In this document: positions 1 through 63,192 of the stretch, in pieces
How the letters are laid out: each line of letters begins with the position of its first letter
How positions within the stretch are numbered: the stretch's first letter is position 1
Made by a program: the position numbers and the translations under genes
Notes under the pieces: model-generated
Seen by the model: the letters and a program-made list of their open reading frames with translations, nothing else
Databases searched by the model: none
What the model was told of the DNA's origin: nothing
Source of the DNA: a virus
Taxonomy: Duplodnaviria > Caudoviricetes
Strand: one strand, 5' to 3'
DNA length: 63,192 bases
Virus record (IMG/VR): IMGVR_UViG_3300031566_000027
Coordinates: 1 to 63,192 of that record

Positions 1-349
1 TCTTGCCCGCGCTTTTTCTTTTTATTCCCTACCAGGCGGACCATTACATATTGAAAGGCATCGTGAATATGGCTGAACCGGTTCTTATCCGGATCGTTGA
101 AATACTCCCCGGTGTTGGCGATCTCTTTATAATGATATCCGCCCAAAAACCCGTTTAGCAGGCGAATACAACTCGGATCTATCAGGCATCCATCGATCCT
201 GGCCAGGATTCCATCGACCGCCTGGGTGCGTGCGGTGAAGTTCTGCTCTGAGCTCTCGACCGTTACGCCCTCCTCCTCCATTAAAAGCGCGTTGGAAGTG
301 AATCCGCCCTCTTTTTTACTGAATTTAGCCGCGCCGGCCGGATCCCCGT
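1..349. repeat. Imperfect terminal direct repeat, copy 1
   Basis: Aligns without gaps to 62844-63192. Identical over 1-56 and 250-349; about 27 substitutions over 57-249. Confidence 0.95.
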
Positions 350-1457
350 AATCAATCCACTCGGCGCCGACATACAGCTTGTTACATTCACCGACAACCC
401 ACTTTGTAAAATCGATGATCCCCATTTTATCGTGGCAAAATTCTTTTAGAACATGGAATCGCATCGGGGAGGGATTGAAAACTACAATGCAGGCGGGCAC
501 ATTCCCGGAGTTATCCCAACCTCTATACAAGGTGCCCGGCCCGGTCCAGATCAGCGGCGCCTGGGCCTGATGGATCTCGCGCCTAAAATTATAATATACC
601 AATTTGCCCTTAACCAGGACACCTGGCTTGCCGTCCACATACATTTCGATCCAATCCGGAGTGTCTTTATAGTCCATCATTAGATCGTTGTAATATCCAG
701 GGCGCAGGTATTTTTCGTTTTCTCGAGGCGGTTGCCAAAAGCCCTCATGGTTTTGGAGCGGTTGCTGTTCAGGAATCGGGCCGGGCACAGGATTCTGCCA
801 GGCGAATTGATAATAGGTAGGCATTTCAGTATCAGGCGGGTTCGTTGTTTCGATCCCAAACCTGGGTAGAGGCATGGTTTCGTTGCCGTCCTCGGTGATC
901 CAGTTGGCCGGTATGGGCCCAAACCGTTCCTTGTACCATTCCACTGCCTTTTTCATTTTGGGGAAACGGCCGATCCTGTTTTTGAGCATCCTTTTGATAT
1001 TATCGGCCACTTCGATTGATTCATCGATCCAGTAACCGGTGATCTCTAAGGATTTAAACTTTTTAACATCGTCTGGACGATCGCAGGATCTAAATAAGAG
1101 GGTGACGGTAGGGCCATCGGGGTGCTTAATCGTGTATTTCTGCTCCTGCTTTAGGAATTGCCCCCATGGAAACCACTCGAATATCGTGGCCTGGGTAGTA
1201 TCGCGGAGCTCGGAGTAGGTGTTGCGGACAACTACGAATTTACATTCTTTAATGTAAAATTCGTTGTAAAGGTGCCAGGGGATAAGGTGGCAGATCTCCC
1301 ACGCGGCGCCGGTGGTCTTGCCGGATCCGACAGGGCCGACTATTGCGCGAATTTGAGCGGGTGACTTATGAAATTGGCGGATCGTGGAAATCGCGTCATA
1401 AGTTACTCGTTCCTCGCCGGCCTCGGGCGCGTGCATTGGGATGGTTGATAACGGCAA
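1..1457 (-). CDS. terL: Terminase large subunit (runs off the window edge; C-terminus at 62804-63192)
   Basis: Absent from the ORF track because there is no stop before base 1. Hand translation from TTG 1457 or ATG 1436 gives Walker A GPVGSGKT, VVVRNTY, Walker B YWIDE, TTNPP and nuclease motifs RGWDNSG, YGDPAG, HIHDAFQY. Confidence 0.95.
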   Translation of the reverse strand, partial: MPLSTIPMHAPEAGEERVTYDAISTIRQFHKSPAQIRAIVGPVGSGKTTGAAWEICHLIPWHLYNEFYIKECKFVVVRNTYSELRDTTQATIFEWFPWGQFLKQEQKYTIKHPDGPTVTLLFRSCDRPDDVKKFKSLEITGYWIDESIEVADNIKRMLKNRIGRFPKMKKAVEWYKERFGPIPANWITEDGNETMPLPRFGIETTNPPDTEMPTYYQFAWQNPVPGPIPEQQPLQNHEGFWQPPRENEKYLRPGYYNDLMMDYKDTPDWIEMYVDGKPGVLVKGKLVYYNFRREIHQAQAPLIWTGPGTLYRGWDNSGNVPACIVVFNPSPMRFHVLKEFCHDKMGIIDFTKWVVGECNKLYVGAEWIDYGDPAGAAKFSKKEGGFTSNALLMEEEGVTVESSEQNFTARTQAVDGILARIDGCLIDPSCIRLLNGFLGGYHYKEIANTGEYFNDPDKNRFSHIHDAFQYVMVRLVGNKKKKRGQ

Positions 1458-1478
1458 ATTTCAATCTTCCGCATCGGA

Positions 1479-1805
1479 TTATCCTCTCCCTTGCTGCCGG
1501 AATCCTTTCCGGGGTCTAATCATTTTTTGCATTGGAATCCACTGGACGCCTCGACCTTTATACATGACGGCGCCGGATCCTTTATTAAAGGCCTCGAGAA
1601 TAGCGGCCTGTACTTCGGTGGGCTCAAAGATGGTTACGCCATCATATCGACCAATGGCGCCGGTAAAGAGGGGATTACCTGCCGGCGCCGGTGCTACATT
1701 CCGACCGGCTGCCGACAGTAAACCCGGCGCCAAACCCATCGCCAGTACTCCTGTACCGATCGATTTTAGGAATTGACGCCTATTAATTCTGGCCACATTT
1801 TCCAT
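1479..1805 (-). CDS. Small protein with twin-arginine (Tat) signal peptide and a capsid-like motif
   Basis: NRRQFLK followed by hydrophobic GTGVLAMGLAPGLLSA; AAGGA RBS; lies between terS and terL. Confidence 0.7.
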   Translation of the reverse strand: MENVARINRRQFLKSIGTGVLAMGLAPGLLSAAGRNVAPAPAGNPLFTGAIGRYDGVTIFEPTEVQAAILEAFNKGSGAVMYKGRGVQWIPMQKMIRPRKGFRQQGRG

Positions 1806-1913
1806 AATATCCTTGCAAATGGCCTATTTTAGGGGTTTCGCGTGAAAATTGGCCTCCTTAGATCGCCATATTCGGCCGATCGCGGAGTGCCGCTTGTGTT
1901 AGCTTGCGTGTTT

Positions 1914-2570
1914 TTAGCCTGTTTCCGCCGGAATCTGGTCCTTGCTCATCCCGGCATATCTCGGCTTATCCAGATCGCCAATGATATAATAATTGATTGA
2001 TTCGGCTGCCGCGCCATCGCCATCAATCTTAAAAGCCTGCCGTTGAAGCGGTACAATTTTAGATAGTACCTCTGATACCGTTTTCAAGGTGGTGTTGCGT
2101 TCTTTAATCGCCAGGCTTGCGGCCACCACCAGATTTTTCTTTACGCGGTCAGCTGTCATTAGTTTTGCCATGATACCCTGGGCATTTTCAAGATCATCCA
2201 GGGTTACATCAACCTGTTTAAGGATTTTGGTAAATAAAACCTTGTGGGCCCCAATAACTCCGGCGCCTTTCTCACCGTATCGCTCAATCGCCTCGGAATA
2301 GTTCTCAGCTGTAATAGCCTCCTGTAACTCCGCCTCAATGGTCTTTTTATTTATCGAGTCGCGTACATCATCGGACAGCTGCCGGTGCCATCCCAGGCGT
2401 TCGGCCTTTTTCATTATGGCTTGACGGCTCGGGCCATAAGTGCGCGATATTGCTGCAATACTAAGTTGGCCGACCAGATATTCCTCTTTTACGGATTCCC
2501 ATATCTCGTCCGGATATCCGTTGCCGTTCCCGTTGCCGTTCCCGTTGCCGTTTGTGTGCCCGTTCGCCAT
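1914..2570 (-). CDS. terS: Terminase small subunit
   Basis: N-terminal HTH (WESVKEEY..GQLSIAAISRTYGPSRQAIMKKAERLGW) then helical region; upstream of terL; (NG)n N-terminal tail. Confidence 0.8.
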   Translation of the reverse strand: MANGHTNGNGNGNGNGNGYPDEIWESVKEEYLVGQLSIAAISRTYGPSRQAIMKKAERLGWHRQLSDDVRDSINKKTIEAELQEAITAENYSEAIERYGEKGAGVIGAHKVLFTKILKQVDVTLDDLENAQGIMAKLMTADRVKKNLVVAASLAIKERNTTLKTVSEVLSKIVPLQRQAFKIDGDGAAAESINYYIIGDLDKPRYAGMSKDQIPAETG

Positions 2571-2949
2571 TTCTATTATACCTTACCAGGTTGCGGATAA
2601 GTTGCACCTGTAACCGGTATTCTGTTTGCTTGTCTAATGATAATTCATTAAAAGATACCATGTAAGGTTTTAATCTGGCAACATTTTTTTCATCGAGGGC
2701 ATTATCCGCGATCATTTGTTGGGTAGTTACAACCCATTTTTCATGTAACTCCCGGGGCCTTATGCCCGGATCCTCAATAATTGCAAGCGTTAAGTCCTCA
2801 AAACTTTCCTTATCGACCGGATTTACCTTGTCGATATCCGGTTCGCGTGTAACCCCACTGACAACCCCGGCAAAAAGCGCGATCATTCCGTGAACGATTC
2901 TGCCAATTTGATCATCGGATAGCTCTAAAAACGTACTTTCTTGATCCAT
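2461..2949 (-). CDS. RyR-repeat-like hypothetical protein
   Basis: ELHEKWV...PYMVSFNELSLDKQ resembles the RyR domain pattern; AAGGGG RBS before ATG 2949; overlaps terS by 110 nt. Confidence 0.5.
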   Translation of the reverse strand: MDQESTFLELSDDQIGRIVHGMIALFAGVVSGVTREPDIDKVNPVDKESFEDLTLAIIEDPGIRPRELHEKWVVTTQQMIADNALDEKNVARLKPYMVSFNELSLDKQTEYRLQVQLIRNLVRYNRNGERAHKRQRERQRERQRISGRDMGIRKRGISGRPT

Positions 2950-3053
2950 GATATCCCCTTTTTTTGATCCCCGGGGCCACATTCAACCCCGGGGATCCGC
3001 GCTTACGCGCCCACCTTTATGGCCAGGTCCGCCCTCGGGCGCCCGCCTCGGTG

Positions 3054-3233
3054 TTATTCGGTTTGACCTCCGTAAATTTTATCAAACTCCGCTCGGACGG
3101 TTTTGGTTCTCAATTCCTGATCGGCCGCCATGGCATCTATTTCCTCCGGCGTCTTGCCGGCCGTGGCCTTTTCATACAACCGGACGCCCGCCTCTAAAAA
3201 CGACATTAGGATAATAAGCTGACTTGCGTTCAT
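3054..3233 (-). CDS. 59-aa hypothetical protein (below ORF-track cutoff)
   Basis: AGGAGG RBS; MNASQLIILMSFLEAGVRLYEKATAGKTPEEIDAMAADQELRTKTVRAEFDKIYGGQTE. Confidence 0.7.
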   Translation of the reverse strand: MNASQLIILMSFLEAGVRLYEKATAGKTPEEIDAMAADQELRTKTVRAEFDKIYGGQTE

Positions 3234-3261
3234 GGTTTTTAACCTCCTGGTTTAATTGTGG

Positions 3262-3648
3262 TTATTCATTAAGATACTTGGCGATAATACCGACCATCTG
3301 CCCGCGGAGTCTTAGCCAGGCGGAATTATATTCGGCCGGATCTTTCGTTGGATCCATCAGGGCTATTTTCCATCCATCGAGGGTAGTTTCGATCGCATCC
3401 ATCACCGGAGTCAAGTCCTTGTGCATATTCGCTTTCTGCTCTTGCGTCAAAACCGGTGCGTAGGCCGTAAGGGCCTCAACCTGGTCATTATAAAACTTGC
3501 GGGCCGTGACATATTGCCCCTTTGGCGTTTCGGGGATCGGATTGCCCTGGAATTGTGCGCATCCTCCGCCGGCCAGTGCGAGGGCCAGGAATAGACAAAC
3601 GACATAAACCATGCAATCTGCGATTTCAATACGGATCTGTTTTCCCAT
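3262..3648 (-). CDS. Putative lipoprotein (spanin-like position in lysis cluster)
   Basis: AAAGGAG RBS; hydrophobic stretch ending LALAGGG-C (atypical lipobox); follows the holin-like gene. Confidence 0.5.
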   Translation of the reverse strand: MGKQIRIEIADCMVYVVCLFLALALAGGGCAQFQGNPIPETPKGQYVTARKFYNDQVEALTAYAPVLTQEQKANMHKDLTPVMDAIETTLDGWKIALMDPTKDPAEYNSAWLRLRGQMVGIIAKYLNE

Positions 3649-3667
3649 TTTAAGAATCTCCTTTCCT

Positions 3668-4102
3668 TTATTGGGCCGGAATCCTGGGCTCTTGCATCCC
3701 GGCATCGGTTTTCATCCGTTTGGTGCTGATTAGGGCCACTTCGATCTGACCCGATACAAAATCATCAAGGTTGTCGATCCCTGCTTGCAGGATCTTTTTG
3801 GTGCCCGGGGGAATCTGCCGGCTGATCCGCTCAATCGCCATCGATTTCAGCTGTACGGCCTCCGCGTGGGATACGACACCATCGGCCGCCGCCTCCTTAA
3901 CCGTTTCATTGATCTGAGTAACCGTGTTTTGGATCACCTGCCCCAAAACCGCGAGCGAATCATCAAGGGCCTGGGAGTCTGTCTTTTTCTTTACCCAATT
4001 CCGGAGCTCATAAAGCAACCAGGTTAAAATGATAGATACGGCCGACAATCCCGCCGGCAAAACGATAGCCATTAATTGATCAACCATGCTTTTATCGTCC
4101 AT
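3668..4102 (-). CDS. Putative holin (LL-H-like, single TM)
   Basis: N-terminal TM, basic KKK, then amphipathic helices ending FVSGQIEVAL. Confidence 0.55.
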   Translation of the reverse strand: MDDKSMVDQLMAIVLPAGLSAVSIILTWLLYELRNWVKKKTDSQALDDSLAVLGQVIQNTVTQINETVKEAAADGVVSHAEAVQLKSMAIERISRQIPPGTKKILQAGIDNLDDFVSGQIEVALISTKRMKTDAGMQEPRIPAQ

Positions 4103-4622
4103 TAATCCGCCTCGCTGACTTATGGTTTCCGTTAGCTTTTAACAAAGTCAATACCCGCTCATCTAAGCGAGATAACAAATCCGATTGCCTATCCAATTTC
4201 GTTGAAATGCTTACAACGTGCCTTTGCATCGAATCCTTGTAAACGTCAAAATCATGCAGGGGCACCATTTCTTTTCGAGCGGTTTCACGCCTCTTATCCA
4301 TATCCCTTAAATCAACCTTTATTTCATCTATCCGCCCGCACACGATCCGTTGGCAGGTGATTTTATGATCCTGGAATTGACTCTCCAACCGCTCAAATTC
4401 CGTTTTAAATTGGCTTGTTGTCATGGAGTTGCCCTCCAATGTTTGCATCTTGACCGAAAGGTGGCCTATGCCATCTCTCAGGTTCGGGATCGCAAACCGG
4501 ATTGTGCCCCATACCGCCGCCGCCGCCGCCAGAAACATCGCCGCCAAACCTATCAGGATATGAATGTCTTTTAAAAGCACAAGATTAGCTCCGAAAAGAT
4601 AATTGGGGCCTCTTAAATGCAA
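4092..4622 (-). CDS. Membrane-anchored coiled-coil protein (lysis cluster); start uncertain
   Basis: TM ILIGLAAMFLAAAAAVWGTI plus coiled coil; stop overlaps the holin start. Confidence 0.55.
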   Translation of the reverse strand: MHLRGPNYLFGANLVLLKDIHILIGLAAMFLAAAAAVWGTIRFAIPNLRDGIGHLSVKMQTLEGNSMTTSQFKTEFERLESQFQDHKITCQRIVCGRIDEIKVDLRDMDKRRETARKEMVPLHDFDVYKDSMQRHVVSISTKLDRQSDLLSRLDERVLTLLKANGNHKSARRINGR

Positions 4623-4653
4623 AAACCCCGGAGGCGGTCACTCCCCGGGGTTT
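4621..4653 (-). terminator. Intrinsic terminator
   Basis: Minus strand AAACCCCGG...CCGGGGTTTTT: GC stem followed by a U tract, downstream of the 4751 gene. Confidence 0.65.
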
Positions 4654-4750
4654 CGGCAAAAGAAGAAGATTGAATTGATGGATCCATGAGATCACCAGAA
4701 AACGTGCTAAATTGACTCAGGATGATGAATTTTGCATAGGATAAGACTAT

Positions 4751-5071
4751 TTACTCGGGTTTGTCAACCTCTTTTGGATCCTCGGCCGTTTTGTGACCAT
4801 CAAACGGCCTTTTCAGGTTTTTCACAACATCATAAATCGTCTTGCAAAATTTCAAGGCCTCGAGCGGGTCCAAACTTAACACCTGGACCTGCCGACCAAA
4901 ATTAACAATCACCTGGCCGTTTTGCTCTGCAACCCCAATTTGCAACTTGCTCGGACCGATCGGCGTCTGGATCCCCTGGGCCGCGGCCGCCCTTTTTAGA
5001 ATTTCCAGGATATTGCCGGCCGTCACTACCTCTTTCATGGGATCTAACTTGATTTCTTTTTCATCTGGCAT
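4751..5071 (-). CDS. Hypothetical protein
   Basis: 106 aa; TAATG coupling with the upstream gene. Confidence 0.7.
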   Translation of the reverse strand: MPDEKEIKLDPMKEVVTAGNILEILKRAAAAQGIQTPIGPSKLQIGVAEQNGQVIVNFGRQVQVLSLDPLEALKFCKTIYDVVKNLKRPFDGHKTAEDPKEVDKPE

Positions 5072-5286
5072 TAAAATAACCCCCTTTCATCCTCGGTGAT
5101 TTCTCGATAGGCGTTTTCAAAAACCTCTTTGGGGCTCCACGATCGATAGCCGTCTGGATAAAGCACCTGATACCCCTCGCGGTTATCATGCAGTGTCGGA
5201 GATCCCTTGCTCTCCCGAAAATCGTTCTCACTGCAAGGAAACGCTCTAATCAATTTAGTGCCGATATACAATTTTGACTCGGGCAT
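5071..5286 (-). CDS. Conserved phage domain YIGTK...GY.V.YPDGY.SWSPK.VFE.AY (recalled as often fused to DUF2829/Tad2)
   Basis: Motif recognition; AAGGAGG RBS. Confidence 0.65.
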   Translation of the reverse strand: MPESKLYIGTKLIRAFPCSENDFRESKGSPTLHDNREGYQVLYPDGYRSWSPKEVFENAYREITEDERGLF

Positions 5287-5298
5287 GGTCTACCTCCT

Positions 5299-5571
5299 TT
5301 ATGTTTTGAATCCCAGGCTCTTGCTTATCCTGGTATGCTCGGCCGGGCCCACGGCCTCCCGTTGCGCGTGCATCACTTTTTTGTAATAATCTCCGGCCTC
5401 TCCCTGAAAAGCAGGATCGCCGGGTTTGGAAAAGCGCCATCTATTCATTAATGCGTAATAGCTTGCATTGTCAATCCAATCCTTTAGGTCTTTATCTATC
5501 ATGCGCACCGCCTTAACGCCCGGCGATCCGTGACAACCCGTTCGCCGGTATCTAAAAATTCGATTAGCCAT
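5299..5571 (-). CDS. Hypothetical protein (true start may be ATG 5502)
   Basis: WIDNASYYALMNRWRF..PGDPAFQGE.G.YY...SKSLG pattern of a small conserved phage protein. Confidence 0.6.
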   Translation of the reverse strand: MANRIFRYRRTGCHGSPGVKAVRMIDKDLKDWIDNASYYALMNRWRFSKPGDPAFQGEAGDYYKKVMHAQREAVGPAEHTRISKSLGFKT

Positions 5572-5659
5572 GAATTAAGCCGGCCATGAGCGAGGCGAAA
5601 GCATAGCCGGCCTTTCAACCTGGCTCTTACCGGGTTATTGCCCCAATAATAGACATAGA

Positions 5660-6547
5660 TCAATTATACCTCTTTCCGCCGGCTTTGAGCACATAGTCCT
5701 TAATCACCGCGCCTAATCTCTTATTACCTCGAATGTGAGCAGGACAATAAACAGTGCCGACAAAATGGCCAAACGCCGGCCGCTCTGCTGAGTAATGCTT
5801 TTTATGGGCCCGGCAAAAATGCAACCGGTTTTTCCACATATCCTTTGGCTCGCCATCGGGATAGCGAGGCTTTTTCGGATCAATTACCAGTGTTTTGTAG
5901 GTGAATAGGGGGATCTTGTTTTTCTTTTTCCTGGCCGCCTGCAATCGTTTTTTCGGCCATATCGTTTTGACCGCCACGCCCTCGGCATTGAGCAAGCGCA
6001 AAGCGCAAATGATAACCCAAAACTTAGCAGTGTAAACCTTGTCAAAATAATCGGTAACTTCAAACGGCGGATCAAAATCAATGCCGCCGGATTCGCCCGG
6101 GTTCCAAACTAACATTATCTTAGTATTGCCTTTGCCTGGTTCTATATCCCCATCCATCTTAACGTAACAAAACAAAGGTTCCACCAACCACTTGCCGGCC
6201 GTCAAGCTGCCGGATTTATAAAAGGCGTGAAACTCAAACTCACTTGGCGCCTCCTCGAAAGTTTGTGCTAAAATGGCGTATTGTATCAACTCGCCGTTTC
6301 GCCGGGATACCTGATTATATTCAAATAGGCATAAATCATAAGGCCAAATTAAATCCTCTCGCATCGTTGAATCTTGAAACGCTCTAAGGGGTTCCGGAAA
6401 TAGCTCGCTCAATTTCTCCATATCGCCATAATGAAATTTGTGGCTTGATTTAATTAGCTTACAGAGCTCCGGAATGTGCTTTAGATTCTCACCTATATAT
6501 TTAGGCGCCAACTCTTTTAAATCCTCTATGATATGATGAGCTTGCAT
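5660..6547 (-). CDS. Conserved hypothetical phage protein with His/Arg-rich C-terminal motif
   Basis: AGGAGG RBS; C-terminal HFCRAH...CPAHIRG...GAVIKDY. Confidence 0.7.
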   Translation of the reverse strand: MQAHHIIEDLKELAPKYIGENLKHIPELCKLIKSSHKFHYGDMEKLSELFPEPLRAFQDSTMREDLIWPYDLCLFEYNQVSRRNGELIQYAILAQTFEEAPSEFEFHAFYKSGSLTAGKWLVEPLFCYVKMDGDIEPGKGNTKIMLVWNPGESGGIDFDPPFEVTDYFDKVYTAKFWVIICALRLLNAEGVAVKTIWPKKRLQAARKKKNKIPLFTYKTLVIDPKKPRYPDGEPKDMWKNRLHFCRAHKKHYSAERPAFGHFVGTVYCPAHIRGNKRLGAVIKDYVLKAGGKRYN

Positions 6548-6555
6548 GGATCCTC

Positions 6556-6744
6556 CTATGAAAGGTTTGATACCTTTCCGCACCGATCGCAGTACATTTT
6601 TGAATACTTTATAAAGCCGGCCAGGGGATCCCGTTTGGCGAGCTCGGCAATCTCTTTTGACGGCGCGATACCCTTTATAGCATCACCGGTCCACACATGA
6701 TCACCGATCAGGCAAAGGAACTTGCCCCACAAACTTTTAAGCAT
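6556..6744 (-). CDS. Small Cys/His (Zn-binding) protein, DUF1660-like
   Basis: LCLIGDHVW...CDRCGK. Confidence 0.6.
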   Translation of the reverse strand: MLKSLWGKFLCLIGDHVWTGDAIKGIAPSKEIAELAKRDPLAGFIKYSKMYCDRCGKVSNLS

Positions 6745-6778
6745 AAAACCCCCTTTCAACTCTATCCATCCGAAAATT

Positions 6779-6907
6779 TTAAAATAAATGCCTTGCGGCA
6801 AAAAATCCTAAAATAAATCCGAGGCATAAACCGTATACCGTAAATATGATAAGGCCCAGCAACGGTGAATCGTTTTCAATAATTACTTCTTTTTTTTCAT
6901 TATCCAT
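6779..6907 (-). CDS. Small membrane protein
   Basis: C-terminal TM LLGLIIFTVYGLCLGFILGFF. Confidence 0.55.
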   Translation of the reverse strand: MDNEKKEVIIENDSPLLGLIIFTVYGLCLGFILGFFAARHLF

Positions 6908-6923
6908 TTTAACCTTTTCTTTT

Positions 6924-7202
6924 TCATAACCGACCATTTTCCTCAAAATCAAATAGGATCTGATCCGGATCATAGGTCATGGTTTCGGAATCCTTAACGC
7001 GGATCTTAACAAAGTTGATCTCGGTTTTTACTCCGATCTTGCCCTTATCGGTCCGGGCAATCTGGCATCCGAAACCGACCTTGACATTATGGCCGCCATC
7101 GATAAAGGCCACCTGGATATCATCCGCGTACTGCTCGAAAAACTTATCGATCGTCCGCATGGCCGCCTGCTTAACTGTCTGTAATTTTAATTTATCGCTC
7201 AT
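6924..7202 (-). CDS. Hypothetical protein
   Basis: AAGGGGA RBS; 92 aa. Confidence 0.7.
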   Translation of the reverse strand: MSDKLKLQTVKQAAMRTIDKFFEQYADDIQVAFIDGGHNVKVGFGCQIARTDKGKIGVKTEINFVKIRVKDSETMTYDPDQILFDFEENGRL

Positions 7203-7328
7203 GGTTCCCCCTTATTACCGTTAGTTTTTGTGCATTAATAAAAACCTGGCCGGGCCGCAATCCTAATTGATATTCAATCGGCTACTGTTAAAAGGATTAT
7301 CAGCGCGTCACCCGGCCAGGCGGTTAAT

Positions 7329-7682
7329 CTATCCCGCACCCGCCGGCTCGGGCTCCTTTGCCTGTCCGGATATTCTTATAGGATGGCGCAACTCCACCGA
7401 TTCCACCGTTGTTAGTTCCTCACGTTGCGGACGGTTCTGGTGCACATACCCTGGATCAGGCACCGCAACCGGGCCACCGCCGGCGCGTAATGCGTTACAT
7501 TTACAATAGGCCTTTTCAACTGCCTCCGGATCCGCAAAATATTGTTTAAGGGCCTTTAGCATTTTGTTGGTGTTCTCATAGGATAATTGAGCGCATCCAA
7601 CACTCACAATGACCCCCCCGTTCACCGTTGGCTCGATAATGATACGATACGGAAACGCGAGCTCGAATTTTAAATCAGACAT
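7329..7682 (-). CDS. Hypothetical protein
   Basis: Start overlaps the tad1 stop; IIIEPTVNGGVIVSVGC. Confidence 0.65.
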   Translation of the reverse strand: MSDLKFELAFPYRIIIEPTVNGGVIVSVGCAQLSYENTNKMLKALKQYFADPEAVEKAYCKCNALRAGGGPVAVPDPGYVHQNRPQREELTTVESVELRHPIRISGQAKEPEPAGAG

Positions 7683-8070
7683 TATTTGTGCCCTCCACGC
7701 CCCGGGCCTCCCTGCCCGCCGTCCTGGTTTCGAGTGCCTCTAAGGCCGCTTTTAGATGGTAAAGGGCCGCCTCGTTCTCATCGCATTTGAATTTTGAACG
7801 CTGATAAAGTTGAATCCGGTCGATGGCCGCGAATATCACATTCTCGACAAAGGCGCCGTTTGGCACCCGCCGGGATCCATCCGGCAGGGCCAGGGGCCCA
7901 CACTGCCAGGAAATAGTAAAGCCTAAACCGGTGGCCACTCCGCCGGCCGGGTTATCCTCCGGATCCATCCAATGCTCGGAAAAAAATGTCATGGGCGCCA
8001 CGCCCATGGCTTTAAGGTCCGCCTCGGTGGTGGGCTCGATCGCTCCGCCCGTTTCGTTTTCGTTGATCAT
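7675..8070 (-). CDS. tad1: Thoeris anti-defence 1 (Tad1)-like nucleotide sponge
   Basis: ISWQCGP...NGAFVENVI..AIDRIQLYQ.SKFKCDENEAALYHLKAAL..L..RT..REARGVEGT matches the Tad1 pattern I.FQ.G...GV....L....DRL..FQ...F..RENA.AL...EEAL.....R...R..R.V.GT. Confidence 0.8.
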   Translation of the reverse strand: MINENETGGAIEPTTEADLKAMGVAPMTFFSEHWMDPEDNPAGGVATGLGFTISWQCGPLALPDGSRRVPNGAFVENVIFAAIDRIQLYQRSKFKCDENEAALYHLKAALEALETRTAGREARGVEGTNNV

Positions 8071-8276
8071 GGTTCCTCCGTTTCGGTATGTTGTACCTCT
8101 TTCATGTAGTTTAGGACGGTTTCCAGTGCATCAAGGTGGTGGCCGGTTATCGCCCTGGGCCAGATCTCGCCCGCGGCATCATCGACCTCCCGATCGCACA
8201 AAAATCCATCCAACCATAACCGGAGCTCATTAAGACTCTCTAATATCTCCGGATCCTTTACCGGGTCTTTCAGCAT
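8067..8276 (-). CDS. Hypothetical protein
   Basis: AAGGAGG RBS; ATGA coupling to tad1. Confidence 0.65.
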   Translation of the reverse strand: MLKDPVKDPEILESLNELRLWLDGFLCDREVDDAAGEIWPRAITGHHLDALETVLNYMKEVQHTETEEP

Positions 8277-8412
8277 TTAATCGCCTCCTTTCATCAAATT
8301 CTTTTTTTAACAGGTTAATAATTATATCCATACGATCACCCGCCTCGAGCTCCGCGCCACTGACAACCTCGATCATTTCAATGAGCTCACCCACGGCGAG
8401 ATCGATTTTCAA
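8230..8412 (-). CDS. Hypothetical protein
   Basis: 60-aa ORF co-oriented within the gene cluster. Confidence 0.45.
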   Translation of the reverse strand: MKIDLAVGELIEMIEVVSGAELEAGDRMDIIINLLKKEFDERRRLNAERPGKGSGDIRES

Positions 8413-8492
8413 CTCTCACAACTCCAAAACGGTTCGGACGATCGCATCCAGGCCGGAGGGTTCTTTTCTCGGGCGCCCTGGGCCGCGCTTTT

Positions 8493-9047
8493 TCAAAATA
8501 AATCCGCTATACTTAAATATTCTCGATCGGTCCAATAGGTATCAACTTTCATCTTACGCTCGCCCTTTTTAAGATAAATTTTCTTTTCATCAACAAGGGT
8601 TCTCAGTGCCTGGCCTAAAAGAAAACACTCCCTCTCGCGCAACCTCACCCACGCCAGAATATAACCTTTAGGTTTGTGCCGATCCCACTGGTCGACCGGG
8701 ATTAATAAATTCGGCATATTATTGATCTCGGAGGCCTTTACGTTAAAACCGTTCGGAAAATCAGATCCATCCTCAAAGCTCCGGCCATCATTCCAGGTGG
8801 TTTCGATAATCGGCCAATTAGAAAATTTAGAGTATGCCTTTTCACCGCACGCGCCGATAAAACTCCGATACCAGGGCGCCTTATTCTCAAAAAAATTCCG
8901 GCTGTTTTTAGTATCACCCTCGATCCCTCGCTTTTTTGCATACCTAAAAGGTTTCCACCGAAATTTACCCAACCACACAGAATAATGCAGATCGTCCTCG
9001 GTCAATGGGATCCGGACCGGTGTTATATAATCCATATCGGAATACAT
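8493..9047 (-). CDS. Possible PD-(D/E)xK-type nuclease
   Basis: GACGEKAYSKF...GSDF...FNVKAS...NLLI resembles the restriction-endonuclease-like fold. Confidence 0.45.
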   Translation of the reverse strand: MYSDMDYITPVRIPLTEDDLHYSVWLGKFRWKPFRYAKKRGIEGDTKNSRNFFENKAPWYRSFIGACGEKAYSKFSNWPIIETTWNDGRSFEDGSDFPNGFNVKASEINNMPNLLIPVDQWDRHKPKGYILAWVRLRERECFLLGQALRTLVDEKKIYLKKGERKMKVDTYWTDREYLSIADLF

Positions 9048-9052
9048 TCTGG

Positions 9053-9493
9053 TTATCTAAATGGGTCCATAAATCCCGCCAGGCGGGGATGGCTGAAATC
9101 GATCGGCCGGTGTTTTATATAGGCGTTTTGGGCCGCCGCCGCGTCCGCGGAGGTTGTTTCGGATCCGCCGCCGCTCGCACCCATCGTATGTTTAGAGTCA
9201 AGGCAAAATTCAACATGAATGATCCTTGTTTTCGCGTTATTCCACCAAAACGCCAGGCATCCTAAACGCGGGTTCTGACACCTGGCCTCGGTAAATTTTT
9301 CATAAAGGCCGGCCGCCGTCCAATCGCCCTCTCGAGGCAGGATCCCCACGCTCTTTAGAATCTCGATGCACAATCCGCTGCAATCAAAACCCTCGACCGG
9401 ATCATCACCGCCCCATCGGTAGGGCAGGCCGTGAAGTGACCAGGCAACCTTTTCCGCTATTTGTAATTTGTGAATCAAATCGTGACTTTCCAT
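9053..9493 (-). CDS. NlpC/P60 cysteine peptidase, probable endolysin
   Basis: LPYRWGGDDPVEGFDCSGL (catalytic Cys), GCLAFW, IIHVEF (His). Confidence 0.88.
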   Translation of the reverse strand: MESHDLIHKLQIAEKVAWSLHGLPYRWGGDDPVEGFDCSGLCIEILKSVGILPREGDWTAAGLYEKFTEARCQNPRLGCLAFWWNNAKTRIIHVEFCLDSKHTMGASGGGSETTSADAAAAQNAYIKHRPIDFSHPRLAGFMDPFR

Positions 9494-9505
9494 TAATTCC
9501 CTCCT

Positions 9506-9709
9506 TTAATCGCCTAAAAATTTAAAAGCTGATTCAATGGCGTCCTCATAACCCGCACCGATAGGCCGGTAAAGCGCCCGTTGGATCTCATGGGGCAGCT
9601 GTTTAAAACATTTATAACAAAGGGAGTTGCCACTTTTTTTATAATTATCGCAATTCGGGCACTCCTCGGACTTTAGCGATTTTATGTAAAAGATTCTATC
9701 CGTTTTCAA
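9506..9709 (-). CDS. Zn-finger protein
   Basis: CPNC...CYKCF; TTG start at 9709 overlapping the upstream stop. Confidence 0.55.
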   Translation of the reverse strand: MKTDRIFYIKSLKSEECPNCDNYKKSGNSLCYKCFKQLPHEIQRALYRPIGAGYEDAIESAFKFLGD

Positions 9710-10142
9710 TTTTAAACCCCTTATATTCCGCCTCGAACCTTTTAAGACGGAGTTTGCCCCTGGTGGTGCCATGGACCTTTTGCCAATTCTCACAGGATCC
9801 GCACAAAATAAGGCCGGTGGCCGGCCGGCCGTCTGGTCCAGTGTATTTTGCAATAAAATAGCCCTGGCCAAAACAATCAGCACACTCCTCATCTGGTAAT
9901 TTAGGCCTCGCCTCCGGGTGTTCTCGATAGTAAATACTGACATATTCCCTGATTTTATTGAGCATATTATAGGGCCGGCGGTCCAATTCTGCTTTCATAA
10001 CATCTAAAACCGCCGCAAATGTTTGTAGGCTCAACCTCTCAAAATAGCCAAACCAGGAATTGATTGCCTTATTTGGAGGCCGGTCCTGATCTATAAAATC
10101 AAAAAATTCATCGATCGTTAGTTTGTATTCTTCAAAATCCAC
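9696..10142 (-). CDS. Replication-associated protein (helicase loader/inhibitor-like, C-terminal Zn finger)
   Basis: Directly downstream of the initiator; CADC.G.GY...CGSC. Confidence 0.5.
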   Translation of the reverse strand: MDFEEYKLTIDEFFDFIDQDRPPNKAINSWFGYFERLSLQTFAAVLDVMKAELDRRPYNMLNKIREYVSIYYREHPEARPKLPDEECADCFGQGYFIAKYTGPDGRPATGLILCGSCENWQKVHGTTRGKLRLKRFEAEYKGFKIENG

Positions 10143-11059
10143 TGCTTAAACTCCTCTCCGTTAATTCGTTTATCCTGACAATATGCCAGGCAGGCCTCCT
10201 GGCCTGATTCGCGCAATATCCCCGCCGCGATCCTAAAGCTGCGCTCTTTGATCCTTTGATTCTCTGAAATAGTTACTTTTTTGCGGCGTTTGGCCTCCAT
10301 GAGATAGCCCTCAAACTTGGTAGGCCGGAATAACGTGCCTGGCCGTAAATAGGCTATCATTTTAGGATCACCGATCCACTGGTCGGTTTTACAGAGGATC
10401 ACATCATAAAAATCCTGTTCGGTGAATCCGGATTTAAAACGGGCCCGGATCGCCGCCCGGGTTTCCTTTGCCCGGTGGTCAAAGTTGGATCCGGTTAGTT
10501 TGTTAAAATAAGAAATGATATTTTCGTATGGTGGCGGTGGATTTTTTTTCTCAGGGGGAGGGGCAGGATCCGGCGCCGGATTTTCGGCGCCAGTACTTTC
10601 TTTTATATTTTCTTTTATACTTTCTTTATATAAGGTAGGATTGGCCCCTGGGCCAACTACTGTACCCCCTGGGCCAACTACTGTACCCCCTGGGCCAATT
10701 TTGGCCCCTGGGGTAGGTTTTGGCCCCTGGGCCAATTCTTTCCAATTCTTATAATACTTGTTAAATTGGTAGGTTTTGACCTTTTGGTTGGCCCCCAGGC
10801 TAATAGAAATTATATTTCGATCTATTAATTTTTGCCGGGCCTTTCCAATGTGCCATCCTGGCAAATTTGTCTTTTCAATCAATTCCCGGGTTTCAATTTT
10901 TGCCGACTTACGACCATAAACCCCATAGGTTAATCGGATGATTGCCAGGGCCAGACGCATTTCGGCGTTACTGCACTTTAATCGGCACAAGGCCTCCAAT
11001 AGTTCATTCGCAAGCCTCGTATATCCGTCCTCGATTTGCGGAGCTCCGTTTTTTGCCAT
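10118..11059 (-). CDS. Replication initiator, lambda-O-like N-terminus with conserved phage C-terminal domain
   Basis: EDGYTRLANELLEAL...AIIRLTYG; YQFNK.YKNW; C-terminal IISYFNKLTG...YLRPGTLF..KFEGYL. Confidence 0.9.
   Translation of the reverse strand: MAKNGAPQIEDGYTRLANELLEALCRLKCSNAEMRLALAIIRLTYGVYGRKSAKIETRELIEKTNLPGWHIGKARQKLIDRNIISISLGANQKVKTYQFNKYYKNWKELAQGPKPTPGAKIGPGGTVVGPGGTVVGPGANPTLYKESIKENIKESTGAENPAPDPAPPPEKKNPPPPYENIISYFNKLTGSNFDHRAKETRAAIRARFKSGFTEQDFYDVILCKTDQWIGDPKMIAYLRPGTLFRPTKFEGYLMEAKRRKKVTISENQRIKERSFRIAAGILRESGQEACLAYCQDKRINGEEFKQWILKNTN
10641..10735. repeat. Iteron array / probable replication origin inside the initiator gene
   Basis: CCCCTGGGCCAA four times, including palindromic TTGGCCCCTGGGCCAA twice and a 21-nt tandem duplication; AT-rich flanks at about 10595-10635 and 10736-10770. 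Confidence 0.8.
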
Positions 11060-11071
11060 CGGATCGCCTCT

Positions 11072-11296
11072 CTAATTGATGATGGTTTCTCTAATGACAA
11101 ATAGATCCTTAACCTCCATTTCCAGGGCCGCCGCTATCGCCTTTTCCTCCTCATCGGTCGGCCTCATCCGCCCGCGCTTGATATATGAAAAAACACTTGG
11201 ATCAAGGCCGGCTATTTTTGCGATCTCAACACTCGGCCTTTTTTTTTCAACCAGGGCCCGCTCTAACTCCCAATTATGAAATGCCTCAATTTTCAT
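11072..11296 (-). CDS. XRE/Cro-like HTH regulator
   Basis: SVEIAKIAGLDPSVFSYIKRGRMRP....KAIAAAL...VKDLF; GGAGG RBS; first gene of the leftward block. Confidence 0.85.
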   Translation of the reverse strand: MKIEAFHNWELERALVEKKRPSVEIAKIAGLDPSVFSYIKRGRMRPTDEEEKAIAAALEMEVKDLFVIRETIIN

Positions 11297-11337
11297 CTAA
11301 TAATCCTCCAAAAATATATGGTTTGTTTTATATTTTA

Positions 11338-11365
11338 TTTATATCCTGATTTATTTATTTGTCAA
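11338..11365 (-). promoter_or_regulatory. Leftward sigma-70-type promoter
   Basis: TTGACA (11365-11360), 16 nt, TATAAA (11343-11338). Confidence 0.6.
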
Positions 11366-11377
11366 TCTTTTTATTTC

Positions 11378-11406
11378 TTGACAATAATCCCCCAAAGTGG
11401 GATAAT
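11378..11406 (+). promoter_or_regulatory. Rightward sigma-70-type promoter
   Basis: TTGACA (11378-11383), 17 nt, GATAAT (11401-11406) with extended -10 TG. Confidence 0.75.
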
Positions 11407-11411
11407 TTTAC

Positions 11412-11438
11412 TAAAGTCCTAAATAAATATGCCGATAC
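11412..11438 (+). promoter_or_regulatory. Sigma-28 (FliA/SigD)-type promoter 1
   Basis: TAAA-N15-GCCGATAC (TAAAGTCCTAAATAAATATGCCGATAC), 20 nt before ATG 11459. Confidence 0.65.
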
Positions 11439-11458
11439 AGATATTAGAGGTTAAAGGT

Positions 11459-12250
11459 ATGAAACATATAAACCAGGAAATGACCGAAAAAATAATCGAG
11501 CTCCGCGACCGTGGGGCTGTTTTTTTTGTCAACCATTCCGGGGGAAAGGATTCTCAAACCCAAACCCTCGAGATCTCGCGCCTTGTTCCGGTCGATCAAA
11601 TTGTTATCGTCCACGCCGATCTGGCTGAACAGGATTGGGATGGCGCGTTCGATCACCTGGTTAATACCGCGCCTGCCGGCGTCAAGATCACCAAATGCCG
11701 ATCGCGCCGAACCTTTTTTCAAATGGTACGCGAGCGGGGTATGTGGCCGTCACCTAAATACCGCCAGTGCACTTCCGATCTGAAACGTACTCCGATCGAA
11801 AAGGTTATCCGCCATGAATTAAAAGCCAGGGGCACCAAACTGGCCGTTAATTGCATGGGGATTCGCGCCGAGGAGTCTTACACCCGGGCAAAAGCAAAAC
11901 CCATCAAAATAAATAACCGACTGAGCAAGGCCGGCCGCGAGGTTTGGGATCTACTGCCGATATTCGATTTTACCACGCAAGAGGTATTTGAGCGGATCGC
12001 CGCGGCCGGCCAAAGGCCTCACTGGATTTATAAGCACCTGGGCCGCCTTTCCTGCATCATCTGCATATTTGGCACGCCGAGCGATATCCGAACATCGGCG
12101 GGCCTCCGTCCTGATATTTTTAACGAGTGTGTGGCCATCGAAAAGGAAATTGGCCATACCGTTAAGATCGGCGCGACTCTCGAGGAGTTTGCCGGCCTTA
12201 ATAAAATCGGTGGTTGCAAGGCCTGCGACCACTGGAAAGAGGTAGCTTAA
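11459..12250 (+). CDS. PAPS-reductase family PP-loop protein (CysH/DndC-like), probably Fe-S
   Basis: VNHSGGKDS, VHADL, QCTSDLK, GIRAEES..RA, LPIFD, RLSCIIC; start placed at ATG 11459 after AGAGG. Confidence 0.9.
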   Translation: MKHINQEMTEKIIELRDRGAVFFVNHSGGKDSQTQTLEISRLVPVDQIVIVHADLAEQDWDGAFDHLVNTAPAGVKITKCRSRRTFFQMVRERGMWPSPKYRQCTSDLKRTPIEKVIRHELKARGTKLAVNCMGIRAEESYTRAKAKPIKINNRLSKAGREVWDLLPIFDFTTQEVFERIAAAGQRPHWIYKHLGRLSCIICIFGTPSDIRTSAGLRPDIFNECVAIEKEIGHTVKIGATLEEFAGLNKIGGCKACDHWKEVA

Positions 12251-12441
12251 TGAAAACGAAACCAGATAATAGAGTCCATGTATCGGCGCCAGGCGCCAAA
12301 TTTAATACGATCGGCTTTTGGTACAAAACCCAGGGCGGTTTTTTCCGCGCTTATAGCCTGATCTCTCATATTGGCATCGGTCCTTTTTTTACCAAACATG
12401 ACGCCATTCAATTCTTAATCGAGGAGGCCTTTAATGTTTAA
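12250..12441 (+). CDS. Hypothetical protein
   Basis: TAATG coupling to the upstream gene. Confidence 0.6.
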   Translation: MKTKPDNRVHVSAPGAKFNTIGFWYKTQGGFFRAYSLISHIGIGPFFTKHDAIQFLIEEAFNV

Positions 12442-12694
12442 TGAAATTCAAGACAACATTCAAAAAGCTGTAAAATACCGAGGCACTAAGGATTTTCTCG
12501 ATACCGAAAGCGGTATCGATTGGTTTTTGCTGCCGGCTGCCGCCGTTTCCGGGATCTCCGATGATACCCTGATATGTGCCTTAAACCTGGAAACCTATTA
12601 TGGCGGAGTTGGCCGGTTTTTCCGCCACAATGCAACCATTTGGCGCGTTAAAAACCGCGTCCTGGTTCAATCCTATTGGGGGTACGATATCTAA
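12434..12694 (+). CDS. Hypothetical protein
   Basis: GAGGAGG RBS. Confidence 0.7.
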   Translation: MFNEIQDNIQKAVKYRGTKDFLDTESGIDWFLLPAAAVSGISDDTLICALNLETYYGGVGRFFRHNATIWRVKNRVLVQSYWGYDI

Positions 12695-12888
12695 TGAAAA
12701 AATCACACTTTATAAAAATTATGACGATTCTCAACAGGCGAGGGGAATACCTTTTTCAGCGGTATTTTGAGGGGAACCGAGGCGATGAGTTGTGGGCCCG
12801 CTATATTGGTTTCATGCGTGCCGCGAACGATTTTTACAATCGGTTCATTGAGGAGTGCTACAAACCAGAAATCGATATCTATGTCTAA
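12694..12888 (+). CDS. Hypothetical protein
   Basis: TAATG coupling. Confidence 0.6.
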   Translation: MKKSHFIKIMTILNRRGEYLFQRYFEGNRGDELWARYIGFMRAANDFYNRFIEECYKPEIDIYV

Positions 12889-12900
12889 GGGGGGAAAGCC

Positions 12901-13239
12901 ATGCAAATAACCTTATCGCTCGCTCAGTGTGTGACTTTGTACGAGAACCATTTCAAAAAAGAAATGCCGCCCAAACTGGCCTATAAAGCTGCCGCGCAAA
13001 TGGTCCATGCAGATATTGGGTCAGATGAATTTTTGTTCCGCCTTAAACGCCTCGACCGCGATGGCACACACAAAAAACAGTATACCATCTATAAGGATAT
13101 CGAGGAGGCCGGCGAGTCCTACACGGTTTATGACAATGACCTCGATGTGTATGTCGGTCAATTCCTGGCCGATGATGTTGACCTTAAAACCTACCTGGCC
13201 GCCGGCGAGCTCCGCGATGGCCTGGATAACCGATCATAA
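12901..13239 (+). CDS. Hypothetical protein
   Basis: AAGGGGGG RBS; 112 aa. Confidence 0.7.
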   Translation: MQITLSLAQCVTLYENHFKKEMPPKLAYKAAAQMVHADIGSDEFLFRLKRLDRDGTHKKQYTIYKDIEEAGESYTVYDNDLDVYVGQFLADDVDLKTYLAAGELRDGLDNRS

Positions 13240-13417
13240 GAAAGGATCTGATACCCATGGAACGAAAAAAATACCGGTTTAGATGCACCAGTGCGATAAC
13301 CATGAAACGCAAAAACTTTGTGCTGCCCTGTTTGAATCCGGGGCAAATCATAGCCCTTTTGGCACAGCATGGATGGATCGTTCAGAATTATTACGAAATT
13401 TGAAAGGAGGGATTGAA

Positions 13418-13531
13418 ATGATCAGACCAGGGAAACTCACCAGGGCCCGGCGGACGGCTTATGTAGCAGGTATGATGTTTTGGGCCTGTGGGATGATGAT
13501 GGTTTTGGCTTTTGGATTGATGATCAACTAA
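13418..13531 (+). CDS. Small membrane peptide
   Basis: AAGGAGG RBS; basic N-terminus plus TM (MIRPGKLTRARRTAYVAGMMFWACGMMMVLAFGLMIN). Confidence 0.55.
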   Translation: MIRPGKLTRARRTAYVAGMMFWACGMMMVLAFGLMIN

Positions 13532-13541
13532 AGGGGGAGCC

Positions 13542-13700
13542 ATGAGGGCATTTGTTTTTGAATTAACAGAGGGTGAACTCCGGAAAGAGGTTGATAAAAA
13601 GCTGATCGATGAATTGAGGGAAAACCTCTTTCCGGATGAGATCTATTGGTTAGAGCACGTTGCCAAAGAGAACCTAAACAAAGGAGGGATAAGGCCATGA
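13542..13700 (+). CDS. 52-aa hypothetical protein (below ORF-track cutoff)
   Basis: GGGGGAG RBS; MRAFVFELTEGELRKEVDKK...; ATGA coupling to the pilin-fusion gene. Confidence 0.6.
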   Translation: MRAFVFELTEGELRKEVDKKLIDELRENLFPDEIYWLEHVAKENLNKGGIRP

Positions 13701-14395
13701 TAGATTGGATGAGTCTGACCGATGAGGACATTAACAAATTGCAGCTGATTATGAAACGGTGCATAGGCAAATTTGAGGGCAGTTGGATCGATCTGGAAAT
13801 GGATATAACGGCCGCGCACTTAGGCGGCATGATCGATCTGCAAAGACTGCTCGAGTTCGATGAGTTTGATTTCATGCACGATGTTGCCGGGATCCGGCGC
13901 CATATCAACCGTGATAACGGTAAAATGAATGATTGTTTTTTGCCCCGGAGCTATCGGCCGTGGGCAAAAAAGCGCATGGCCGGGTTCACGCTTGCCGAGG
14001 TAATGATCGCCTTGGTGATCCTTGGAATGACGGTCATGGCGGCCACAAGTATGGCGATTACAACGATCAAGCTCAATACCACCGGCAATATGCAACAAGA
14101 GGCCATCAATCTGGCCCGGGATACCGTTGAACAGGTCCGCTATCATTTCCCGGGCGATGAACCAAATGGCACTTTTTCTTATATTAAAGGGCCCTATACG
14201 GTTGTTTGGACCATTTCGGACCATACCACCAAAAGCAAACGGATGAACGTAAACGTATCCTGGAATAGGTTCCGGAGCCGAAAGGGCATGACGATTAACG
14301 CTCTATTTTCCGATCAAATGCGCGATCCGCGTTCCTGGGATGGCACCGATTGGGAGGCCTGGAAAGCTAAATTTGGAGTAACCGGATTAAATTAA
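13697..14395 (+). CDS. Fusion of a DUF6874-like domain and a type IV prepilin (PilV/GspI-like)
   Basis: AAGGAGG RBS. N-domain DLEMDITAAH...DL.RLL.FD.FDF.HDV.GI.RH..R..G....CFLPR. Then KKRMAG|FTLAEVMIALVILG (class III signal, E5, G14), EAINLARDTVE and YTVVWTI...KRMNVNVSW. Confidence 0.8.
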   Translation: MIDWMSLTDEDINKLQLIMKRCIGKFEGSWIDLEMDITAAHLGGMIDLQRLLEFDEFDFMHDVAGIRRHINRDNGKMNDCFLPRSYRPWAKKRMAGFTLAEVMIALVILGMTVMAATSMAITTIKLNTTGNMQQEAINLARDTVEQVRYHFPGDEPNGTFSYIKGPYTVVWTISDHTTKSKRMNVNVSWNRFRSRKGMTINALFSDQMRDPRSWDGTDWEAWKAKFGVTGLN

Positions 14396-14405
14396 AGGGG
14401 GATCT

Positions 14406-14720
14406 ATGAAAAAACTAATCATCATAATTGTTGCAGTTATCCTGGCCGGGTTCTGCCTGGGAGTCGGCTATCAGGCCGGCAAGATGCAGGGCAAGGCTAA
14501 TTGTATCGCCACGGTAACAGAAAACTGCCGGGAAATCTGCGGTGTTGGTGACGATTTTTGTTACCCGGACGATGAGGAAACCGCGATCGAATCCGAGGGC
14601 GATGAGAATCTCGCCTTTTACGGGGGGGGGCCGTGGATAAATTCAAACCGGCAATATTGCCGATACCGACAATCAAGGCCTTGCGGCGGAAATCCGGATG
14701 CTCCAAAAAAGAGGCTATAA
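14406..14720 (+). CDS. Membrane/secreted Cys-containing protein; 3' end set by a G9 tract
   Basis: MKKLIIIIVAVILAGFCLGVG N-terminal hydrophobic segment; AAGGGGG RBS. Confidence 0.65.
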   Translation: MKKLIIIIVAVILAGFCLGVGYQAGKMQGKANCIATVTENCREICGVGDDFCYPDDEETAIESEGDENLAFYGGGPWINSNRQYCRYRQSRPCGGNPDAPKKRL

Positions 14721-14962
14721 GGGTGATTGAATCCTTAAAGGGCGGCCAACACTGGCTAAACGATACCTATCAGGTAGAGGTCCGAGAGCACTGTCCGGGC
14801 CGGGATTGGCCGCCTATGTTATGGTTGAGCATTAAACGGCGCGATAAGGAATGGATCCACGATTGGCGCGAATTGCAGGAAATCAAAAACCAGTTGATTG
14901 GCCCGGAACATGAGGCCGTTGAATTATATCCCTCTGAATCGCGGGTTATCGATGGCGCGAAT

Positions 14963-15300
14963 CTACATCAGCCGCAAAAAGAATTATAAAGGAGCAATGG
15001 TTAAATGAGAAAAACAATATATCAATGTAATTTATGTGAGCAACAATGGGAAGAGGATTATGTATTTGGAGTTTCACTAGATGGAGATGAATTAGGTAGA
15101 GATGAGGTAATTCTAGTTGAAGCAGAAGATTCCGAAAAACATATATGCAGAGGGTGTATCATAGCTATCAAAGGATATGAAAAATAATGCCTTATGTAAA
15201 ATGTTCTAAATGTATGCATGAATGGGAGACTACAAACTTGAAAGAAAAATGCCGTTGGTGTAAAGCCCCTATTGGTAATGTTTTAGAAGAAGAGACACCA
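14963..15300 (+). mobile_element. AT-rich foreign cassette (no transposase, no terminal repeats seen)
   Basis: Visibly AT-richer than its flanks; no GATC or GGCC; own AAGGAG RBS. Confidence 0.55.
15005..15187 (+). CDS. Small Zn-ribbon protein
   Basis: CNLC...HICRGC. Confidence 0.65.
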   Translation: MRKTIYQCNLCEQQWEEDYVFGVSLDGDELGRDEVILVEAEDSEKHICRGCIIAIKGYEK

Positions 15301-15441
15301 CAATATCACCTTTATTGCTTTCAGGATCCTAACCTTAGATTCCCATTTGGTATGTGGAGTAACGGACCGGCCAGGGCCACGCCCGAGCACGCCGAAAAGT
15401 TGGGCGGCAAACAAAGACCTTTTGAAAAGGGGGAAAAATGA
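15187..15441 (+). CDS. Chimeric Zn-ribbon protein (insert N-terminus fused to the C-terminus of the split gene)
   Basis: CSKC.HEW...CRWC then QYHLYCF; TAATG coupling. Confidence 0.6.
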   Translation: MPYVKCSKCMHEWETTNLKEKCRWCKAPIGNVLEEETPQYHLYCFQDPNLRFPFGMWSNGPARATPEHAEKLGGKQRPFEKGEK

Positions 15442-15893
15442 AAGTACGGGTACACGGCCGAAATTATTATGATCTGATCTGCACCCAGGATCACTATATT
15501 TTCGCGTTCAAACACAAAACACCCGCAATCCTGCCCCTCCGGATGCCGATGGCCTGCGGTGAGATCTTATGGCCCGGTGATATCATTTCTTATATTGGGG
15601 GCAAGCGGACCAGTGCCGGATTTTACTGCCTGGATATGCTGCCGGATTGCGGCCTGATGTTCGCCGGAGTCCATATCGATGATGATGGAGAATTTTTACT
15701 TTGTTTCGACCGCACCCGGAACGGCAAATTCCTGCCGACTGAAAACCATGAGTATCCGCGGATCTATTATGGATATATCTGGTTAGGCCAGGAAAACTGC
15801 CTTTGCTACACACTGCCTGGCAACGCCGGCCGGGTTGTCGAAACCTCAACCGTTAAATTTTTAGCGAGGGGATGCCGGGATGAATATAAATAA
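15438..15893 (+). CDS. Hypothetical protein
   Basis: AAGGGGG RBS; ATGA coupling. Confidence 0.65.
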   Translation: MKVRVHGRNYYDLICTQDHYIFAFKHKTPAILPLRMPMACGEILWPGDIISYIGGKRTSAGFYCLDMLPDCGLMFAGVHIDDDGEFLLCFDRTRNGKFLPTENHEYPRIYYGYIWLGQENCLCYTLPGNAGRVVETSTVKFLARGCRDEYK

Positions 15894-16077
15894 ATGTAAA
15901 TGCGGGGCGGATATAGCGTTTATTGAAATGGCGAGCGGGAAAAAAATGCCAATAGACGCCCAATGGGAAAACATGGTCTGGATCAACCAGGGAGGCGCCG
16001 GCCAAATGGTTAAGGTTTACCGGCCGCATTGGGGCACCTGCCCCCTGGCCAAACAATTTAAAAAGAAAGGGGATTGA
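15880..16077 (+). CDS. Small Cys/His conserved phage protein
   Basis: CKCGADI.F.....GKKMPID...HWGTCP. Confidence 0.7.
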   Translation: MNINKCKCGADIAFIEMASGKKMPIDAQWENMVWINQGGAGQMVKVYRPHWGTCPLAKQFKKKGD

Positions 16078-16080
16078 TCA

Positions 16081-17157
16081 ATGGATGCAAAAGAAAAGTT
16101 TTTGTTGGCGATGGAAAAGGCAAAGCAGGATGGATGGAATATCATAACGCCGGCGATCACCACCGAGGGCCTAACACCCCTCCACTCGGTTACGGTTGAA
16201 CATATCGAGCTCTCGCCTAATCCTAAAGACGGTGACGTATATTCACACGATAAAGATAAAATGATCATCAACAAACATGGCCTGCAAAAGCTATCAAACC
16301 TGGCCGGCATTGAAATGATAGATACGATGCGGACCGATAACGGGTCTGATCGCCAGTATATCAGCTTTAAGGCCGGAGGGTTTATCCGCAAGGCCGATGC
16401 CTCCGTGGTTATGTGTGTGAAAACATACGCGATGGATTTTGAAGTCATTGAGGAAAAGGTTTTAGAGTTGTACCAGGAAAAAATGAAAAAGTGGTGCAAG
16501 GATAAGGCAAAAACCGCCTGGCCCAATAATTTAACCGAAAATCAGAGGCAGGAATATATCAACTTTAACGCCCGGAAAGAGGTACGGCGCCGCCGCGAAT
16601 ATAAGGTCCAACTTTGTGAATCAGGGGCCCAGGCCCGGGTTATGCGCGATCTTTTAGGCCTTAAAGCATTTTATTCGCCGGCGGAGTTGCAAAAACCCTT
16701 TGTGGTGGTCCGCATAACGCTTAAACCAGACTATGAGGATCCGGCCATTAAGATGATGCTCACCCAGGCGGCGATAAGCGCCTCTGGCCAGGTGTTCGGT
16801 CATGCTCCGGGGTATCCGCCGGCGCTTGCCGCGCCTGCCGCGCCTGCCGCTCAAATAACACATGAGGATCCGGATATACCCGAGCCCGCCGCCATGCCTA
16901 ACGGAGGGCCTATCGAGGATGCCGATTACGAGGAGGCAGCTGCCGCCGCCGGCCCGCCGGATCCGGCCGAGGTCGCCCGCGCCGACTTTGAGGGCGCCGA
17001 TGATAAAAACAAGATCAAAATGATCGAAAAGCTCATGGTTCTGAAAGGATATGACAAAAAACAGTTGAAAAAACCCCTGGGCCAATTTTCAGATGTTCAC
17101 CTTTTAACTTTTTATGATGCGTTATCCGCGATGCCGGATGATGATATCCCATATTAG
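16081..17157 (+). CDS. Putative single-strand annealing/recombination protein
   Basis: Upstream of sbcDC; INKHGLQKL...CESGAQARVMR.LLGLK..Y...EL.KPF; Pro/Ala linker; SSB-like acidic tail DDDIPY. Confidence 0.55.
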   Translation: MDAKEKFLLAMEKAKQDGWNIITPAITTEGLTPLHSVTVEHIELSPNPKDGDVYSHDKDKMIINKHGLQKLSNLAGIEMIDTMRTDNGSDRQYISFKAGGFIRKADASVVMCVKTYAMDFEVIEEKVLELYQEKMKKWCKDKAKTAWPNNLTENQRQEYINFNARKEVRRRREYKVQLCESGAQARVMRDLLGLKAFYSPAELQKPFVVVRITLKPDYEDPAIKMMLTQAAISASGQVFGHAPGYPPALAAPAAPAAQITHEDPDIPEPAAMPNGGPIEDADYEEAAAAAGPPDPAEVARADFEGADDKNKIKMIEKLMVLKGYDKKQLKKPLGQFSDVHLLTFYDALSAMPDDDIPY

Positions 17158-17170
17158 GAGGAGGATCCTG

Positions 17171-17401
17171 ATGCCGACAGTACCACTGCATGATAATCCG
17201 TCAATGCCAAATGATTTTAGCCCGGATCGCATTAAGCGGATCCGGAAACTCTATGGGGAAAACACTGCCGAATTTTCAAAACGGTTTAACGTAAGTGCTA
17301 AAACGGTCGAGGCCTGGGAACAGGGGCGCCGGAGCGTAAAGGGCCCGGCGTGCCTGATTTACGATTACCTGGCCTGGACCGCAAAAGGGGAGGAACTATG
17401 A
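17171..17401 (+). CDS. XRE-family HTH protein (HigA/MqsA-like)
   Basis: IKRIRK......EFSKRFNVSAKTVEAWEQGRR...GPA; AGGAGGAGG RBS. Confidence 0.85.
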   Translation: MPTVPLHDNPSMPNDFSPDRIKRIRKLYGENTAEFSKRFNVSAKTVEAWEQGRRSVKGPACLIYDYLAWTAKGEEL

Positions 17402-18603
17402 AAATATTGCATACAGCTGATTGGCATATCGATGCCAACATTATCGAGGCGGGCCGATGCCTAAAGTTTATGACGGATAAGGCGCCCACGATTCAACCGG
17501 ATCTTGTTTGTGTGACAGGGGATATGTTTAATTCCTCCGATGTTCGCCTGGATTCAGATGCCGCACGCCTGGCCATGATCACGGTACAACGCCTGGCCGA
17601 GGCCGCCCGGTTTGGAGTCCTGATCCTGATCGGAACGCCATCCCATGACGGCCTGGCCGCTAAAATATTTGATGGCCTCCATAAGGTGACGGTGTTCCAC
17701 CATCCAACCTCGATGATAATCGATACCACGGATTATGGCGGATTCCTTAAATACGGATTCAGGAAATTGATGGTTTCCTGCCTGCCGCAACCTACAAAGC
17801 AATATCTTGAAACGGTGGCCACCGGCAATATCGAGGACGTTAATCTAAAGATGGCGGAGGCCTTGACTTCCATCTGTGCCGGGTTCGGGGCCGCCAGTGT
17901 TGAAGTGGACGGCCCTCATATCTGCCTCGGGCATTTTTCGGTGCGGGGTTGCAAGATCTCGCCCACGCAACAAATGATCGGTTATGATATCCAAATGTCA
18001 GCTGATCAACTCCAACTTGCGAAACCTACCATCTGGTGCCTGGGGCATATCCACCACGCCCAGGAAGTCGCGCCAAATGTGTTTTATTCCGGATCCATCT
18101 ACCGGGTTGACTTTGGAGAGCGGGAATCCGAAAAGGGCTTTTTCGCGCATACGGTCGAGGGCTCCGCCATCAGCTTTTCGCGGAACGTGGTAGAATCTGA
18201 GTTTATCACCACGCCGGCGGCCACCATGAATAAGGTCAAGTTTGATATGGGCAAGGATTACGATATCAGCGATGATGAGATCACCGACAAGATGCAAATC
18301 GAGATCAAGCTCTATGCCGATGAGGCGGCCGGCGTTGATATGGATGCGATAAAAGAGGACTTAATCGCCCGGGGCGCCAAAGAGGTCGATATCATCCTGC
18401 AAAGGCTCCCGAGGCCAAACGTCCGGAGTGCGAAAGTTTTGGCCGTTGAGAGGTTGCGCGATAAATTAATCGCCCGGGCGGAGATCACCGATGAGGAAGT
18501 CGCGCCGGGGATCCTGGAAAAGGCCGATTGGATTGAATCGATGAAATACGAGGCGGTCATGGCCATAATCGAAAAACAGTTCGCAAAGGGGGAATCTGAA
18601 TAA
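17398..18603 (+). CDS. sbcD: SbcD/Mre11-like metallophosphoesterase nuclease
   Basis: MKILHTADWH, VTGDMF, GTPSHD, LGHF, LGHIH..Q, YSGS...DFGE. Confidence 0.92.
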   Translation: MKILHTADWHIDANIIEAGRCLKFMTDKAPTIQPDLVCVTGDMFNSSDVRLDSDAARLAMITVQRLAEAARFGVLILIGTPSHDGLAAKIFDGLHKVTVFHHPTSMIIDTTDYGGFLKYGFRKLMVSCLPQPTKQYLETVATGNIEDVNLKMAEALTSICAGFGAASVEVDGPHICLGHFSVRGCKISPTQQMIGYDIQMSADQLQLAKPTIWCLGHIHHAQEVAPNVFYSGSIYRVDFGERESEKGFFAHTVEGSAISFSRNVVESEFITTPAATMNKVKFDMGKDYDISDDEITDKMQIEIKLYADEAAGVDMDAIKEDLIARGAKEVDIILQRLPRPNVRSAKVLAVERLRDKLIARAEITDEEVAPGILEKADWIESMKYEAVMAIIEKQFAKGESE

Positions 18604-21071
18604 TGAAACTAATCGATTTAAAACTAAAGGGATTTATAGGCCTGAAAAAGGGCATGGGCCTCGAGGAAATCAATCTGCCCCTCGGGAATCTATCCGGCCT
18701 GGTGGCGCTCGATGGACCGAACGGCCGCGGAAAAACCACGATTCTTGAAAACCTGCAACCGTTCCGCCAATTCGCAAGCCGAAAAGGAGGATTGAAAAAA
18801 CACTGCTTTGCAAAGGATAGCCAGAAAGAATTAACTTTCGAGTATCAGGGGGATATCATCCGGACCTTGATAAAAATGGACGCACACACTACCCGGAGCG
18901 ATGAGGGCTTTATCTGGATTAACGATCAACCGATGGTGGATGGCAAAGTTTCCAGTTATGACGCGGCGATTCAAGAAATATTTGGATCCCCTAACCTGTT
19001 TTTCTGGTCGATCTTTTGCGCACAAAATAGCAAGCGCCTGATTGACCTGAATACCGGGAAACTTAAAGAGTTATTCACCGAGTTTTTACGCCTCGAACGG
19101 TATCAGATATTCGAGGATACCACAAAAATGGCCCTGGGGTTGCTGCAAGGGATCGGGTCCGCGGCCGAGAATAGCCTCAACCGCGCCGAAAACGATCTGC
19201 TTTTGTATCAAGGGTTCCGTTTCGATGAGGCTATCGATAATTATGTTACTCAAAAAACCGAAAACGAGGCCTCTTTAAAAGATATCGACCATCAGATCGA
19301 AACCCTGCAAAAAGGCCTCGAGGATGCAAAAACCGAGCTCGCGCTAAATGAGGAAAAATCGAAACAACTAAAGGTTGTCACCCTGGACTTAGGCAAGGCC
19401 CGGGATGGGTTAAAGGCGCTCGAACAGGAAAGGGCGGCCAAACATACCGCAATCGGTGAAAAGATGGCCCGTACACAAATGGATCTAAACCGGATCAAGG
19501 AAAGGTTACTTGACTCCGAGCGGATTCGCGCAGCTGCCGACCGGTGCATCACCCTGGATAATCGGATCAGAACCCTGGCCGGCGAGCTCGATATCGCTTA
19601 TACGGCCCGGGAGGCCATTCAAAGCGATCGCGGCGCCCTGAATGAATCCCTTGCGGCCACCATAAGGCTTATTGATGATAACCAGAACAGCCAAATCATT
19701 AAGCAGGCCGAGGCCAAAGCAAACGAATTGGCAACCAGGTATAAGGGGGTTGAGGAAAATTCGATTGATAAGGATCCGGATTTTATCAAAATGAACGCAA
19801 ACCATGCCGCCCTGATTAAGCAATCCGGTGCCCTGGATCAAAAGGATGCGGACTGTATTAGCGAAAAGTGCGGCCTGATTGTCGATGCCATTCAGGCCAA
19901 AAAGGACGCCGCCGAGCTATTAGATAAGATCGCTCAATATACAACCAGGTGGGAAAACGGCAAGCAAGAATCTCTCGATGAGATCCGCAAGGTCCGCCGC
20001 GAGGCCGAGGACCACCTTAACGCGCTTATAAAAAAGGCCGAGGAAAAGATACAAGAATGTGCGCTTTCCGCGAATGATATTAAGGCCAAAATCAAGTTGG
20101 TAAACGAGGATCTCGATGGAATCAATAAGTCTATCGGCGTAAAACTGGCCCAAAAGAAAACCCTCGAGGCCGAATTTAACGAACTGTCCGCGGATGCAAA
20201 ACAGTTAAACGATCTTGATATGGCCGCCATACGGGTCGCCAACCATGAAAAAGCGATCGATGATTTAAAGCTCGAGCTCGCGGAGATAGCTAAAGAATAT
20301 ACCGCTAAAGAGTCCGCTCACCAAAAATTGATCGAAACCCTTAACGATCGCGTGGGAGAGATCAAGATCAACCATGGCGCCGCCCAGGAATACGCCATAA
20401 TGGAAACCGGCCTAAAGGGCGCCCGGGAGTCGCGGGCCAGGTACGTTGAGCATATCAAACAGGCGGAAAACAAAATAGCCGATCTTGCTAAATCTAAAGA
20501 AAAAATGGCCGATCTTAAAAAGGTCCGTAACGAAACCCTTAAACGGAAAATGCAGATATCGGCCGAGGTTTCAGAATGGACCTATCTAAAAACGGCGTGC
20601 GGTAAAAAAGGCTTGCAGGCGCTTGAAATTGATGCCGTATCGCCCACGATCGAGGCCTATGCCAACGATCTTTTAATCTCAACCTTTGGCCCTGGCAATA
20701 CGATCCGGTTTGAAACCCAGGACGCCGATGGCAAAGAGGTTCTAAATATCGTTGTTATGGATCCGGACGGTTCCGAAACGCTACTGGAAAACAAATCCGG
20801 AGGCGAGGCGGTATGGATCCTAAAGGCCTTACGCCTGGCCCTCACCCTGTTATCAAAGGAAAAGGGCGGTCGAAACTTCAAAACGGTGCTCATGGATGAG
20901 GAGGACGGCGCTTTATCGCCGGCAAACGCCGTTAAATTCATCGGATTATATCGATCCATGATGGATATCGGCGGTTTTGATACCTGTTTTTACATTTCTC
21001 ACAAGCAAGAGGCCGTTGGTTTATCCAATCACCGGTTAATCTTTGGTGAAAACGGCATCCAAGTTGATTAG
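18603..21071 (+). CDS. sbcC: SbcC/Rad50-like SMC ATPase
   Basis: Walker A GPNGRGKT, Q-loop FCAQ, long coiled coil with central C-x4-C, signature KSGGE, Walker B LMDEEDGAL, ISH. Confidence 0.93.
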   Translation: MKLIDLKLKGFIGLKKGMGLEEINLPLGNLSGLVALDGPNGRGKTTILENLQPFRQFASRKGGLKKHCFAKDSQKELTFEYQGDIIRTLIKMDAHTTRSDEGFIWINDQPMVDGKVSSYDAAIQEIFGSPNLFFWSIFCAQNSKRLIDLNTGKLKELFTEFLRLERYQIFEDTTKMALGLLQGIGSAAENSLNRAENDLLLYQGFRFDEAIDNYVTQKTENEASLKDIDHQIETLQKGLEDAKTELALNEEKSKQLKVVTLDLGKARDGLKALEQERAAKHTAIGEKMARTQMDLNRIKERLLDSERIRAAADRCITLDNRIRTLAGELDIAYTAREAIQSDRGALNESLAATIRLIDDNQNSQIIKQAEAKANELATRYKGVEENSIDKDPDFIKMNANHAALIKQSGALDQKDADCISEKCGLIVDAIQAKKDAAELLDKIAQYTTRWENGKQESLDEIRKVRREAEDHLNALIKKAEEKIQECALSANDIKAKIKLVNEDLDGINKSIGVKLAQKKTLEAEFNELSADAKQLNDLDMAAIRVANHEKAIDDLKLELAEIAKEYTAKESAHQKLIETLNDRVGEIKINHGAAQEYAIMETGLKGARESRARYVEHIKQAENKIADLAKSKEKMADLKKVRNETLKRKMQISAEVSEWTYLKTACGKKGLQALEIDAVSPTIEAYANDLLISTFGPGNTIRFETQDADGKEVLNIVVMDPDGSETLLENKSGGEAVWILKALRLALTLLSKEKGGRNFKTVLMDEEDGALSPANAVKFIGLYRSMMDIGGFDTCFYISHKQEAVGLSNHRLIFGENGIQVD

Positions 21072-21081
21072 GATAATTTGC

Positions 21082-21109
21082 TAAAGTTCTAAAAGACAAA
21101 TGCCGATAA
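21082..21109 (+). promoter_or_regulatory. Sigma-28 (FliA/SigD)-type promoter 2
   Basis: TAAA-N16-GCCGATAA (TAAAGTTCTAAAAGACAAATGCCGATAA) in the gap after sbcC, 22 nt before ATG 21132. Confidence 0.65.
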
Positions 21110-21131
21110 CAGAAATTAAGTAGGGGTGCCC

Positions 21132-21362
21132 ATGAAATTCGATTATCTTATAAGGCTATTTGGCCAAATTTGTGAGGAAAAGATATCGGGGCCCTGGGGC
21201 CCAGGCATACGGCGTTCGTATCGCCTGGGCCCTCTCAGGGCCGTTTCTGATGAAATTTTTCTATACCATGGTGGCCTGTTACACATGAAACATTCAAAGT
21301 GCATAGGAGTGACGCCGGGATGGATTATTCAAAAAAACGATCAGAATATGCCGAACAGGTAG
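21132..21362 (+). CDS. Hypothetical protein
   Basis: TAGGGG RBS directly after promoter 2. Confidence 0.5.
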   Translation: MKFDYLIRLFGQICEEKISGPWGPGIRRSYRLGPLRAVSDEIFLYHGGLLHMKHSKCIGVTPGWIIQKNDQNMPNR

Positions 21363-21760
21363 CGGTTTTCTTGTGGGCGGCCATGTACGAATCAATGTAT
21401 CCGGATCTTTGGTTAATGTCCGGATCGATTATGGGCGGCACAAAAATACCGTTTAAGATCCTGGCAAAGTGGAAAAAATCAGGCATGAAAAAGGGCAAAC
21501 CGGACATTCAGCTGCCGGTGGCCAGGGGCGGATATATCGGCCTGTGGATTGAATTAAAAACGGCCGGTGGTAAAGATCCATCCTCCGAACAGGTTGAATA
21601 TTTAAAGCGATTGGCAAGGGCAGGGCACTATTGCGTGTGTTGCAAGGGGTCCGATGCGGCGATCCAAGTGATTAAGCGGTACGTTAATGGTAAGATAATC
21701 AAGGGAGGTTCGCAAAATGTTTTATTTGATGAAAGACAAAACGGGGTTTACGCTTATTGA
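21320..21760 (+). CDS. VRR-NUC domain nuclease
   Basis: EYAEQ...GMKKGKPDI.LP..RGGY.GLWIELK......S.EQ...L..L...G. Confidence 0.88.
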   Translation: MDYSKKRSEYAEQVAVFLWAAMYESMYPDLWLMSGSIMGGTKIPFKILAKWKKSGMKKGKPDIQLPVARGGYIGLWIELKTAGGKDPSSEQVEYLKRLARAGHYCVCCKGSDAAIQVIKRYVNGKIIKGGSQNVLFDERQNGVYAY

Positions 21761-22091
21761 GATCATGGCCGTTCTGGTCATTTTGGGCGTAATTTTTCCG
21801 GTAACGATCAAAAAGTTTAATAATTTTGCAGATAATGCTATCATTATGCAGTTTGATCGAATTGAACGCGAGCTCAACGTGCGGGAAATGGTTACATTTG
21901 CCGATCACCGGATTTCCGGGCGATACACCGATGATGCCGCCCTGTATGCCGCGATCGATTACAACCTGGGCGATGCCAAGTGGATAGCGGGCCCGGCGCC
22001 GGATGGCGGCCAAGTCGGGATCAAGGGGATAACCCGGGCGCTTAAAAGGGTTCAGAGCTCGCCAAAAAAACCGGCCGCGTGGGTAAAGTGA
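21717..22091 (+). CDS. Type IV prepilin / pseudopilin-like protein
   Basis: GGAGG RBS; MFYLMKDKTG|FTLIEIMAVLVILGVIFPV class III signal with E5 and G14. Confidence 0.85.
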   Translation: MFYLMKDKTGFTLIEIMAVLVILGVIFPVTIKKFNNFADNAIIMQFDRIERELNVREMVTFADHRISGRYTDDAALYAAIDYNLGDAKWIAGPAPDGGQVGIKGITRALKRVQSSPKKPAAWVK

Positions 22092-22300
22092 TGGATGAGG
22101 ACAGGCCCGTTTTTGGGTATCTCGAAAAACAAAAGGTGTTCGTTGCCGATCCTCACGATCTGGCCAGGGCCATCCGGTATGGTGATAAGTTTCACTCTGC
22201 CGATGGCCTGGCCTATTATTTCTGGAAAGGTATCACCTATGTAACGCCGGCGGATCAACCGCCTATGCTGCGTTATATCAAGGGCGGGCGGCCCGCTTAA
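22091..22300 (+). CDS. Hypothetical protein
   Basis: TGATG coupling; its stop overlaps the stop of the convergent giant gene (TTAA 22297-22300). Confidence 0.6.
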   Translation: MDEDRPVFGYLEKQKVFVADPHDLARAIRYGDKFHSADGLAYYFWKGITYVTPADQPPMLRYIKGGRPA

Positions 22301-25300
22301 TCCTCGAGGCGGTCCGCCATCCTTTGCTGTCGAACCCTTTTCATCGCCGCCCTGCTAACCTGGGGGCTCTGCCGCTGATAAACCTCTCGATACCACTTGA
22401 TAGCCCGTTCCAATTTTTCCGCCTCTTTTGCCGTTAGGCTTTTCCGGAATTTATGCCGTTGCATTTTTTTAACGCCGGATAGAGGATGGGCCATTGTAAT
22501 TGACCTTTTAAGGCCGGTGGTGGTGCCACCGTATTTATAGTAATAATCATACAAATATCTTTCAGCTGCCTTAAAATCGCCGTATTTCAACGCCTGTTTG
22601 TAATAATATAGGGCGTTGCCTTTGTTTGTCGGCTTGCCGCCGCCACTTTCCTCGCCAATCTTTTCTTTATAATCGATCACCATTTTCCGGGCGTCATAAT
22701 AGGCCTGTTCGCCGGGATCCGAATTATAAAGGACCAGACTTTGCAGATCGGCCATGAAATGCTCGGCCATGTTTTTACCGCGCCCAGGCCTGCCGATCAG
22801 GCGCTTGTAAATCTTATCAAGGCTGAACGTCCGGAGTATGTGCTCTGTGGTATCCCGTATGGGCCTCGGGCTAAACGGATCCGGAAAGGTCGTTTGCCCG
22901 GTTAAGGTTTCAAAAAGCATTTTTGGCTCGGGCCGGAGGGCGTGGATCCCCCGGGTCACAAACGCGATCCCGGCCTCTTTCATCATATCGAGAGGCGTCT
23001 TTTTGCCTTTGGCCAGATCCTTGATATCGTCCGGGAAGTCCTCGAGGCCGAAAAAGGATAGGGTATCTGATAACGCGCCCTGGAACCGAACGGACCGGAT
23101 CGTGCCGTCTGATCGCCGGCCTAAAATCAAATGCAGCTGCCGGCGCCCGGCCTCGCCAAACTCCTTTTCCTCGTCCGGGAATAAGAGCATATTCCATAAT
23201 TGGACCAGGGTATAAAGCATTGTGGCCTTGATTCCAAAACCGACCGCCTTTGTTACCGCCTTTTTAGATGCGATCGCAAGCGGCCGGGATCCGACCTCGC
23301 GGCCCTCATAGCGGACATTTCGCAACATATAGGCATACCGGGGGCTGTTAATCTCAATCCAAGACCAGAATGGCATCATGCGCTTGCGCAAGTATTGGCC
23401 GGATTGAGAGATATTCCCATAATCACCCACCAGTTCCCGGGCCAATTTCGCCGCCCGCTCGGTATCGTCTTTGATGGCGTCTATTTCAACCGGCTTGCTC
23501 GCGCCATAAACGGTTTTGCCGGCCGCTATTTCTTTTTGGAAGTGCCTAAAAGATGCCAATCGCAAGAGGTTCTCGCGCAAGGTTGTCAAATTTTTCGACT
23601 TTTCCCACCACCTAACGGCCAGATTGGGCTTTTCGCCCATGATAATGCCGCGCACAAATTTATCGAGGCCCATTTGTTTGGTGATATCCTCAACCTCTTG
23701 CACGCTCCATCCGGATCCTATCACGCCCAACTTACGCGCCTGATCGAGCTCCGCTTTTAGTTTGCCGGTTGCCTTGCCCTTGTCAAAGGCCCTGAGATCC
23801 CTAAGAGATTGTTTCATCCCCTTTAGAATTTTCGGGTTATAGGCCAGGACGATATCCAAGTCACCGCTCATATTGTTTAAATTGTATTTGAGCACGCGCA
23901 TTGGGTTGATTAGAATATACTGTTTCCAGGCCCGTAACGCCGCCTCTGATATCTGCCCCAGGGCCTTATCCGTTGGCGGAGGCCTGAAATTGTCTAAGGT
24001 TTCAGCCAGGCCGGTCGGCAACACCCAAACTAATTCCTGTCCTTTGGCCAACGCCTGTTTGACGTTTTCCTCTTTGAGCTCCGCCTCGCCGGCAACCACC
24101 GCCCTCAACATACCATCGGTGATCGTATTAACCCAAAACCCGCCTTTACCTGGTTCCGGTTTCCATTGTGTGTAGCCCTCGGGAACTAATTGCTGCCACG
24201 TTAAAAAGTTTTTGCCCAGGTCGGTCCGGATCTGGTTTTTGCGGGCATGAATGTTTTTAAAGATAGTGGCCGCCCAATTCGATCCGGGCTTGCCGGTTCT
24301 AACCAGGTAGGCCAGAAAATCAAACCATTTGCCGTCCGAGATCTCGCCCGGCGGATCGTAATTCTCCGGATCCTTTTTATTCTCGAAACTTTGGGCCAGG
24401 GATTGCACAACATCATCAAACCCGGAATCTATTGCCTCGAGCTCGCCTTTTGACGCCATCCGTTCGAGGGCCCCGCGGGCCATGCCGATCTTTTTACGAT
24501 ACGGGGTTAGGGGGTCTAACTCCTCATCGTTCATAACATCCTGGGCGGTCAAAGGAGTTTTAAGGGTTTTAGAAAGGCGTTCGGCTGCCTCCTGGTAAAA
24601 CCGTTCAAGATTCTTTTCAGTTGCCTCCTGGTGCAATTCCGGCTTGATATCAGCCATCTTCCGGAGGCGTTCTAAAACCCGGGCGGTTTCAAGTTGGGCT
24701 AATTGCTGCGATAGCGCGACAAATTCAGCCTCGATATATTCAGTATTATAATCAAGCAGGGATCCCTTGCGGGCAACCATCCATGGGCGCCAGTGTTTGC
24801 GAACGTCCGGGGATCCGGTTGCTACGTTGCCCTTTTTCTTATCTTTGGTTCCCCAATACTGTAAAACCTGGTGGTGGTAATAATCATCGTAATTTTTGAC
24901 CTCTTTTTTAAGGATCTTGTGCGCGACCAGGCCATCAACCATTTTAGAGATATATTTTTTCCGGGCGGCCAGTGCATCGCGGATCTCAGTATGCTCCGCC
25001 GCCAGGGCTTGAAACTTGCTATAAGCGGTTTCAACGTCCGCCACGGATTCAAAACCAAAAGGCAGGGTTTGCCCCTTAGTCAATAGGGCATCATTTAAAA
25101 GGCCTGATTGGATATCTCGCACCATATCGGCCAAAATGATATTGGTGGCGTAAATATCATAGGCATCAGATCCCAAATTCTCGATAAACCCGCGCATAAC
25201 ATCGGCGGTTTGCTGCTTGACAACCTCGGGTATCTCTTGATGGATGCGCAAGATATCGGCAAACTGCGCCCTGAGTTTGGGATCCTCGACCTGGTTTAGC

Positions 25301-28300
25301 GCCGGAAAATGCTGCCGTTGTGCTTTTAACTCCTCATATTTTTTGCCGGCAACATCTTTAAAGGCCGTTTTGCCTACGCCTTTGGCCGCGGCCATTCGCT
25401 TTTTTTGCTCGGGCGTTAGGATATGGCCATACTCGATTTTTTTACCCTTGCGCGGGGGTTCTTTCTTTTGCCTAAAGGCGGGGGCGGCGCCGGCGATCGG
25501 CTCGACCGCTTTGCCCGCTTTTGCAAACTGCCTGGCATTTGCGATCAGTGCCCGGATCTCTGCATCCGATAGTTTCAACTTGATACCCGCGGCCCGGATC
25601 CACTCCCGGATAGCCCGGACCATGCGATCAAACCACCTGGATTCAATCTCTTGCTGTGCCTGGCCGGCAAACCATTCCTCGGCGGCCTGGGCGCGGCCCT
25701 CGGTGGTTTTCATATCGAGGCCCAGGGTTGCCCCGATCGCGTCAACATCTCTCTTTTTGGCGATATAAAGATCCCTTAATACCGGGTAAATCTTATTACC
25801 CAGGATGCCCCGGATCCCATGATGGCCAAACGCCTCATGCAAAAGGGTTGTGGTGGTTTCCGCGTTTGATCCTAAATTTTCAGCGATCAGATAAATCGTA
25901 TTATTATAATAGGCGCCGGCGATCAGGCCCGCGTCTTTATAATTGGCTTTAAGATAGTCCTTAACGTCCTGGGGGAGGCCCTCTTGCGTGCGGTAGATCT
26001 TAACGTACGGGGCCCCTTTAGCCCATTTCACCCGGACGGCATCAACCATTGTTTTAACCTGCTCAACCGTTTGCGGGGTCGCCGGTGCAAATTTTTTGGC
26101 CCTGGGCGCCGGAGCTCCGGCCTCGCCCTTGATGGCTGCCGGCGGTTCGGGTTCATATCGGACCTCGGCCACAATATCATTGACTCCGCTATCATCCCGG
26201 TGCACGATATGATTTTCGCCCGCCACATCTTTTCCTAAATGCCAGGTGCCCGGGCCGGCAAGGCGTTCCACCATCAACCATAGTTCGGGGGCGATGCTAT
26301 AAAAATCATTCTCTGATTTAATCCAAAACTTAGTTGCCGCTTGCGGTGCATACCGGGTGCCCTTAAAAATTGCGTGTGCCTCCTCCGCGCTATTGGCGTT
26401 CTCAACCTCATAAAGCACCTGGTTCGTTTTGGCCTCTATGATATCCCAATAACCGCCGCCCTTATCCACGGCCTCAACCTCGGCCGCGGGCTCGATCGTG
26501 TACTCCTGCGGAGGCTCGATCTCTGGCCCGGGGTCCGCCTCGAATAGCGAGGCCGGCGCCGGCGAATTGTAAGCATACCCGGGATCGAATTTTTTACGTT
26601 GCTCCCCGAAAAAGGTTTTTAAATCGAAACTACCCTCCCGGACCATAAAGGCCGGCGGATCCGTGGAAAATTGCTCTTGCTTCGGCCAGATATACCCGCC
26701 TTGCGTTTTCCACTTATCTTTTTCGGCAAAATCTTCCAGTATCGGCACCGGGGCTTTATAGTCGCGGACCGGCCTGGCGCCCTCAACCGCCATACCGGGT
26801 GTGGCCGACATTTGTGCCTCAACCTCGGCCAAATCCTTTTCGGCCTGTGCGTACTCATTCTCTTTGGGCCATTTCGATATAGCAACCTCCTCGAGGGCCG
26901 GCTTTTTGCCGTTTAATTCGGCTATTTCATCCTGGGCCTCGCCTATAATTTTATCAAGGTTTGCTATAAAATTGGTAACGGATCTGGATACGTTCCCGGT
27001 GATTTCCGGCGGGGCCGCCTTTTTTTCGCCCAGGGCATCGGACCAATCGGCAAGAGCGTATGAATTTGAAGTAACGCCGTTTTTGAGAGTCAACCATCGC
27101 CGGGCCCTATCGCCGGCGGCACTTTCGATTAAGGCCTGGGCCTTAATCGGTTTGAATTTGTATTCCTTGACCGCTTTGGTTTTGGTTTTGCCATCTTTAT
27201 CTTTTTGCTCGTTGCCATCTTTATCGAGAACCGGGCGCTCGACCTCAACCTCCTCATGGGCGCCAAAAACGAGCGTTGGTTCGCTTTTTTCCTTATCCCA
27301 CCACTTGCCATCCTTAACCGGCCGGGTTTTTTCGACCGCCGCGGCCAGGGAGTCTGCGATCTTCTTGCCGTCTTTTTTAAGCACCAGGATATCATCGGAT
27401 CCGGTAAAGCGGACGGCGGTTATCGGTTCCATGATCGCCTTACTCTTTTCCTGGGTTGCGATTCGAGATTCGAGGGTTTCGATCCGGGTCGGCATCGCCA
27501 CAAGTTGATTTTTGGCATCCCGGACCGTATTAAGAAACGAACTCCGCTCGAGGCCCAATGTCCGGACCAAATCCATTAGCTCCGACTGTTTGCGCAATAG
27601 GGGATTGCCCGAGGCGTCCGCCTCCATTTCTTTCGCGCTCATCACTTCCTCGGAGATATCCTCGATAACATCGATATTGATATCTCCGGACAGTGCGGAA
27701 TGGAGCACCTTGCCCTTTTGGAAGATTTTCCCCCACCGGTGCGCGTCCACGCTCTTTTCGGTAATATAGTTAAAGATGCGCACGCCATCTTTATCGGTGT
27801 AGATATTGCCCGAGCGGATCCCGCGGCCGTTCCTTTGCTCCCAGGCCGAATAGTTCCACCAAACATCTAAATGGTGGATATCTGAAACGCGCTTTTGAAC
27901 ATTAACCCCGGTTCCGGCCTTTGTGGTGGATCCGATCAGCACCCGGACCTCGCCGGCGTTTACTTTTTTAAATAGGCGCCTGAGATTAATCGCCTTTTTC
28001 TCTTTATTTGAATGATCGGCATCGTGGATAAATGCAATTTGATTCTTAGGGATCCCTAATTTTATCAATTCATCTTTGAGGCCGTCATAGGTATTGAACC
28101 CAAGGCCCGAGTTTTCAAATGCGAACAGATCGTCTTCATACTCTTGCCTTTTTTCATCGCTCATGTTTTCGATCTGTTCATCTGTTTTGTACTTAAATGC
28201 TTTTAAATACCGGCCGGGCACGCCCATATCGGCAAACACCAGTTGAACGCCCTTGTCTTTTTTTTCTGCTTTCCATCGCTCGAAAATTTTACGCGAGGCT

Positions 28301-31300
28301 ACATAGATCTTAGAGTCCTTTTGCATTTTTGTGTTTGCATAAGGCCCCGGGGCCGGAATCCAAGTATCAGTTTTTGGATCCCACTTTTTACTATTTAACA
28401 ATCGCTGATCGATGGCAACCATGCTCATGTTTGAAATGATGCGCAACATATTATCCGGGCGGCCCTCGTATTCGGCATTTTTAGGATCCTGCTCTATCGC
28501 CTCGACTCGATCCCTCACCACGTTTTCAAAATAATCGATAACGTATTTATTGGGTTGGATGGTCATTCCGATTGGTTTCCCGCCATAAACTACTGGCCGG
28601 GCGATATCGGTATCCTCGGCTCGCACGCTATCGATGTTCTGAAATGCGGTTGCAAGCAAACGGCCGGCGTTCACGATACGCCTATTGGTTGTTACCGTTT
28701 TAAATTTCTGACCGGCGCCATCCCATTCAAGTTGGGCCCCGATATCTCCATAATTGGCAATCCATCTATCAAACCGCCATTGGCCCTGCCGTTTTGCCTC
28801 GTCTGGTTGCAGCGCCCTTTGCAGGTTGTAAAATTCAGCGATCGAGTTGGTGAGGGGGGTTCCGGAGGCCAATACGATGCCGTCCTTTTTCGCCTGAGTA
28901 GCATTTAACCATTGTGCTTTCCGGAAAAAGGCCTGGGCGGTCTTGCTGCCGGCGGGGTTTAGCCCGGTAATTCGATTAAGGCTTGTCGAAAACGGGATAT
29001 TTTTATAGGCGTGTGCTTCATCGACTATCATCAAATCCACGCCGATATCGTCAAAGTAAATTTCCTGGGCCTCTTTTGCCTCTGCAAAAGTTCCGGGAGC
29101 CTTTAACTTGGCCTCTAAGGCCAGGATCCGACCTTGAATATCTTGCTCTATGATCCGGGATCCGGCCGCCTTTGCCTCCTCGAGGACTTCCCGCAACTCC
29201 ATCAATTCCTCATCGATAAAGGTTTTTTCAGCCTCGGGGGATAAGGCGATCCGGTTTAGATCCTGCTGCCGCATGATGGCGATATCAAAATCGTTTAGCG
29301 CCATCTTTTGAAGTTGTTTCCGAGCTCGCTCTTTTACGGTGGATACCTGGATCGGCATTACGTTTGCCAGGGGGTAAAGCCTTTTAATTTCCTCAACAGC
29401 CTGGCCCATCGTGGAGTCGTTCAACGTAACGTAAAGAACCTTTTTCTTGCCCTTTAACCGTTTCGCCTCCATGCCGATCATGGCCATTGTCAAGGTTTTG
29501 CCGGCGCCGACCTCATGCGCAAGATAGAGATTGCCATTTCTTAAATACTGCCATACGGCGTTTACCTGATGATCGTAAAAAACCATCTTATCATCAACGC
29601 CCAACTCTTTAGCCTCGGCGGCCGTCAATACCTCCATGCTCTTGCCGGGAAATGTTAAATGGGCGCCATCATAGTGCGACCGAGTTGAGGTATTAACGAT
29701 ATCGTTAAAGCGGACCTGGGCCTCCTCGGCGCGGGCAGGATCGGCAAACAGCCACCGGTTAAATTCCGCCTGGATCTCTTGTAGCTTGGCCACGGCGCCG
29801 GCCGTTGCCACTTCATCAACATAGACTTTCTTATCCACTTTATAGGTGACAACCGGCACTTTGCCCGCCAGGGCATCGGCCATCAACTTAAAAAAGCTCG
29901 CCCTGGGAGTGCCCCAAACAGACTTGGCCTCAACGCTAGTCTTGTACTTCTCGATATCGCGTCTAGTTTGGGCCTTGCTGCCGCCATATCTCGGGCCGTT
30001 AAAGGTAAGATTCCAGATCCCGGTGAATGGATTTAATTCTAAAACAGGCCGGAGCTCGTTACCAATTTTCAGCTTTTCTTTTATGAAATCCGCGATATGT
30101 GCGCCCTTTAACCAGGACGCGCCAATTCGCGCCGTTATTCGGTGCGCGGGGATATCATCAGGCAAGGCGGCCTCTAATAGCTTTACGTTCCGCTCATATT
30201 CCGGATTATCAGCGGCCATGGATCTGGCCACTTTCAACTTTCGCCGCACGTTGCCGGCCAGGTATTCATCCATCGTTTCAAGGATCCCGGTTTCCGGGTT
30301 CTCGATAACTTTATCGAGCACGCCTTTTAATACGGTATCCGGATCGGTGCCCCGGAGCTTGGCCATGTAATCAAGGTTTGGATATCCAAATTCATCCAAG
30401 GCCATGCTTAGGGCGTCATGGTCGGTGTTCGCAAAATCGGGCCGCTTTTCGGTTCCTACAATCTTTTTGGTGAATAGGTCCGCGAGTTTTGTGACTTTTT
30501 CGGTATCGGGATCATAGGTTTCGAGGGTTGTAACCCACGCGGCATCAGTGAGGGATACATAAATTTTAAGGTTTTTAGGATCATTCAGAGGGCCAAACTT
30601 TTTTACAAATTGATTGTAGGCCTTTTTTAATTCTTTCTGTTCGGCCTTGATCTCTGCCTCGGGCAGGTTTTGCTTTTGCGCTCTTAAAGTCGCCCGCACC
30701 TGGTCCAGGATCTTAATGTATTGCCGGCCAAGTTTATTAGCCCTCATTTCAGCGGGCGTGGTGTTCGGCCACACTTCCTCCTGGCCGTCCACCTTTTCTG
30801 AAACCTGGTCCTTATCGTTTAGATAAAGCCCGCCCTCTTTTACCGTTCCGGGTGCAGATATTATATCATCGAGGGATAGATCCGCTTTTACGACCTCGGT
30901 TTCAACTATGCCCACCGGGAACGCCGCGGCCTTTTCGGCCAGGGTCCGGGCGATATTATCATCGATTTTAACAACGCGCAGTTTATCAGCGCCCCATCGA
31001 TCCTGTACTTTTTCAAGGCTGCCGGCGATCATATCCGGGTGCTTGATAAAGTAATCGTTGTAAATAATATCGTTGCCCTCATCGACCGCCTGGGCGGTCC
31101 AAATATCGGGCTCAATCCCTTTAAATTCGCTGCCCTCAATGTTTTTACGGAATACCAGGATATCGGTAACAACTCCGGTGGCGCTGTAAATGGCCGATGG
31201 CAGGCGGATGGCGCCAACAAATTCGGCCTTTTGGGAAAATTCCTGTAAATGGCCGCCGCCCTTATCCATCGTGTTCGAGGTGGTTATGGCCATCGCCAAA

Positions 31301-34300
31301 CCGCCCGGGGAGGTAAGATCGAGCATTTTATTAAGGTAATAGTTATGGAGTTTGTGCCCGGCCTTGTTATGTTTCGTATCGGACGGCGAATAGTTAGCAA
31401 ACGGCACATTTGTTATGGTGAGATTGTATCGATTCAGGGGCTTTTTAGAATCCTCAAACCCCTGATGTTCGATAGAGGCTTTTTCGTATAGAGCTCGGGC
31501 GATCCGGGATGAAAGGCCATCCTTTTCAACACCCTGGACGGAAACGCTTTCCGCTAATTCATCTGGCATCGTACCGGTGAAAACGCCGTTTGCCCCAAAG
31601 GCCGGGTCTAAAACCTGGCCGCCGGTGAATCCTAACCGTTGTGCCAGTTTCCACATAAACCGCGCAACCGGCACCGGTGTATAATAAGACGATACGGAGG
31701 ATTTTTCTGCATCCGAAAGCTCCTCATCGGTCATTTCTGCCCTAACCAGTTCGGCGCGGACCGCCCAGGCATCTTTAGGACTCCACGCAAACAGTTCTGA
31801 CATACCGCCCCAACCAGTATAGCCGGCCAGGATATCTTTTTCTTTTTGGGTTGCGGATCGTTGCTCCGCCTCGACTTGATTTAATACTTTGAGTGCTGCA
31901 AGATTGGCATTAAAGCGGTCATTTACATTTGATGCAGAATTAAGCGATTCATCAGTTATTCGGTAGTTTCCGGGGGTAGCAGGATATGCTCCTGTATCAC
32001 TATCTCCCTCGCCGCCATCGGTTTCACCCCTCTCCTTACCAGGTCGGCCATCGCCTCCTCCGCTTTCCCCACGCTCTCCCTGATCTCCTGGTTCAACCTC
32101 CCCCGCCTCTCCAACCCCTTGACCAGGGCGGGTAGGTATTTCGTCCAGTGCGTCCTCGCCAGTTTCTCCCAACTCAGATTCATCTTGGGCCCCCTCTTGA
32201 ATGTAAGTGGCGGTATCACCGTCATAAATGAAATTTGTGAGCTTATAGCCAATTATATCATCGGGGTGCAACATTGTCAAGTATCCGACCGCCCCGGCTC
32301 CCCCTTGCCCCTCCTCTTTATAGGATTTATCATAGGCAGAATATCCATCCGGTTGCATCATCGGCCCCAGGCCGGTAGCGTCATATCGATACCAGTAATA
32401 GCCGTCCGGGGATTGCTCTGAGGACCAAATTGCTTTATACCGCTCCTCGATCTGATCCAATAAGGCTTGTTTTTCCTGTTCTAACCTCTCCGCCTGTATG
32501 GTTTCAAAGTCGACATAATCATCTTTCATGCTCGGGTTGCCGTCCGCATCCCACTGAACGCCATCGAGGAAATGCGAAATCTTTTCGGCAAATTCCTCGC
32601 GTTCCTGGCCGGCAGGATAAACAAGATGAGATCCTACAACGCCGGCGCCGCCGATCCGGCCGGCCTCCACGAAATCATTTACAAGATAATTGTTTGTGCC
32701 GGGCAGGGTATCATAAACCCAGGCCTCGAACGCTCGCGCCCACATTTCCTCGCGGCGGGCGGTATATACGGGGTCCAGGGCCAACGCCGTTTTATAATAA
32801 TCGGTCCGTTTTTTAACCGCGTCCTTGTATCGCCTGGATACTTCCTCTTTTATAAAATCAAGCCTGGTTTGCCCTTTTTTAAGCACCAGGCGTTTCATAA
32901 ATCCACTTTCCGGATCCATGATCTCATCGGCCAAACGCGGCCCGGCCTCCCAATCGTACCGGTCCATAAAGGCATCAATCAGACTTTCGAGCTTGGTTTC
33001 AACGTCTGAGGGCGCCTGCGCGTGGAAACCGTGACTCCATTCATGCGCAAGGGTGCCATCGCCATTATCCCGGGTAAAGTTGATGGTCCGTAGATCCGGG
33101 AAATAAGCGGCTGCCGCGCCCTTGGCTTTGTGCCCCAGGTTAGCAAATTGGATGGCCAGGCCATTTGCCAGGCCCATCGCTTTATCGGTTCCCGTTTGGA
33201 TCACCGCGGCCAGATCCTTAAAGGCATCAAAGGCGGCGTTTACTACCCGGTGGCGTTCTGCCTGATCAATCCATCCGGCAGTACCAAAACCCACGCCGCT
33301 AAAGCCAAACGGATCCTTTAACTCCTCGGTTTTTGTCAGTGGTTGACCTTTGCGGTAATCCGGCAAGCCGGTTCTGATAACCTCTTTATTCTTTTCCCGG
33401 TTGTGGATATCGATCTCGGAAAGCAGGATATCGTTTTCCTGGGCGAGATACTTTTGCCATCGCTCGGTTAAAAACTCGTAAAGGGTCTTTTGGTAGCGAT
33501 TGACGATAAATTCCTGGTTCCACAATTCGGCGTTAAGCAGATTCTTATCAATGTCGTAAAAATCCGGGTAAACACCATCACCCATGACGCCCGGAGGAAT
33601 AAATAGCCGCTGTAAATCTCCAACTGCATCCATTATGGTTAGTTTGTTAGAAAAAGTGTTGACCACCTTTTCCATGTGTTTGCCGTATTGAGTGGCCAGG
33701 TCTTGCAGTTCGCTAATCTCATGGCCGGCATCTAACCAGTTTTGCACTCGGGTTTCCCACTTTTTCTCGCTGCGATAACTGTGGCTCCCGAGTGACGCCT
33801 CGCGCTCAACGTAGTCCTTAAAGGTGGCAAACATCTTTTTTGCCGCGTTTCTGAACCGCGGCAGGCCATAAGAGGCGCCCTCTGGAAAATCAATATTCCA
33901 GATATTAGCAGGGGCCATCTTATCACCGATAATCTTAATCTGAGTTTTGGGCGGTTTGCCCTGGATCCCCCTGGCTAAATCCTCCGGATCGTACACATAG
34001 CCCACGTTTTGAAAATTACCCAGGGCCTTTTTTGCCGCGGCGATGGCCGCCTTAGTTTCTTGAATGAATCGCCTGAGATATGGCTTTATTCCGTTGCCAA
34101 ACCGTTCAACAAAGAAATTGAAAAATTCTTTTAAGGATTTTCCGGCCGACTTCATGTGTTCATAGGCCGATTGGAATTTGGGTTTTGCCTTTGCGTAGGT
34201 ATCTTCATCAAAGGTGACGCCCATTGATAGCTTGGTAGTTCCACCGAAAAGATCATAAAGACCGGATAGGGCATCCTCGGCGCCGGCTAAACCCTCGGCC

Positions 34301-37300
34301 GCCCCCTCTTGTATAATCTCGGATAATGGTTTGGCCGGTTTGGGTTCCTTTGCCTTGCGCGGGGCCCGCTCTTTTGGCGGAGCTTTCGGGCCCTTGGTCG
34401 GCTTTTCAGCCCCGGTTAAATTATCGATCTCTGTTTTTGCATCGGCTAAAGATTTGGTGTTAATAATCCGGGCGTTATCTTTTGATACTATAAATTCACC
34501 GGAGGTCAATGACGCTGTAATTAAATATCCTTTATATGCGGTTGTATCCCCGGGCTTTAATTCGGCTTTCGGCGCCGCCGGTTCTTCCTCGCCGGTTTCA
34601 TCGAGCATTTTATCAATTTCTTCATCGGTAAGGTTTTCGATCTCGGCCTCTATATCGGGCGGCGGGGGCGGGGGGCCTGGCATTACAAACTCGCCGCCAT
34701 CTAAACCCCGGAGCTCATCGAGCTCAACTTTAGCGCGTTCCGGCGTTCCGCTAACCGTATGGGCCCAATATTTACCCTTATCCTTGCCCCGCTTAATCGG
34801 CTTAACGTCCGAGATATCAACCCAATCGCCCTTGATTTTTGCCTGGCCGATAGCTGCCGGCTTTGGTTCCTCATCGGCGGGCGGGGCCCCGGCCTCTGCT
34901 ATTCGTTCCTCGTCTGGTGTCGGCCTGTCATATTCCCATACACCATAAGGCCCAAAATCCTGGGCCGTTACAGTGTCTTTTGTTGTTTCAACTTGATCCT
35001 CTCTTTTGGCTATTTCGGCGGCCTCGTCTGCGTCTATATATCGGCCGGTGCTTGTAACAAATCCCCTGTGCACATCTTCATATTTACCCTTATACCCTCG
35101 ATCTTCGGCCTCTACCATGGCCGAGGGGTGGCTAGTTGACTCGATTATGGTGCCATCTGGCAATCGAATTGCCGCCGCCATAATTTTCTCAACCTCTGCC
35201 GGTGCCTCTTTTTTGGCCTTTTTCCTGGCACCCTTTTCGCCCTTTCCGGTGCTTTCCAGGGGCGCTGCGGGTGCTGCCGCCGGTGCTAACGCCGGGTGAT
35301 CCTCGTACTCTTTATAAAATTCGATCTCATTCTCCCGGGCCTCCGGAACCACTGCTAATTCGTGAACTAACTCCCAGGTCAAATCCGCACCCTCAATATC
35401 GTGATTATTGGGGGCGGTATAATACCGGCCATCGTCCAGGGGATAAACCATCTTGCCGGCGAAATCTCCAACTCCATCGGTTACGGCGGTGGTATCGAGT
35501 TCCTTTTCGGGCAACCTTTCATAATCAAGGTGGTCGGATAAGAAATCTCTAATGCTTTTGGCACTTCCCTCCTCGAACGTCCTGCCGTGATATTCGGCCT
35601 CTCCGATATCGGTTTCGGCGTCCACCTGGGCGGCGGCGCCTCCGAGCTCCGCCTCCATATCCGCCGGCATATCGCCCTCCATCGGGCCTCCGATGAGGGT
35701 TTCGTATTTGGTTTGATCGAGCTTGGCCCTGGTGAATTTATCAAGGCGGTCAAATTGTTCGCGGATCTCGGGAACATCATCAACATAAAAGTATTTTTCA
35801 ATCCACTTTTCGAGCATTTCCCGTTTGGTGGCCAGGTCGGCGGTATATTGCAGATCCGGGAATCCGACCATAACGGAAACATCATCAAAGTATTGAGCGA
35901 GGATTTTCTTTAATCCGCGATCGTGCCCCTCTAAGATCGCTCGGTTTTCCTCGGTGGGCGCCCCCGGGGGCATGGTTACAGGTTTCGCTTTTTTGGCCTT
36001 TTTGCGAGCACCCTTTTCGCCCTTGCCGGTGCTTTCGAGAGGCTTGACCGTTTCGCCTGTTTTCTCTTTTTCCCATTCAACCGCCCGGCGGATAAGGTCA
36101 ACCCGGTCCATTTCCGGCCGGATCTGCTCCTCGGATAGGCTTAGAATATCATGGAAAACCTTGAAATCGAGATCATCCTCGATGGCCCATTCGCCCTGTT
36201 GCCTGGCAGCATCCACCGCCTCACCCAGGGCGCCACTTTCAACCCTGGTTATAAACTCATCGACAAACCCATCGGGCATCCCTTGATCTTTGGCGATCGC
36301 CCGGATCTGGTCCTCGGTGAGGGTGCCAGGCATTTCGGTATATTCATCACCCATTCGATCGGTATAATCCGGGGCGATATCCTGATACTGCTCGAGGGGC
36401 AATAAGGCGCCCTCATTGGCTTTTTGGGCCGCCCTGGCGGAATAAATCTCCGGCTTTAAGGTTCGGCCGGCCTGGGATCTCAGGCGATTGGCGTCCGCGA
36501 TAATTTCAACGCTCGGGGATAGGCGCCGCAATTCATCCACCATTTCCTGAAATTGCTTTCTTTTCGGGCTTATGCCTAACAGGTGGACCGTTTTAGGCGG
36601 GTTTTCATGCTTAAAAATATCCTCATATTCGGAGGGTTGGATCGGTTGCTTATTCGAGGGAAACCCGGCGATAGCCCGATCGAGGTTCTCCGGATCCATA
36701 ACCTTTTGCATGGATCCCCAAACACCGCGCAAACCTGGCTCATAATCATCGGCCGGCCGGTGCACTGGCAGTATGATCCGGGTTCCCAGGGCGGCGATCT
36801 CGTTAATCTCCTTGCGGTATTTCTCGGCCATCGTGTACGACTTAACAGGATCCCCAATAACATCGGGCGCCACCACCACCAGGTTTTTAGCACCCTCGCC
36901 GGCCGCTTTTGCGATCCGCAAGTAATTTTTGAGGACCGCCGGCCAATTAACCTCGCTACCGTTCATAAAGGCGCCAAACGCCCCGGAATCGATAAAAACC
37001 TGGCCGCCATCCTTTAAATACTGGATCAACTCTTTTTCGCCGTTTTTCGAGAGCTCCGCGATCTCAACGCCGATCGGAACGCCGGCCGCAATATGACCTT
37101 TCATATCTGAGATCCGGCTCGCGCCGCTATAATAATTTGTTACCTCTTTCGGTATCGGGAGGCCACTTTCAACCGTCCGCACCGGGGCGATCCTTGGGCC
37201 GCCCTCGGGCTCAACCTTTTTCTTAGGTGGCAACGTGGATGGCATCGTCCGGACCGGTGCACGCCTGCCGCCGCCCTCGGGTTCCACGGCGGGTTTTTTA

Positions 37301-40300
37301 AAGCTATCGCGCAAGGCCTCGAGTTCTTTGAGCGGTGGCCATACGGCCATCATTTCAGCGGTCATGCCCTCGCCGGCGAGCTCCGCTTTCATATCATCGA
37401 TAGCCTTTTGTGCCTCTTGATATGTTTCGGGTTCGACCGCCTCGACAACCTTAACCGGGGGGGCCGCCGCTTTTGCCTTTTTTCTCGCACCCTTTTCGCC
37501 TTTTCCTGTGCTTTCGGTCGGCTTAACGGTTTCAACCCTGCTTGGTTTGACCGCTTTTTTAAGTTTTGTTTTCTGCCCCAGGGTAGCGATATCCGCCTGG
37601 ATGAGGCCTAATTTTTCCTTTGGTTTCATCTTCGGATCTTTAATCAGATCCAAAACACTGGCCCTTTGCTCCGGGGTTAGGCTTTTGATTAAAGCATCTA
37701 ATTGCTTTTGCGGTCCGCCTGGCGCCGGGCCCTCTTTTGCATAGGCCATTATAATGGTGTCAAGAAATTCCTGCGCCCTGGGGATCGTCTTATGTGCGCG
37801 ATCGGATATGGTAAAGGTGGCGCCTTTGGCCGGTCCACTGGTAACTGTCATTTGCAGACCGATAGGCCGCTCATCCTGATAGATAACATTATCAAAACGA
37901 ACATTCGCGCCCGCCTGCTTTCCCATTTTTTTGGCCAGATCATCAAATACTTTCCGTTTTGTGGTCGGAGTGATCCGGGTTTTCGCCGGCGGAATTGATA
38001 TTTCCTCGATAACTCCGCCGGGCCTGGGCGCCCGCTTGCCTTTCCAGATCTCCCGGACCTGGGCTATCTGCTCTTTTTTCGGCTTTGGGGGCCGTTTCCA
38101 GGGGGGTTCTGTTCGAGAGGGTGCTTTCCTGGGGCCGCCGGCTGCCGGCGGGGTTACTCCCCAAATCCGGCCTACCTGGGCCGCCTTGCCCTCATCCATG
38201 CGGCCTTTGGCAGTGGTCGGCATGGCCGCCCTGGGCTTTTTGGGAAGTGGGGGCGGTGCTGTGATTTTAGACTCAACCGACTTGACGCCTAATGGCTCAA
38301 AAGACCACTGAATCAATTCTTTATCGGTTTTATCCTTTGAAAATTCCGCGTTATGGTCGATGATCGGGCCGCCATCCCTCGAGATCATGGAGCTCGATCC
38401 GTCCGGATGCCTCACCACGGATACAACAAACTGGCCGGCGTCCTGGGTATCGAGGTCATAATCATTCGTATCTGTAATGTCTTTAATCCCGGCGGCCACT
38501 TCCTCATCGGTGAGCTCGGTAGTTTCGGGGGCCGGTTCGGCCTTTTTTTTGGCCGGCTTTTTAACCTCCGGGCCGGCAACTGGTTCCGGTTCCGCCCCCG
38601 CCGCCGCCTCGAGCTCCTCCTCGGTAAATTCTGCCGCGGCCTCCTCGGCATCGAGGGAATCAGAACCCAGGTTCCGCCGCAACTCTTGCTCTACCTTTTT
38701 ATCGGCTGCCGGCGGTTTCTCCGGGCGGCCGGTCAATATTTCCTCGGCCGTCTGGTCCGGAGCATCTTTAAGCATATCCTCGGCGGTTTCTGGTTTTGGC
38801 GGGGTTTTCATATCCTCGCCGCCCTGGCCGCTTAAAGCCACCATGCCGCCGCCCATAAACGCGCCGGCAACAAGACCGGAGGCCGCGGCCTCTGCCACGC
38901 CCTCGCCTATATCTTTATCCGGATCAACCAGGGCCTTGGTGGCCAAGTTGGTTAATACGGTTTCCATCGCACTTTGGGGCGTTTCCTCGATCAAACCCTC
39001 GCTTACAACACCCCATAGGATTTTCCGCCATAATCGATCGCCCTCTAACCCGGCCAACAATTTACCCATGAAACCGCCGGAGGGGGCGCCCAGGGCGCCG
39101 GTGGTAAGGCCACTGGTAACGCCGACCATCACGCCGCCGGATAGGGCCAAAATCTCTTTTGTAACTCGGTCGCGGTCCTCCGGTGGGATATCCGGCGACA
39201 TACTTTCATAAATCTTTTTGTACGCGGGCGATTTTTTAAAGGCCTCTGCTTTTTGGCCCTTGATCTGCTCGTAAACCCCCTGCATATTCTGAGCGGCGGC
39301 CGTCATGCCCTCGCCGGCCGCACCGCCATAGACGCCGGCCGCAAACTGAACGCCATATTTTTTAGTCATCCACTGAAAAAGAGGCAGGCCTATTACTTCG
39401 GGCCCATATTTAAGGGCGGTTTTGGTTAGCATCTGAGTAAACTTGGCGGATCCGCCCATGCCGACCACGGTGGATGGAATGGATTCAACCACCATGCCTA
39501 ATATTTTTGCCGGGCTTTTTGCTCCCTCCCCCACGGTGTAACCAAAAAAACCGTCCTTATCCTCTTTCAAGAGGTTTTTGGCCATTTCCTTTTTCATGGC
39601 CGGGGTTATTCTGCGATCATAAAAATCACTGGCCTCGCTCGAATAGTCCTCTACTAAGCTGCCAAAGGTGGCCGCGGCCCATTTTTCACCTCGCTTTAAT
39701 TGATTTACATCGCCCCGCACCGCGCCGATGATCTTTTCAGCCTGGCCGGCATACCAAACCGGATCCACCAGGTTCATAACCATGCCGGCCGCCTTTCCGA
39801 AATCGGCGGATCCGCGGCCTAATAATTTAAGATAATCCGCATATTCGGTGCCATCGTCCTGATCGATAACGGGCTTTTGTGCGTTCGGAGTAGGGTCAAA
39901 TTCACCCGGGATCGTTTCCTCTAATCCCTCGAGCGGTGGAGGTTCGGACGGGATCGAGGCCTCCGCCTGGCGAGATCGCTTTAACTCGGCTACTTCCGGG
40001 GCCACTTCCGGGGCCGGGGCCTCTTGCCCCTGCCTGGCCACCTGCAAATCCTCGACCATCGGCCGCCGTTGGGCCTGGGGGTCGGTCGGTTGCACCGGCT
40101 TAGAAAGATCCTCGGCCTCGCGTTGTTTTTGGCGTTCGGCAAATTCCTTGCCAGGGCTACTGCCGGCCTGCAAAACATCACCGATCCGCGCCAATACGCC
40201 TTGTTTCTTTTTCTTTACCGGAGGGCCTACCTCGAATTTGGATTCCTCATCCTCATCGGTGGTCTTTTTCTGTCCTACCAGGGGGCCTGCATAGAATCCC

Positions 40301-40302
40301 AT
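22297..40302 (-). CDS. darB: 6001-aa DarB-like polyvalent internal virion protein (N6-MTase, SF2/SNF2 helicase, HExxH domains, TGT-like domain)
   Basis: AAGAGGA RBS; last gene of the virion block after two ejection-like genes; motifs are listed in the domain features below. Confidence 0.88.
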   Translation of the reverse strand: MGFYAGPLVGQKKTTDEDEESKFEVGPPVKKKKQGVLARIGDVLQAGSSPGKEFAERQKQREAEDLSKPVQPTDPQAQRRPMVEDLQVARQGQEAPAPEVAPEVAELKRSRQAEASIPSEPPPLEGLEETIPGEFDPTPNAQKPVIDQDDGTEYADYLKLLGRGSADFGKAAGMVMNLVDPVWYAGQAEKIIGAVRGDVNQLKRGEKWAAATFGSLVEDYSSEASDFYDRRITPAMKKEMAKNLLKEDKDGFFGYTVGEGAKSPAKILGMVVESIPSTVVGMGGSAKFTQMLTKTALKYGPEVIGLPLFQWMTKKYGVQFAAGVYGGAAGEGMTAAAQNMQGVYEQIKGQKAEAFKKSPAYKKIYESMSPDIPPEDRDRVTKEILALSGGVMVGVTSGLTTGALGAPSGGFMGKLLAGLEGDRLWRKILWGVVSEGLIEETPQSAMETVLTNLATKALVDPDKDIGEGVAEAAASGLVAGAFMGGGMVALSGQGGEDMKTPPKPETAEDMLKDAPDQTAEEILTGRPEKPPAADKKVEQELRRNLGSDSLDAEEAAAEFTEEELEAAAGAEPEPVAGPEVKKPAKKKAEPAPETTELTDEEVAAGIKDITDTNDYDLDTQDAGQFVVSVVRHPDGSSSMISRDGGPIIDHNAEFSKDKTDKELIQWSFEPLGVKSVESKITAPPPLPKKPRAAMPTTAKGRMDEGKAAQVGRIWGVTPPAAGGPRKAPSRTEPPWKRPPKPKKEQIAQVREIWKGKRAPRPGGVIEEISIPPAKTRITPTTKRKVFDDLAKKMGKQAGANVRFDNVIYQDERPIGLQMTVTSGPAKGATFTISDRAHKTIPRAQEFLDTIIMAYAKEGPAPGGPQKQLDALIKSLTPEQRASVLDLIKDPKMKPKEKLGLIQADIATLGQKTKLKKAVKPSRVETVKPTESTGKGEKGARKKAKAAAPPVKVVEAVEPETYQEAQKAIDDMKAELAGEGMTAEMMAVWPPLKELEALRDSFKKPAVEPEGGGRRAPVRTMPSTLPPKKKVEPEGGPRIAPVRTVESGLPIPKEVTNYYSGASRISDMKGHIAAGVPIGVEIAELSKNGEKELIQYLKDGGQVFIDSGAFGAFMNGSEVNWPAVLKNYLRIAKAAGEGAKNLVVVAPDVIGDPVKSYTMAEKYRKEINEIAALGTRIILPVHRPADDYEPGLRGVWGSMQKVMDPENLDRAIAGFPSNKQPIQPSEYEDIFKHENPPKTVHLLGISPKRKQFQEMVDELRRLSPSVEIIADANRLRSQAGRTLKPEIYSARAAQKANEGALLPLEQYQDIAPDYTDRMGDEYTEMPGTLTEDQIRAIAKDQGMPDGFVDEFITRVESGALGEAVDAARQQGEWAIEDDLDFKVFHDILSLSEEQIRPEMDRVDLIRRAVEWEKEKTGETVKPLESTGKGEKGARKKAKKAKPVTMPPGAPTEENRAILEGHDRGLKKILAQYFDDVSVMVGFPDLQYTADLATKREMLEKWIEKYFYVDDVPEIREQFDRLDKFTRAKLDQTKYETLIGGPMEGDMPADMEAELGGAAAQVDAETDIGEAEYHGRTFEEGSAKSIRDFLSDHLDYERLPEKELDTTAVTDGVGDFAGKMVYPLDDGRYYTAPNNHDIEGADLTWELVHELAVVPEARENEIEFYKEYEDHPALAPAAAPAAPLESTGKGEKGARKKAKKEAPAEVEKIMAAAIRLPDGTIIESTSHPSAMVEAEDRGYKGKYEDVHRGFVTSTGRYIDADEAAEIAKREDQVETTKDTVTAQDFGPYGVWEYDRPTPDEERIAEAGAPPADEEPKPAAIGQAKIKGDWVDISDVKPIKRGKDKGKYWAHTVSGTPERAKVELDELRGLDGGEFVMPGPPPPPPDIEAEIENLTDEEIDKMLDETGEEEPAAPKAELKPGDTTAYKGYLITASLTSGEFIVSKDNARIINTKSLADAKTEIDNLTGAEKPTKGPKAPPKERAPRKAKEPKPAKPLSEIIQEGAAEGLAGAEDALSGLYDLFGGTTKLSMGVTFDEDTYAKAKPKFQSAYEHMKSAGKSLKEFFNFFVERFGNGIKPYLRRFIQETKAAIAAAKKALGNFQNVGYVYDPEDLARGIQGKPPKTQIKIIGDKMAPANIWNIDFPEGASYGLPRFRNAAKKMFATFKDYVEREASLGSHSYRSEKKWETRVQNWLDAGHEISELQDLATQYGKHMEKVVNTFSNKLTIMDAVGDLQRLFIPPGVMGDGVYPDFYDIDKNLLNAELWNQEFIVNRYQKTLYEFLTERWQKYLAQENDILLSEIDIHNREKNKEVIRTGLPDYRKGQPLTKTEELKDPFGFSGVGFGTAGWIDQAERHRVVNAAFDAFKDLAAVIQTGTDKAMGLANGLAIQFANLGHKAKGAAAAYFPDLRTINFTRDNGDGTLAHEWSHGFHAQAPSDVETKLESLIDAFMDRYDWEAGPRLADEIMDPESGFMKRLVLKKGQTRLDFIKEEVSRRYKDAVKKRTDYYKTALALDPVYTARREEMWARAFEAWVYDTLPGTNNYLVNDFVEAGRIGGAGVVGSHLVYPAGQEREEFAEKISHFLDGVQWDADGNPSMKDDYVDFETIQAERLEQEKQALLDQIEERYKAIWSSEQSPDGYYWYRYDATGLGPMMQPDGYSAYDKSYKEEGQGGAGAVGYLTMLHPDDIIGYKLTNFIYDGDTATYIQEGAQDESELGETGEDALDEIPTRPGQGVGEAGEVEPGDQGERGESGGGDGRPGKERGETDGGEGDSDTGAYPATPGNYRITDESLNSASNVNDRFNANLAALKVLNQVEAEQRSATQKEKDILAGYTGWGGMSELFAWSPKDAWAVRAELVRAEMTDEELSDAEKSSVSSYYTPVPVARFMWKLAQRLGFTGGQVLDPAFGANGVFTGTMPDELAESVSVQGVEKDGLSSRIARALYEKASIEHQGFEDSKKPLNRYNLTITNVPFANYSPSDTKHNKAGHKLHNYYLNKMLDLTSPGGLAMAITTSNTMDKGGGHLQEFSQKAEFVGAIRLPSAIYSATGVVTDILVFRKNIEGSEFKGIEPDIWTAQAVDEGNDIIYNDYFIKHPDMIAGSLEKVQDRWGADKLRVVKIDDNIARTLAEKAAAFPVGIVETEVVKADLSLDDIISAPGTVKEGGLYLNDKDQVSEKVDGQEEVWPNTTPAEMRANKLGRQYIKILDQVRATLRAQKQNLPEAEIKAEQKELKKAYNQFVKKFGPLNDPKNLKIYVSLTDAAWVTTLETYDPDTEKVTKLADLFTKKIVGTEKRPDFANTDHDALSMALDEFGYPNLDYMAKLRGTDPDTVLKGVLDKVIENPETGILETMDEYLAGNVRRKLKVARSMAADNPEYERNVKLLEAALPDDIPAHRITARIGASWLKGAHIADFIKEKLKIGNELRPVLELNPFTGIWNLTFNGPRYGGSKAQTRRDIEKYKTSVEAKSVWGTPRASFFKLMADALAGKVPVVTYKVDKKVYVDEVATAGAVAKLQEIQAEFNRWLFADPARAEEAQVRFNDIVNTSTRSHYDGAHLTFPGKSMEVLTAAEAKELGVDDKMVFYDHQVNAVWQYLRNGNLYLAHEVGAGKTLTMAMIGMEAKRLKGKKKVLYVTLNDSTMGQAVEEIKRLYPLANVMPIQVSTVKERARKQLQKMALNDFDIAIMRQQDLNRIALSPEAEKTFIDEELMELREVLEEAKAAGSRIIEQDIQGRILALEAKLKAPGTFAEAKEAQEIYFDDIGVDLMIVDEAHAYKNIPFSTSLNRITGLNPAGSKTAQAFFRKAQWLNATQAKKDGIVLASGTPLTNSIAEFYNLQRALQPDEAKRQGQWRFDRWIANYGDIGAQLEWDGAGQKFKTVTTNRRIVNAGRLLATAFQNIDSVRAEDTDIARPVVYGGKPIGMTIQPNKYVIDYFENVVRDRVEAIEQDPKNAEYEGRPDNMLRIISNMSMVAIDQRLLNSKKWDPKTDTWIPAPGPYANTKMQKDSKIYVASRKIFERWKAEKKDKGVQLVFADMGVPGRYLKAFKYKTDEQIENMSDEKRQEYEDDLFAFENSGLGFNTYDGLKDELIKLGIPKNQIAFIHDADHSNKEKKAINLRRLFKKVNAGEVRVLIGSTTKAGTGVNVQKRVSDIHHLDVWWNYSAWEQRNGRGIRSGNIYTDKDGVRIFNYITEKSVDAHRWGKIFQKGKVLHSALSGDINIDVIEDISEEVMSAKEMEADASGNPLLRKQSELMDLVRTLGLERSSFLNTVRDAKNQLVAMPTRIETLESRIATQEKSKAIMEPITAVRFTGSDDILVLKKDGKKIADSLAAAVEKTRPVKDGKWWDKEKSEPTLVFGAHEEVEVERPVLDKDGNEQKDKDGKTKTKAVKEYKFKPIKAQALIESAAGDRARRWLTLKNGVTSNSYALADWSDALGEKKAAPPEITGNVSRSVTNFIANLDKIIGEAQDEIAELNGKKPALEEVAISKWPKENEYAQAEKDLAEVEAQMSATPGMAVEGARPVRDYKAPVPILEDFAEKDKWKTQGGYIWPKQEQFSTDPPAFMVREGSFDLKTFFGEQRKKFDPGYAYNSPAPASLFEADPGPEIEPPQEYTIEPAAEVEAVDKGGGYWDIIEAKTNQVLYEVENANSAEEAHAIFKGTRYAPQAATKFWIKSENDFYSIAPELWLMVERLAGPGTWHLGKDVAGENHIVHRDDSGVNDIVAEVRYEPEPPAAIKGEAGAPAPRAKKFAPATPQTVEQVKTMVDAVRVKWAKGAPYVKIYRTQEGLPQDVKDYLKANYKDAGLIAGAYYNNTIYLIAENLGSNAETTTTLLHEAFGHHGIRGILGNKIYPVLRDLYIAKKRDVDAIGATLGLDMKTTEGRAQAAEEWFAGQAQQEIESRWFDRMVRAIREWIRAAGIKLKLSDAEIRALIANARQFAKAGKAVEPIAGAAPAFRQKKEPPRKGKKIEYGHILTPEQKKRMAAAKGVGKTAFKDVAGKKYEELKAQRQHFPALNQVEDPKLRAQFADILRIHQEIPEVVKQQTADVMRGFIENLGSDAYDIYATNIILADMVRDIQSGLLNDALLTKGQTLPFGFESVADVETAYSKFQALAAEHTEIRDALAARKKYISKMVDGLVAHKILKKEVKNYDDYYHHQVLQYWGTKDKKKGNVATGSPDVRKHWRPWMVARKGSLLDYNTEYIEAEFVALSQQLAQLETARVLERLRKMADIKPELHQEATEKNLERFYQEAAERLSKTLKTPLTAQDVMNDEELDPLTPYRKKIGMARGALERMASKGELEAIDSGFDDVVQSLAQSFENKKDPENYDPPGEISDGKWFDFLAYLVRTGKPGSNWAATIFKNIHARKNQIRTDLGKNFLTWQQLVPEGYTQWKPEPGKGGFWVNTITDGMLRAVVAGEAELKEENVKQALAKGQELVWVLPTGLAETLDNFRPPPTDKALGQISEAALRAWKQYILINPMRVLKYNLNNMSGDLDIVLAYNPKILKGMKQSLRDLRAFDKGKATGKLKAELDQARKLGVIGSGWSVQEVEDITKQMGLDKFVRGIIMGEKPNLAVRWWEKSKNLTTLRENLLRLASFRHFQKEIAAGKTVYGASKPVEIDAIKDDTERAAKLARELVGDYGNISQSGQYLRKRMMPFWSWIEINSPRYAYMLRNVRYEGREVGSRPLAIASKKAVTKAVGFGIKATMLYTLVQLWNMLLFPDEEKEFGEAGRRQLHLILGRRSDGTIRSVRFQGALSDTLSFFGLEDFPDDIKDLAKGKKTPLDMMKEAGIAFVTRGIHALRPEPKMLFETLTGQTTFPDPFSPRPIRDTTEHILRTFSLDKIYKRLIGRPGRGKNMAEHFMADLQSLVLYNSDPGEQAYYDARKMVIDYKEKIGEESGGGKPTNKGNALYYYKQALKYGDFKAAERYLYDYYYKYGGTTTGLKRSITMAHPLSGVKKMQRHKFRKSLTAKEAEKLERAIKWYREVYQRQSPQVSRAAMKRVRQQRMADRLED
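25500..26050 (-). other. Zincin-like metallopeptidase (MPTase-type) domain of the giant protein
   Basis: AGAYYNNTIYLIAENL......TLLHEAFGHHG...AAEEWFA; boundaries approximate. Confidence 0.7.
27650..29600 (-). other. SF2 (SWI2/SNF2-like) helicase domain of the giant protein
   Basis: HQVNAV, LAHEVGAGKT, IVDEAH, ASGTPLTN, GTGVNVQ, EQRNGRGIRSGN; boundaries approximate. Confidence 0.92.
31000..31970 (-). other. N6-adenine DNA methyltransferase domain of the giant protein
   Basis: YTGWGG, SYYTP, VLDPAFGANGVF (motif I), ITNVPF (motif IV), GAIRLP, TDILVFRK; boundaries approximate. Confidence 0.9.
32560..33350 (-). other. LPD1-like HExxH domain of the giant protein
   Basis: FGFSGVGFG..W, AAAYFP....IN.TR.NGDGTLAHEWSH, Y.ARREEMWARAFEAWV, YPAGQER; boundaries approximate. 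Confidence 0.75.
35212..37534 (-). repeat. Three copies of the linker ESTGKGEKGARKKAK (about 35212-35262, 35992-36054, 37471-37534)
   Basis: Identical 15-aa peptide with synonymous DNA differences between copies. Confidence 0.9.
36470..37135 (-). other. TGT/DpdA-like (guanine transglycosylase-fold TIM barrel) domain of the giant protein
   Basis: VFIDSGAF, VVAPDVIGD, ILPVH, VHLLG, IIAD in the order expected for TGT-fold barrels. Confidence 0.7.
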
Positions 40303-40374
40303 CGTATTTTATCCTCTTTTCTTTAAAATGCTACGCGAAAAGTAGCATTTGCTACGCCGGATGTAGCGCCTCCC

Positions 40375-41556
40375 CTAATCTTTATACGCCACATATTTAG
40401 GGTTGCCATCCGGATCGTCACCCACCCACGCGCCCTCATCCTTATCAAATCGAATGTTTTTAAGGCCTTTGACTTTTTTAGGGCGCTGATTCTTATCGGC
40501 ATAGACCTCAACACCCTCAATCTCTTTGGTTGCCGGCCTTTTGGTTTTTCCCCGGCCCTTTGCCTCCTCGATGATCTGCTTATTTTCGGCCACTATTTGA
40601 TTATATTCCGCCTCATCGATGGCCGCATCATTCAAATCCTCCGCGGCCTGTTTCATGGCGGCTCGGGCCTCTTTGATCTCATCGTTTCGGATCTGCCGTT
40701 CCTCCCGGCGGACCGCCCGGCCCTCGGTATCTTTTTTCTGTTTACCGCTTAATTCGAGCTCCGGGTTCATAAAATTACCCACGCCATTCATAAACTCATC
40801 CGCATCGGCATAGGTAACGGGTTCGCGCTTATCAGTTCCGGGCACCGGAAAATCAACCGTGATAGATCCATCTTCATTGAAATCAACACTTGGCGCCGGC
40901 ATGGCATTTTTGCCCTCGCCGCCTTTGGGATCCCTGCCGGTCGTGAATTTTTTAATAACCTTGCCGGTTTTGGGATCTTTCATGGGCTGCCCGTTCGCAT
41001 CGAGGACCGGTTCCTCTTTAACCTGTGCCCATCCCTGGGCGTTTTCATCATCATCGGCAATATCCGGAGTTAATGCCCCCCATGCCTCCTCGGCAAGGGC
41101 CTTGTTCCCGGATGCAACACCCTGCAAAAATGCCCGGTATGCCTCAATCCGCTTTTCCTTTTTTTCGGATCGCTCAACCAATTTTTTGGCCTGCTCGCGT
41201 TGCTCCTGGACCTGGGTTATTTTTTCCTGGTTTAAAGCTCTGGTTTGCTCTGCGGCTGCCGCTTTTTCTTGCTGCTCGCGCTCTTTTAGGACGGTTTCCT
41301 GCGTTTCGCGTTGCTTTTGGGCCTCCTGTTCGGTTTCATATCGGCGTTGCTCCTCGGCCGTGGCCGCCTCTTGATCCTTGCGAGCGACATATTTATCATA
41401 GGATGAGGGCCCGGAGGAACCACCAAACCGTACACTTTTGGGCTTATTCCGAGAGGCTAATCGATCAATCATTGATCCCAGGCCTTGAACTAAAGGCATT
41501 GTGCTCCTGGCGCCACCGATACTGCTACCCGTTTGAAATCCTTGTGCAAATCCCAT
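40375..41556 (-). CDS. Internal virion / DNA ejection protein
   Basis: MGFAQGFQTG Gly-rich start; Q/E/A coiled coil; directly before the DarB-like gene; AGGAGG RBS. Confidence 0.65.
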   Translation of the reverse strand: MGFAQGFQTGSSIGGARSTMPLVQGLGSMIDRLASRNKPKSVRFGGSSGPSSYDKYVARKDQEAATAEEQRRYETEQEAQKQRETQETVLKEREQQEKAAAAEQTRALNQEKITQVQEQREQAKKLVERSEKKEKRIEAYRAFLQGVASGNKALAEEAWGALTPDIADDDENAQGWAQVKEEPVLDANGQPMKDPKTGKVIKKFTTGRDPKGGEGKNAMPAPSVDFNEDGSITVDFPVPGTDKREPVTYADADEFMNGVGNFMNPELELSGKQKKDTEGRAVRREERQIRNDEIKEARAAMKQAAEDLNDAAIDEAEYNQIVAENKQIIEEAKGRGKTKRPATKEIEGVEVYADKNQRPKKVKGLKNIRFDKDEGAWVGDDPDGNPKYVAYKD

Positions 41557-41570
41557 TTTATACCTCCTAT

Positions 41571-42623
41571 TTAATAAGTACCCAGGCCCGCGGCTATCCG
41601 TTGTTTTTGCATGGTTGTCAGTGGCCGGCCGGTCTTTGCGGACGTTGTTGGCATGGCGGACCGTCCGGAAATAGGATCATAACCGCCCTGCATGGCCATC
41701 CCGGAATAAACGCCGGCGGCCTCTCCGATCGGCGCCGTTACCGTTGAGGCATAACCCCGGGCCAAATCACTGGCCGCACCGGTCATGCCCTGGACGGCGG
41801 ACGCAATCCCTTGTTGCTGCCTTGCATCGGCCTCGCCTACCTCGATACGGCCCTGCAAAACCTGATTTTTGGCGTTTTGTACGTTGGTGGCGATCTCCGC
41901 GGTCCTGGACGGATCTATCAATTCCATCGCCCGGCCGGTTACATCGGTCACGCGCTCTTTTTCACCCCGGCGGGCCTGGTTCGCGGCCTGGGCTTTTGCA
42001 AGGGTTTCCTGCTGCGCGATCGTATTCATTTCTGAGCGAGCTCGGCCACTGGTCGGATCAATGCCGAGGCCGGCCATTCGGCGTTGTTCCGCCTGCCTGG
42101 CCTTTGCCCCCTGGGCAGATACATCGGCCATCGCCCGGCCTGCCGCGCCCTCATAATCAGGTTGCGCGAGTGAGGTTAATTGCTTGCCTAACTGCGCCCG
42201 CTGAGTCATTTCCTCGCCGGCCATCGTGATGGCCTGATCAGTGAGGCCGCCAAATTTATCCTTGATATTATTCCACTCGGATTCCAGATCAGAGGATAAT
42301 TTTGTAAAATCGACCTTATTATCCTGCATCGTCTTGATGGCATCCCATCCACGGTCGACATTTTGCATAGCCTTATTAAACATACCTTTGGTGGATTCAA
42401 GGGATCCCTGCCACATCTGCATATATTTCTGTGCCAGGGGGGCCGCCGACTTGGCCGCGGCCTCGGCTGCCGCGGCTTGCCGAGAGGAGCTCTCCATTTC
42501 GCTCCGCATCATGCCCATTTGCATATCTTCTAATTCGCGTTGCCGGGCTTTATCGGCTTTCGCGTCCGCCTCTTCTTGTCTGCGCTTTCTACCTTGCTCT
42601 CTAATCCATGCGTAAGTACCCAT
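41571..42623 (-). CDS. Internal virion / DNA ejection protein
   Basis: A/Q/M-rich helical protein with AAGRAMADV...RRMAGLGIDPTSGR. Confidence 0.7.
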   Translation of the reverse strand: MGTYAWIREQGRKRRQEEADAKADKARQRELEDMQMGMMRSEMESSSRQAAAAEAAAKSAAPLAQKYMQMWQGSLESTKGMFNKAMQNVDRGWDAIKTMQDNKVDFTKLSSDLESEWNNIKDKFGGLTDQAITMAGEEMTQRAQLGKQLTSLAQPDYEGAAGRAMADVSAQGAKARQAEQRRMAGLGIDPTSGRARSEMNTIAQQETLAKAQAANQARRGEKERVTDVTGRAMELIDPSRTAEIATNVQNAKNQVLQGRIEVGEADARQQQGIASAVQGMTGAASDLARGYASTVTAPIGEAAGVYSGMAMQGGYDPISGRSAMPTTSAKTGRPLTTMQKQRIAAGLGTY

Positions 42624-42626
42624 TGA

Positions 42627-43157
42627 TTATCCTCCAAACTCCCCTTGATCGTTTTTCAATTCCCATACGGAGGTTGCGAGATCAATTCGTTTGATCCTCT
42701 CGACATTACCCTCGAGCTCAAAGTAATGCCGGCGGCCTCGATACCCTGATGGCAATTTAAAAATTTGAGTGTTATATAGTTGCTTTGTGTGCCGGAGCAC
42801 ATCATCCGTATACAGGCGAAAAGTTAATTCGAGATCACCGGCGTATACCGGTTCTGCCGGCACATCTTCAAGATTATCGCCGGCAATCGGATATTGAGCG
42901 TGAATATATCCGCCCTCCAAACCTCCGATCGTTCCTAATTGACCGGTGGCCAGTTTATCGGCGTTTCGATCAATAATGGCCTGTCTTTCCTCAACTAACG
43001 CCCAATATGCCTCCAAATCACCCGTATTAAAAATGATCCGGCAGGCCGCAAACCTGATTTTTTTAGGATATAGGTACTCTTTTGATCTCCATAGCAGATT
43101 GCCAAAAGCCTGGGTTTGATCGCCCTCCCACTCGAATATGTTATTGATAAAGCCCAT
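42627..43157 (-). CDS. Tail protein, apparent C-terminal part of the nozzle (tubular B-like)
   Basis: IFEWEG...LWRSKEY...FRLY.D......FKLPSGYR....FELEG...I.LATSV.EL. Confidence 0.55.
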   Translation of the reverse strand: MGFINNIFEWEGDQTQAFGNLLWRSKEYLYPKKIRFAACRIIFNTGDLEAYWALVEERQAIIDRNADKLATGQLGTIGGLEGGYIHAQYPIAGDNLEDVPAEPVYAGDLELTFRLYTDDVLRHTKQLYNTQIFKLPSGYRGRRHYFELEGNVERIKRIDLATSVWELKNDQGEFGG

Positions 43158-43166
43158 TATTTACCT

Positions 43167-44948
43167 CTATTTGGTAGCGATCTGCCTGGATCCCATGGTA
43201 TCAACCTGGTGGTGGATCCCGGCGGTTTCGACCAGGGCATCACCGGCAAAGGCATCCCCGGTGGCCGCGACTCTTTCCAGGGTGAATAAGAATTGATCGC
43301 CTATCTGGATTCCGCCGCCGTTTACTCCGCCGGTGGTGCCGGATATACTTGGAAACACTGCTAAATAGGCCTCGTATTGGGTATCTACCGGAATATCGGC
43401 CGTGTTTATTACCCTGGGGGCATCGAGGGTTTCACCGTTGCGCGATATCGTGTAAGTCAGCTGCCATTGAACATTGTCGGTGCCGGTAGGTGCCGCGATG
43501 ATATTGAAATGAACGTGGAAACTTAAATCGGTGCCCTCTTTATATGCGTGGGGGATCTCTATATTTCCGCTGGCGGCCTCGCCCACTGCATACCCAAAAG
43601 TGTAAATCCCGGTATTTGCCGCGGCCTCGTCCACAAATTCAACCGTATCGGGCGCCTGGGCCGGGATTGGATGGAGCACCGCGCCGCCCAGGTTCGCATC
43701 CTCATAAACCGGTTGCGCTAATACAAGAGTTTTCTCGGTGCCACAATCGAGGGTAAGATCGATCGGCGTTCCGGTGTTGGTTTCAATCCGGGCCGTTGGC
43801 AGTTGGACCGCGGTGGCGGTTATAACCATCTGCGGGGTGCCGGCAACATAAGCCGTTATGGTATTAGCGGCCTGATCAATGTGCCAGGATTCGTTTGCAT
43901 CGAGGCCTAATATTTGATCACCCGGCGCGATATCAAGCCACTTGGTTCCATCGAAATCAACATAGTAATTATTTATGGCCAGGATTGCGGTGCCGGTGTT
44001 AAGGCCGTCTGAGGCATAGGCCTCTATCTCGGAGTTGGTCCAATCGGCAATTACTTTGGTAACGCCACCAAAATCTCCTAAAACCGCCTCGAGGGCGTTT
44101 ATTAGTAAAAATGGAGTGTTGGCGATAAACGCCGCGATGGTATCCCCGGCCTGGTCGACCGAAATTGATTCGGCCGTCTGATCGCCCATGATCTGAAAAG
44201 CCGCGCCAATATCTAAAAGATCGGTGCCGTTTACCTCGATTAACCCCGCCGTTGTAGTGGCCTTTATATTAACCGCGTTGCCGCCGCCGTCCTCGGCCTG
44301 TAAAAAGGCCTCGAGGCTGCCGCCATCGGCGCTTACTTGTGAACCGCCCGAAATGGCATTGATCGAATTTAGATTAATTAAGGCGCCGGAAATCATTGTG
44401 AATATAGCAGGGGGCCCGCCGCCGCTTTGATCCACCACCATATTAATGCTTTGATTATCCGCCGTTAGCCAGGGCACCCCATTACCGAAAATGGTTTGAC
44501 CGAGGCCCGGCCCGGCCGTCCAATCCAGGTTGATCCATGTATTCGCGGGATCCCCCAGGGTGGCCGTGAAGTCGGTCAATTCTAAAAGTTTAACCGCGCC
44601 TGGCCGCACATAAAACTCACCATTTGCAAAATCTAACATGAAATCCTGTTGGGATCCTGCAAAAATAGCGCCGAATCTAATGCCGGTGATTAGCGACCAA
44701 TCTAAAATTTGCAGTGCGTCTATGAATCCAACAAATTGGCCGTTTCCGGGATCAAGTACTTGCAACCAGGAGTTTCCCGCCGCTATGCGCGAGGGGTCGA
44801 TAACTGTCTGAATCGTTACCCATTTAACCTTTTTATTCTGGTCGGCTACGTCACCCTCGGTTAAATCGACAACCTCAAACAAAAGATTATCGTGGAATCC
44901 GCCGGCGAGCAGTTCTTGCATTTCACTAATTCTAAAATCATCAGCCAT
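43167..44948 (-). CDS. Tail fibre/spike-like protein
   Basis: MADDFRISEM N-terminus; beta-rich G/A/D/T composition; C-terminal EIPHAYKEG..L.FHVH module. Confidence 0.6.
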   Translation of the reverse strand: MADDFRISEMQELLAGGFHDNLLFEVVDLTEGDVADQNKKVKWVTIQTVIDPSRIAAGNSWLQVLDPGNGQFVGFIDALQILDWSLITGIRFGAIFAGSQQDFMLDFANGEFYVRPGAVKLLELTDFTATLGDPANTWINLDWTAGPGLGQTIFGNGVPWLTADNQSINMVVDQSGGGPPAIFTMISGALINLNSINAISGGSQVSADGGSLEAFLQAEDGGGNAVNIKATTTAGLIEVNGTDLLDIGAAFQIMGDQTAESISVDQAGDTIAAFIANTPFLLINALEAVLGDFGGVTKVIADWTNSEIEAYASDGLNTGTAILAINNYYVDFDGTKWLDIAPGDQILGLDANESWHIDQAANTITAYVAGTPQMVITATAVQLPTARIETNTGTPIDLTLDCGTEKTLVLAQPVYEDANLGGAVLHPIPAQAPDTVEFVDEAAANTGIYTFGYAVGEAASGNIEIPHAYKEGTDLSFHVHFNIIAAPTGTDNVQWQLTYTISRNGETLDAPRVINTADIPVDTQYEAYLAVFPSISGTTGGVNGGGIQIGDQFLFTLERVAATGDAFAGDALVETAGIHHQVDTMGSRQIATK

Positions 44949-44953
44949 TTTTT

Positions 44954-46543
44954 TTACTCCAATAATCGGGCCGCGCCCGTTTCAAGTAGTCTTTGACCGG
45001 ATCTATTAGGATACGGCGTTCCGGCCTCCAATAATCTTGCCGTCAAAACCTCCGGGATATAATACATGGTATCCGTGGTTTCATCGTTATATTGTGCACT
45101 CGCGTAAAAATCGAGCTCGGTGACATATTCAACCTGGCCATTGGCCATCTGCATACAGAGGCCGCCATTGATCCCGAGATCCCCGGGCACCCCATCCGTA
45201 TAAAAGCAGAAATATTTTGAATCGTGGACCTCTGCGCTCATCGTATGAGGCAATCGCGCTTGCCATTCCTCCCGGGTAAACTGGCCGTAAGAAACCACCA
45301 TGCCATCGGTCGGCCCACACAAGTAAAGGCCGTCCGTTGTCGGAAATAAAACACCCTGGGGCACTGCCGCCATGCCTCTTTTGGACAGGCAGGGGTGAGG
45401 ATCCGGAAATTTTTGCGGTTGCATGACGCTCGGATCCGTACCGTAAACCACATACGGGTTTTCCTCGGTGCCGACCACCAGGATATTTCCGATCGTTCCC
45501 AGGCCCACTATCGGGAAATCGAGGGTTATTTGATAGGCCAGTGGCCAGGAATGAGGATAATTCGCCTCGGAAAAATATAGATTTTTACCCACAAACCCGG
45601 CAAAAAACCGGCCGATCGATACAATGCCGGTTAAGCTATCCGGGGGGCCTACCCATCCGGAGGTCGATAAAACCTCGGCCAGGTCCGTATCGAGTTTAGT
45701 GTCGATATAACCGGAGCTCGCCATGGGGATCTGGTCGACAAATTGATACTGAGAACTTTCATCGCCGGAGTTGATACGATAGATCCGCTTGCCGCCGCCG
45801 GAATCGTAAAGGATATCCTTTTTGTAGGCTCTCCATATTGCAGTACCATCGGCGGTATCTGCGTCAACCACCGTTCCCCAGGTCGGCTCGAGGCCCCCGG
45901 AGGTTCCCGCCTGTACGCATTTGTAAACATGGTCCACTAAAACGGACGGTATTATCCAATCATCCTCCGTGTAGGCGGTCGCGGCCTGCCATACCGGGTC
46001 CATGTTGGAAAGGGTGACGGTTTGCCCCTGTAAGGCCGTTACGATATTACTTGCCGCACTCGGGGCCCCCTCCTCGCCCCAGGACGTTACCACGGTCCAG
46101 ACATAAGCGATCGCACGCGCATCGCCGGATCCGCCGCCGCCCAGGACCGCAATAGGGGCTTTAGCCGGCACTGGAACGCCGATCGGGTAAAAATTGATAG
46201 GATAATCACCGGCGCCGGTGGTGGCCTCATCCTCATTGGTCTTTTTGGGGATCCCATCGCCGGTATAATACAACTTGTTTTCGATATCACTGGCGATCGG
46301 TCCGCGGACGATATCAACATCGGCATCGAATAAAAGCCAATATTGCGATAAATAAAGGTAAATAGTCCGGATCAAATTGCCTGATATCGTATCGTCTTTG
46401 GCAATCAGTTGATTATACCAGGGCCGCAAATGGCCTTGATGGATCTTTACCATGCTCGCCCGCTGCGCCTCATTTGGTTCTAATAAGGTGGCGCCTATCC
46501 TGGGCCGGATCCCTCTAAAGACTTGTACTGTTTCGATTGTCAT
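44954..46543 (-). CDS. Tail nozzle / stabilisation protein (tubular B-like), N-terminal part, with CBM-like insert
   Basis: FRGIRPRI...L....AQ.A; AYVWTVVTSWGEEGAPS; WQAATAY..YKC..AGTSG..EPTW; FAGF.G..LYFSE...PHSWP..Y. Confidence 0.7.
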   Translation of the reverse strand: MTIETVQVFRGIRPRIGATLLEPNEAQRASMVKIHQGHLRPWYNQLIAKDDTISGNLIRTIYLYLSQYWLLFDADVDIVRGPIASDIENKLYYTGDGIPKKTNEDEATTGAGDYPINFYPIGVPVPAKAPIAVLGGGGSGDARAIAYVWTVVTSWGEEGAPSAASNIVTALQGQTVTLSNMDPVWQAATAYTEDDWIIPSVLVDHVYKCVQAGTSGGLEPTWGTVVDADTADGTAIWRAYKKDILYDSGGGKRIYRINSGDESSQYQFVDQIPMASSGYIDTKLDTDLAEVLSTSGWVGPPDSLTGIVSIGRFFAGFVGKNLYFSEANYPHSWPLAYQITLDFPIVGLGTIGNILVVGTEENPYVVYGTDPSVMQPQKFPDPHPCLSKRGMAAVPQGVLFPTTDGLYLCGPTDGMVVSYGQFTREEWQARLPHTMSAEVHDSKYFCFYTDGVPGDLGINGGLCMQMANGQVEYVTELDFYASAQYNDETTDTMYYIPEVLTARLLEAGTPYPNRSGQRLLETGAARLLE

Positions 46544-48057
46544 ATCTCACCAAATACCTCTAATGTCGGCGGTGGCACCCACTGGTTTCCATTATAGGAT
46601 GCCCAACCTCCCGCATCTGGCGGATAAGGGGGCGCTATCCCGCTGTAATCGGCTTCAAATTCTCTCATGCAGATCCAAACCTCACCGCCCAAATTGGCAG
46701 CTATCAGATCAATTCCATCCTGATTAAGATATATTTCTTGATTGCCGTTAATCATTGGCTCGGGATCCGCTAAAATCGGTCCGCTAAAATTATTCCAATC
46801 GGAACAGGTTATTGGAAAGGTGGCGCTCGATTCTTGCAAGACCATACTGCTTCCCCCTGATACGGCATATTGGAAAAGTTTTAGCCTTACCCGGTCAATC
46901 TCTGTGATCGTTATTCCAGATAAATCAAAGACTAACCATGATCGATTAAAACCATACTGTTTAGGATCCCCGCCAACCCACCATCGGTATTGACAACCGA
47001 CTTGCAAACGCGATTCCCAATCAAAACCATCGCAGCTTGGCGCGGTCCTGGCGGTGTTAAAATCCGGATCGCGTACCTCCATCTGTCCGCCATATCCGGT
47101 GGTAAAAGGATTTCCCGCTGTTTGTTTTACGCAATCATAAAACTCTAAATTCGACATTTGCGTTTTACCGCTTATCGGTCCATTACTGGTCATTAAAAGC
47201 CGGCCAAGATCGACAAAATAATCATCGCCATCATTTACCTCAAAGGTAAAACCATCGGGCCCAATTAACTTGCTGCTAATTTGATTCAATAGCCCGCCGT
47301 TGGTATCGTAAAGCCTCAAGAGGGCCGTAAGGGTTTCCTCGGGCCGGTAAATAGTGCAAAATGATGGCCGGTATCCGGAGGCCCAGATGCCAATATCTTC
47401 TAGGAATAAATTAAAATCAGACTCCCAAAGAGTACCGGTAAACACTCCATTAGTAGGATTTCCGTCCAGGGGTTCCCAATGGGTATCATCAAAATATGGC
47501 CGGAAACATTCTAACTCTGCCACAATCCAGACTTTAAAGCCGAAACCGGTATCAATATATTCCTCATCCACACATGGCTCGCCGGCAATCAGCTGCCAAT
47601 ATGGATTAACCGCGTCAAAACTCATCCACCATCTAACCCCGCATCCGGCGTATTGAAGTATTTTTTCGCCTCTATAAAGCGGTGAAACCACGCCGTTAGG
47701 GTTAAAATCGATCTGCCGCGTGCCGTCCGGTTGAAAAAGGCTCTCATAGTGATCCGCGTGTGTTGTCAAAAATATCAGGGTTCCCGCCGGCCACATTTGG
47801 GCGGTGGTTCCGCCCTGGGCCCTTTCCACCTTTAAAAAGGCCGTTGCCTCGTTCAGGTTGCTATTTGCCAGATCTATTTTGACAATTTCGCGCACTATCG
47901 GATCCCGGAGGACCGCCCACATAGTATCGCCATCGATGGCCTGGGGGTTTATAAACTGTGAAAAATCCGCCCAGGGGATCTTAATTTCGGTGCTGCTAAC
48001 GCCGATCGCAAGTTGTAAATGCGAAACCCCTCGATTATTGAAATTAATTACTGGCAT
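46540..48057 (-). CDS. Tail-associated protein with C-terminal DNRLRE/CBM-like domain
   Basis: N-domain resembles 48068-48508 (VERAQGGTTA); C-terminal RSWLVFDLSGI...P.LEV. Confidence 0.6.
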   Translation of the reverse strand: MPVINFNNRGVSHLQLAIGVSSTEIKIPWADFSQFINPQAIDGDTMWAVLRDPIVREIVKIDLANSNLNEATAFLKVERAQGGTTAQMWPAGTLIFLTTHADHYESLFQPDGTRQIDFNPNGVVSPLYRGEKILQYAGCGVRWWMSFDAVNPYWQLIAGEPCVDEEYIDTGFGFKVWIVAELECFRPYFDDTHWEPLDGNPTNGVFTGTLWESDFNLFLEDIGIWASGYRPSFCTIYRPEETLTALLRLYDTNGGLLNQISSKLIGPDGFTFEVNDGDDYFVDLGRLLMTSNGPISGKTQMSNLEFYDCVKQTAGNPFTTGYGGQMEVRDPDFNTARTAPSCDGFDWESRLQVGCQYRWWVGGDPKQYGFNRSWLVFDLSGITITEIDRVRLKLFQYAVSGGSSMVLQESSATFPITCSDWNNFSGPILADPEPMINGNQEIYLNQDGIDLIAANLGGEVWICMREFEADYSGIAPPYPPDAGGWASYNGNQWVPPPTLEVFGEI

Positions 48058-48067
48058 TTTCCCCTCT

Positions 48068-48508
48068 CTAATCCGTTATGCCCATTTGTAGCCAGGTCGT
48101 ACCGCTTACGTTTTTCCACCATCGGCCGTTTATGGAGTTATAAACTTCCTCGCCAAAATAATCAGCTGCCAGGGATCCATCCGGATCCGTTGTTACAATT
48201 CTATTGCTGCCCTTTTGAAAAAACAGGTTTAAAATGTCGACGTCCATCCGGAGCTCGAACGAGGCGCCGGCGCCAAATGATAGCGGCGAGGCCCCCCGGG
48301 TAACGGTGAAAACATCGCCGGCGCGATCGGTGACGATCATCCATTCGCTTTTGGATCCCTCGATCATAACGCACTTGAACTGCTCTCCGGCCGAAATCGA
48401 TGGAAAAAGGGAGCCATCGCCCGCCTCTAAGCTGAAAGAGGAATCCCCGGCGCCTATCGCGTTTTCAAGGTTCCCCTTGGCATTATTCTCAAATTTAAAA
48501 ACGGCCAT
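48068..48508 (-). CDS. Tail-associated protein
   Basis: FENNAKGNL...G.LFP....E.M.VT.R.GD.FTVTRG. Confidence 0.65.
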   Translation of the reverse strand: MAVFKFENNAKGNLENAIGAGDSSFSLEAGDGSLFPSISAGEQFKCVMIEGSKSEWMIVTDRAGDVFTVTRGASPLSFGAGASFELRMDVDILNLFFQKGSNRIVTTDPDGSLAADYFGEEVYNSINGRWWKNVSGTTWLQMGITD

Positions 48509-48518
48509 GATTCACCCC

Positions 48519-49229
48519 TTAAAAATCAGTGTATTTAGTTGTGATAATATCCCTGGTCCGGTGCCTGGTGAACCCGGAAAACTTCATTTGCCTGGCCGGC
48601 AGGATAGCCTCCTGATACCCGATACCGTGGGCGGATCCTAACTCCGGGTTTGACCACGGCTTATTTGTCAACAATAACAACTCGGCCAGGGCCCTATCGG
48701 CTATCGTCTTTTTATAATGGGTCCAAAGGATCTTAGGAACTACCTGGGATCCATCAAAAGGCATGATATTGATCCAGACTTTCAGGCCGGCATCAATATC
48801 GATCTCAGGCGTATACATCAGATTTACCCTAAGATTCTGGCCTACCCACGCCGCATCCGGATCCTCCGCGGTCTGCGATCGCCAATCATCCCTTTCCTCC
48901 GGGTTCTCATCGACCGCAATCTCCGCGATAGGCGTTTTTCTATAAAAGGTATCGCCGTCTTTGATCTCGAAATGATCTAAGCTAACCATTTCACCCAGGG
49001 GGGATTGAACGATATATTCTCGCTTGCCGGCCTCAATATCAATCAACTCGAGCTCGACCGTCCACAATTCGGTCCGCTTTAAAAAATCCCTGGTGGCATC
49101 TACAATGGCCTCCGCGATCTTCGGATTGGGGCAAAGAGGAACATTGGGCCATATCTGATTGTACCAATTCGATACGGCAATATAGCCGGTGCCGACCGGA
49201 GTTACCGGGCTTCCCGTTGTTAATCCCAT
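48519..49229 (-). CDS. Head-tail adaptor (tubular A-like)
   Basis: PNVP.CP...I..AI.DA.RDF..RT.LW...IA..AL..LL....KPWSNP. Confidence 0.7.
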   Translation of the reverse strand: MGLTTGSPVTPVGTGYIAVSNWYNQIWPNVPLCPNPKIAEAIVDATRDFLKRTELWTVELELIDIEAGKREYIVQSPLGEMVSLDHFEIKDGDTFYRKTPIAEIAVDENPEERDDWRSQTAEDPDAAWVGQNLRVNLMYTPEIDIDAGLKVWINIMPFDGSQVVPKILWTHYKKTIADRALAELLLLTNKPWSNPELGSAHGIGYQEAILPARQMKFSGFTRHRTRDIITTKYTDF

Positions 49230-51508
49230 TAGCTCACTACCTCCGTGTCCGGATTTTCAAAGTTGAATCCGCTTTTTTGGGTCCAGAAATAATAGGTGCC
49301 GGCATCCAGATAAAAGGTGACGTTTCCAAAGGAATCCGTTCTGCCGCTCGCTACTGCATTGTTTCCAAGGGGATCAGTTGTCACCCACACATCGGCGTCC
49401 GCGATCGGGTTCGCGCTTATCTGGTTTGTCACATTGTAAACAAAGGTTATGGCGCCTACCGGCACGCCGCCCACTACCGCGATTATCGATTCGGTATCTG
49501 TCTTAACATCGGCAACATCGGCGGTCAGATCGGTGATATCATCGAGCAGATCATCCACATCGCCCTGCATATTAAAGATCGCATCATCGGTTAATCCTTG
49601 CTGAAAAAGGATTGTGGAAAGGGTGCTCGGGATCGAGGTACCGGTATCGACCAGGATGGCATCGAGGATAAGATCCAGGCGCCCGCCATCGGTCCAATCG
49701 GTCTGCAATTCGTTGGTATCGACCAGGACGGCATCGATATTACTATCGATTGTGGTCAGAGCTCCGCCATCCGGCAAGAGATCCGTAACCGCCTTGATGG
49801 CGTCCACCACTGTATCGACCGTGGCCAGGTCCGCCGCCAGGGCCAGGGCTGAAACGTCCGCTTTATAATCTCCAATCGTTTCAGAGGGTACAAGGTTCTG
49901 ATTTTTGGCGCCGAACGTGCCGGCGGAAACGTGCCCGGCGATAGCTTCATCCCATACCGCGTCCGCGATCTGGCCGACCGTTGGCATCCCGCCGCCGGTG
50001 CCAAGTGCCTCGAGGGCGTCAGAGGTTCGATCAAAGGTCTGAGATCCGTCTACATTCATAATCAGGTCAAAGAGCGTATCCGCTACCGGATCGCCGGAGG
50101 GGTGCGCGACTTTGGCCAGATGATCAAGATCATTGGCCTCGATAACCGTTTGCACATCGGCGGAGCTCAGATCATTTAAGGCGGTAATTTGTGCCGGCAG
50201 GGTTGTACCGGTATCGACCAGGATCGGATCCAGATAGGTCGATTCCAGGTTACTTACGATATCAATTATGTCGCTATGCTCACTTGGCAGGGTGGTACCG
50301 GTATCAACCAGGATCGCGGCCAGGTCGTTCATGGCGCCCGCGTCCGGAATCAGATCGGTAACGGCCTTAATGAGGGCAAGATCTAACATAGCGCCCGAAT
50401 CCGGAATCAGGCTCACAATCGAGTAGATTGCCCCCGTTGACAGATCGATGGCATCCACAACTGTCTTGACGGCCGCGATATCGGCATCGGTGGCAATATG
50501 CGAGGACGTTACCAGGGTGACGGTGGCCGTTTGGTCAAGTTCCCGGCCGGTGGATCCTACTGCAATATGAGAGGCGATCGGCTCATCCCACACGCCATCA
50601 ACAATTTGCTGCACCGTTGGGCCGCCTCCGCCGCCGGCGCCCAATGCTTCAAGGGCATCGGTGGTGCGGTCAAAAGTTTGGGATCCATCCACGTTCATCA
50701 TGTAATCGAGGAGGGTATTTGCAACCGGATCTCCGCTCGGATGGGCCACTTTTGCCAAATGGTCAAGGTCGTTAGTTTCAATTACCGTTTGAATATCGGC
50801 CGATGAGAGGTCATTTAGGCCCGCAATCGAGGCCGCGGTGGCCAAAAGTGCGTGTTCGGCCGGCAAAGTGGTCCCGGTATCGACTAAGATCGCGTCTACA
50901 TTCGCGTCTAAGGTGGTCAATGCACCGCCATCTGGCAGGGCATCAGTGACAACTTTGATGGCATCGACAACCGTATCGACCGTGGCCAGGTTTGCCGCCG
51001 TGGCCAATAATGCGTGTTCGCCTGGTAGGGTGGTGCCGGTGTCTACCAGTATGGCATCCACAATCCCATCGATAACATCAACCGAGGCCTGGGTGGCCAA
51101 TAATGCGTGTTCGGCCGGCAGGGTTGTACCGGTGTCGACTAAGATCGCGTCCACATTATCGTCTACCGTTTGCAGGGCAGCTGCCGTGGCGCCCTCAACT
51201 CCCATTTGAAAGAAATGGCTCATGGTTCCAACAATCGTGCCGACCGTTGCGGAAACGTAGATCGAATAGGATTTACCAACCTCAAAACCATTGGCCGCGG
51301 TCAACTGGATCCGCTCGGAATAAAAGCCGGCCGTATTTGCAGAATCCAATAAGGCCATGCTGCCGGTTAGGATCGGCGTGCCGGTTTCATCCTCATAGAT
51401 CCGATAGGTCGGCACCGAATCTGCATCGGTGGCCTGGCCGGTTTCCGGATGGTGGGTATTCGCCACGAATGTTAAAAAATCGTCTATTTCCCATTTTCCT
51501 AAGTTCAT
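49229..51508 (-). CDS. Long repetitive fibre-like virion protein
   Basis: Many DAILVDTGTTLP repeats; two copies of a roughly 80-aa unit ending VWDE; C-terminal beta-sandwich. Confidence 0.7.
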   Translation of the reverse strand: MNLGKWEIDDFLTFVANTHHPETGQATDADSVPTYRIYEDETGTPILTGSMALLDSANTAGFYSERIQLTAANGFEVGKSYSIYVSATVGTIVGTMSHFFQMGVEGATAAALQTVDDNVDAILVDTGTTLPAEHALLATQASVDVIDGIVDAILVDTGTTLPGEHALLATAANLATVDTVVDAIKVVTDALPDGGALTTLDANVDAILVDTGTTLPAEHALLATAASIAGLNDLSSADIQTVIETNDLDHLAKVAHPSGDPVANTLLDYMMNVDGSQTFDRTTDALEALGAGGGGGPTVQQIVDGVWDEPIASHIAVGSTGRELDQTATVTLVTSSHIATDADIAAVKTVVDAIDLSTGAIYSIVSLIPDSGAMLDLALIKAVTDLIPDAGAMNDLAAILVDTGTTLPSEHSDIIDIVSNLESTYLDPILVDTGTTLPAQITALNDLSSADVQTVIEANDLDHLAKVAHPSGDPVADTLFDLIMNVDGSQTFDRTSDALEALGTGGGMPTVGQIADAVWDEAIAGHVSAGTFGAKNQNLVPSETIGDYKADVSALALAADLATVDTVVDAIKAVTDLLPDGGALTTIDSNIDAVLVDTNELQTDWTDGGRLDLILDAILVDTGTSIPSTLSTILFQQGLTDDAIFNMQGDVDDLLDDITDLTADVADVKTDTESIIAVVGGVPVGAITFVYNVTNQISANPIADADVWVTTDPLGNNAVASGRTDSFGNVTFYLDAGTYYFWTQKSGFNFENPDTEVVS

Positions 51509-51511
51509 TTT

Positions 51512-52510
51512 TTACCTCACTATTCGTCTGCCAAAGTTTAGAGATCCGCCCGGCAGGGAATCAATTACCGGGTAAATTGAAAAGTATTGGTCACAACCAA
51601 TATCCCAATCAAAAGCGGCTACTCGCCGCCGCCATTTAATATCATCGTCAAATGGAAATACAGAATGGGCACTTAGATCCTGGCCGTAATTTCGGGCGCC
51701 TGCATCGGTAATTGATAAACGGCCTTTTTCTATGGATCCGTGGGCCTGGAATGTAAAGGTCTGATTTATCCTTGACCCTGTACCAAAGGCCGTGGCATCC
51801 CCGGAGGCGTTGTTTTCCTCTAAAAAGGCGGATCCTCCATCGAAATCATCATCAAAATTTCCATCGGCCAGGTCATTTATCCATATCGGATCCACTGAAA
51901 ACTCGTTAAAACCTCGGCCGATAACCGAATCAAGCGCGGTGCAATTAAGAAAATAACAATCGTCTATATCCCCGAGGAAAGGGTGTTCATCCTGGTTAAT
52001 GCAAAGGCAATTCACCACCACGCCATCGGCGCCATCGGACATATTAAAACCGCGCCCCAGGCAATCAATATTGATAATTCCTATCCATGTAGTGTTATCC
52101 CCGCCGGTGGTTTCGTTGGTATCGTTATCAACCGCCGACATAATTAGATCCTGGATGCTCGCGTAATCCTCGCCGGAAATCTCAAATCCGATACCGGATG
52201 CCCTGGTGAACGTAACGCCTGGGCCTGGAACTACTCCCTTGTGCCCCTGCCAATCGGATCCAAACCTTGATCCGGCCGGCCGGATGATACGCCGATATGA
52301 GGCGTTTGTGGTGGCCCCGGCCATACTCGTCCGATCATCGAATTGTGCGGCATCGTCATAGCACTCCAAAACCTCGGATTGTGCCAATGATACCAAATTA
52401 TTATCGGTGGCGGCCTCCCAGGTGGATAGGCTTGTGTAGTCGCGCCCGAAACCCGAGGCCCCATAGGTGCTGATCTGTTCGTTTACACCTTTAATTCTTG
52501 AAGTTGCCAT
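51512..52510 (-). CDS. Possible beta-helix (pectin-lyase-like) tailspike
   Basis: DYTSLSTWEA start; N/C/D-rich repeats (VVNC, FLNCT); terminal WDIGCDQY. Confidence 0.55.
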   Translation of the reverse strand: MATSRIKGVNEQISTYGASGFGRDYTSLSTWEAATDNNLVSLAQSEVLECYDDAAQFDDRTSMAGATTNASYRRIIRPAGSRFGSDWQGHKGVVPGPGVTFTRASGIGFEISGEDYASIQDLIMSAVDNDTNETTGGDNTTWIGIINIDCLGRGFNMSDGADGVVVNCLCINQDEHPFLGDIDDCYFLNCTALDSVIGRGFNEFSVDPIWINDLADGNFDDDFDGGSAFLEENNASGDATAFGTGSRINQTFTFQAHGSIEKGRLSITDAGARNYGQDLSAHSVFPFDDDIKWRRRVAAFDWDIGCDQYFSIYPVIDSLPGGSLNFGRRIVR

Positions 52511-52974
52511 CAGATATAAACCCCTTTTACTTTATCAAATACAAGGCCCTCGGCGGCATAGGGTGTATGATCGGTCAACCATAAATTGCTATCCTCATCT
52601 AATGTATAAAACGGTTGGTAAGCATCGCCCGGATCCCGAGCTCGGTCCAGGTCAAGGGCCGGATATAATTGCTTGATCCTGGCCAAGGGTGCACAATACC
52701 GGCGTTTATCGTACCTGATATAATTCGATCTCGGCTTATAGATCCCGGTTGGATCGTAGGGCTCATAAACCGCCGCATCCAACATTATCGAACCAACTCC
52801 ATCGACCAGGATCCACAACCACAATTTAGCCTCTTTCATGCCTATGCCGGCGGTCGGAGGCCTCACCGTGACCAAATCGCCCTCTTGAATGTGCTCGGGC
52901 GCTTTTTGAAAAACGGCGATCGCTATCTCCCTGGTCGGATAGGCCCTCGGTATCACATAACTCGGGGTTGTCAT
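52510..52974 (-). CDS. Hypothetical protein in the tail cluster
   Basis: Translationally coupled on both sides. Confidence 0.65.
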   Translation of the reverse strand: MTTPSYVIPRAYPTREIAIAVFQKAPEHIQEGDLVTVRPPTAGIGMKEAKLWLWILVDGVGSIMLDAAVYEPYDPTGIYKPRSNYIRYDKRRYCAPLARIKQLYPALDLDRARDPGDAYQPFYTLDEDSNLWLTDHTPYAAEGLVFDKVKGVYI

Positions 52975-53421
52975 TTAATCGTCCTCGCTCATCCGATTGA
53001 TCATGGCGGTTTGCAGTTGGGCCAAGGTGCGGTCGGGTAGCGCGTGCTGTGCCCGCAAGATATTGATCTCATCCTTGATAATGTCGGCAAAAGCGATCAT
53101 CATTTTTCTAAATCGCGGGTGAGTTTGGAATAAAGCCCTTGCTCCATCCCGGTCCATCAGGTTTTCATCCGCCGTTTCCAGGGCCGCGAATCCATCGATC
53201 TCGGGTTGTGTTGCGTTCCGGCAGCTGCCGCCGTCCATTATTTTGGCAAATCCCAGGACGCGCAAAGGGCCGCCTCCGCCCTCCCGGAGCTCGGTTCCGT
53301 TTATAAAGGTCGGATCCGTGGCCACACTCCAAAAAGAGGGATCCCGTTGGTCAAATTGCTGATCCGTTGGCGAGATCTTGATAACCTCGCCGCCGTTTTC
53401 TCGATATAATACCGTGGTCAT
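52975..53421 (-). CDS. Hypothetical protein in the tail cluster
   Basis: AAGGAG RBS. Confidence 0.65.
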   Translation of the reverse strand: MTTVLYRENGGEVIKISPTDQQFDQRDPSFWSVATDPTFINGTELREGGGGPLRVLGFAKIMDGGSCRNATQPEIDGFAALETADENLMDRDGARALFQTHPRFRKMMIAFADIIKDEINILRAQHALPDRTLAQLQTAMINRMSEDD

Positions 53422-53433
53422 TTGGTTACTCCT

Positions 53434-54096
53434 TTAAGATTGCCGTTGCCTCGGTTTGGTGGTTTCGATCTGCAAGGCGGTCATAAATCGCTGATAAAAT
53501 TGACCTGATCGCGGCGTATTGCCCGGGTTGTCGGAATCATCGTCATAATACATATAAAGCATACCATTATAGATGGCATCGATATATTGATCCTCGACCG
53601 GGATGGTTAAGAGGCGCCAATCGCCGTCAACATCGTAAACAACCGGCGTTGGCAAGGTGCTCATCTGAACCAAAACCCACACTTGAACCTGGTCGGTCAC
53701 AGGGGGCCAACAATAAAACCGGCGTTCATCGTTATCATCTTTCATAAAATGCTCGATATAATCCGCGGGTGTATCAGTGGTCCACTGAGGATAGAGATCC
53801 GACATTATTTTTAAGGTGGTTTCCCGCACTAACACCCCTGGGGCGGTGCCGAGGGCGCCCATGTTCATCGGGATATCGACCAACTCAAATGCTTTAGCCG
53901 GCAAGAATTGAAGCAAACCGGGGGCCAGGCGTACCGCCTCGGTTTCCTGGTGCACCTTTGGGGCCAGGTTGATCATGGTCCGGATGCAATTATTAAAGAT
54001 ACTGATGTTTTCCTGCTCATCGGTATCCTCGTTTGTTTCATCGAGGATCTTTCTTTCAAACTCGTTTATCACACTGCCGACTGTTATTGATCCCAT
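53434..54096 (-). CDS. Head completion / adaptor protein (DUF6682-like)
   Basis: LAPG..Q.LP.....L.DI..N...P.W......HFM.D......FY.WPP...Y.DAI...MLY..Y..D. Confidence 0.65.
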   Translation of the reverse strand: MGSITVGSVINEFERKILDETNEDTDEQENISIFNNCIRTMINLAPKVHQETEAVRLAPGLLQFLPAKAFELVDIPMNMGALGTAPGVLVRETTLKIMSDLYPQWTTDTPADYIEHFMKDDNDERRFYCWPPVTDQVQVWVLVQMSTLPTPVVYDVDGDWRLLTIPVEDQYIDAIYNGMLYMYYDDDSDNPGNTPRSGQFYQRFMTALQIETTKPRQRQS

Positions 54097-54106
54097 GTTA
54101 GGACTC

Positions 54107-54460
54107 CTAAAATGCTGAAAAATCGATCAGAGTTATGGTTTTTGTCACGCCGCCGGCGGTGATCTTGACCATTATATCGCCATCATCGCCGGATCCGGCG
54201 CCGTTTGATTGCCACAATACCGATTGGCCCTCGATCGGATCCGCCGGATCCTCGCTCAGTTCTGTTAGCATTACCCTCGAAAAGCTAATGCCGTCTAAAA
54301 TTTGCAAAAGTTCCTGGTAGTCGATGAAACGATAGATGGTATCCCCGAGGCGCCCCTCTCGGATCTCGATGGTGAGTTTAATATCTTTTAGGATCGTAAT
54401 GAGCTCCGGATCCTTACTTGATATTACTATGTCCTTTATCGGCGGGGTCTTTACTGGCAT
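54107..54460 (-). CDS. Small tail-associated protein
   Basis: LKDIKLTIEIREGRLGD.....YQEL resembles tail-fibre N-termini. Confidence 0.5.
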   Translation of the reverse strand: MPVKTPPIKDIVISSKDPELITILKDIKLTIEIREGRLGDTIYRFIDYQELLQILDGISFSRVMLTELSEDPADPIEGQSVLWQSNGAGSGDDGDIMVKITAGGVTKTITLIDFSAF

Positions 54461-55055
54461 ATTTCTCCAAATTCAATCCGGTTATCCCGGGATCCTCCTC
54501 CGGAAACTTGGCAAGGATCTTTTTGGCTATTGCCGCCTTAACATCTTCGGGCATTGTTGGTATCAAATCGCGGTTGATCTCGATCCATTCTCGAAACTTT
54601 TTCTTAGTCAAGGTTCTGAATGAATTGATTATCTCCGCTATTCTGGCCTCTGCCAGGGCAACCGCCGGGCTTGTGGTCACTGCCGGCGGTGAATCTTCCT
54701 CTTTTTTGCCGGGGCCGTCTGCCTTTTCCTTTTCCGCCATCAGCTTTTCGCGGCGGGCTTTTGCATCGATCTCTAACCGCTCGCCGTCTGCAATATTCTG
54801 CCGGATTTTCGCTTTTTGCTCCTCGTAAACGCCCTCGGGGGCCGCTAAAATATCCTTGGCGCTCATTTGCTCAACCGGTATCGGCGGGGTCCACTCGACA
54901 TAACAGTGCCGCCCCATGTTCAAAAATTCCTTAACGTGCCCCTCTTTGGTAACGCTGCATAACGGGTTTCCATTTGCATCCGGTCTGAAAGTGTAACGAT
55001 ATCCCTCGATATCGGCCTCGGTGATTCCCTCTCGCATCGTGCATTTAATGATCAT
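54414..55055 (-). CDS. Virion-associated hypothetical protein
   Basis: MIIKC..REG.T...I.G..Y.F.PD..G...C.V....H; AGGAGG RBS. Confidence 0.65.
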   Translation of the reverse strand: MIIKCTMREGITEADIEGYRYTFRPDANGNPLCSVTKEGHVKEFLNMGRHCYVEWTPPIPVEQMSAKDILAAPEGVYEEQKAKIRQNIADGERLEIDAKARREKLMAEKEKADGPGKKEEDSPPAVTTSPAVALAEARIAEIINSFRTLTKKKFREWIEINRDLIPTMPEDVKAAIAKKILAKFPEEDPGITGLNLEKYASKDPADKGHSNIK

Positions 55056-55159
55056 GGTAATGGCCTCCTGCCCATCGTTGGGTTGCGGGGCCCCCGCCTG
55101 CCGGGGGCCCCTGAGTTAAGCGCGTGGTTACAGATTATTGTGCAATTAAAGACCTATTT

Positions 55160-55213
55160 CCTAAGACTGACAAAATGTCCGTCTAAACCTAAGACTGACA
55201 AAATGTCCGTCTA
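55160..55213. repeat. Tandem duplication (28-nt period) of an internally palindromic unit
   Basis: CCTAAGACTGACAAAATGTCCGTCTA at 55160 and again at 55188. Confidence 0.9.
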
Positions 55214-55233
55214 GAAATGGTTTCTAGCCTGTC

Positions 55234-55707
55234 TTAAACGTCCTGTTGCTCCTGGGCGCGATAGGTCAACACGCCCCGGATCCCGCCGACACCTCCGCCG
55301 GTGGGTGCCGCGGTAACTTCCAGGGCCACCAGGATCGGATCGGTCTGAGAATACGCCTGCCGCAAATTATCGTAGTTCGCGGCGATAAAGGTTTTACTCT
55401 GAATACCTCCGCCCTGGCCGATCGCGGAATCCACAAAAAAATCGTGGTTCGCAATCAAGGCGATTCCCGCCCGGGTTTTCAGGCCGGCGGTAAGGGTAAG
55501 GGTCGCGCCGGTATCGAGATCCTCACATTCGATCGAGAATCCCAAGGGCACGCATTTCGGAGGCAGTACGCACAAGGAAACGAAATCGCCCTCATCTAAC
55601 GCCGTAGCGATATCGATATATCCATCGCTTACATAAACTTCGCCGGCGGAATGAGGGGCCTTTCCCGGCGCCTGCTCTTTGGCCATATTTGCAATATATT
55701 CGGTCAT
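55234..55707 (-). CDS. Capsid decoration / minor capsid protein
   Basis: Follows the MCP; beta-sandwich pattern L..GD...L..LP......DLDTG..L.L..G. Confidence 0.65.
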   Translation of the reverse strand: MTEYIANMAKEQAPGKAPHSAGEVYVSDGYIDIATALDEGDFVSLCVLPPKCVPLGFSIECEDLDTGATLTLTAGLKTRAGIALIANHDFFVDSAIGQGGGIQSKTFIAANYDNLRQAYSQTDPILVALEVTAAPTGGGVGGIRGVLTYRAQEQQDV

Positions 55708-55781
55708 TTTAAAACCTCCTGCTTAAAAATTAATGGTTGGTTACTGTTTTATCGATTATCGGTTAAACCGCCTGGTGAATC

Positions 55782-56918
55782 TTAGGTGGTCGGGTTTTTG
55801 GCCGCGGAATCGATCACATAAATGCCGTAATCTTTCCCGTTAAACGTGGTTTTCTTGACGCCGAAAATGGAATGAGTGGTAATGATCAGCTGATTCCCGT
55901 TGTCGCGGGTTTCCTCAAACCATCCGAAACGTAACCCGGTGCCCGGGGATCCAAACGCGCACACGGCCGCTTGCTCGCCCAGGAAAAGGGCCCGGCAGGC
56001 CTCAATATTGTTGCCGACACCATAGTCGGTAAACCGGATCAGGTTTTCATGCTCATGCAACACCACGTTGTTATACATACCCAGGGATCCCTTGAAAATG
56101 GAATTGTTCCGCCCCTCGGCGCCGGCCGCGGCCTTTTGAATGTCTAACCATTGGCCGGTGGTGGTGACGGTGCGAACATCGTACACCTGCCAGGGGTTCA
56201 TCACGCAAACGTAATGATTTTCCCCGTTGATCATAATCGGCATGATTTTAGGCGTTTGGGTGTTGCCATCGGTGCCGGCCGCGCCGCCGCCGGATCCGCC
56301 GCCCATCATCGTGGCCACTGCTTTGGCCTTGTCGATCTCGGTGAGGTTCATTACATCGGTGACAAGCAAAGTCGCCTTTGCTTTACCATTGGCAACCTGG
56401 ATATGCTCGGAATCCGGAGCGGTGAGGCTGTTTCCGGCAAACCCGGTGTAGGTGGACGGAAAAACAAATTCCGCGTTGACGCCGCGAGCTCCGGAAAGAT
56501 ACATAAAGTGCAACTCATCAAAAACCCGGGCCCACCATTCCGATTGACGTTTCCGGGATATTTTCCGGAGATTGTGGATGGTGCGCTTGCGGGTCATGCG
56601 GCCGCCTGAGTTCACACCGCCGCGCATCTGGTCGATAAAGACGCCATCGGTGTAAAACTTCAATTCTTCCTCTTTGTTTTCGAGCACATCATCGCCCTCG
56701 ACCGGTTGCATTTTCAACTGCATGGAAAGGTCAAAGGAAATGTACTCGCCGGCATCGTTCTCGAGCTCATTGAGTTGATGGATCGGCATACCGGATTCAA
56801 CTCCCTGGCCGAAAAACTTTCTCGACCAGTAAGAGGTCCGCGCAATATCCACGGCCAAAAACGCCGAATACTTTTTTACTGCCTTGGGGTCATTTACCCC
56901 GATTATAGTTTGTCCCAT
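55782..56918 (-). CDS. Major capsid protein, N4-gp56 family (DUF4043)
   Basis: TIIGVNDPKAVKKYS, LENDAGE.ISFDL, IDQMRGGV..GGRMTRKRT.H.LR, FKGSLGMYNNVVLHEH, GVKKT.FN..DYG. Confidence 0.93.
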   Translation of the reverse strand: MGQTIIGVNDPKAVKKYSAFLAVDIARTSYWSRKFFGQGVESGMPIHQLNELENDAGEYISFDLSMQLKMQPVEGDDVLENKEEELKFYTDGVFIDQMRGGVNSGGRMTRKRTIHNLRKISRKRQSEWWARVFDELHFMYLSGARGVNAEFVFPSTYTGFAGNSLTAPDSEHIQVANGKAKATLLVTDVMNLTEIDKAKAVATMMGGGSGGGAAGTDGNTQTPKIMPIMINGENHYVCVMNPWQVYDVRTVTTTGQWLDIQKAAAGAEGRNNSIFKGSLGMYNNVVLHEHENLIRFTDYGVGNNIEACRALFLGEQAAVCAFGSPGTGLRFGWFEETRDNGNQLIITTHSIFGVKKTTFNGKDYGIYVIDSAAKNPTT

Positions 56919-57067
56919 TTTAAAGCCTCCTGTTCAGAATAGGTTGGATTTAGTGTTTTAAAGGGTTGATTCGTTCACTCCTGCCCTTGCCGGTGCCATC
57001 CTCGGCACTCTCCGCCGGCCACTTAACCTGCTCTGTTTTAACAGGTGGCTCTATTAAACCTGGGGCC
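56919..57067 (-). promoter_or_regulatory. Capsid leader with GGA motifs (candidate CsrA/Rsm sites)
   Basis: Hairpin GTGCC-GAGGAT-GGCAC (57008-56993), GCGGAG, CAGGAGTG and SD ACAGGAGG. Confidence 0.5.
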
Positions 57068-57229
57068 TTATTTCTGGATATCTTGCTTAGAAATATCAAC
57101 TTCTTTTGGTGCATCTATACAAATCCGGACCTTTTTGCCGGATTTTTTAATAACTTTCAGCTTGATAAGGACTTTATCAATTAACAAACTCACTGTTTCC
57201 GAGTCTGTGATATCGGTCATTAATGCCAT
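57068..57229 (-). CDS. csrA: CsrA/RsmA-like protein, 53 aa
   Basis: ETVSLLID.V.I.LKVI..SGKKVRICIDAPKEVDI compared with CsrA GNQVRIGVNAPKEVSV; TAATG coupling to the upstream gene. Confidence 0.65.
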   Translation of the reverse strand: MALMTDITDSETVSLLIDKVLIKLKVIKKSGKKVRICIDAPKEVDISKQDIQK

Positions 57230-57711
57230 TATCGGTATGCCTGGGCCGCGGGCCCTTTTGCTGTCTGCCCGGCCTCGAGATCCCTGGTAACAACCGCGCC
57301 GGCGGCAACCATCGCCCTTTCGCCTATGGTGACTCCCGGTAAGATGATAGCGCCGGCGCCGATTGACGCGCCCGCACAAATCAAAACGGGATCCTCTTTA
57401 GGCGCTTCATGGCCTGCCCTGGGGTGTTTCATATTGAGGATCCGGGCCCCGGCGCCGATAAAAACATCGCGCTCGATCTCGCAGGCCTGCATAGTAACAT
57501 GGCTCATAACCTGGACGTTTTCCCCCAGGGTTACGCCGTCACCGATAACACAGTGGGCGCCGATAATACACCATGGTCCAATTTTGGCGCCTCCCATTAT
57601 ATACGCGAAATGAGCGACATAAACGGTTTGGTGCACATCGGCGCCCTGGTCGACCACGGAAGATAATTCCCAATTATCCGGATATATAGTTTGAGGCATC
57701 CCTATTCTCAT
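57229..57711 (-). CDS. Hexapeptide-repeat (left-handed beta-helix) N-acetyltransferase, WbpD/WxcM-like
   Basis: AKIG..C.IG..C.IG..V.LG..V; DVFIGAGA...N.K.PRA; GASIGAGA.ILPGVTIGE.AMVAAGAVVTRD....G.PA. Confidence 0.9.
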   Translation of the reverse strand: MRIGMPQTIYPDNWELSSVVDQGADVHQTVYVAHFAYIMGGAKIGPWCIIGAHCVIGDGVTLGENVQVMSHVTMQACEIERDVFIGAGARILNMKHPRAGHEAPKEDPVLICAGASIGAGAIILPGVTIGERAMVAAGAVVTRDLEAGQTAKGPAAQAYR

Positions 57712-58625
57712 GGATGGTAATCCTCATATTCTTTTAGATCCACCGGGCTCAGTTTATCGATTGCCTTTTGCAAGGCCTCGCCATCTAAACTGTCCAAGTG
57801 AGCGAATTTGTTAAAGTCAACATTTCCTTTAGCGGCCGGCACTTTTGCCAGGGTTTCAGGTGGCCGTTTGCCGGATTCCGCCGCCTTTGCCCTTTCGAGG
57901 GCTTCTTTTGCCCTATCGTCTGCCGTTTTCTTATCGTTTTTGGGTGATCCCGCCGGCGGTGCGGATCCGCCTGGTCCTGCCAGGCTTGAAACTTCCGCGG
58001 CTACTCGAGCATGGGCCTCGTTAAGGAGATCGAATCCGGGGGCCGTTGCCCATTTATCATCCGCCAACAAAGCGTTTACCTGGGCCGCAAAGGCGCCGTA
58101 AATAACCTGGGATCTTTCGAGCTCCGGATTGGATTGCAAATACCATTCTCTCTCCCAGGACCACCTTTGCTCGATCATGTTTTCGTTGTTTGTTACCGCC
58201 TGCTCATGGTGCCAGATCTTTTTTTCTAACTCCATGCGCTTGTCGGTATAGACTTCATAATCGATATCGCCATCGTCAAATTGGGTCTTGATATCGTCTA
58301 AGTCCTTTGAAATCTCATCTAATTCCTCGGGCGAGAGCGTTTTCGCAATAGGGATAAAGTGGTCGGGTACTTTGGCTTTTTGGGGCCCTTGCTCCTCGTC
58401 CTCGTCCTCGTCCTCGGTCGCGTCTTTCCCTTTGGTGGCATCATCATCCCCTTTGGATTTATCGGCATCCTTGCCGGCATCGTCCGTATCGTCCGCGGTT
58501 TCATCGTCCTTTTCACCTAATGCGGCCGCCTCCTCCTCCGATAAACCGATATCGGTGAGTTTTTCCTTGTCAGTTCGGCCATCGCCGGCCGGTGTTGCTT
58601 TTGCCTGGTCCTCGGCTGTTTTCAT
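57708..58625 (-). CDS. Capsid scaffolding protein
   Basis: Acidic N-terminus, helical core, C-terminal FAHLDSLDGE.L..AI.KLS; between portal and MCP. Confidence 0.75.
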   Translation of the reverse strand: MKTAEDQAKATPAGDGRTDKEKLTDIGLSEEEAAALGEKDDETADDTDDAGKDADKSKGDDDATKGKDATEDEDEDEEQGPQKAKVPDHFIPIAKTLSPEELDEISKDLDDIKTQFDDGDIDYEVYTDKRMELEKKIWHHEQAVTNNENMIEQRWSWEREWYLQSNPELERSQVIYGAFAAQVNALLADDKWATAPGFDLLNEAHARVAAEVSSLAGPGGSAPPAGSPKNDKKTADDRAKEALERAKAAESGKRPPETLAKVPAAKGNVDFNKFAHLDSLDGEALQKAIDKLSPVDLKEYEDYHP

Positions 58626-58655
58626 AGCGTATACTCCTGTATTTTGGTTGAGGGT

Positions 58656-58931
58656 TTACGATTCTAACGCTTTTTTCATCCGTCTTTTGCGTTCCTTGAT
58701 GGTTCCCATAACCTTGCCTACACCGCCCTCCTCTTTCTTAGGCTTGTAGGCAATAACTCCCGGCGGTTTCGATCCCGGCTCGGCCTCCATGCCCCTTTGT
58801 TTCGGCGGTGCGGTGGGATTTTCAAGGCGTTCGCTCATCCGGCGCCTGTTAGCCATATACGAAGTAGCGGCATCGGTGACGTAATCGGTGGCGCGTTCTA
58901 ACAGGCCTTTTTTCTTTTTCTTTTCTGCCAT
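58656..58931 (-). CDS. Small basic hypothetical protein
   Basis: AAGGAGG RBS. Confidence 0.65.
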   Translation of the reverse strand: MAEKKKKKGLLERATDYVTDAATSYMANRRRMSERLENPTAPPKQRGMEAEPGSKPPGVIAYKPKKEEGGVGKVMGTIKERKRRMKKALES

Positions 58932-58945
58932 GGGTGATCCTCCTT

Positions 58946-59131
58946 TTATTTATTCCCGGGCATCCGGGATCTGTTACGCATATAGTGATTGACTTTCTTT
59001 TTGCGTGCCTTGTCGACTCCGGATATCGTGCCCTTATTCCTACTGGCATAAAACACGCGCTCGCCGGCCTCCTCGCCGTATTGATCTTTCATGGCCGCCA
59101 TGATCTTATTGCCTTTTTTGGTGAGTGGCAT
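58946..59131 (-). CDS. Small conserved phage protein
   Basis: MPLTKKG.KIM.AM..QYG...GE.VFYAS.NKG.I.GV; TGATG coupling. Confidence 0.7.
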   Translation of the reverse strand: MPLTKKGNKIMAAMKDQYGEEAGERVFYASRNKGTISGVDKARKKKVNHYMRNRSRMPGNK

Positions 59132-59298
59132 CAGTAACCGCCTTTTTTGCCTTTGATACAACCGGCCTTGTTTTTATAGGGGTGGTTGCCCTTTCTGATA
59201 TCCTTGGCCTTGGCGGTATCGCCCGCCGCCCTGCCGGAATAGTTGTCTTTTTCCGGTTTCCTGCCGTGTTTTGATGGTGCTGTGCCCTCTCCGCTCAT
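59131..59298 (-). CDS. 55-aa basic protein (below ORF-track cutoff)
   Basis: AAGGAGG RBS; MSGEGTAPSKHGRKPEKDNYSG...KGKKGGY. Confidence 0.6.
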   Translation of the reverse strand: MSGEGTAPSKHGRKPEKDNYSGRAAGDTAKAKDIRKGNHPYKNKAGCIKGKKGGY

Positions 59299-59310
59299 GG
59301 TAAAACCTCC

Positions 59311-59676
59311 TTAAAAGGTGCGCATCCGGCGTTTTTTACGGTTATTGGTTATAACTTTCTCTCGATCCATCGCCCCGGCCATGCCGGACCATCTTTTGAC
59401 TCCGCCCCCTGGGGCCATTGGGTTAGACAAACCGGCGCCCTTGCCCGGTGATAACAAGGGCGCCGGCGTCTGTGCTCCGCCATTATCAGGCGTTTCCGGC
59501 GGGGGTTCCATCCGCGCTGATGGCGATGGCGGAGCTACCGCGGCCGCGGCCGGTCCGGAGTTCTGCCCGGTGGTATCCGGGTCAAGGGGTTCTATTTTTG
59601 TGCTTAAAGCTGCCCGCTTAATGGGGTTCCTATCTTTTTTCTTTGCCCCCAGGCGCCTTATTCCTTGTATTGGCAT
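59311..59676 (-). CDS. Pro/Ala-rich basic hypothetical protein
   Basis: Overlaps the portal 3' end; low complexity. Confidence 0.5.
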   Translation of the reverse strand: MPIQGIRRLGAKKKDRNPIKRAALSTKIEPLDPDTTGQNSGPAAAAVAPPSPSARMEPPPETPDNGGAQTPAPLLSPGKGAGLSNPMAPGGGVKRWSGMAGAMDREKVITNNRKKRRMRTF

Positions 59677-61903
59677 TAGGATTGATCTCCGATCGCTTGC
59701 TCGCCTCGATGGACGCCAGGGCGCTTGCCCTCTCTATCGTCCTGCCGGCGGCCGCGTCTGTTTTCTTAAATTCCAATTCCTCGTCCTTTAATTCAACATC
59801 TGCCTCGATGGCCATGGTTTCCGCGACAACCTTATCGATCTCAGGCTTTAACTTTTCAATCTTATCAGCGGCCTCGGCCTCGGTTTTAACCGCCTGGGCC
59901 TCTTTGAGGCGGAGCTCTAACATTTGGACGGCCTCGAGTAGATCCTTTTGGCGTTGCTGCTCCTCGGCCTCCATTTGCCGTTGGGCCACTTCCTCGGGAT
60001 CCTCCGGGTTCTTAGATGGATCCTTTTGACCGGATATCTGCCGGATCCTGGCCACAAGAGTTTCCTTTAGAGGCACATCGGACATATCCACCACAATATC
60101 AAGTAGCGCGAGCGCAACCTCCGGAGGCAGTTTTTCCATCATGCTCATTAATTGCTCGAAAGCTGCCTGCCTCATGCTCGCGGTGAAATTCTGGCTATCG
60201 ATAACAAAATCCGCCTGGCTTGCAGTGATATCGTTAAGCATTTCGCCGGTATCCGGATCCTGATGATTAATTTCCTCAAATTCAAACTGGTTCGGGGCCC
60301 CCTGAATCCGGATAACCTTTGCCTCGCTATAAAACTGCTCGATCAGAGATAGCTTGATCTCTCCGATCAGCTGAAAGGCGAGGCGTAAATTATCAAACAT
60401 CGTCATTGTTAAGGTGGTGCCTAATTCCTGCCTGGCCGTGATCGCCCGGCCGGATATGGCGTTAGTTTGCCTGCCCATCATTTCATCGTTGACGCCCCCG
60501 GTCCGCTCAATATATTCGGCATCCTGATTCATCAACATAACGTGCTCTTGTGCCAGATTCGTATCGGATTGAAAAGTGAAGTTTGCCCCGGGCTTGATCC
60601 GGATCAGGCCATCCGGACGGTCAACCTCGGCCTTTAGATCATCCCAATCATCGGTGGCGTTCTCATCTGCTATCACTTGGCGGGTGTTGAGAATATGCAG
60701 GGCCTTTGACCGGCGTTTGTTTAGATCCTCTTGCGGATCTCTCAGCTGCCGGATCATTCCATAAGGCGAGTTATCAACCTTTTTCCTGTGGGCCCAAATC
60801 GGTACAAACGGAAATCGGTTATGATTATAAGGCGTTGGGCCATCATAAAGCACGCCCTTACTGCAAAAGATCATTACCCGGATTCCCATTCTGATGGCAT
60901 CGTAAACACTGGCCAATCCCTCATCGACCAGGGTTTGATGGTCCTGATTGTTCTCATCAAACATCACGCCGCTTAGGGTTCCGATCTCTTTGCCTTTCAT
61001 TACCTTGCCGCGCATCGGTTCCTTGTACCAGGCCTCGATTAGTCTGACTCGGTTCCGCGACTAGGTTGTTACGCCCGTATCACCGGAAAGTTCAAGCGCG
61101 AATCCGCCCTCGCCCTCGACCGGATCCACATCGATCGTCTGGTCCTCCTCTTGCCAGTACAAATCATCCTTTTGCACTGCCAATTTAACTACTTGCAATC
61201 GATCCGGAAACATCACGGCCGCGATATCGAAATCAACCCACTTGGATCTGAAAAGGTATCTGGCATCGGAATAATCTGGCTCGGTATGCAGGGTATCCCA
61301 CCAGATATTCCGCCAATCTTCCCATCGAACGAATACCGGATCCTCATCCGGATCCGACCGGACGCCGGCCTCTAACCATCCGACTCCGGACTTAACCGCA
61401 TCTTCAAAAGCCCTCGAGCGGTGGAATCCCTCCTTATTAACATCGGAAACGTATTTCATTATTTTGGTTTTCGTTTCCGCCAGGGGCCTATCCTCTTTCC
61501 CCCTGGGGAGGACCACATAATCAATACGGGTTCGCTTTTCAGTGCCGACAACCCAATCCACGGTAGGTTTGATCTGATTAAAAACCGTGGCTTTTTGCCC
61601 GCGGGCCTTTAATTCGGATTTATCATCCTCATCCCATTGATCGCCGTCATAGAACTTATGGTCTTTCATCTGCTCGATACGGAAATCGCCATGCAACTGC
61701 CGCTCGCGCTTGTACCATCCGTTTAGGCGTTGATACCGGGTGAGGGTTTTATGATCAGTATCGTATGGGTGGCGTTTATCCCGGTTTTCCTCATCGGTTA
61801 TACCGGCGAGCTCGAGTTCCTCCTCCTGACTGAGGCCTTGCGAATACCCATAATCCGGATCGTTGAATCTATCAGTTGCGGTATTGTTTATATCCATCGT
61901 CAA
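59630..61903 (-). CDS. Portal protein (P22-like), interrupted by one in-frame TAG at 61061-61063
   Basis: FYDGDQW...RGQ....N.IKP..DWV.G.E; reading continues in frame as GVTT*SRNRVRLIEAWYKEP into PY.HNRFPFVP, PYG.IR..RDPQ.DLNKRRSKA and SGRAI.ARQ. Confidence 0.9.
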
Positions 61904-62291
61904 CCTTTTTCGTTATGTCGTGTTCAAAGGTTTCGCCGGCCGCGGTAACTTTTGCCTGGCCGACCGTCTTTCTGGTTGGATCCAATGGTGGCATCTTAAT
62001 GAGATCGTCAAACCTCGTCTGAATAGCGTAGGCAATTTCCGCCAATTTCCTGATATTAGGCTTGCCAAGCTCTAAAACGGTCATAATCTGCTGACCGACT
62101 CGATAAAGGTGCTCCTCAAACGTGGCGTTATGGTCCTCTGACCAGTAATGTAACTGGTCCATCGATATGATATAGGCGTTCACCTGGGTCTTTTGGCCTA
62201 TAATCGGGATCGATGAAAGCTGCCTTTTCCTTTGCAGTTTTATAACCGGTTGCCCTCTGAGATACCCGGTTTCGACATGGAAGTCTGACAT
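61872..62291 (-). CDS. Conserved hypothetical protein between terL and portal
   Basis: AYII.M..LH.W...I...I....DDLIKMPP; AGGAGG RBS. Confidence 0.65.
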   Translation of the reverse strand: MSDFHVETGYLRGQPVIKLQRKRQLSSIPIIGQKTQVNAYIISMDQLHYWSEDHNATFEEHLYRVGQQIMTVLELGKPNIRKLAEIAYAIQTRFDDLIKMPPLDPTRKTVGQAKVTAAGETFEHDITKKVDDGYKQYRN

Positions 62292-62293
62292 TT

Positions 62294-62788
62294 TTAGCCT
62301 CCTGCCGGTTGACCATCCTCCTCGATGGCGCTGATTGTATCCCTAATGATGGCCTCGATCTTAATGGCCACCGTGGCGCTTACCTTTTTAAGATCCGTTG
62401 GCGGGCCAATCGGAATAGTAACCGCGTGCGATACCTCATTGGACCAGGCCGAACATTCTGAATCGCTTGCTGAAATACAGGCGCGAACGATAAAATATTT
62501 GGTGACAACCTGCCCCGGGGTTCCCGTATAGGTGACGGTGGCATCGGCCTGATAGGTATCGGGCGCCGTGGGGTTCGACTTGGCCACATCAAAAAACTGG
62601 CCGTATGGGCCGCCCGCGGTTTCCCCATAACCAAACTGCCATCGCGTTAAGACGGCATAAGTTTCCGGATCCTGATTCCATTCAAACTTGATTGAGGGGT
62701 TTTCCTCGGCTGCCTGGGCCAGGAATCCGCCGAAAATTGCCAGGGCCATAAAGATGATCAGTGCTAATACGTTTCGATTTAATTGCAT
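62294..62788 (-). CDS. Secreted fibronectin-type-III-like protein
   Basis: Sec signal ending LAQA; F.W.Q......W..GYG...GGPY...YF.VRA......S.WSNEV......P..P..L. Confidence 0.7.
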   Translation of the reverse strand: MQLNRNVLALIIFMALAIFGGFLAQAAEENPSIKFEWNQDPETYAVLTRWQFGYGETAGGPYGQFFDVAKSNPTAPDTYQADATVTYTGTPGQVVTKYFIVRACISASDSECSAWSNEVSHAVTIPIGPPTDLKKVSATVAIKIEAIIRDTISAIEEDGQPAGG

Positions 62789-62803
62789 GGATATCCTCCC
62801 TTG

Positions 62804-63192
62804 CTATGCGCTCATGGCTGTTCGCCGGCGCCGTTTCCAGTTATCTTGCCCGCGCTTTTTCTTTTTATTCCCTACCAGGCGGACCATTACATATTGAAAA
62901 GCATCGTGAATATGGCTGAATCGGTTCTTATCCGGATCGTTGAAATATTCTCCGGAGTTGGCGATCTCTTTATAATGATATCCGCCTAAGAATCCATTCA
63001 ATAGGCGGGTGCATCCAGGATCTATCAGGCATCCATCGATCCGGGCCATGATCCCATCCACTGCTTGCGTGCGTGCGGTAAAGTTCTGCTCGGAGCTCTC
63101 GACCGTTACGCCCTCCTCCTCCATTAAAAGCGCGTTGGAAGTGAATCCGCCCTCTTTTTTACTGAATTTAGCCGCGCCGGCCGGATCCCCGT
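62804..63192 (-). CDS. terL: Terminase large subunit, C-terminal nuclease end (second allele)
   Basis: DPAG...HIHDAFQY...RTAMSA; continuous with 1-1457 on circularisation. Confidence 0.93.
   Translation of the reverse strand, partial: GDPAGAAKFSKKEGGFTSNALLMEEEGVTVESSEQNFTARTQAVDGIMARIDGCLIDPGCTRLLNGFLGGYHYKEIANSGEYFNDPDKNRFSHIHDAFQYVMVRLVGNKKKKRGQDNWKRRRRTAMSA
62844..63192. repeat. Imperfect terminal direct repeat, copy 2
   Basis: Aligns to 1-349. Confidence 0.95.

What the first reader, a model, noticed from the sequence alone, without database searches (positions are those of the whole stretch)
13697..14395. Prepilin whose leader is a whole 96-aa domain: possible peptidase-released effector plus decoy pilin
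Seen: one ORF with a strong RBS encodes a DUF6874-like domain, then KKRMAG|FTLAEVMIALVILG and a 136-aa PilV/GspI-like body. The internal ATG at 13976 has no clear RBS and would leave only MAG as leader. Established: PilD cleaves after Gly-1 on the cytoplasmic side, and leaders are normally short. Inference: host PilD would release a soluble phage domain and create a minor-pilin mimic, so the phage could sense piliation while poisoning pilus or T2SS priming. Alternatively the bulky leader could trap PilD.
Basis: partly seen in the sequence, partly recalled or inferred. Interest (0 to 1): 0.8.

Follow-up and report, generated by a model that had tools for sequence, protein, structure and literature searches.

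The report
Phage minor pilin with domain-sized leader
An uncultured phage makes a pilus-tip-type subunit whose normally tiny cut-off leader is replaced by a whole small phage protein, so the host's pilin-trimming enzyme may split one precursor into two working proteins.

Summary
ORF 13697-14395 (232 aa) has a perfect AGGAGG ribosome-binding site. It encodes a DUF6874 domain (Pfam 79 bits), an 11-residue basic linker ending in Gly96, an intact class III prepilin signal (F97, E101) and a 136-aa head. The head's nearest solved folds are GspI/PilV-class minor pilins (Z 9.4-10.1).

The fusion is not an artefact. Five further proteins (42-81% identity in the pilin part) share it, both halves are under purifying selection, and contigs from two other studies cross the junction without indels. 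The internal ATG is not conserved and has no Shine-Dalgarno.

New here:
- Two sister phages join the same pilin in frame to a different small protein. That protein is the separate upstream gene (13542-13700) in this window.
- Two relatives have ordinary 5-6-residue leaders.
- The phage has a second, canonical pilin (21717-22091) and no prepilin peptidase.

Best reading: the host peptidase cuts a two-in-one precursor into a free cytoplasmic protein and a PilV-like minor pilin. The pilin then acts on host pili, as the published prophage P-FimU does. Cleavage and phenotype are untested.

This scan earlier noted a comparable design in another phage (e1-5325937). I class it as a new variant of a known kind.

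The parts
13542..13700 (+). ORF-U, a 52-aa small protein with no family match. Its TGA overlaps the ATG of the fusion gene. In sister phages its homologue is itself the in-frame leader of the pilin.
   Evidence: no Pfam or PHROG hit; L005 and L006 fusions; DNA alignment A5
13682..13687 (+). Shine-Dalgarno AGGAGG, 9 nt before the ATG at 13697.
   Evidence: the same motif lies before the L003 gene
13697..13951 (+). DUF6874 (PF21779) domain, residues 1-85: four helices plus a short hairpin, predicted cytoplasmic. It keeps all family-invariant residues (H61 D62 G65 F81 P83).
   Evidence: dN/dS 0.15
13952..13984 (+). Basic linker YRPWAKKRMAG (net charge +4) ending in Gly96 (-1). It is the equivalent of a normal short prepilin leader, is variable among homologues, and has lower model confidence.
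13976..13978 (+). Internal ATG (Met94): no SD and not conserved. It reads GAG in variant contigs of two runs.
13982..13987 (+). Predicted prepilin-peptidase site Gly96|Phe97.
   Evidence: G, F, T and E+5 invariant in 8 of 8 aligned members
13985..14056 (+). Hydrophobic alpha1-N segment with Glu5 (FTLAEVMIALVILGMTVMAATSMA); the only strongly hydrophobic stretch of the protein.
13985..14392 (+). Predicted mature minor pilin, 136 aa, no Cys: a 52-residue alpha1 helix and a 4-stranded sheet, GspI/PilV class.
14312..14392 (+). Conserved phage-specific C-terminal tail (residues 206-232, ..DPRSWDGTDWEAWK..GVTGLN). It is absent from the 12 chromosomal PilV-like relatives aligned.
   Evidence: (dN/dS 0.16)
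21717..22091 (+). Second phage pilin, 124 aa, with an ordinary 10-residue leader (MFYLMKDKTG|FTLIEIM). A homologue lies in L005.

Best explanation
One gene makes one 232-aa precursor.

Shown:
- The precursor has an N-terminal DUF6874 domain and an 11-residue basic linker ending in Gly.
- Next come a class III signal helix with Glu5 and a GspI/PilV-class minor-pilin head with a phage-specific C-terminal tail.
- All parts are under purifying selection.
- The pilin has no start site of its own.

Inferred from established pilin biology (reviews PMC10191384 and PMC4471445):
- The hydrophobic helix targets the precursor to SRP/Sec and inserts it N-in/C-out. DUF6874 stays in the cytoplasm and the head faces the periplasm.
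- The host prepilin peptidase cuts after Gly96 at the cytoplasmic face; the phage has no such enzyme.
- The cut frees DUF6874 as the soluble small protein it is in other phages. It leaves a mature 136-aa PilV-like pilin in the membrane.

Inferred by analogy with P-FimU:
- The pilin enters the host type IVa pilus minor-pilin (priming/tip) complex and changes or blocks the tip. The most likely benefit is exclusion of competing pilus-binding phages.
- The second, canonical phage pilin may take part.

The leader position behaves as a modular slot. Sister phages carry the neighbouring small ORF there, and more distant relatives have a 5-6-residue leader. This fits a region that is discarded from the pilin after cutting. 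Whether the fusion is adaptive (coupled, membrane-localised, PilD-dependent release) or merely tolerated is open.
For: The fusion is real:
- It is conserved in P0004-P0007 (72-80% identity overall) and in P0008 (58% in the N-domain, 42% in the pilin part).
- Contigs from other studies bridge the junction without indels.
- dN/dS is 0.15-0.45 in every segment.

The pilin has no own start:
- Met94 is present in only 2 of the 6 fused proteins.
- L003 has no ATG, GTG or TTG within 13 codons of Gly-1 and no SD.
- Variant contigs in X11 and X7 read GAG at 13976-13978.

The signal is intact:
- G-1, F+1, T+2 and E+5 are invariant in 8 of 8 aligned members, while the rest of the helix varies.
- N_methyl and TIGR02532 both score over their cut-offs.

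The head has a pilin fold:
- The AF2 model has pLDDT 91.5, with a 52-residue alpha1 helix and a 4-stranded sheet.
- VIA-align gives XcpV/XcpW 5bw0_B Z 10.1 (rmsd 2.5, 79 aligned), GspIJK 3ci0 Z 9.5 and EpsI 2ret_A Z 9.4.
- The sister protein in L006 reaches the PilV equivalog cut-off (52.6 vs 52.2).

The leader slot is modular:
- L006 and L005 join the ORF-U homologue in frame to ..AQAG|FT.
- A block of about 296 nt carrying SD, ATG and DUF6874 without a stop separates the two states.
- P0158 and P0159 have MHNNKG| and MNNKG| leaders.

Both leader modules are free-standing proteins elsewhere:
- DUF6874 has 2065 hits, mostly 87-130 aa. Of the 150 listed, 9 have 60 or more residues after the domain, and only 1 of these (P0008) has the prepilin motif.
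- ORF-U is a separate gene in the window.

Other support:
- The phage lacks Peptidase_A24 and T2SSE.
- Precedent: P-FimU replaces FimU at the pilus tip and blocks tip-binding phages, and it has an extended C-terminus (PMC12952977). The phage family here has a conserved C-terminal tail that the 12 aligned chromosomal relatives lack.
Against: - No experiment or proteomic datum shows cleavage.
- Published leaders are 6-26 aa, or about 15-30 aa for type IVb (PMC4471445). No case of a folded domain as leader turned up in my searches.
- The peptidase active site sits at the membrane-cytoplasm interface. A compact domain 11 residues upstream might hinder access.
- P0008 has no basic residue in the last 7 positions before Gly.
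- The gene is dispensable: in L005/L004 it is broken by an insertion.
- The window protein itself is under the PilV equivalog cut-off.
- The host is unknown. The best chromosomal relatives are only 31-34% identical, so the target machine (T4aP or T2SS) is inferred.
- The function of DUF6874 is unknown, so 'effector' is a label without content.
Confidence: 0.5

Rival explanations
1. Uncleaved bitopic membrane protein. The class III helix serves only as an N-in signal anchor that holds DUF6874 at the cytoplasmic face and the pilin-like head in the periplasm. The protein then acts as a decoy that occupies PilD or the assembly platform (dominant-negative block of pili or T2SS), or it localises DUF6874 to the pilus machine.
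For: - The leader is far longer than any described.
- A compact, confidently folded domain (pLDDT 94.4) lies only 11 residues from the scissile bond.
- Other published phage proteins block pili by binding machine parts: Aqs1, PfsE and Zip. I saw these only in the search listing and abstracts.
Against: - Glu5 and Gly-1 are invariant. An anchor does not need them.
- Close relatives with 5-6-residue leaders exist.
- Two unrelated leader modules are interchangeable. That is hard to explain if the tethered domain is the active part.
- Both modules are free-standing proteins elsewhere.
Confidence: 0.2
2. Tolerated accident. The fusion has no function of its own. In a tightly packed early operon, loss of a stop and start merged neighbouring genes. 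The merger survives only because the prepilin leader is thrown away, so both products work as before.
For: - Three leader states occur in one small clade.
- The fusion is confined to six 90%-identity clusters: P0001 and P0004-P0008.
- 0 of 7 other phage pilins sampled have a long leader.
- An earlier scan note describes a mobile element sitting in frame in prepilin leaders (e1-5302970; not checked by me).
Against: - This reading is a sub-case of the best explanation, because it also needs cleavage. It differs only on adaptiveness.
- The fusion has persisted down to about 42-58% identity (P0008).
- Two independent modules sit at the same slot, and a third design was noted by the scan in another phage (e1-5325937). 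This hints at more than chance.
Confidence: 0.2
3. Internal initiation. The pilin is really made from ATG13976 (leader MAG) or another internal codon, and the read-through fusion is a by-product.
For: - ATG13976 exists in the window and in P0007.
- Three- to four-residue leaders do occur in phage pilins: L057 has MKG| and L056 has MKKG|.
- L006 has an in-frame GTG 9 codons before Gly-1.
Against: - The match to SD is only 3 of 6.
- Met94 is absent in 4 of 6 fused proteins and in variant contigs of two runs.
- L003 has no start codon within 13 codons of Gly-1.
- There is no stop between the domains in any member, so the fusion is made in any case.
Confidence: 0.07
4. Assembly or sequencing artefact, or a decaying pseudogene.
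For: The source is a metagenome, and a related phage (L005/L004) carries a disrupted copy.
Against: - Contigs from independent studies are identical or free of indels.
- The identical protein is recorded on 8 contigs.
- dN/dS is 0.26 overall.
- The other two frames of the ORF hold 15-20 stops.
Confidence: 0.02

Closest known systems
P-FimU, the prophage-encoded minor pilin of F10-like Pseudomonas phages (Sztanko et al., Cell Rep 2026, PMC12952977; abstract and sections 17-18 read)
   Same: - It is a phage-encoded homologue of a host type IVa minor pilin and depends on the host's machinery.
- It has an extra C-terminal extension relative to the host protein.
- It is an accessory gene.
- The likely logic is phage-versus-phage competition at the pilus tip.
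   Different: - The window protein is PilV/GspI class, not FimU/GspH class.
- The phage is uncultured, with no tyrosine integrase found.
- As described in the sections I read, P-FimU is an ordinary pilin. Here the leader is a 96-aa folded domain, or a 49-aa small protein in sister phages.
- No functional data exist for the window protein.
P-PilA and truncated ~60-residue PilA-like proteins of phages (same paper, section 17)
   Same: - They are pilin-derived genes in phages, including virulent ones.
- They are proposed to enter or block pili.
   Different: - They are major-pilin derived.
- No long leader is mentioned in the section I read.
Bacterial PilV / GspI minor (pseudo)pilins (TIGR02523, TIGR01707; structures 5bw0, 3ci0, 2ret, 5v23)
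   Same: - Both have a class III signal with Glu5.
- Both have a small head of alpha1-C plus a 4-stranded sheet, with no disulfide.
- The nearest chromosomal relatives lie in FimT/PilW/PilV/PilX-like operons of Desulfobulbaceae MAGs.
   Different: - The window gene is not in a minor-pilin operon.
- Its score is under the PilV cut-off (37.3 vs 52.2).
- Its leader is 96 aa, against 5-23 aa in 23 chromosomal relatives.
- It has a phage-specific C-terminal tail.
DUF6874 / PF21779, 'component 3,314' of Durairaj et al., Nature 2023 (PMC10584680; passages read)
   Same: - The N-terminal 85 residues are a clear member with all invariant residues.
- Here too the family is prophage/phage-associated, has no informative PDB match and has no conserved context.
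   Different: - Family members are normally free-standing proteins of about 90 aa, or carry Zn-ribbon-like tails.
- Fusion to a prepilin is not described in the passages I read.
Mitochondrial GspG of Naegleria and relatives (Horvathova et al. 2021, PMC8134430; passages read)
   Same: It is a pseudopilin with an intact processing motif, preceded by a very long N-terminal extension (about 160 aa) that is presumably removed.
   Different: - It is eukaryotic, and the extension is an organelle-targeting sequence, not a folded protein of another family.
- No GspO is present.
- The resemblance is analogy only.

Membership tests
Type IV pilin / class III signal peptide (PF07963, TIGR02532) | Profile match over the curated cut-off | tested here: met
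   N_methyl scores 27.3 bits against a cut-off of 21.2. TIGR02532 scores 20.8 against 16.3.
Type IV pilin / class III signal peptide (PF07963, TIGR02532) | Leader ends in Gly and is followed by about 21 hydrophobic residues with Glu at +5 | tested here: met
   The sequence reads G96|FTLAE101VMIALVILGMTVMAATSMA. G, F, T and E are invariant in 8 of 8 aligned members.
Type IV pilin / class III signal peptide (PF07963, TIGR02532) | Short hydrophilic leader (6-26 aa; up to about 30 in type IVb) at the very N-terminus | tested here: not met
   The leader is 96 aa and contains a folded domain. The ranges come from PMC4471445.
Type IV pilin / class III signal peptide (PF07963, TIGR02532) | Lollipop fold: a long alpha1 helix packed on an antiparallel sheet | tested here: met
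   The AF2 model has a helix at 99-150 and strands at 158-205, with pLDDT 91.5. Pilin structures top the VIA list. This is a predicted model, not a solved one.
Type IV pilin / class III signal peptide (PF07963, TIGR02532) | Cleavage and N-methylation by a prepilin peptidase | not testable with these tools
   No peptidase is encoded in the phage. The host is unknown.
PilV / GspI minor pilin | Equivalog profile over its cut-off | tested here: not met
   For the window protein, TIGR02523 scores 37.3 against 52.2 and TIGR01707 scores 19.2 against 44.35. The sister protein in L006 reaches 52.6 on TIGR02523.
PilV / GspI minor pilin | Structural similarity of the head to solved GspI/PilV | tested here: met
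   5bw0_B Z 10.1, 3ci0 Z 9.5 and 2ret_A Z 9.4 stand above the rest; N. meningitidis PilV 5v23 gives Z 6.9. Foldseek E-values were weak (6e-2), with probability 0.98-1.0.
PilV / GspI minor pilin | Encoded in a minor-pilin operon with PilW/PilX (or GspJ/GspK) | tested here: not met
   The gene lies in a phage early block among unrelated small genes. Host relatives do sit in such operons.
DUF6874 (PF21779) | Profile over the cut-off, with family-invariant residues | tested here: met
   The score is 79.3 bits against 27. H61, D62, G65, F81 and P83 are all present. phrog_12453 matches at E 9e-15.
P-FimU-type phage pilin defence | Phage-encoded homologue of a host minor pilin with added surface features | tested here: met
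   The C-terminal tail is absent from the 12 chromosomal relatives aligned.
P-FimU-type phage pilin defence | Incorporation into the pilus and a block of tip-binding phages | not testable with these tools
   This needs a host and phages.

The most novel reading that the evidence does not exclude
Phages use the host prepilin peptidase as a site-specific processing protease for two-in-one precursors. The prepilin leader is a plug-in slot into which small cytoplasmic phage proteins are fused (DUF6874 here, ORF-U in sister phages, a basic protein in another phage noted by this scan). These proteins are delivered to the inner membrane with the pilin. They are released only in cells that have active PilD, that is, in pilus-competent hosts. 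Release of a cytoplasmic factor would thus be coupled to installation of a phage-made minor pilin.
Probability: 0.3. Interest if true: 0.8.

Novelty: new variant of a known kind. Interest (0 to 1): 0.6.

Why it matters
Prepilin leaders are described as short peptides whose only known fate is removal. A conserved, selected pilin whose leader is a complete folded protein raises two testable questions.

1. How much cargo can a prepilin peptidase tolerate upstream of Gly-1?
2. Do phages exploit that enzyme to mature polyproteins at the membrane?

The finding also extends phage-encoded minor pilins beyond Pseudomonas prophages, where they were shown only recently for FimU. The new case is a PilV/GspI-class protein in an uncultured phage from sediment, soil or aquatic samples that carries two pilins.

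It gives the 'dark' family DUF6874 a first physical context, at the cytoplasmic face of the inner membrane. If cleavage fails, the protein is still a new design of membrane-tethered pilus decoy.

Tried and rejected
Tools or searches that gave nothing:
I therefore could not see the contigs of P0005-P0008, P0158 and P0159. Their gene neighbourhoods and start codons are unknown, and P0005's 27 extra N-terminal residues are unexplained.
- The viral-contig scan with A1 found no relative.
- L003, L004 and L005 are not held as genomes, so the family searches in them did not run.
- The 'longer' search with the N-domain found only the same five proteins.

Structure searches:
- Foldseek against the PDB gave no match at E <= 0.001 for the full model.
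- The DUF6874 domain folded alone (pLDDT 94.4) gave only generic helical-bundle matches. The best was Z 4.6 (3ntw MLLE domain), with 0 chains at Z >= 5. No function can be read from its fold.

Cultured phages:
- tblastn against 50,697 phage records gave 19 records, all matching only residues 2-92. None matched the pilin part.
- In BcepIL02, DUF6874 is the C-terminal part of gp30.

Host and expression:
- Host assignment is weak. 6 of the 10 best chromosomal pilin relatives are Desulfobulbales/Desulfobacterales-type MAGs, but at only 29-34% identity.
- A 151-nt contig in one metatranscriptome run (X20) covers 13596-13746. This does not show transcription.
- Runs with small shares of the stretch are not used for habitat.

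Not run or not found:
- Complex prediction was not used. I make no binding claim that it could settle, and enzyme-substrate pairs and stand-in hosts are poor uses of it.
- Literature searches for long or domain-sized prepilin leaders and for prepilin peptidase as a polyprotein protease found nothing relevant. These cover only the held open-access library.
- Supplements are closed. Table S3 of PMC12952977 (phage PilA-like groups) might list comparable proteins.

Readings I considered and rejected:
- DUF6874 = TumE toxin. This is wrong: TumE is DUF6516 in the same paper.
- An intron or intein in L005. I saw only an insertion of two small ORFs replacing the helix region and did not pursue it.
Full report
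WHAT IS THERE

The window is a complete-looking IMG/VR virus record of 63,192 bases (CheckV estimate 100%, linear). It encodes large and small terminase subunits, portal, major head protein, internal virion proteins and an O-like replication initiator. I found no tyrosine integrase.

ORF 13697..14395 (+) translates to 232 residues. A perfect AGGAGG lies at 13682-13687, 9 nt before the ATG. That ATG overlaps the stop of a 52-codon upstream ORF (ORF-U, 13542..13700) as ATGA.

Family matches:
- Pfam finds DUF6874 at residues 27-85 (79.3 bits, cut-off 27).
- Pfam finds the N_methyl prepilin motif at residues 92-116 (27.3 bits, cut-off 21.2).
- NCBIfam finds TIGR02532 over its cut-off. PilV (TIGR02523) is the best equivalog but stays under its cut-off (37.3 vs 52.2).
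- PHROGs puts the N-domain in phrog_12453, of unknown function.

The predicted cut site is KKRMAG96|F97TLAE101, giving a 96-aa leader and a 136-aa mature part.

IS THE FUSION REAL?

Yes, on four grounds.

1. Homologues. A search of 5.8 billion proteins returned 5 hits among 123 candidates. These were the window's own protein and four homologues (P0004-P0007, 72-80% identical), all with the same two-part architecture. The exhaustive representative search with the N-domain added P0008 (230 aa). It is 58% identical in the domain and 42% in the pilin part, and is again fused.

2. Selection. Against the DNA of the L003 homologue, dN/dS is 0.15 (DUF6874), 0.35 (linker), 0.24 (hydrophobic helix), 0.45 (head) and 0.16 (tail). 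The two other frames of the ORF hold 15-20 stops in the window and 12-14 in L003.

3. Independent contigs.
- The stretch is held at 94% or more of sampled words by 10 runs from 7 studies. Six of these may be the source.
- A contig of X7 covers 13400-14379 with no difference.
- A contig of X11 covers 13798-14560 with 10 substitutions and no indel.

4. The internal ATG at 13976 is not what makes the pilin.
- It has only a 3-of-6 match to the SD.
- Met94 is present in 2 of the 6 fused proteins.
- L003 has no ATG, GTG or TTG within 13 codons of Gly-1.
- The variant contigs in X11 and X7 read GAG there.

As controls I looked at leader lengths in other pilins. Of 29 chromosomal relatives parsed, 23 have an ATG 5-23 residues before Gly-1; for the other 6 my script found no ATG. 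Of 8 phage loci carrying the exact GFTLIEVM motif, 7 are pilin genes with an ATG 2-10 codons before Gly-1, and 1 is not a pilin. Long leaders are therefore specific to this clade.

THE TWO HALVES

The AF2 model from a 55-row alignment has pLDDT 91.5 and pTM 0.56. It shows:
- a four-helix N-domain with a short hairpin;
- a less confident linker (blocks of 86 and 73);
- a 52-residue alpha1 helix (99-150);
- a four-stranded sheet (158-205);
- a poorly modelled tail.

Without Foldseek pre-filtering, the best solved matches to the head are the GspI class: 5bw0_B (XcpV/XcpW complex) Z 10.1, 3ci0 (GspK-I-J) Z 9.5 and 2ret_A (EpsI) Z 9.4. N. meningitidis PilV 5v23 follows at Z 6.9. Foldseek E-values were weak. 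The L006 sister protein reaches the PilV cut-off, as does the nearest host-type relative in a Desulfobulbaceae MAG. That relative sits in a FimT/PilW/PilV/PilX-like operon.

The phage family carries a conserved C-terminal tail of about 25 residues (..DPRSWDxTDWEAWK..) in 8 of 9 members. The 12 aligned chromosomal relatives lack it.

The N-domain keeps every invariant residue of DUF6874. Folded alone it gave no informative structural match; the best Z was 4.6. This agrees with Durairaj et al. 2023 (PMC10584680, passages read). They describe this family ('component 3,314') as prophage-associated, with no PDB hit and no conserved context.

DUF6874 is normally free-standing. There are 2065 hits at E <= 1e-3. 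Of the 150 listed, most are 87-130 aa. Nine have 60 or more residues after the domain, and only P0008 among them has a prepilin motif. In 50,697 cultured-phage records, 19 hold the domain and none holds the pilin part.

THE NEW POINT: A MODULAR LEADER SLOT

Three states of the same pilin family exist.
- (a) DUF6874-pilin: the window, L003 and P0005-P0008.
- (b) ORF-U-pilin. In the IMG/VR fragment L006, the homologue of the window's upstream small ORF runs in frame into ..NRAQAG|FTIIEVM. Its likely start is GTG at 5860 behind AGGGGG, which gives a 49-aa leader. In L005/L004 the same join exists (..QKAQAG|FTIAEV), but two inserted small ORFs then break the gene. The C-terminal head persists behind a new N-terminus.
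- (c) Short leaders MNNKG| and MHNNKG| in P0159 and P0158, which are 47-49% identical to the window's pilin part in my alignment. BLASTP reports 50-55%.

The DNA alignment shows that states (a) and (b) differ by one block of about 296 nt. The block carries an SD, an ATG and DUF6874 without a stop. It sits between the end of ORF-U homology and the ..AG|FT codons.

In both long-leader states the pilin has no initiation site of its own and depends on the upstream reading frame. Both leader modules exist elsewhere as free proteins.

The phage also has a second pilin with a normal 10-residue leader (21717..22091). It has no Peptidase_A24 or T2SSE genes.

HOW IT MOST LIKELY WORKS

Established pilin biology (reviews PMC10191384 and PMC4471445, passages read):
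- The class III helix is recognised by SRP/Sec.
- The leader stays cytoplasmic.
- The peptidase cuts after the Gly at the cytoplasmic face and needs no other factor.
- Gly-1 is critical.

Inference for this protein:
- The precursor inserts N-in/C-out, with DUF6874 in the cytoplasm.
- The host peptidase cuts at G96|F97.
- DUF6874 is freed, and a mature PilV-like pilin remains in the membrane.

The invariance of Glu5 matters for a processed, assembling pilin and not for an anchor. Together with the interchangeability of the leaders, it favours cleavage. I put cleavage at about 0.6-0.7.

For the role of the pilin, the nearest tested case is P-FimU (PMC12952977; abstract and sections 17-18 read). 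This prophage minor pilin is built into the pilus tip, keeps the pilus working and blocks tip-binding phages. [quoted passage not shown] The same paper notes pilin-like genes in virulent phages.

I therefore take modification or blockage of the host pilus tip complex, for superinfection exclusion, as the most likely function (about 0.4). A dominant-negative block of priming, or an effect on a T2SS, are alternatives.

Whether the fusion is adaptive or merely tolerated is open. Tolerance is plausible because the leader is discarded. An earlier scan note describes a mobile element sitting in frame in prepilin leaders (e1-5302970; unchecked).

RIVALS

- An uncleaved tethered decoy (0.2).
- A neutral fusion that is still cleaved (0.2; a sub-case of the main reading).
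- Internal initiation (0.07).
- An artefact or pseudogene (0.02).

COMPARISON AND NOVELTY

Phage-encoded minor pilins are now published, but only for FimU-like proteins of Pseudomonas prophages with ordinary architecture. A PilV/GspI-class phage pilin, a two-pilin phage and above all a leader made of a whole protein (96 aa, or 49 aa in sister phages) are not in the papers I could search. Those searches cover an open-access library only, and supplements were closed.

Leaders are described as 6-26 aa, or 15-30 aa for type IVb. The only long extension I found in print is the organelle-targeting extension of about 160 aa on mitochondrial GspG (PMC8134430), which is an analogy only.

This scan earlier reported a comparable design in another phage: a mini-pilin fused behind a basic protein exactly at the peptidase site (e1-5325937). 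I did not re-examine that DNA.

VERDICT

- Observation: confirmed.
- Class: new variant of a known kind.
- Interest: 0.6.

Noticed in passing
window 22297-40302 (-): A single 6001-codon ORF takes up about 28% of the genome (translation). DUF6874 also occurs in Burkholderia phage BcepIL02, a Lessievirus of 62.7 kb. This hints that the window phage is a distant relative of the Bcep22-like podophages with giant virion proteins.
   Followed up: no
window 21717-22091 (+); L005 6496-6876: A second phage pilin of 124 aa has an ordinary 10-residue leader and N_methyl over its cut-off. GspH/GspG-type profiles match only its N-terminus. A homologue lies about 0.5 kb upstream of the broken pilin locus in L005.
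   Followed up: partly
window 14406-14720 (+); L003 8710-8952; L006 6432-6698: A small protein directly follows the pilin gene in three related phages. It has an N-terminal hydrophobic anchor and a conserved Cys-rich motif (..ENCxxICGVGxxF.YPD..). It has no Pfam match. It could be a periplasmic partner of the pilin.
   Followed up: no
L005 7412-8267 (also L004): In a related 67-kb phage contig the ORF-U-pilin gene is interrupted just after ..G|FTIAEV by about 430 nt holding a 69-codon ORF and a new N-terminus with a CxxC motif. The pilin's sheet and C-terminal tail (68% identical) survive as a 146-aa ORF without a membrane helix.
   Followed up: partly
window 13961-13978: Natural variants in two runs change W89 to P (13961-13962) and M94 to E (13976-13977) together. 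This brings the linker closer to the ..AP.K..AG form of P0005 and P0006.
   Followed up: partly
L055, L056, L059-L062 (IMG/VR loci): Six of the seven phage pilin genes found with the GFTLIEVM pattern encode very short 'mini-pilins' (60-82 residues after the cut site) with 3-10-residue leaders. They match the truncated phage pilins described in PMC12952977 and in earlier notes of this scan.
   Followed up: no
window 11072-11429: A divergent control region lies between a 74-aa protein that looks like a helix-turn-helix regulator (my reading of its sequence; no PHROG match) on the minus strand and the rightward early block that contains both pilins. The block starts with a PAPS-reductase-like gene (11429-12250).
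   Followed up: no

What the first reader, a model, noticed from the sequence alone, without database searches (positions are those of the whole stretch)
36470..37135. TGT/DpdA-like base-exchange domain inside the DarB-like virion protein
Seen: VFIDSGAF (DSGAF at 36976-36990), APDVIGD, LPVH, HLLG and a final IAD. Established: DSG(G/A)F and H.LG mark the guanine transglycosylase fold; DpdA inserts 7-deazaguanines into DNA to block restriction and usually sits beside folE/queD/queE/queC. None of those genes is visible here. Inference: an injected enzyme, carried with a helicase and methylase, that uses host preQ0/preQ1 to modify the incoming genome before transcription, or that attacks host DNA or tRNA. 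I do not know of this architecture being characterised.
Basis: partly seen in the sequence, partly recalled or inferred. Interest (0 to 1): 0.8.

Follow-up and report, generated by a model that had tools for sequence, protein, structure and literature searches.

The report
DpdA-like base-swapping module in giant phage protein
A 6,001-residue, cysteine-free multi-enzyme protein of an uncultured phage carries an apparently intact relative of the enzymes that swap guanine in DNA for 7-deazaguanine, from a large unnamed family of phages and plasmids that never comes with the genes for making that base, so what it inserts and where is still untested.

Summary
All five motifs lie on the minus strand at the stated places, inside one 6,001-aa ORF (22297-40302).

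Residues about 1060-1285 fold as a confident TIM barrel (pLDDT 91). The profile aligns to phage 9g-type DpdA (hhalign 94.5-95.2%). That alignment matches D1105, D1147 and D1270, and H1181 and H1240, to the DpdA catalytic and base-binding residues. They are kept in 143-145 of 145 family domains (H1181 excepted: 136 of 145 have Gln).

The domain belongs to a large family with no Pfam or NCBIfam model: 746 representatives at E<=1e-3. Members sit inside giant polyvalent proteins, stand alone, or lie on 52 plasmids.

It is not a canonical DpdA:
- It has no zinc site; the whole protein has 0 Cys.
- The Gly-rich pocket loop is changed.
- Only 1 of 37 family-bearing viral records has a QueC hit, and that one is weak, against 13 of 13 DpdA1-bearing records.

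Best reading (about 45%): a delivered DNA guanine transglycosylase that uses a host-made base to protect incoming DNA. Activity, target, base and injection are all inferred.

The scan reached the same reading before on other DNA (e1-6003825, e1-5797025, e1-6029240, e1-6186489). My paper searches found no description of this family.

The parts
22297..40302 (-). Giant ORF, 6001 aa, 28.5% of the 63,192-b phage genome; polyvalent (DarB-like) protein with no cysteine
   Evidence: 0 Cys in 6001 aa, against 78 Cys in 8,959 aa in 23 other ORFs of the phage
35962..37143 (-). Conserved DpdA-like module (residues 1054-1447): barrel plus linker plus helical tail
   Evidence: 57.5% identity over 398 aa with the giant protein of related viral contig L004, while the methylase/helicase middle gave no BLAST match at E<=1e-5
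36448..37125 (-). TGT/DpdA-type (beta/alpha) barrel, residues about 1060-1285
36988..36990 (-). D1105 (DSGAF): predicted general acid/base, aligned to 9g DpdA D72
   Evidence: D in 143 of 145 family domains, the other 2 are gaps. The role comes from S. Montevideo DpdA Asp95 (PMC10164549, passages)
36862..36864 (-). D1147 (APD): predicted base-edge Asp, aligned to 9g D114
   Evidence: D in 145 of 145
36760..36762 (-). H1181 (LPVH): base-edge His, aligned to 9g H141; most family members have Gln here
   Evidence: Q 136, H 7, P 2 of 145
36583..36585 (-). H1240 (HLLG): aligned to the DpdA signature His196 of phage 9g
   Evidence: relaxed hhalign; H in 145 of 145; His196 is named in PMC6884629 (passage)
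36493..36495 (-). D1270 (IADAN): predicted nucleophile, aligned to 9g D215 (SCDSS)
   Evidence: relaxed hhalign; D in 144 of 145, the other is a gap
36058..36330 (-). Helical extension after a disordered linker (residues about 1325-1415); function unknown, not searched alone
   Evidence: extended AF2 model, pLDDT about 65-86 here
37471..37515 (-). Copy 1 of an exact 15-aa linker repeat (residues 930-944), upstream of the module
35992..36036 (-). Copy 2 of the 15-aa linker repeat (residues 1423-1437), at the C-terminal edge of the module
35212..35256 (-). Copy 3 of the 15-aa linker repeat (residues 1683-1697)
32563..32769 (-). LPD1 (large polyvalent protein-associated domain 1), residues about 2512-2580
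   Evidence: Pfam PF18796, E 2.3e-10
31135..31719 (-). N6 DNA methylase domain, residues about 2862-3056
   Evidence: Pfam PF02384, E 2.2e-8
27808..29586 (-). SF2 helicase (ResIII/SNF2/DEAD N-lobe at about 3573-3769, Helicase_C at about 4102-4165)
   Evidence: Pfam PF04851, PF00176, PF00270, PF00271

Best explanation
Residues about 1054-1447 of the giant protein are a zinc-less, cysteine-free member of a previously unnamed branch of the DpdA/TGT N-glycosyl-transferase superfamily. Shown: the fold, the homology and the conserved active-site residues. Inferred mechanism: as in DpdA, D1270 attacks C1' of a (deoxy)guanosine, D1105 protonates the leaving guanine, and D1147 and H1181 read the base edge. 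The covalent intermediate is then resolved by a free 7-deazaguanine-type base that the host makes, because the phage encodes no synthesis genes. Inferred role: the enzyme travels as protein with the DNA, beside a DNA methylase and a helicase, and marks the incoming genome before any phage gene is expressed. That makes it an anti-restriction device. Standalone copies on plasmids would do the same after conjugative entry. I put about 0.9 on 'active DpdA-superfamily glycosyl-transferase domain' and about 0.45 on this whole mechanism.
Confidence: 0.45

Rival explanations
1. Same covalent chemistry, different outcome. The domain could be a DNA glycosylase that releases guanine or a host 7-deazaguanine mark and resolves the intermediate with water. 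It could also be an exchanger for some other purine analogue. It would be used to damage or unmark host DNA (for example to turn a Dpd-type system on its own chromosome), or to install a mark not yet described.
For: The catalytic Asp triad is kept, but the loop that selects the 7-substituent is remodelled. The family is almost never found with queC (1 weak hit in 37 records). No gene is a conserved neighbour in 26 standalone viral loci. Giant carriers bring very different effector domains such as ART-PolyVal, GGDEF and AAA_34.
Against: The base-edge residues of DpdA (Asp plus His/Gln) are kept, which argues for a guanine-shaped ligand. Fusions to Mom and DNA methylases fit protective marking better than attack. 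I know of no hydrolytic TGT-fold DNA glycosylase (recall, not searched).
Confidence: 0.25
2. It acts on host tRNA, as canonical TGT does, altering position 34 or another guanine to retune or sabotage translation early in infection.
Against: Sequence affinity is to phage DNA-acting DpdA, not to Tgt. There is no PUA or zinc subdomain (0 Cys). The co-fused domains are DNA enzymes.
Confidence: 0.1
3. It works on a non-nucleic-acid N-glycoside. It might reverse or mimic Cap10-type deazaguanine conjugation of a CBASS cyclase, or cleave a nucleotide-derived immune signal.
Confidence: 0.08
4. It is a generic TIM barrel unrelated in function to TGT, or an inactive scaffold; the motif matches are convergent.
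For: Foldseek against the PDB ranks epimerases and DHDPS first (TM about 0.5). Aldolases tie with TGTs in VIA. hhalign at default settings covers only 78 columns.
Against: Six motifs align in order and with matching spacing to 9g DpdA. Three Asp and one His are invariant over 145 domains. An independent PHROG profile also hits. 13 true DpdA1 proteins are found by the family profile at E 1e-6 to 1e-9.
Confidence: 0.05

Closest known systems
Phage DpdA1 (Enterobacteria phage 9g gp003, KJ419279), a DNA guanine transglycosylase
   Same: Best sequence relative: hhalign 94.5-95.2%. It shares DSGAF, the xDxxGD, LPxxH and HxxG motifs and the nucleophile Asp. Neither has a complete zinc site (for 9g: PMC5699537, passage).
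   Different: Only about 20-30% identical over the aligned columns. The window's barrel is about 225 aa, against a 317-aa protein. The Gly-rich pocket loop is not kept. 9g-type genes sit beside folE, queD, queE and gat-queC, and 13 of 13 such viral records have QueC against 1 weak hit in 37 for this family. This domain is embedded in a 6001-aa protein.
[quoted passage not shown] 2019, PMC6884629)
   Same: A DpdA-like gene with no synthesis genes. The host is proposed as the source of the base, and the function is unresolved (passages).
   Different: A separate family. The family profile hits the 7-11 gene only over the DSGAF region (E 1.5e-5) and does not hit Orion. tblastn of the window's domain found no match in 50,697 phage records. 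These singletons are free-standing genes, not cargo domains.
Bacterial DpdA of the Dpd restriction-modification system (S. Montevideo, PDB 7UI4)
   Different: 413 aa with DpdA-specific insertions. It works with the DpdB ATPase. There was no HMM hit from PADLOC. It is a chromosomal defence gene, not a mobile-element cargo.
Polyvalent proteins of phages and conjugative elements (Iyer et al. 2017, PMC5512222); P1 DarB as the recalled prototype
   Same: One huge chain with LPD1, an N6 methylase and an SF2 helicase. Other carriers of the domain have LPD38, ART-PolyVal, Mom, GGDEF and AAA_34.
   Different: I did not test similarity to DarB itself.

Membership tests
TGT/DpdA superfamily | (beta/alpha)8 TIM barrel | tested here: met
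   AF2 pLDDT 91 with alternating strand/helix pattern. All top fold matches are TIM barrels.
TGT/DpdA superfamily | Closest solved structures are TGT or DpdA rather than other barrels | tested here: inconclusive
TGT/DpdA superfamily | Significant profile similarity to a characterised member | tested here: met
   hhalign against 9g DpdA gives 94.5-95.2%. phrog_887 gives E 1.5e-7 and is hit by 40 of 90 members. Against a single E. coli Tgt sequence it is not significant.
TGT/DpdA superfamily | Three invariant active-site Asp (general acid/base, base edge, nucleophile) | tested here: met
   D1105, D1147 and D1270 align to 9g D72, D114 and D215 and are kept in 143, 145 and 144 of 145 domains. This is by alignment only; no residue-level superposition was possible.
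TGT/DpdA superfamily | Pfam TGT (PF01702) match | tested here: not met
   No hit at E<=10 or in the six-frame search at E<=1. The DpdA4 model DUF6610 reaches only E 0.13 and matches 1 of 90 members at E 0.0065.
Canonical tRNA-guanine transglycosylase | Zinc-binding Cys/His subdomain | tested here: not met
   0 Cys in the module and 0 in the whole 6001-aa protein.
Phage DpdA (DpdA1 type) | Conserved His196 (9g numbering) | tested here: met
   H1240 aligns to 9g H196 (low-confidence part of the alignment) and is H in 145 of 145 domains. The feature is named in PMC6884629.
Phage DpdA (DpdA1 type) | Gly-rich beta6-alpha6 loop that holds the 7-substituent | tested here: inconclusive
   9g LGGLVG aligns to AIAGFPSN; the family has (G/A)xPxN. 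Alignment confidence is low here.
Phage 7-deazaguanine DNA modification system | Linked folE/queD/queE/queC (or gat-queC) genes | tested here: not met
   None in this complete genome. QueC is present in 1 (weak) of 37 family-bearing records, against 13 of 13 DpdA1 records.
Phage 7-deazaguanine DNA modification system | Guanine / 7-deazaguanine exchange activity on DNA | not testable with these tools
   Needs a biochemical assay or LC-MS/MS.
Polyvalent (DarB-like) proteins | Several unrelated enzymatic and LPD domains in one very large chain of a phage or plasmid | tested here: met
   LPD1, N6_Mtase, ResIII/SNF2/DEAD and Helicase_C, plus the DpdA-like barrel, in 6001 aa.
Polyvalent (DarB-like) proteins | Packaged in the virion and delivered with the DNA | not testable with these tools
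   Indirect only: the gene follows phrog_511 internal-virion-protein genes, and cysteine is entirely absent.

The most novel reading that the evidence does not exclude
This family is the first DNA hypermodification enzyme that travels as protein cargo. It would be ejected from the capsid, or made at once from a plasmid's entering DNA, and would use the recipient cell's own 7-deazaguanine pool (or an undescribed purine) to forge marks on the invading DNA before any restriction system acts. That could include the 'self' mark read by Dpd-type systems. Its loss of the zinc site and of every cysteine would be an adaptation to passage through the tail and periplasm.
Probability: 0.3. Interest if true: 0.85.

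Novelty: new variant of a known kind. Interest (0 to 1): 0.62.

Why it matters
DpdA has been proposed as a signature protein for 7-deazaguanine DNA modification in viruses (PMC10516641, passage). Here a large branch of the same superfamily (746 representatives at E<=1e-3) keeps the catalytic residues but has separated from the base-synthesis genes. It lives instead in delivered multi-enzyme proteins of phages and on plasmids.

If it is active, three things follow:
- The known ways for invading DNA to escape restriction would grow to include a pre-made base-exchange enzyme.
- It would offer an explanation for the puzzling 'singleton DpdA' class.
- It would provide a compact (about 225 aa), zinc-free, cysteine-free transglycosylase scaffold for study.

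The cysteine-free state of the giant carriers may also serve as a simple sequence marker for ejected proteins.

Tried and rejected
Direct library searches of the domain gave nothing useful.
- Pfam at E<=10 returned only noise (GDSL lipase, DUF6610 at 0.13, NNH2).
- NCBIfam returned noise.
- PDB sequence searches with the single protein and with the profile returned noise.
- A Pfam scan of all 90 alignment members found no family in more than 1 member.
- PADLOC found nothing relevant.

Foldseek against the PDB gave generic TIM barrels (tagatose epimerase, DHDPS, UVDE; TM about 0.5) with no TGT on top. I therefore do not rest the identification on fold alone.

hhalign of the family profile against a single E. 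coli Tgt sequence was not significant (Prob 3.4%), although the 25 columns it aligned were the DSGGF motif.

tblastn against 50,697 GenBank phage records found no match.

Neighbour clustering in 26 standalone viral loci found no conserved partner gene. The two large clusters were antisense shadow ORFs over the gene itself, and I discarded them.

I considered that the giant ORF might reflect a changed genetic code. I rejected this because the frame is open under table 11 and the only odd stop seen is one TAG in the portal gene.

I did not identify the host. There are no tRNA genes, and I did no CRISPR or prophage matching.

Supplementary Data 1 of PMC6884629 (the 76 singleton-DpdA phages) and Data S1 of PMC10516641 could list members of this family, and I could not see them.

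Papers, and what I saw of each:
- PMC5512222, PMC9503650 and PMC7824862: term searches and the passages returned.
- PMC10164549, PMC10516641, PMC5699537 and PMC6884629: passages only.
- All others: search listings only.

The statement 'not in print' rests and on the term searches above, nothing wider.
Full report
**1. What is there**

The window is a complete viral record: 63,192 b, CheckV 100%, linear. It has head, portal, small terminase, internal-virion, SbcCD-like and replication-initiator genes.

One minus-strand ORF, 22297..40302, encodes 6001 aa, which is 28.5% of the genome.
- DSGAF at residues 1105-1109 (36976-36990)
- APDVIGD at 1145-1151
- LPVH at 1178-1181
- HLLG at 1240-1243
- IADAN at 1268-1272

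Pfam finds LPD1 (about 2512-2580), an N6 DNA methylase (about 2862-3056), an SF2 helicase N-lobe (about 3573-3769) and Helicase_C (about 4102-4165). It finds nothing over the first 2000 residues.

**2. The domain is real and belongs to a large unnamed family**

The 241-aa stretch (residues 1060-1300) finds 746 proteins at E<=1e-3, 290 at E<=1e-10 and 2 at E<=1e-30 among 1.84 billion representatives.

Of the 150 best hits, 93 are 450 aa or shorter, 25 are 451-1500 aa and 32 are longer than 1500 aa, up to 7054 aa.

No Pfam, NCBIfam or PADLOC model covers it. Public names for 26 near-length homologues are all 'hypothetical' or absent.

tblastn finds no match in 50,697 GenBank phage records. It does find 52 plasmid records: Pseudomonas 31, Vibrio 6, Shewanella 5, Cupriavidus 4 and others. 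All are annotated as hypothetical, 'LPD1 domain-containing' or, once, 'phage tail protein'.
- On pKF707 the gene stands alone. It lies between kleE/trfB/parAB and hypothetical genes, about 7 kb from an annotated antirestriction gene.
- In Cupriavidus it lies inside a 2174-aa LPD1 protein in a block that includes traW.

In IMG/VR, 111 stretches encode a relative and 80 loci were kept. Of 62 loci with a near-full-length match, the open frame is 1500 aa or more in 27, 650-1500 aa in 6, and 650 aa or less and complete in 26.

**3. It is a DpdA/TGT-superfamily barrel**

(a) Profiles.
- phrog_887 'queuine tRNA-ribosyltransferase' matches the window's domain at E 1.5e-7. It also matches 40 of 90 family members, best 2.4e-12.
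- The family profile A1 (90 sequences) aligns to phage 9g DpdA with Prob 94.5%, E 8e-8 over 78 columns.
- It aligns to a profile of 25 9g-like DpdAs with Prob 94.7%.
- With hhalign run at low mact, the alignment extends to 171 columns (Prob 95.2%). It pairs DSGAF with DSGAF, APD with LDG, LPVH with CFH, AIAGFPS with ITLGGLVG, VHLLG with VHGFG, and IADAN with SCDSS.
- 13 genuine DpdA1 proteins from viral contigs (E 1e-29 to 1e-185 against the 9g-type profile) are hit by the family profile at E 1e-6 to 1e-9, but only over the DSGAF-APD region.

(b) Fold.
- The AF2 model has pLDDT 91 and pTM 0.87, with a strand/helix alternation.
- Cap10 (9ntn_B, 11.2) and QTRT2 (10.4) follow.
- Against viral models, the best hit is a family member annotated as an ART-PolyVal protein (TM 0.82). 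The best differently named hits are phage 'queuine tRNA-ribosyltransferases', from E 3.7e-4.

(c) Results against.
- Aldolase and mannanase chains tie within 1 Z.
- Foldseek against the PDB ranks generic TIM barrels first.
- A single E. coli Tgt sequence is not significantly matched (Prob 3.4%).

The identification therefore rests on profile homology to phage DpdA plus the ordered motifs, with the fold as consistent support.

**4. The active site looks intact**

In S. Montevideo DpdA:
- Asp95 is the general acid/base.
- Asp256 is the nucleophile.
- Asp130 and His181 read the base edge.
- The three Asp are invariant in both TGT and DpdA families (PMC10164549, passages).

Through the 9g alignment these correspond to D1105, D1270, D1147 and H1181.

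Over 145 aligned domains (144 representatives plus the window):

| Position | Count of 145 |
|---|---|
| D1105 | 143 (2 gaps) |
| D1147 | 145 |
| D1270 | 144 (1 gap) |
| H1240 | 145 |
| G1243 | 145 |
| 1181 | Q 136, H 7, P 2 |

H1240 aligns with His196, the histidine named as conserved in DpdA (PMC6884629).

I could not superpose residues on a solved structure.

**5. How it differs from known DpdA**

- No zinc site: the module and the whole 6001-aa protein contain no cysteine.
- The Gly-rich loop that holds the 7-substituent is replaced by (G/A)xPxN (low-confidence part of the alignment).
- No synthesis genes: none in this genome.
- Of 37 viral records with a full-length family domain, 36 have no QueC hit at E<=1e-3. 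One 186-kb record has a partial 26.9-bit hit about 42 kb from the domain.
- All 13 records whose gene is a true DpdA1 have QueC at E 1e-49 to 1e-75.
- I split the loci into these two groups by match extent before the QueC search. 30 of the 80 loci were not searched.
- No gene is a conserved neighbour in 26 standalone viral loci.
- The family profile touches the singleton DpdA of phage 7-11 only at the DSGAF region (E 1.5e-5) and does not hit Orion. So it is not the published singleton group either.

**6. Context that bears on function**

Ten mid-size carriers were scanned:
- 1 also has Mom and ART-PolyVal domains.
- 2 have N6/Eco57I DNA methylase domains.
- 7 show no other Pfam domain.

Four larger carriers were scanned:
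- 2 have LPD38.
- 1 of those also has GGDEF.
- 1 has AAA_34/ResIII.
- 1 has nothing.

The related viral contig L004 shares the module (residues 1054-1447, 57.5% identity), a segment at 701-925 and the C-terminal 780 aa. Its middle gave no BLAST match to the window's methylase/helicase region. The module therefore behaves as a movable cassette.

The extended model shows barrel, disordered linker and a helical tail.

Three exact copies of a 15-aa Lys-rich linker lie at residues 930, 1423 and 1683. The first two bracket the module. They are absent from L004.

**7. Delivery**

The gene follows genes matching phrog_8003 (virion structural protein) and phrog_511 (internal virion protein).

Cysteine content:

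| Set | Cys / residues | Frequency |
|---|---|---|
| This giant protein | 0 / 6,001 | 0 |
| 23 other ORFs of this phage | 78 / 8,959 | 0.87% |
| 32 giant carriers (>1500 aa) in the representative set | 74 / 130,329 | 0.06% |
| 93 standalone homologues | 388 / 32,123 | 1.2% |

Of the 32 giant carriers, 18 have no cysteine at all.

I read this as selection linked to passage outside the cytoplasm, that is, ejection or transfer. This is inference; there is no proteomic evidence. It also fits the loss of the Cys-based zinc site.

**8. Mechanism and odds**

Most likely (about 0.45): a delivered DNA guanine transglycosylase that resolves its covalent intermediate with a host-made 7-deazaguanine and so marks incoming DNA. 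It would work alongside the methylase in the same chain.

This is feasible: 9g dpdA alone in E. coli gives 790 dPreQ0 per 10^6 nt from the host pool (PMC6884629).

Against it:
- Singleton-DpdA phages gave no modification, or only 0.02% of G.
- The pocket loop is changed.
- The host is unknown.

Rivals:
- hydrolytic or other-base chemistry, possibly aimed at host DNA (0.25)
- tRNA as target (0.1)
- a Cap10-like or small-molecule target (0.08)
- an unrelated or inactive barrel (0.05)

**9. Novelty**

The main text of the polyvalent-protein survey has no mention of TGT, queuine, TIM barrel or glycosylase. Two later surveys from that line do not link DpdA to polyvalent proteins. Searches pairing DpdA with 'polyvalent protein', DarB, leading region or anti-restriction found nothing relevant.

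DpdA subfamilies in print are bDpdA and DpdA1-4.

I class this as a new variant of a known kind: a new subfamily and a new architecture of a known enzyme superfamily.

The scan itself reached the same reading on other genomes (e1-6003825, e1-5797025, e1-6029240, e1-6186489). This report adds three things:
- the QueC contrast with its internal control
- the cysteine-free signature
- the cassette comparison with L004

Noticed in passing
window 22297-40302 (-): The 6001-aa protein has no cysteine at all. 18 of 32 other giant carriers of the domain also have none, and the set averages 0.06% Cys. Standalone homologues average 1.2% and the phage's other ORFs 0.87%. This may be a general sequence mark of ejected or transferred proteins.
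   Followed up: partly
window 59630-61903 (-): The portal gene is split by a single in-frame TAG (residue 281 of the joined frame). The N-terminal part matches phrog_156 positions 10-204 and the C-terminal part positions 242-632. It could be a sequencing error, readthrough or a recoding site. The giant ORF has no such stop.
   Followed up: partly
window 37471-37515, 35992-36036, 35212-35256 (-): Three exact copies of a 15-aa Lys/Gly-rich linker lie inside the giant protein. The first two bracket the DpdA-like module. They may be processing sites or DNA-binding hooks. They are absent from the relative L004.
   Followed up: partly
L004 5342-20719 versus window 22297-40302: The giant proteins of two related phages share their N-terminal part, the DpdA-like module and the C-terminal 780 aa. 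The methylase/helicase middle of the window's protein has no BLAST match at E<=1e-5 in the other, which points to cassette exchange inside one gene.
   Followed up: partly
window 11429-12250 (+): A PAPS-reductase-like protein (phrog_424, E 1.4e-29), from the PP-loop ATPase family. It does not match QueC in the six-frame Pfam search. Its role is unknown.
   Followed up: no
P0024 residues 445-540; P0003 residues 151-482: Other carriers of the domain bring a GGDEF diguanylate cyclase domain, or a Mom-like domain plus ART-PolyVal, in the same chain.
   Followed up: no
window 40375-41556, 41571-42623, 49229-51508, 57708-58625 (-): Several structural-block ORFs next to the giant gene also have no cysteine (393, 350, 759 and 305 aa). 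They may be further ejected or external virion proteins.
   Followed up: no
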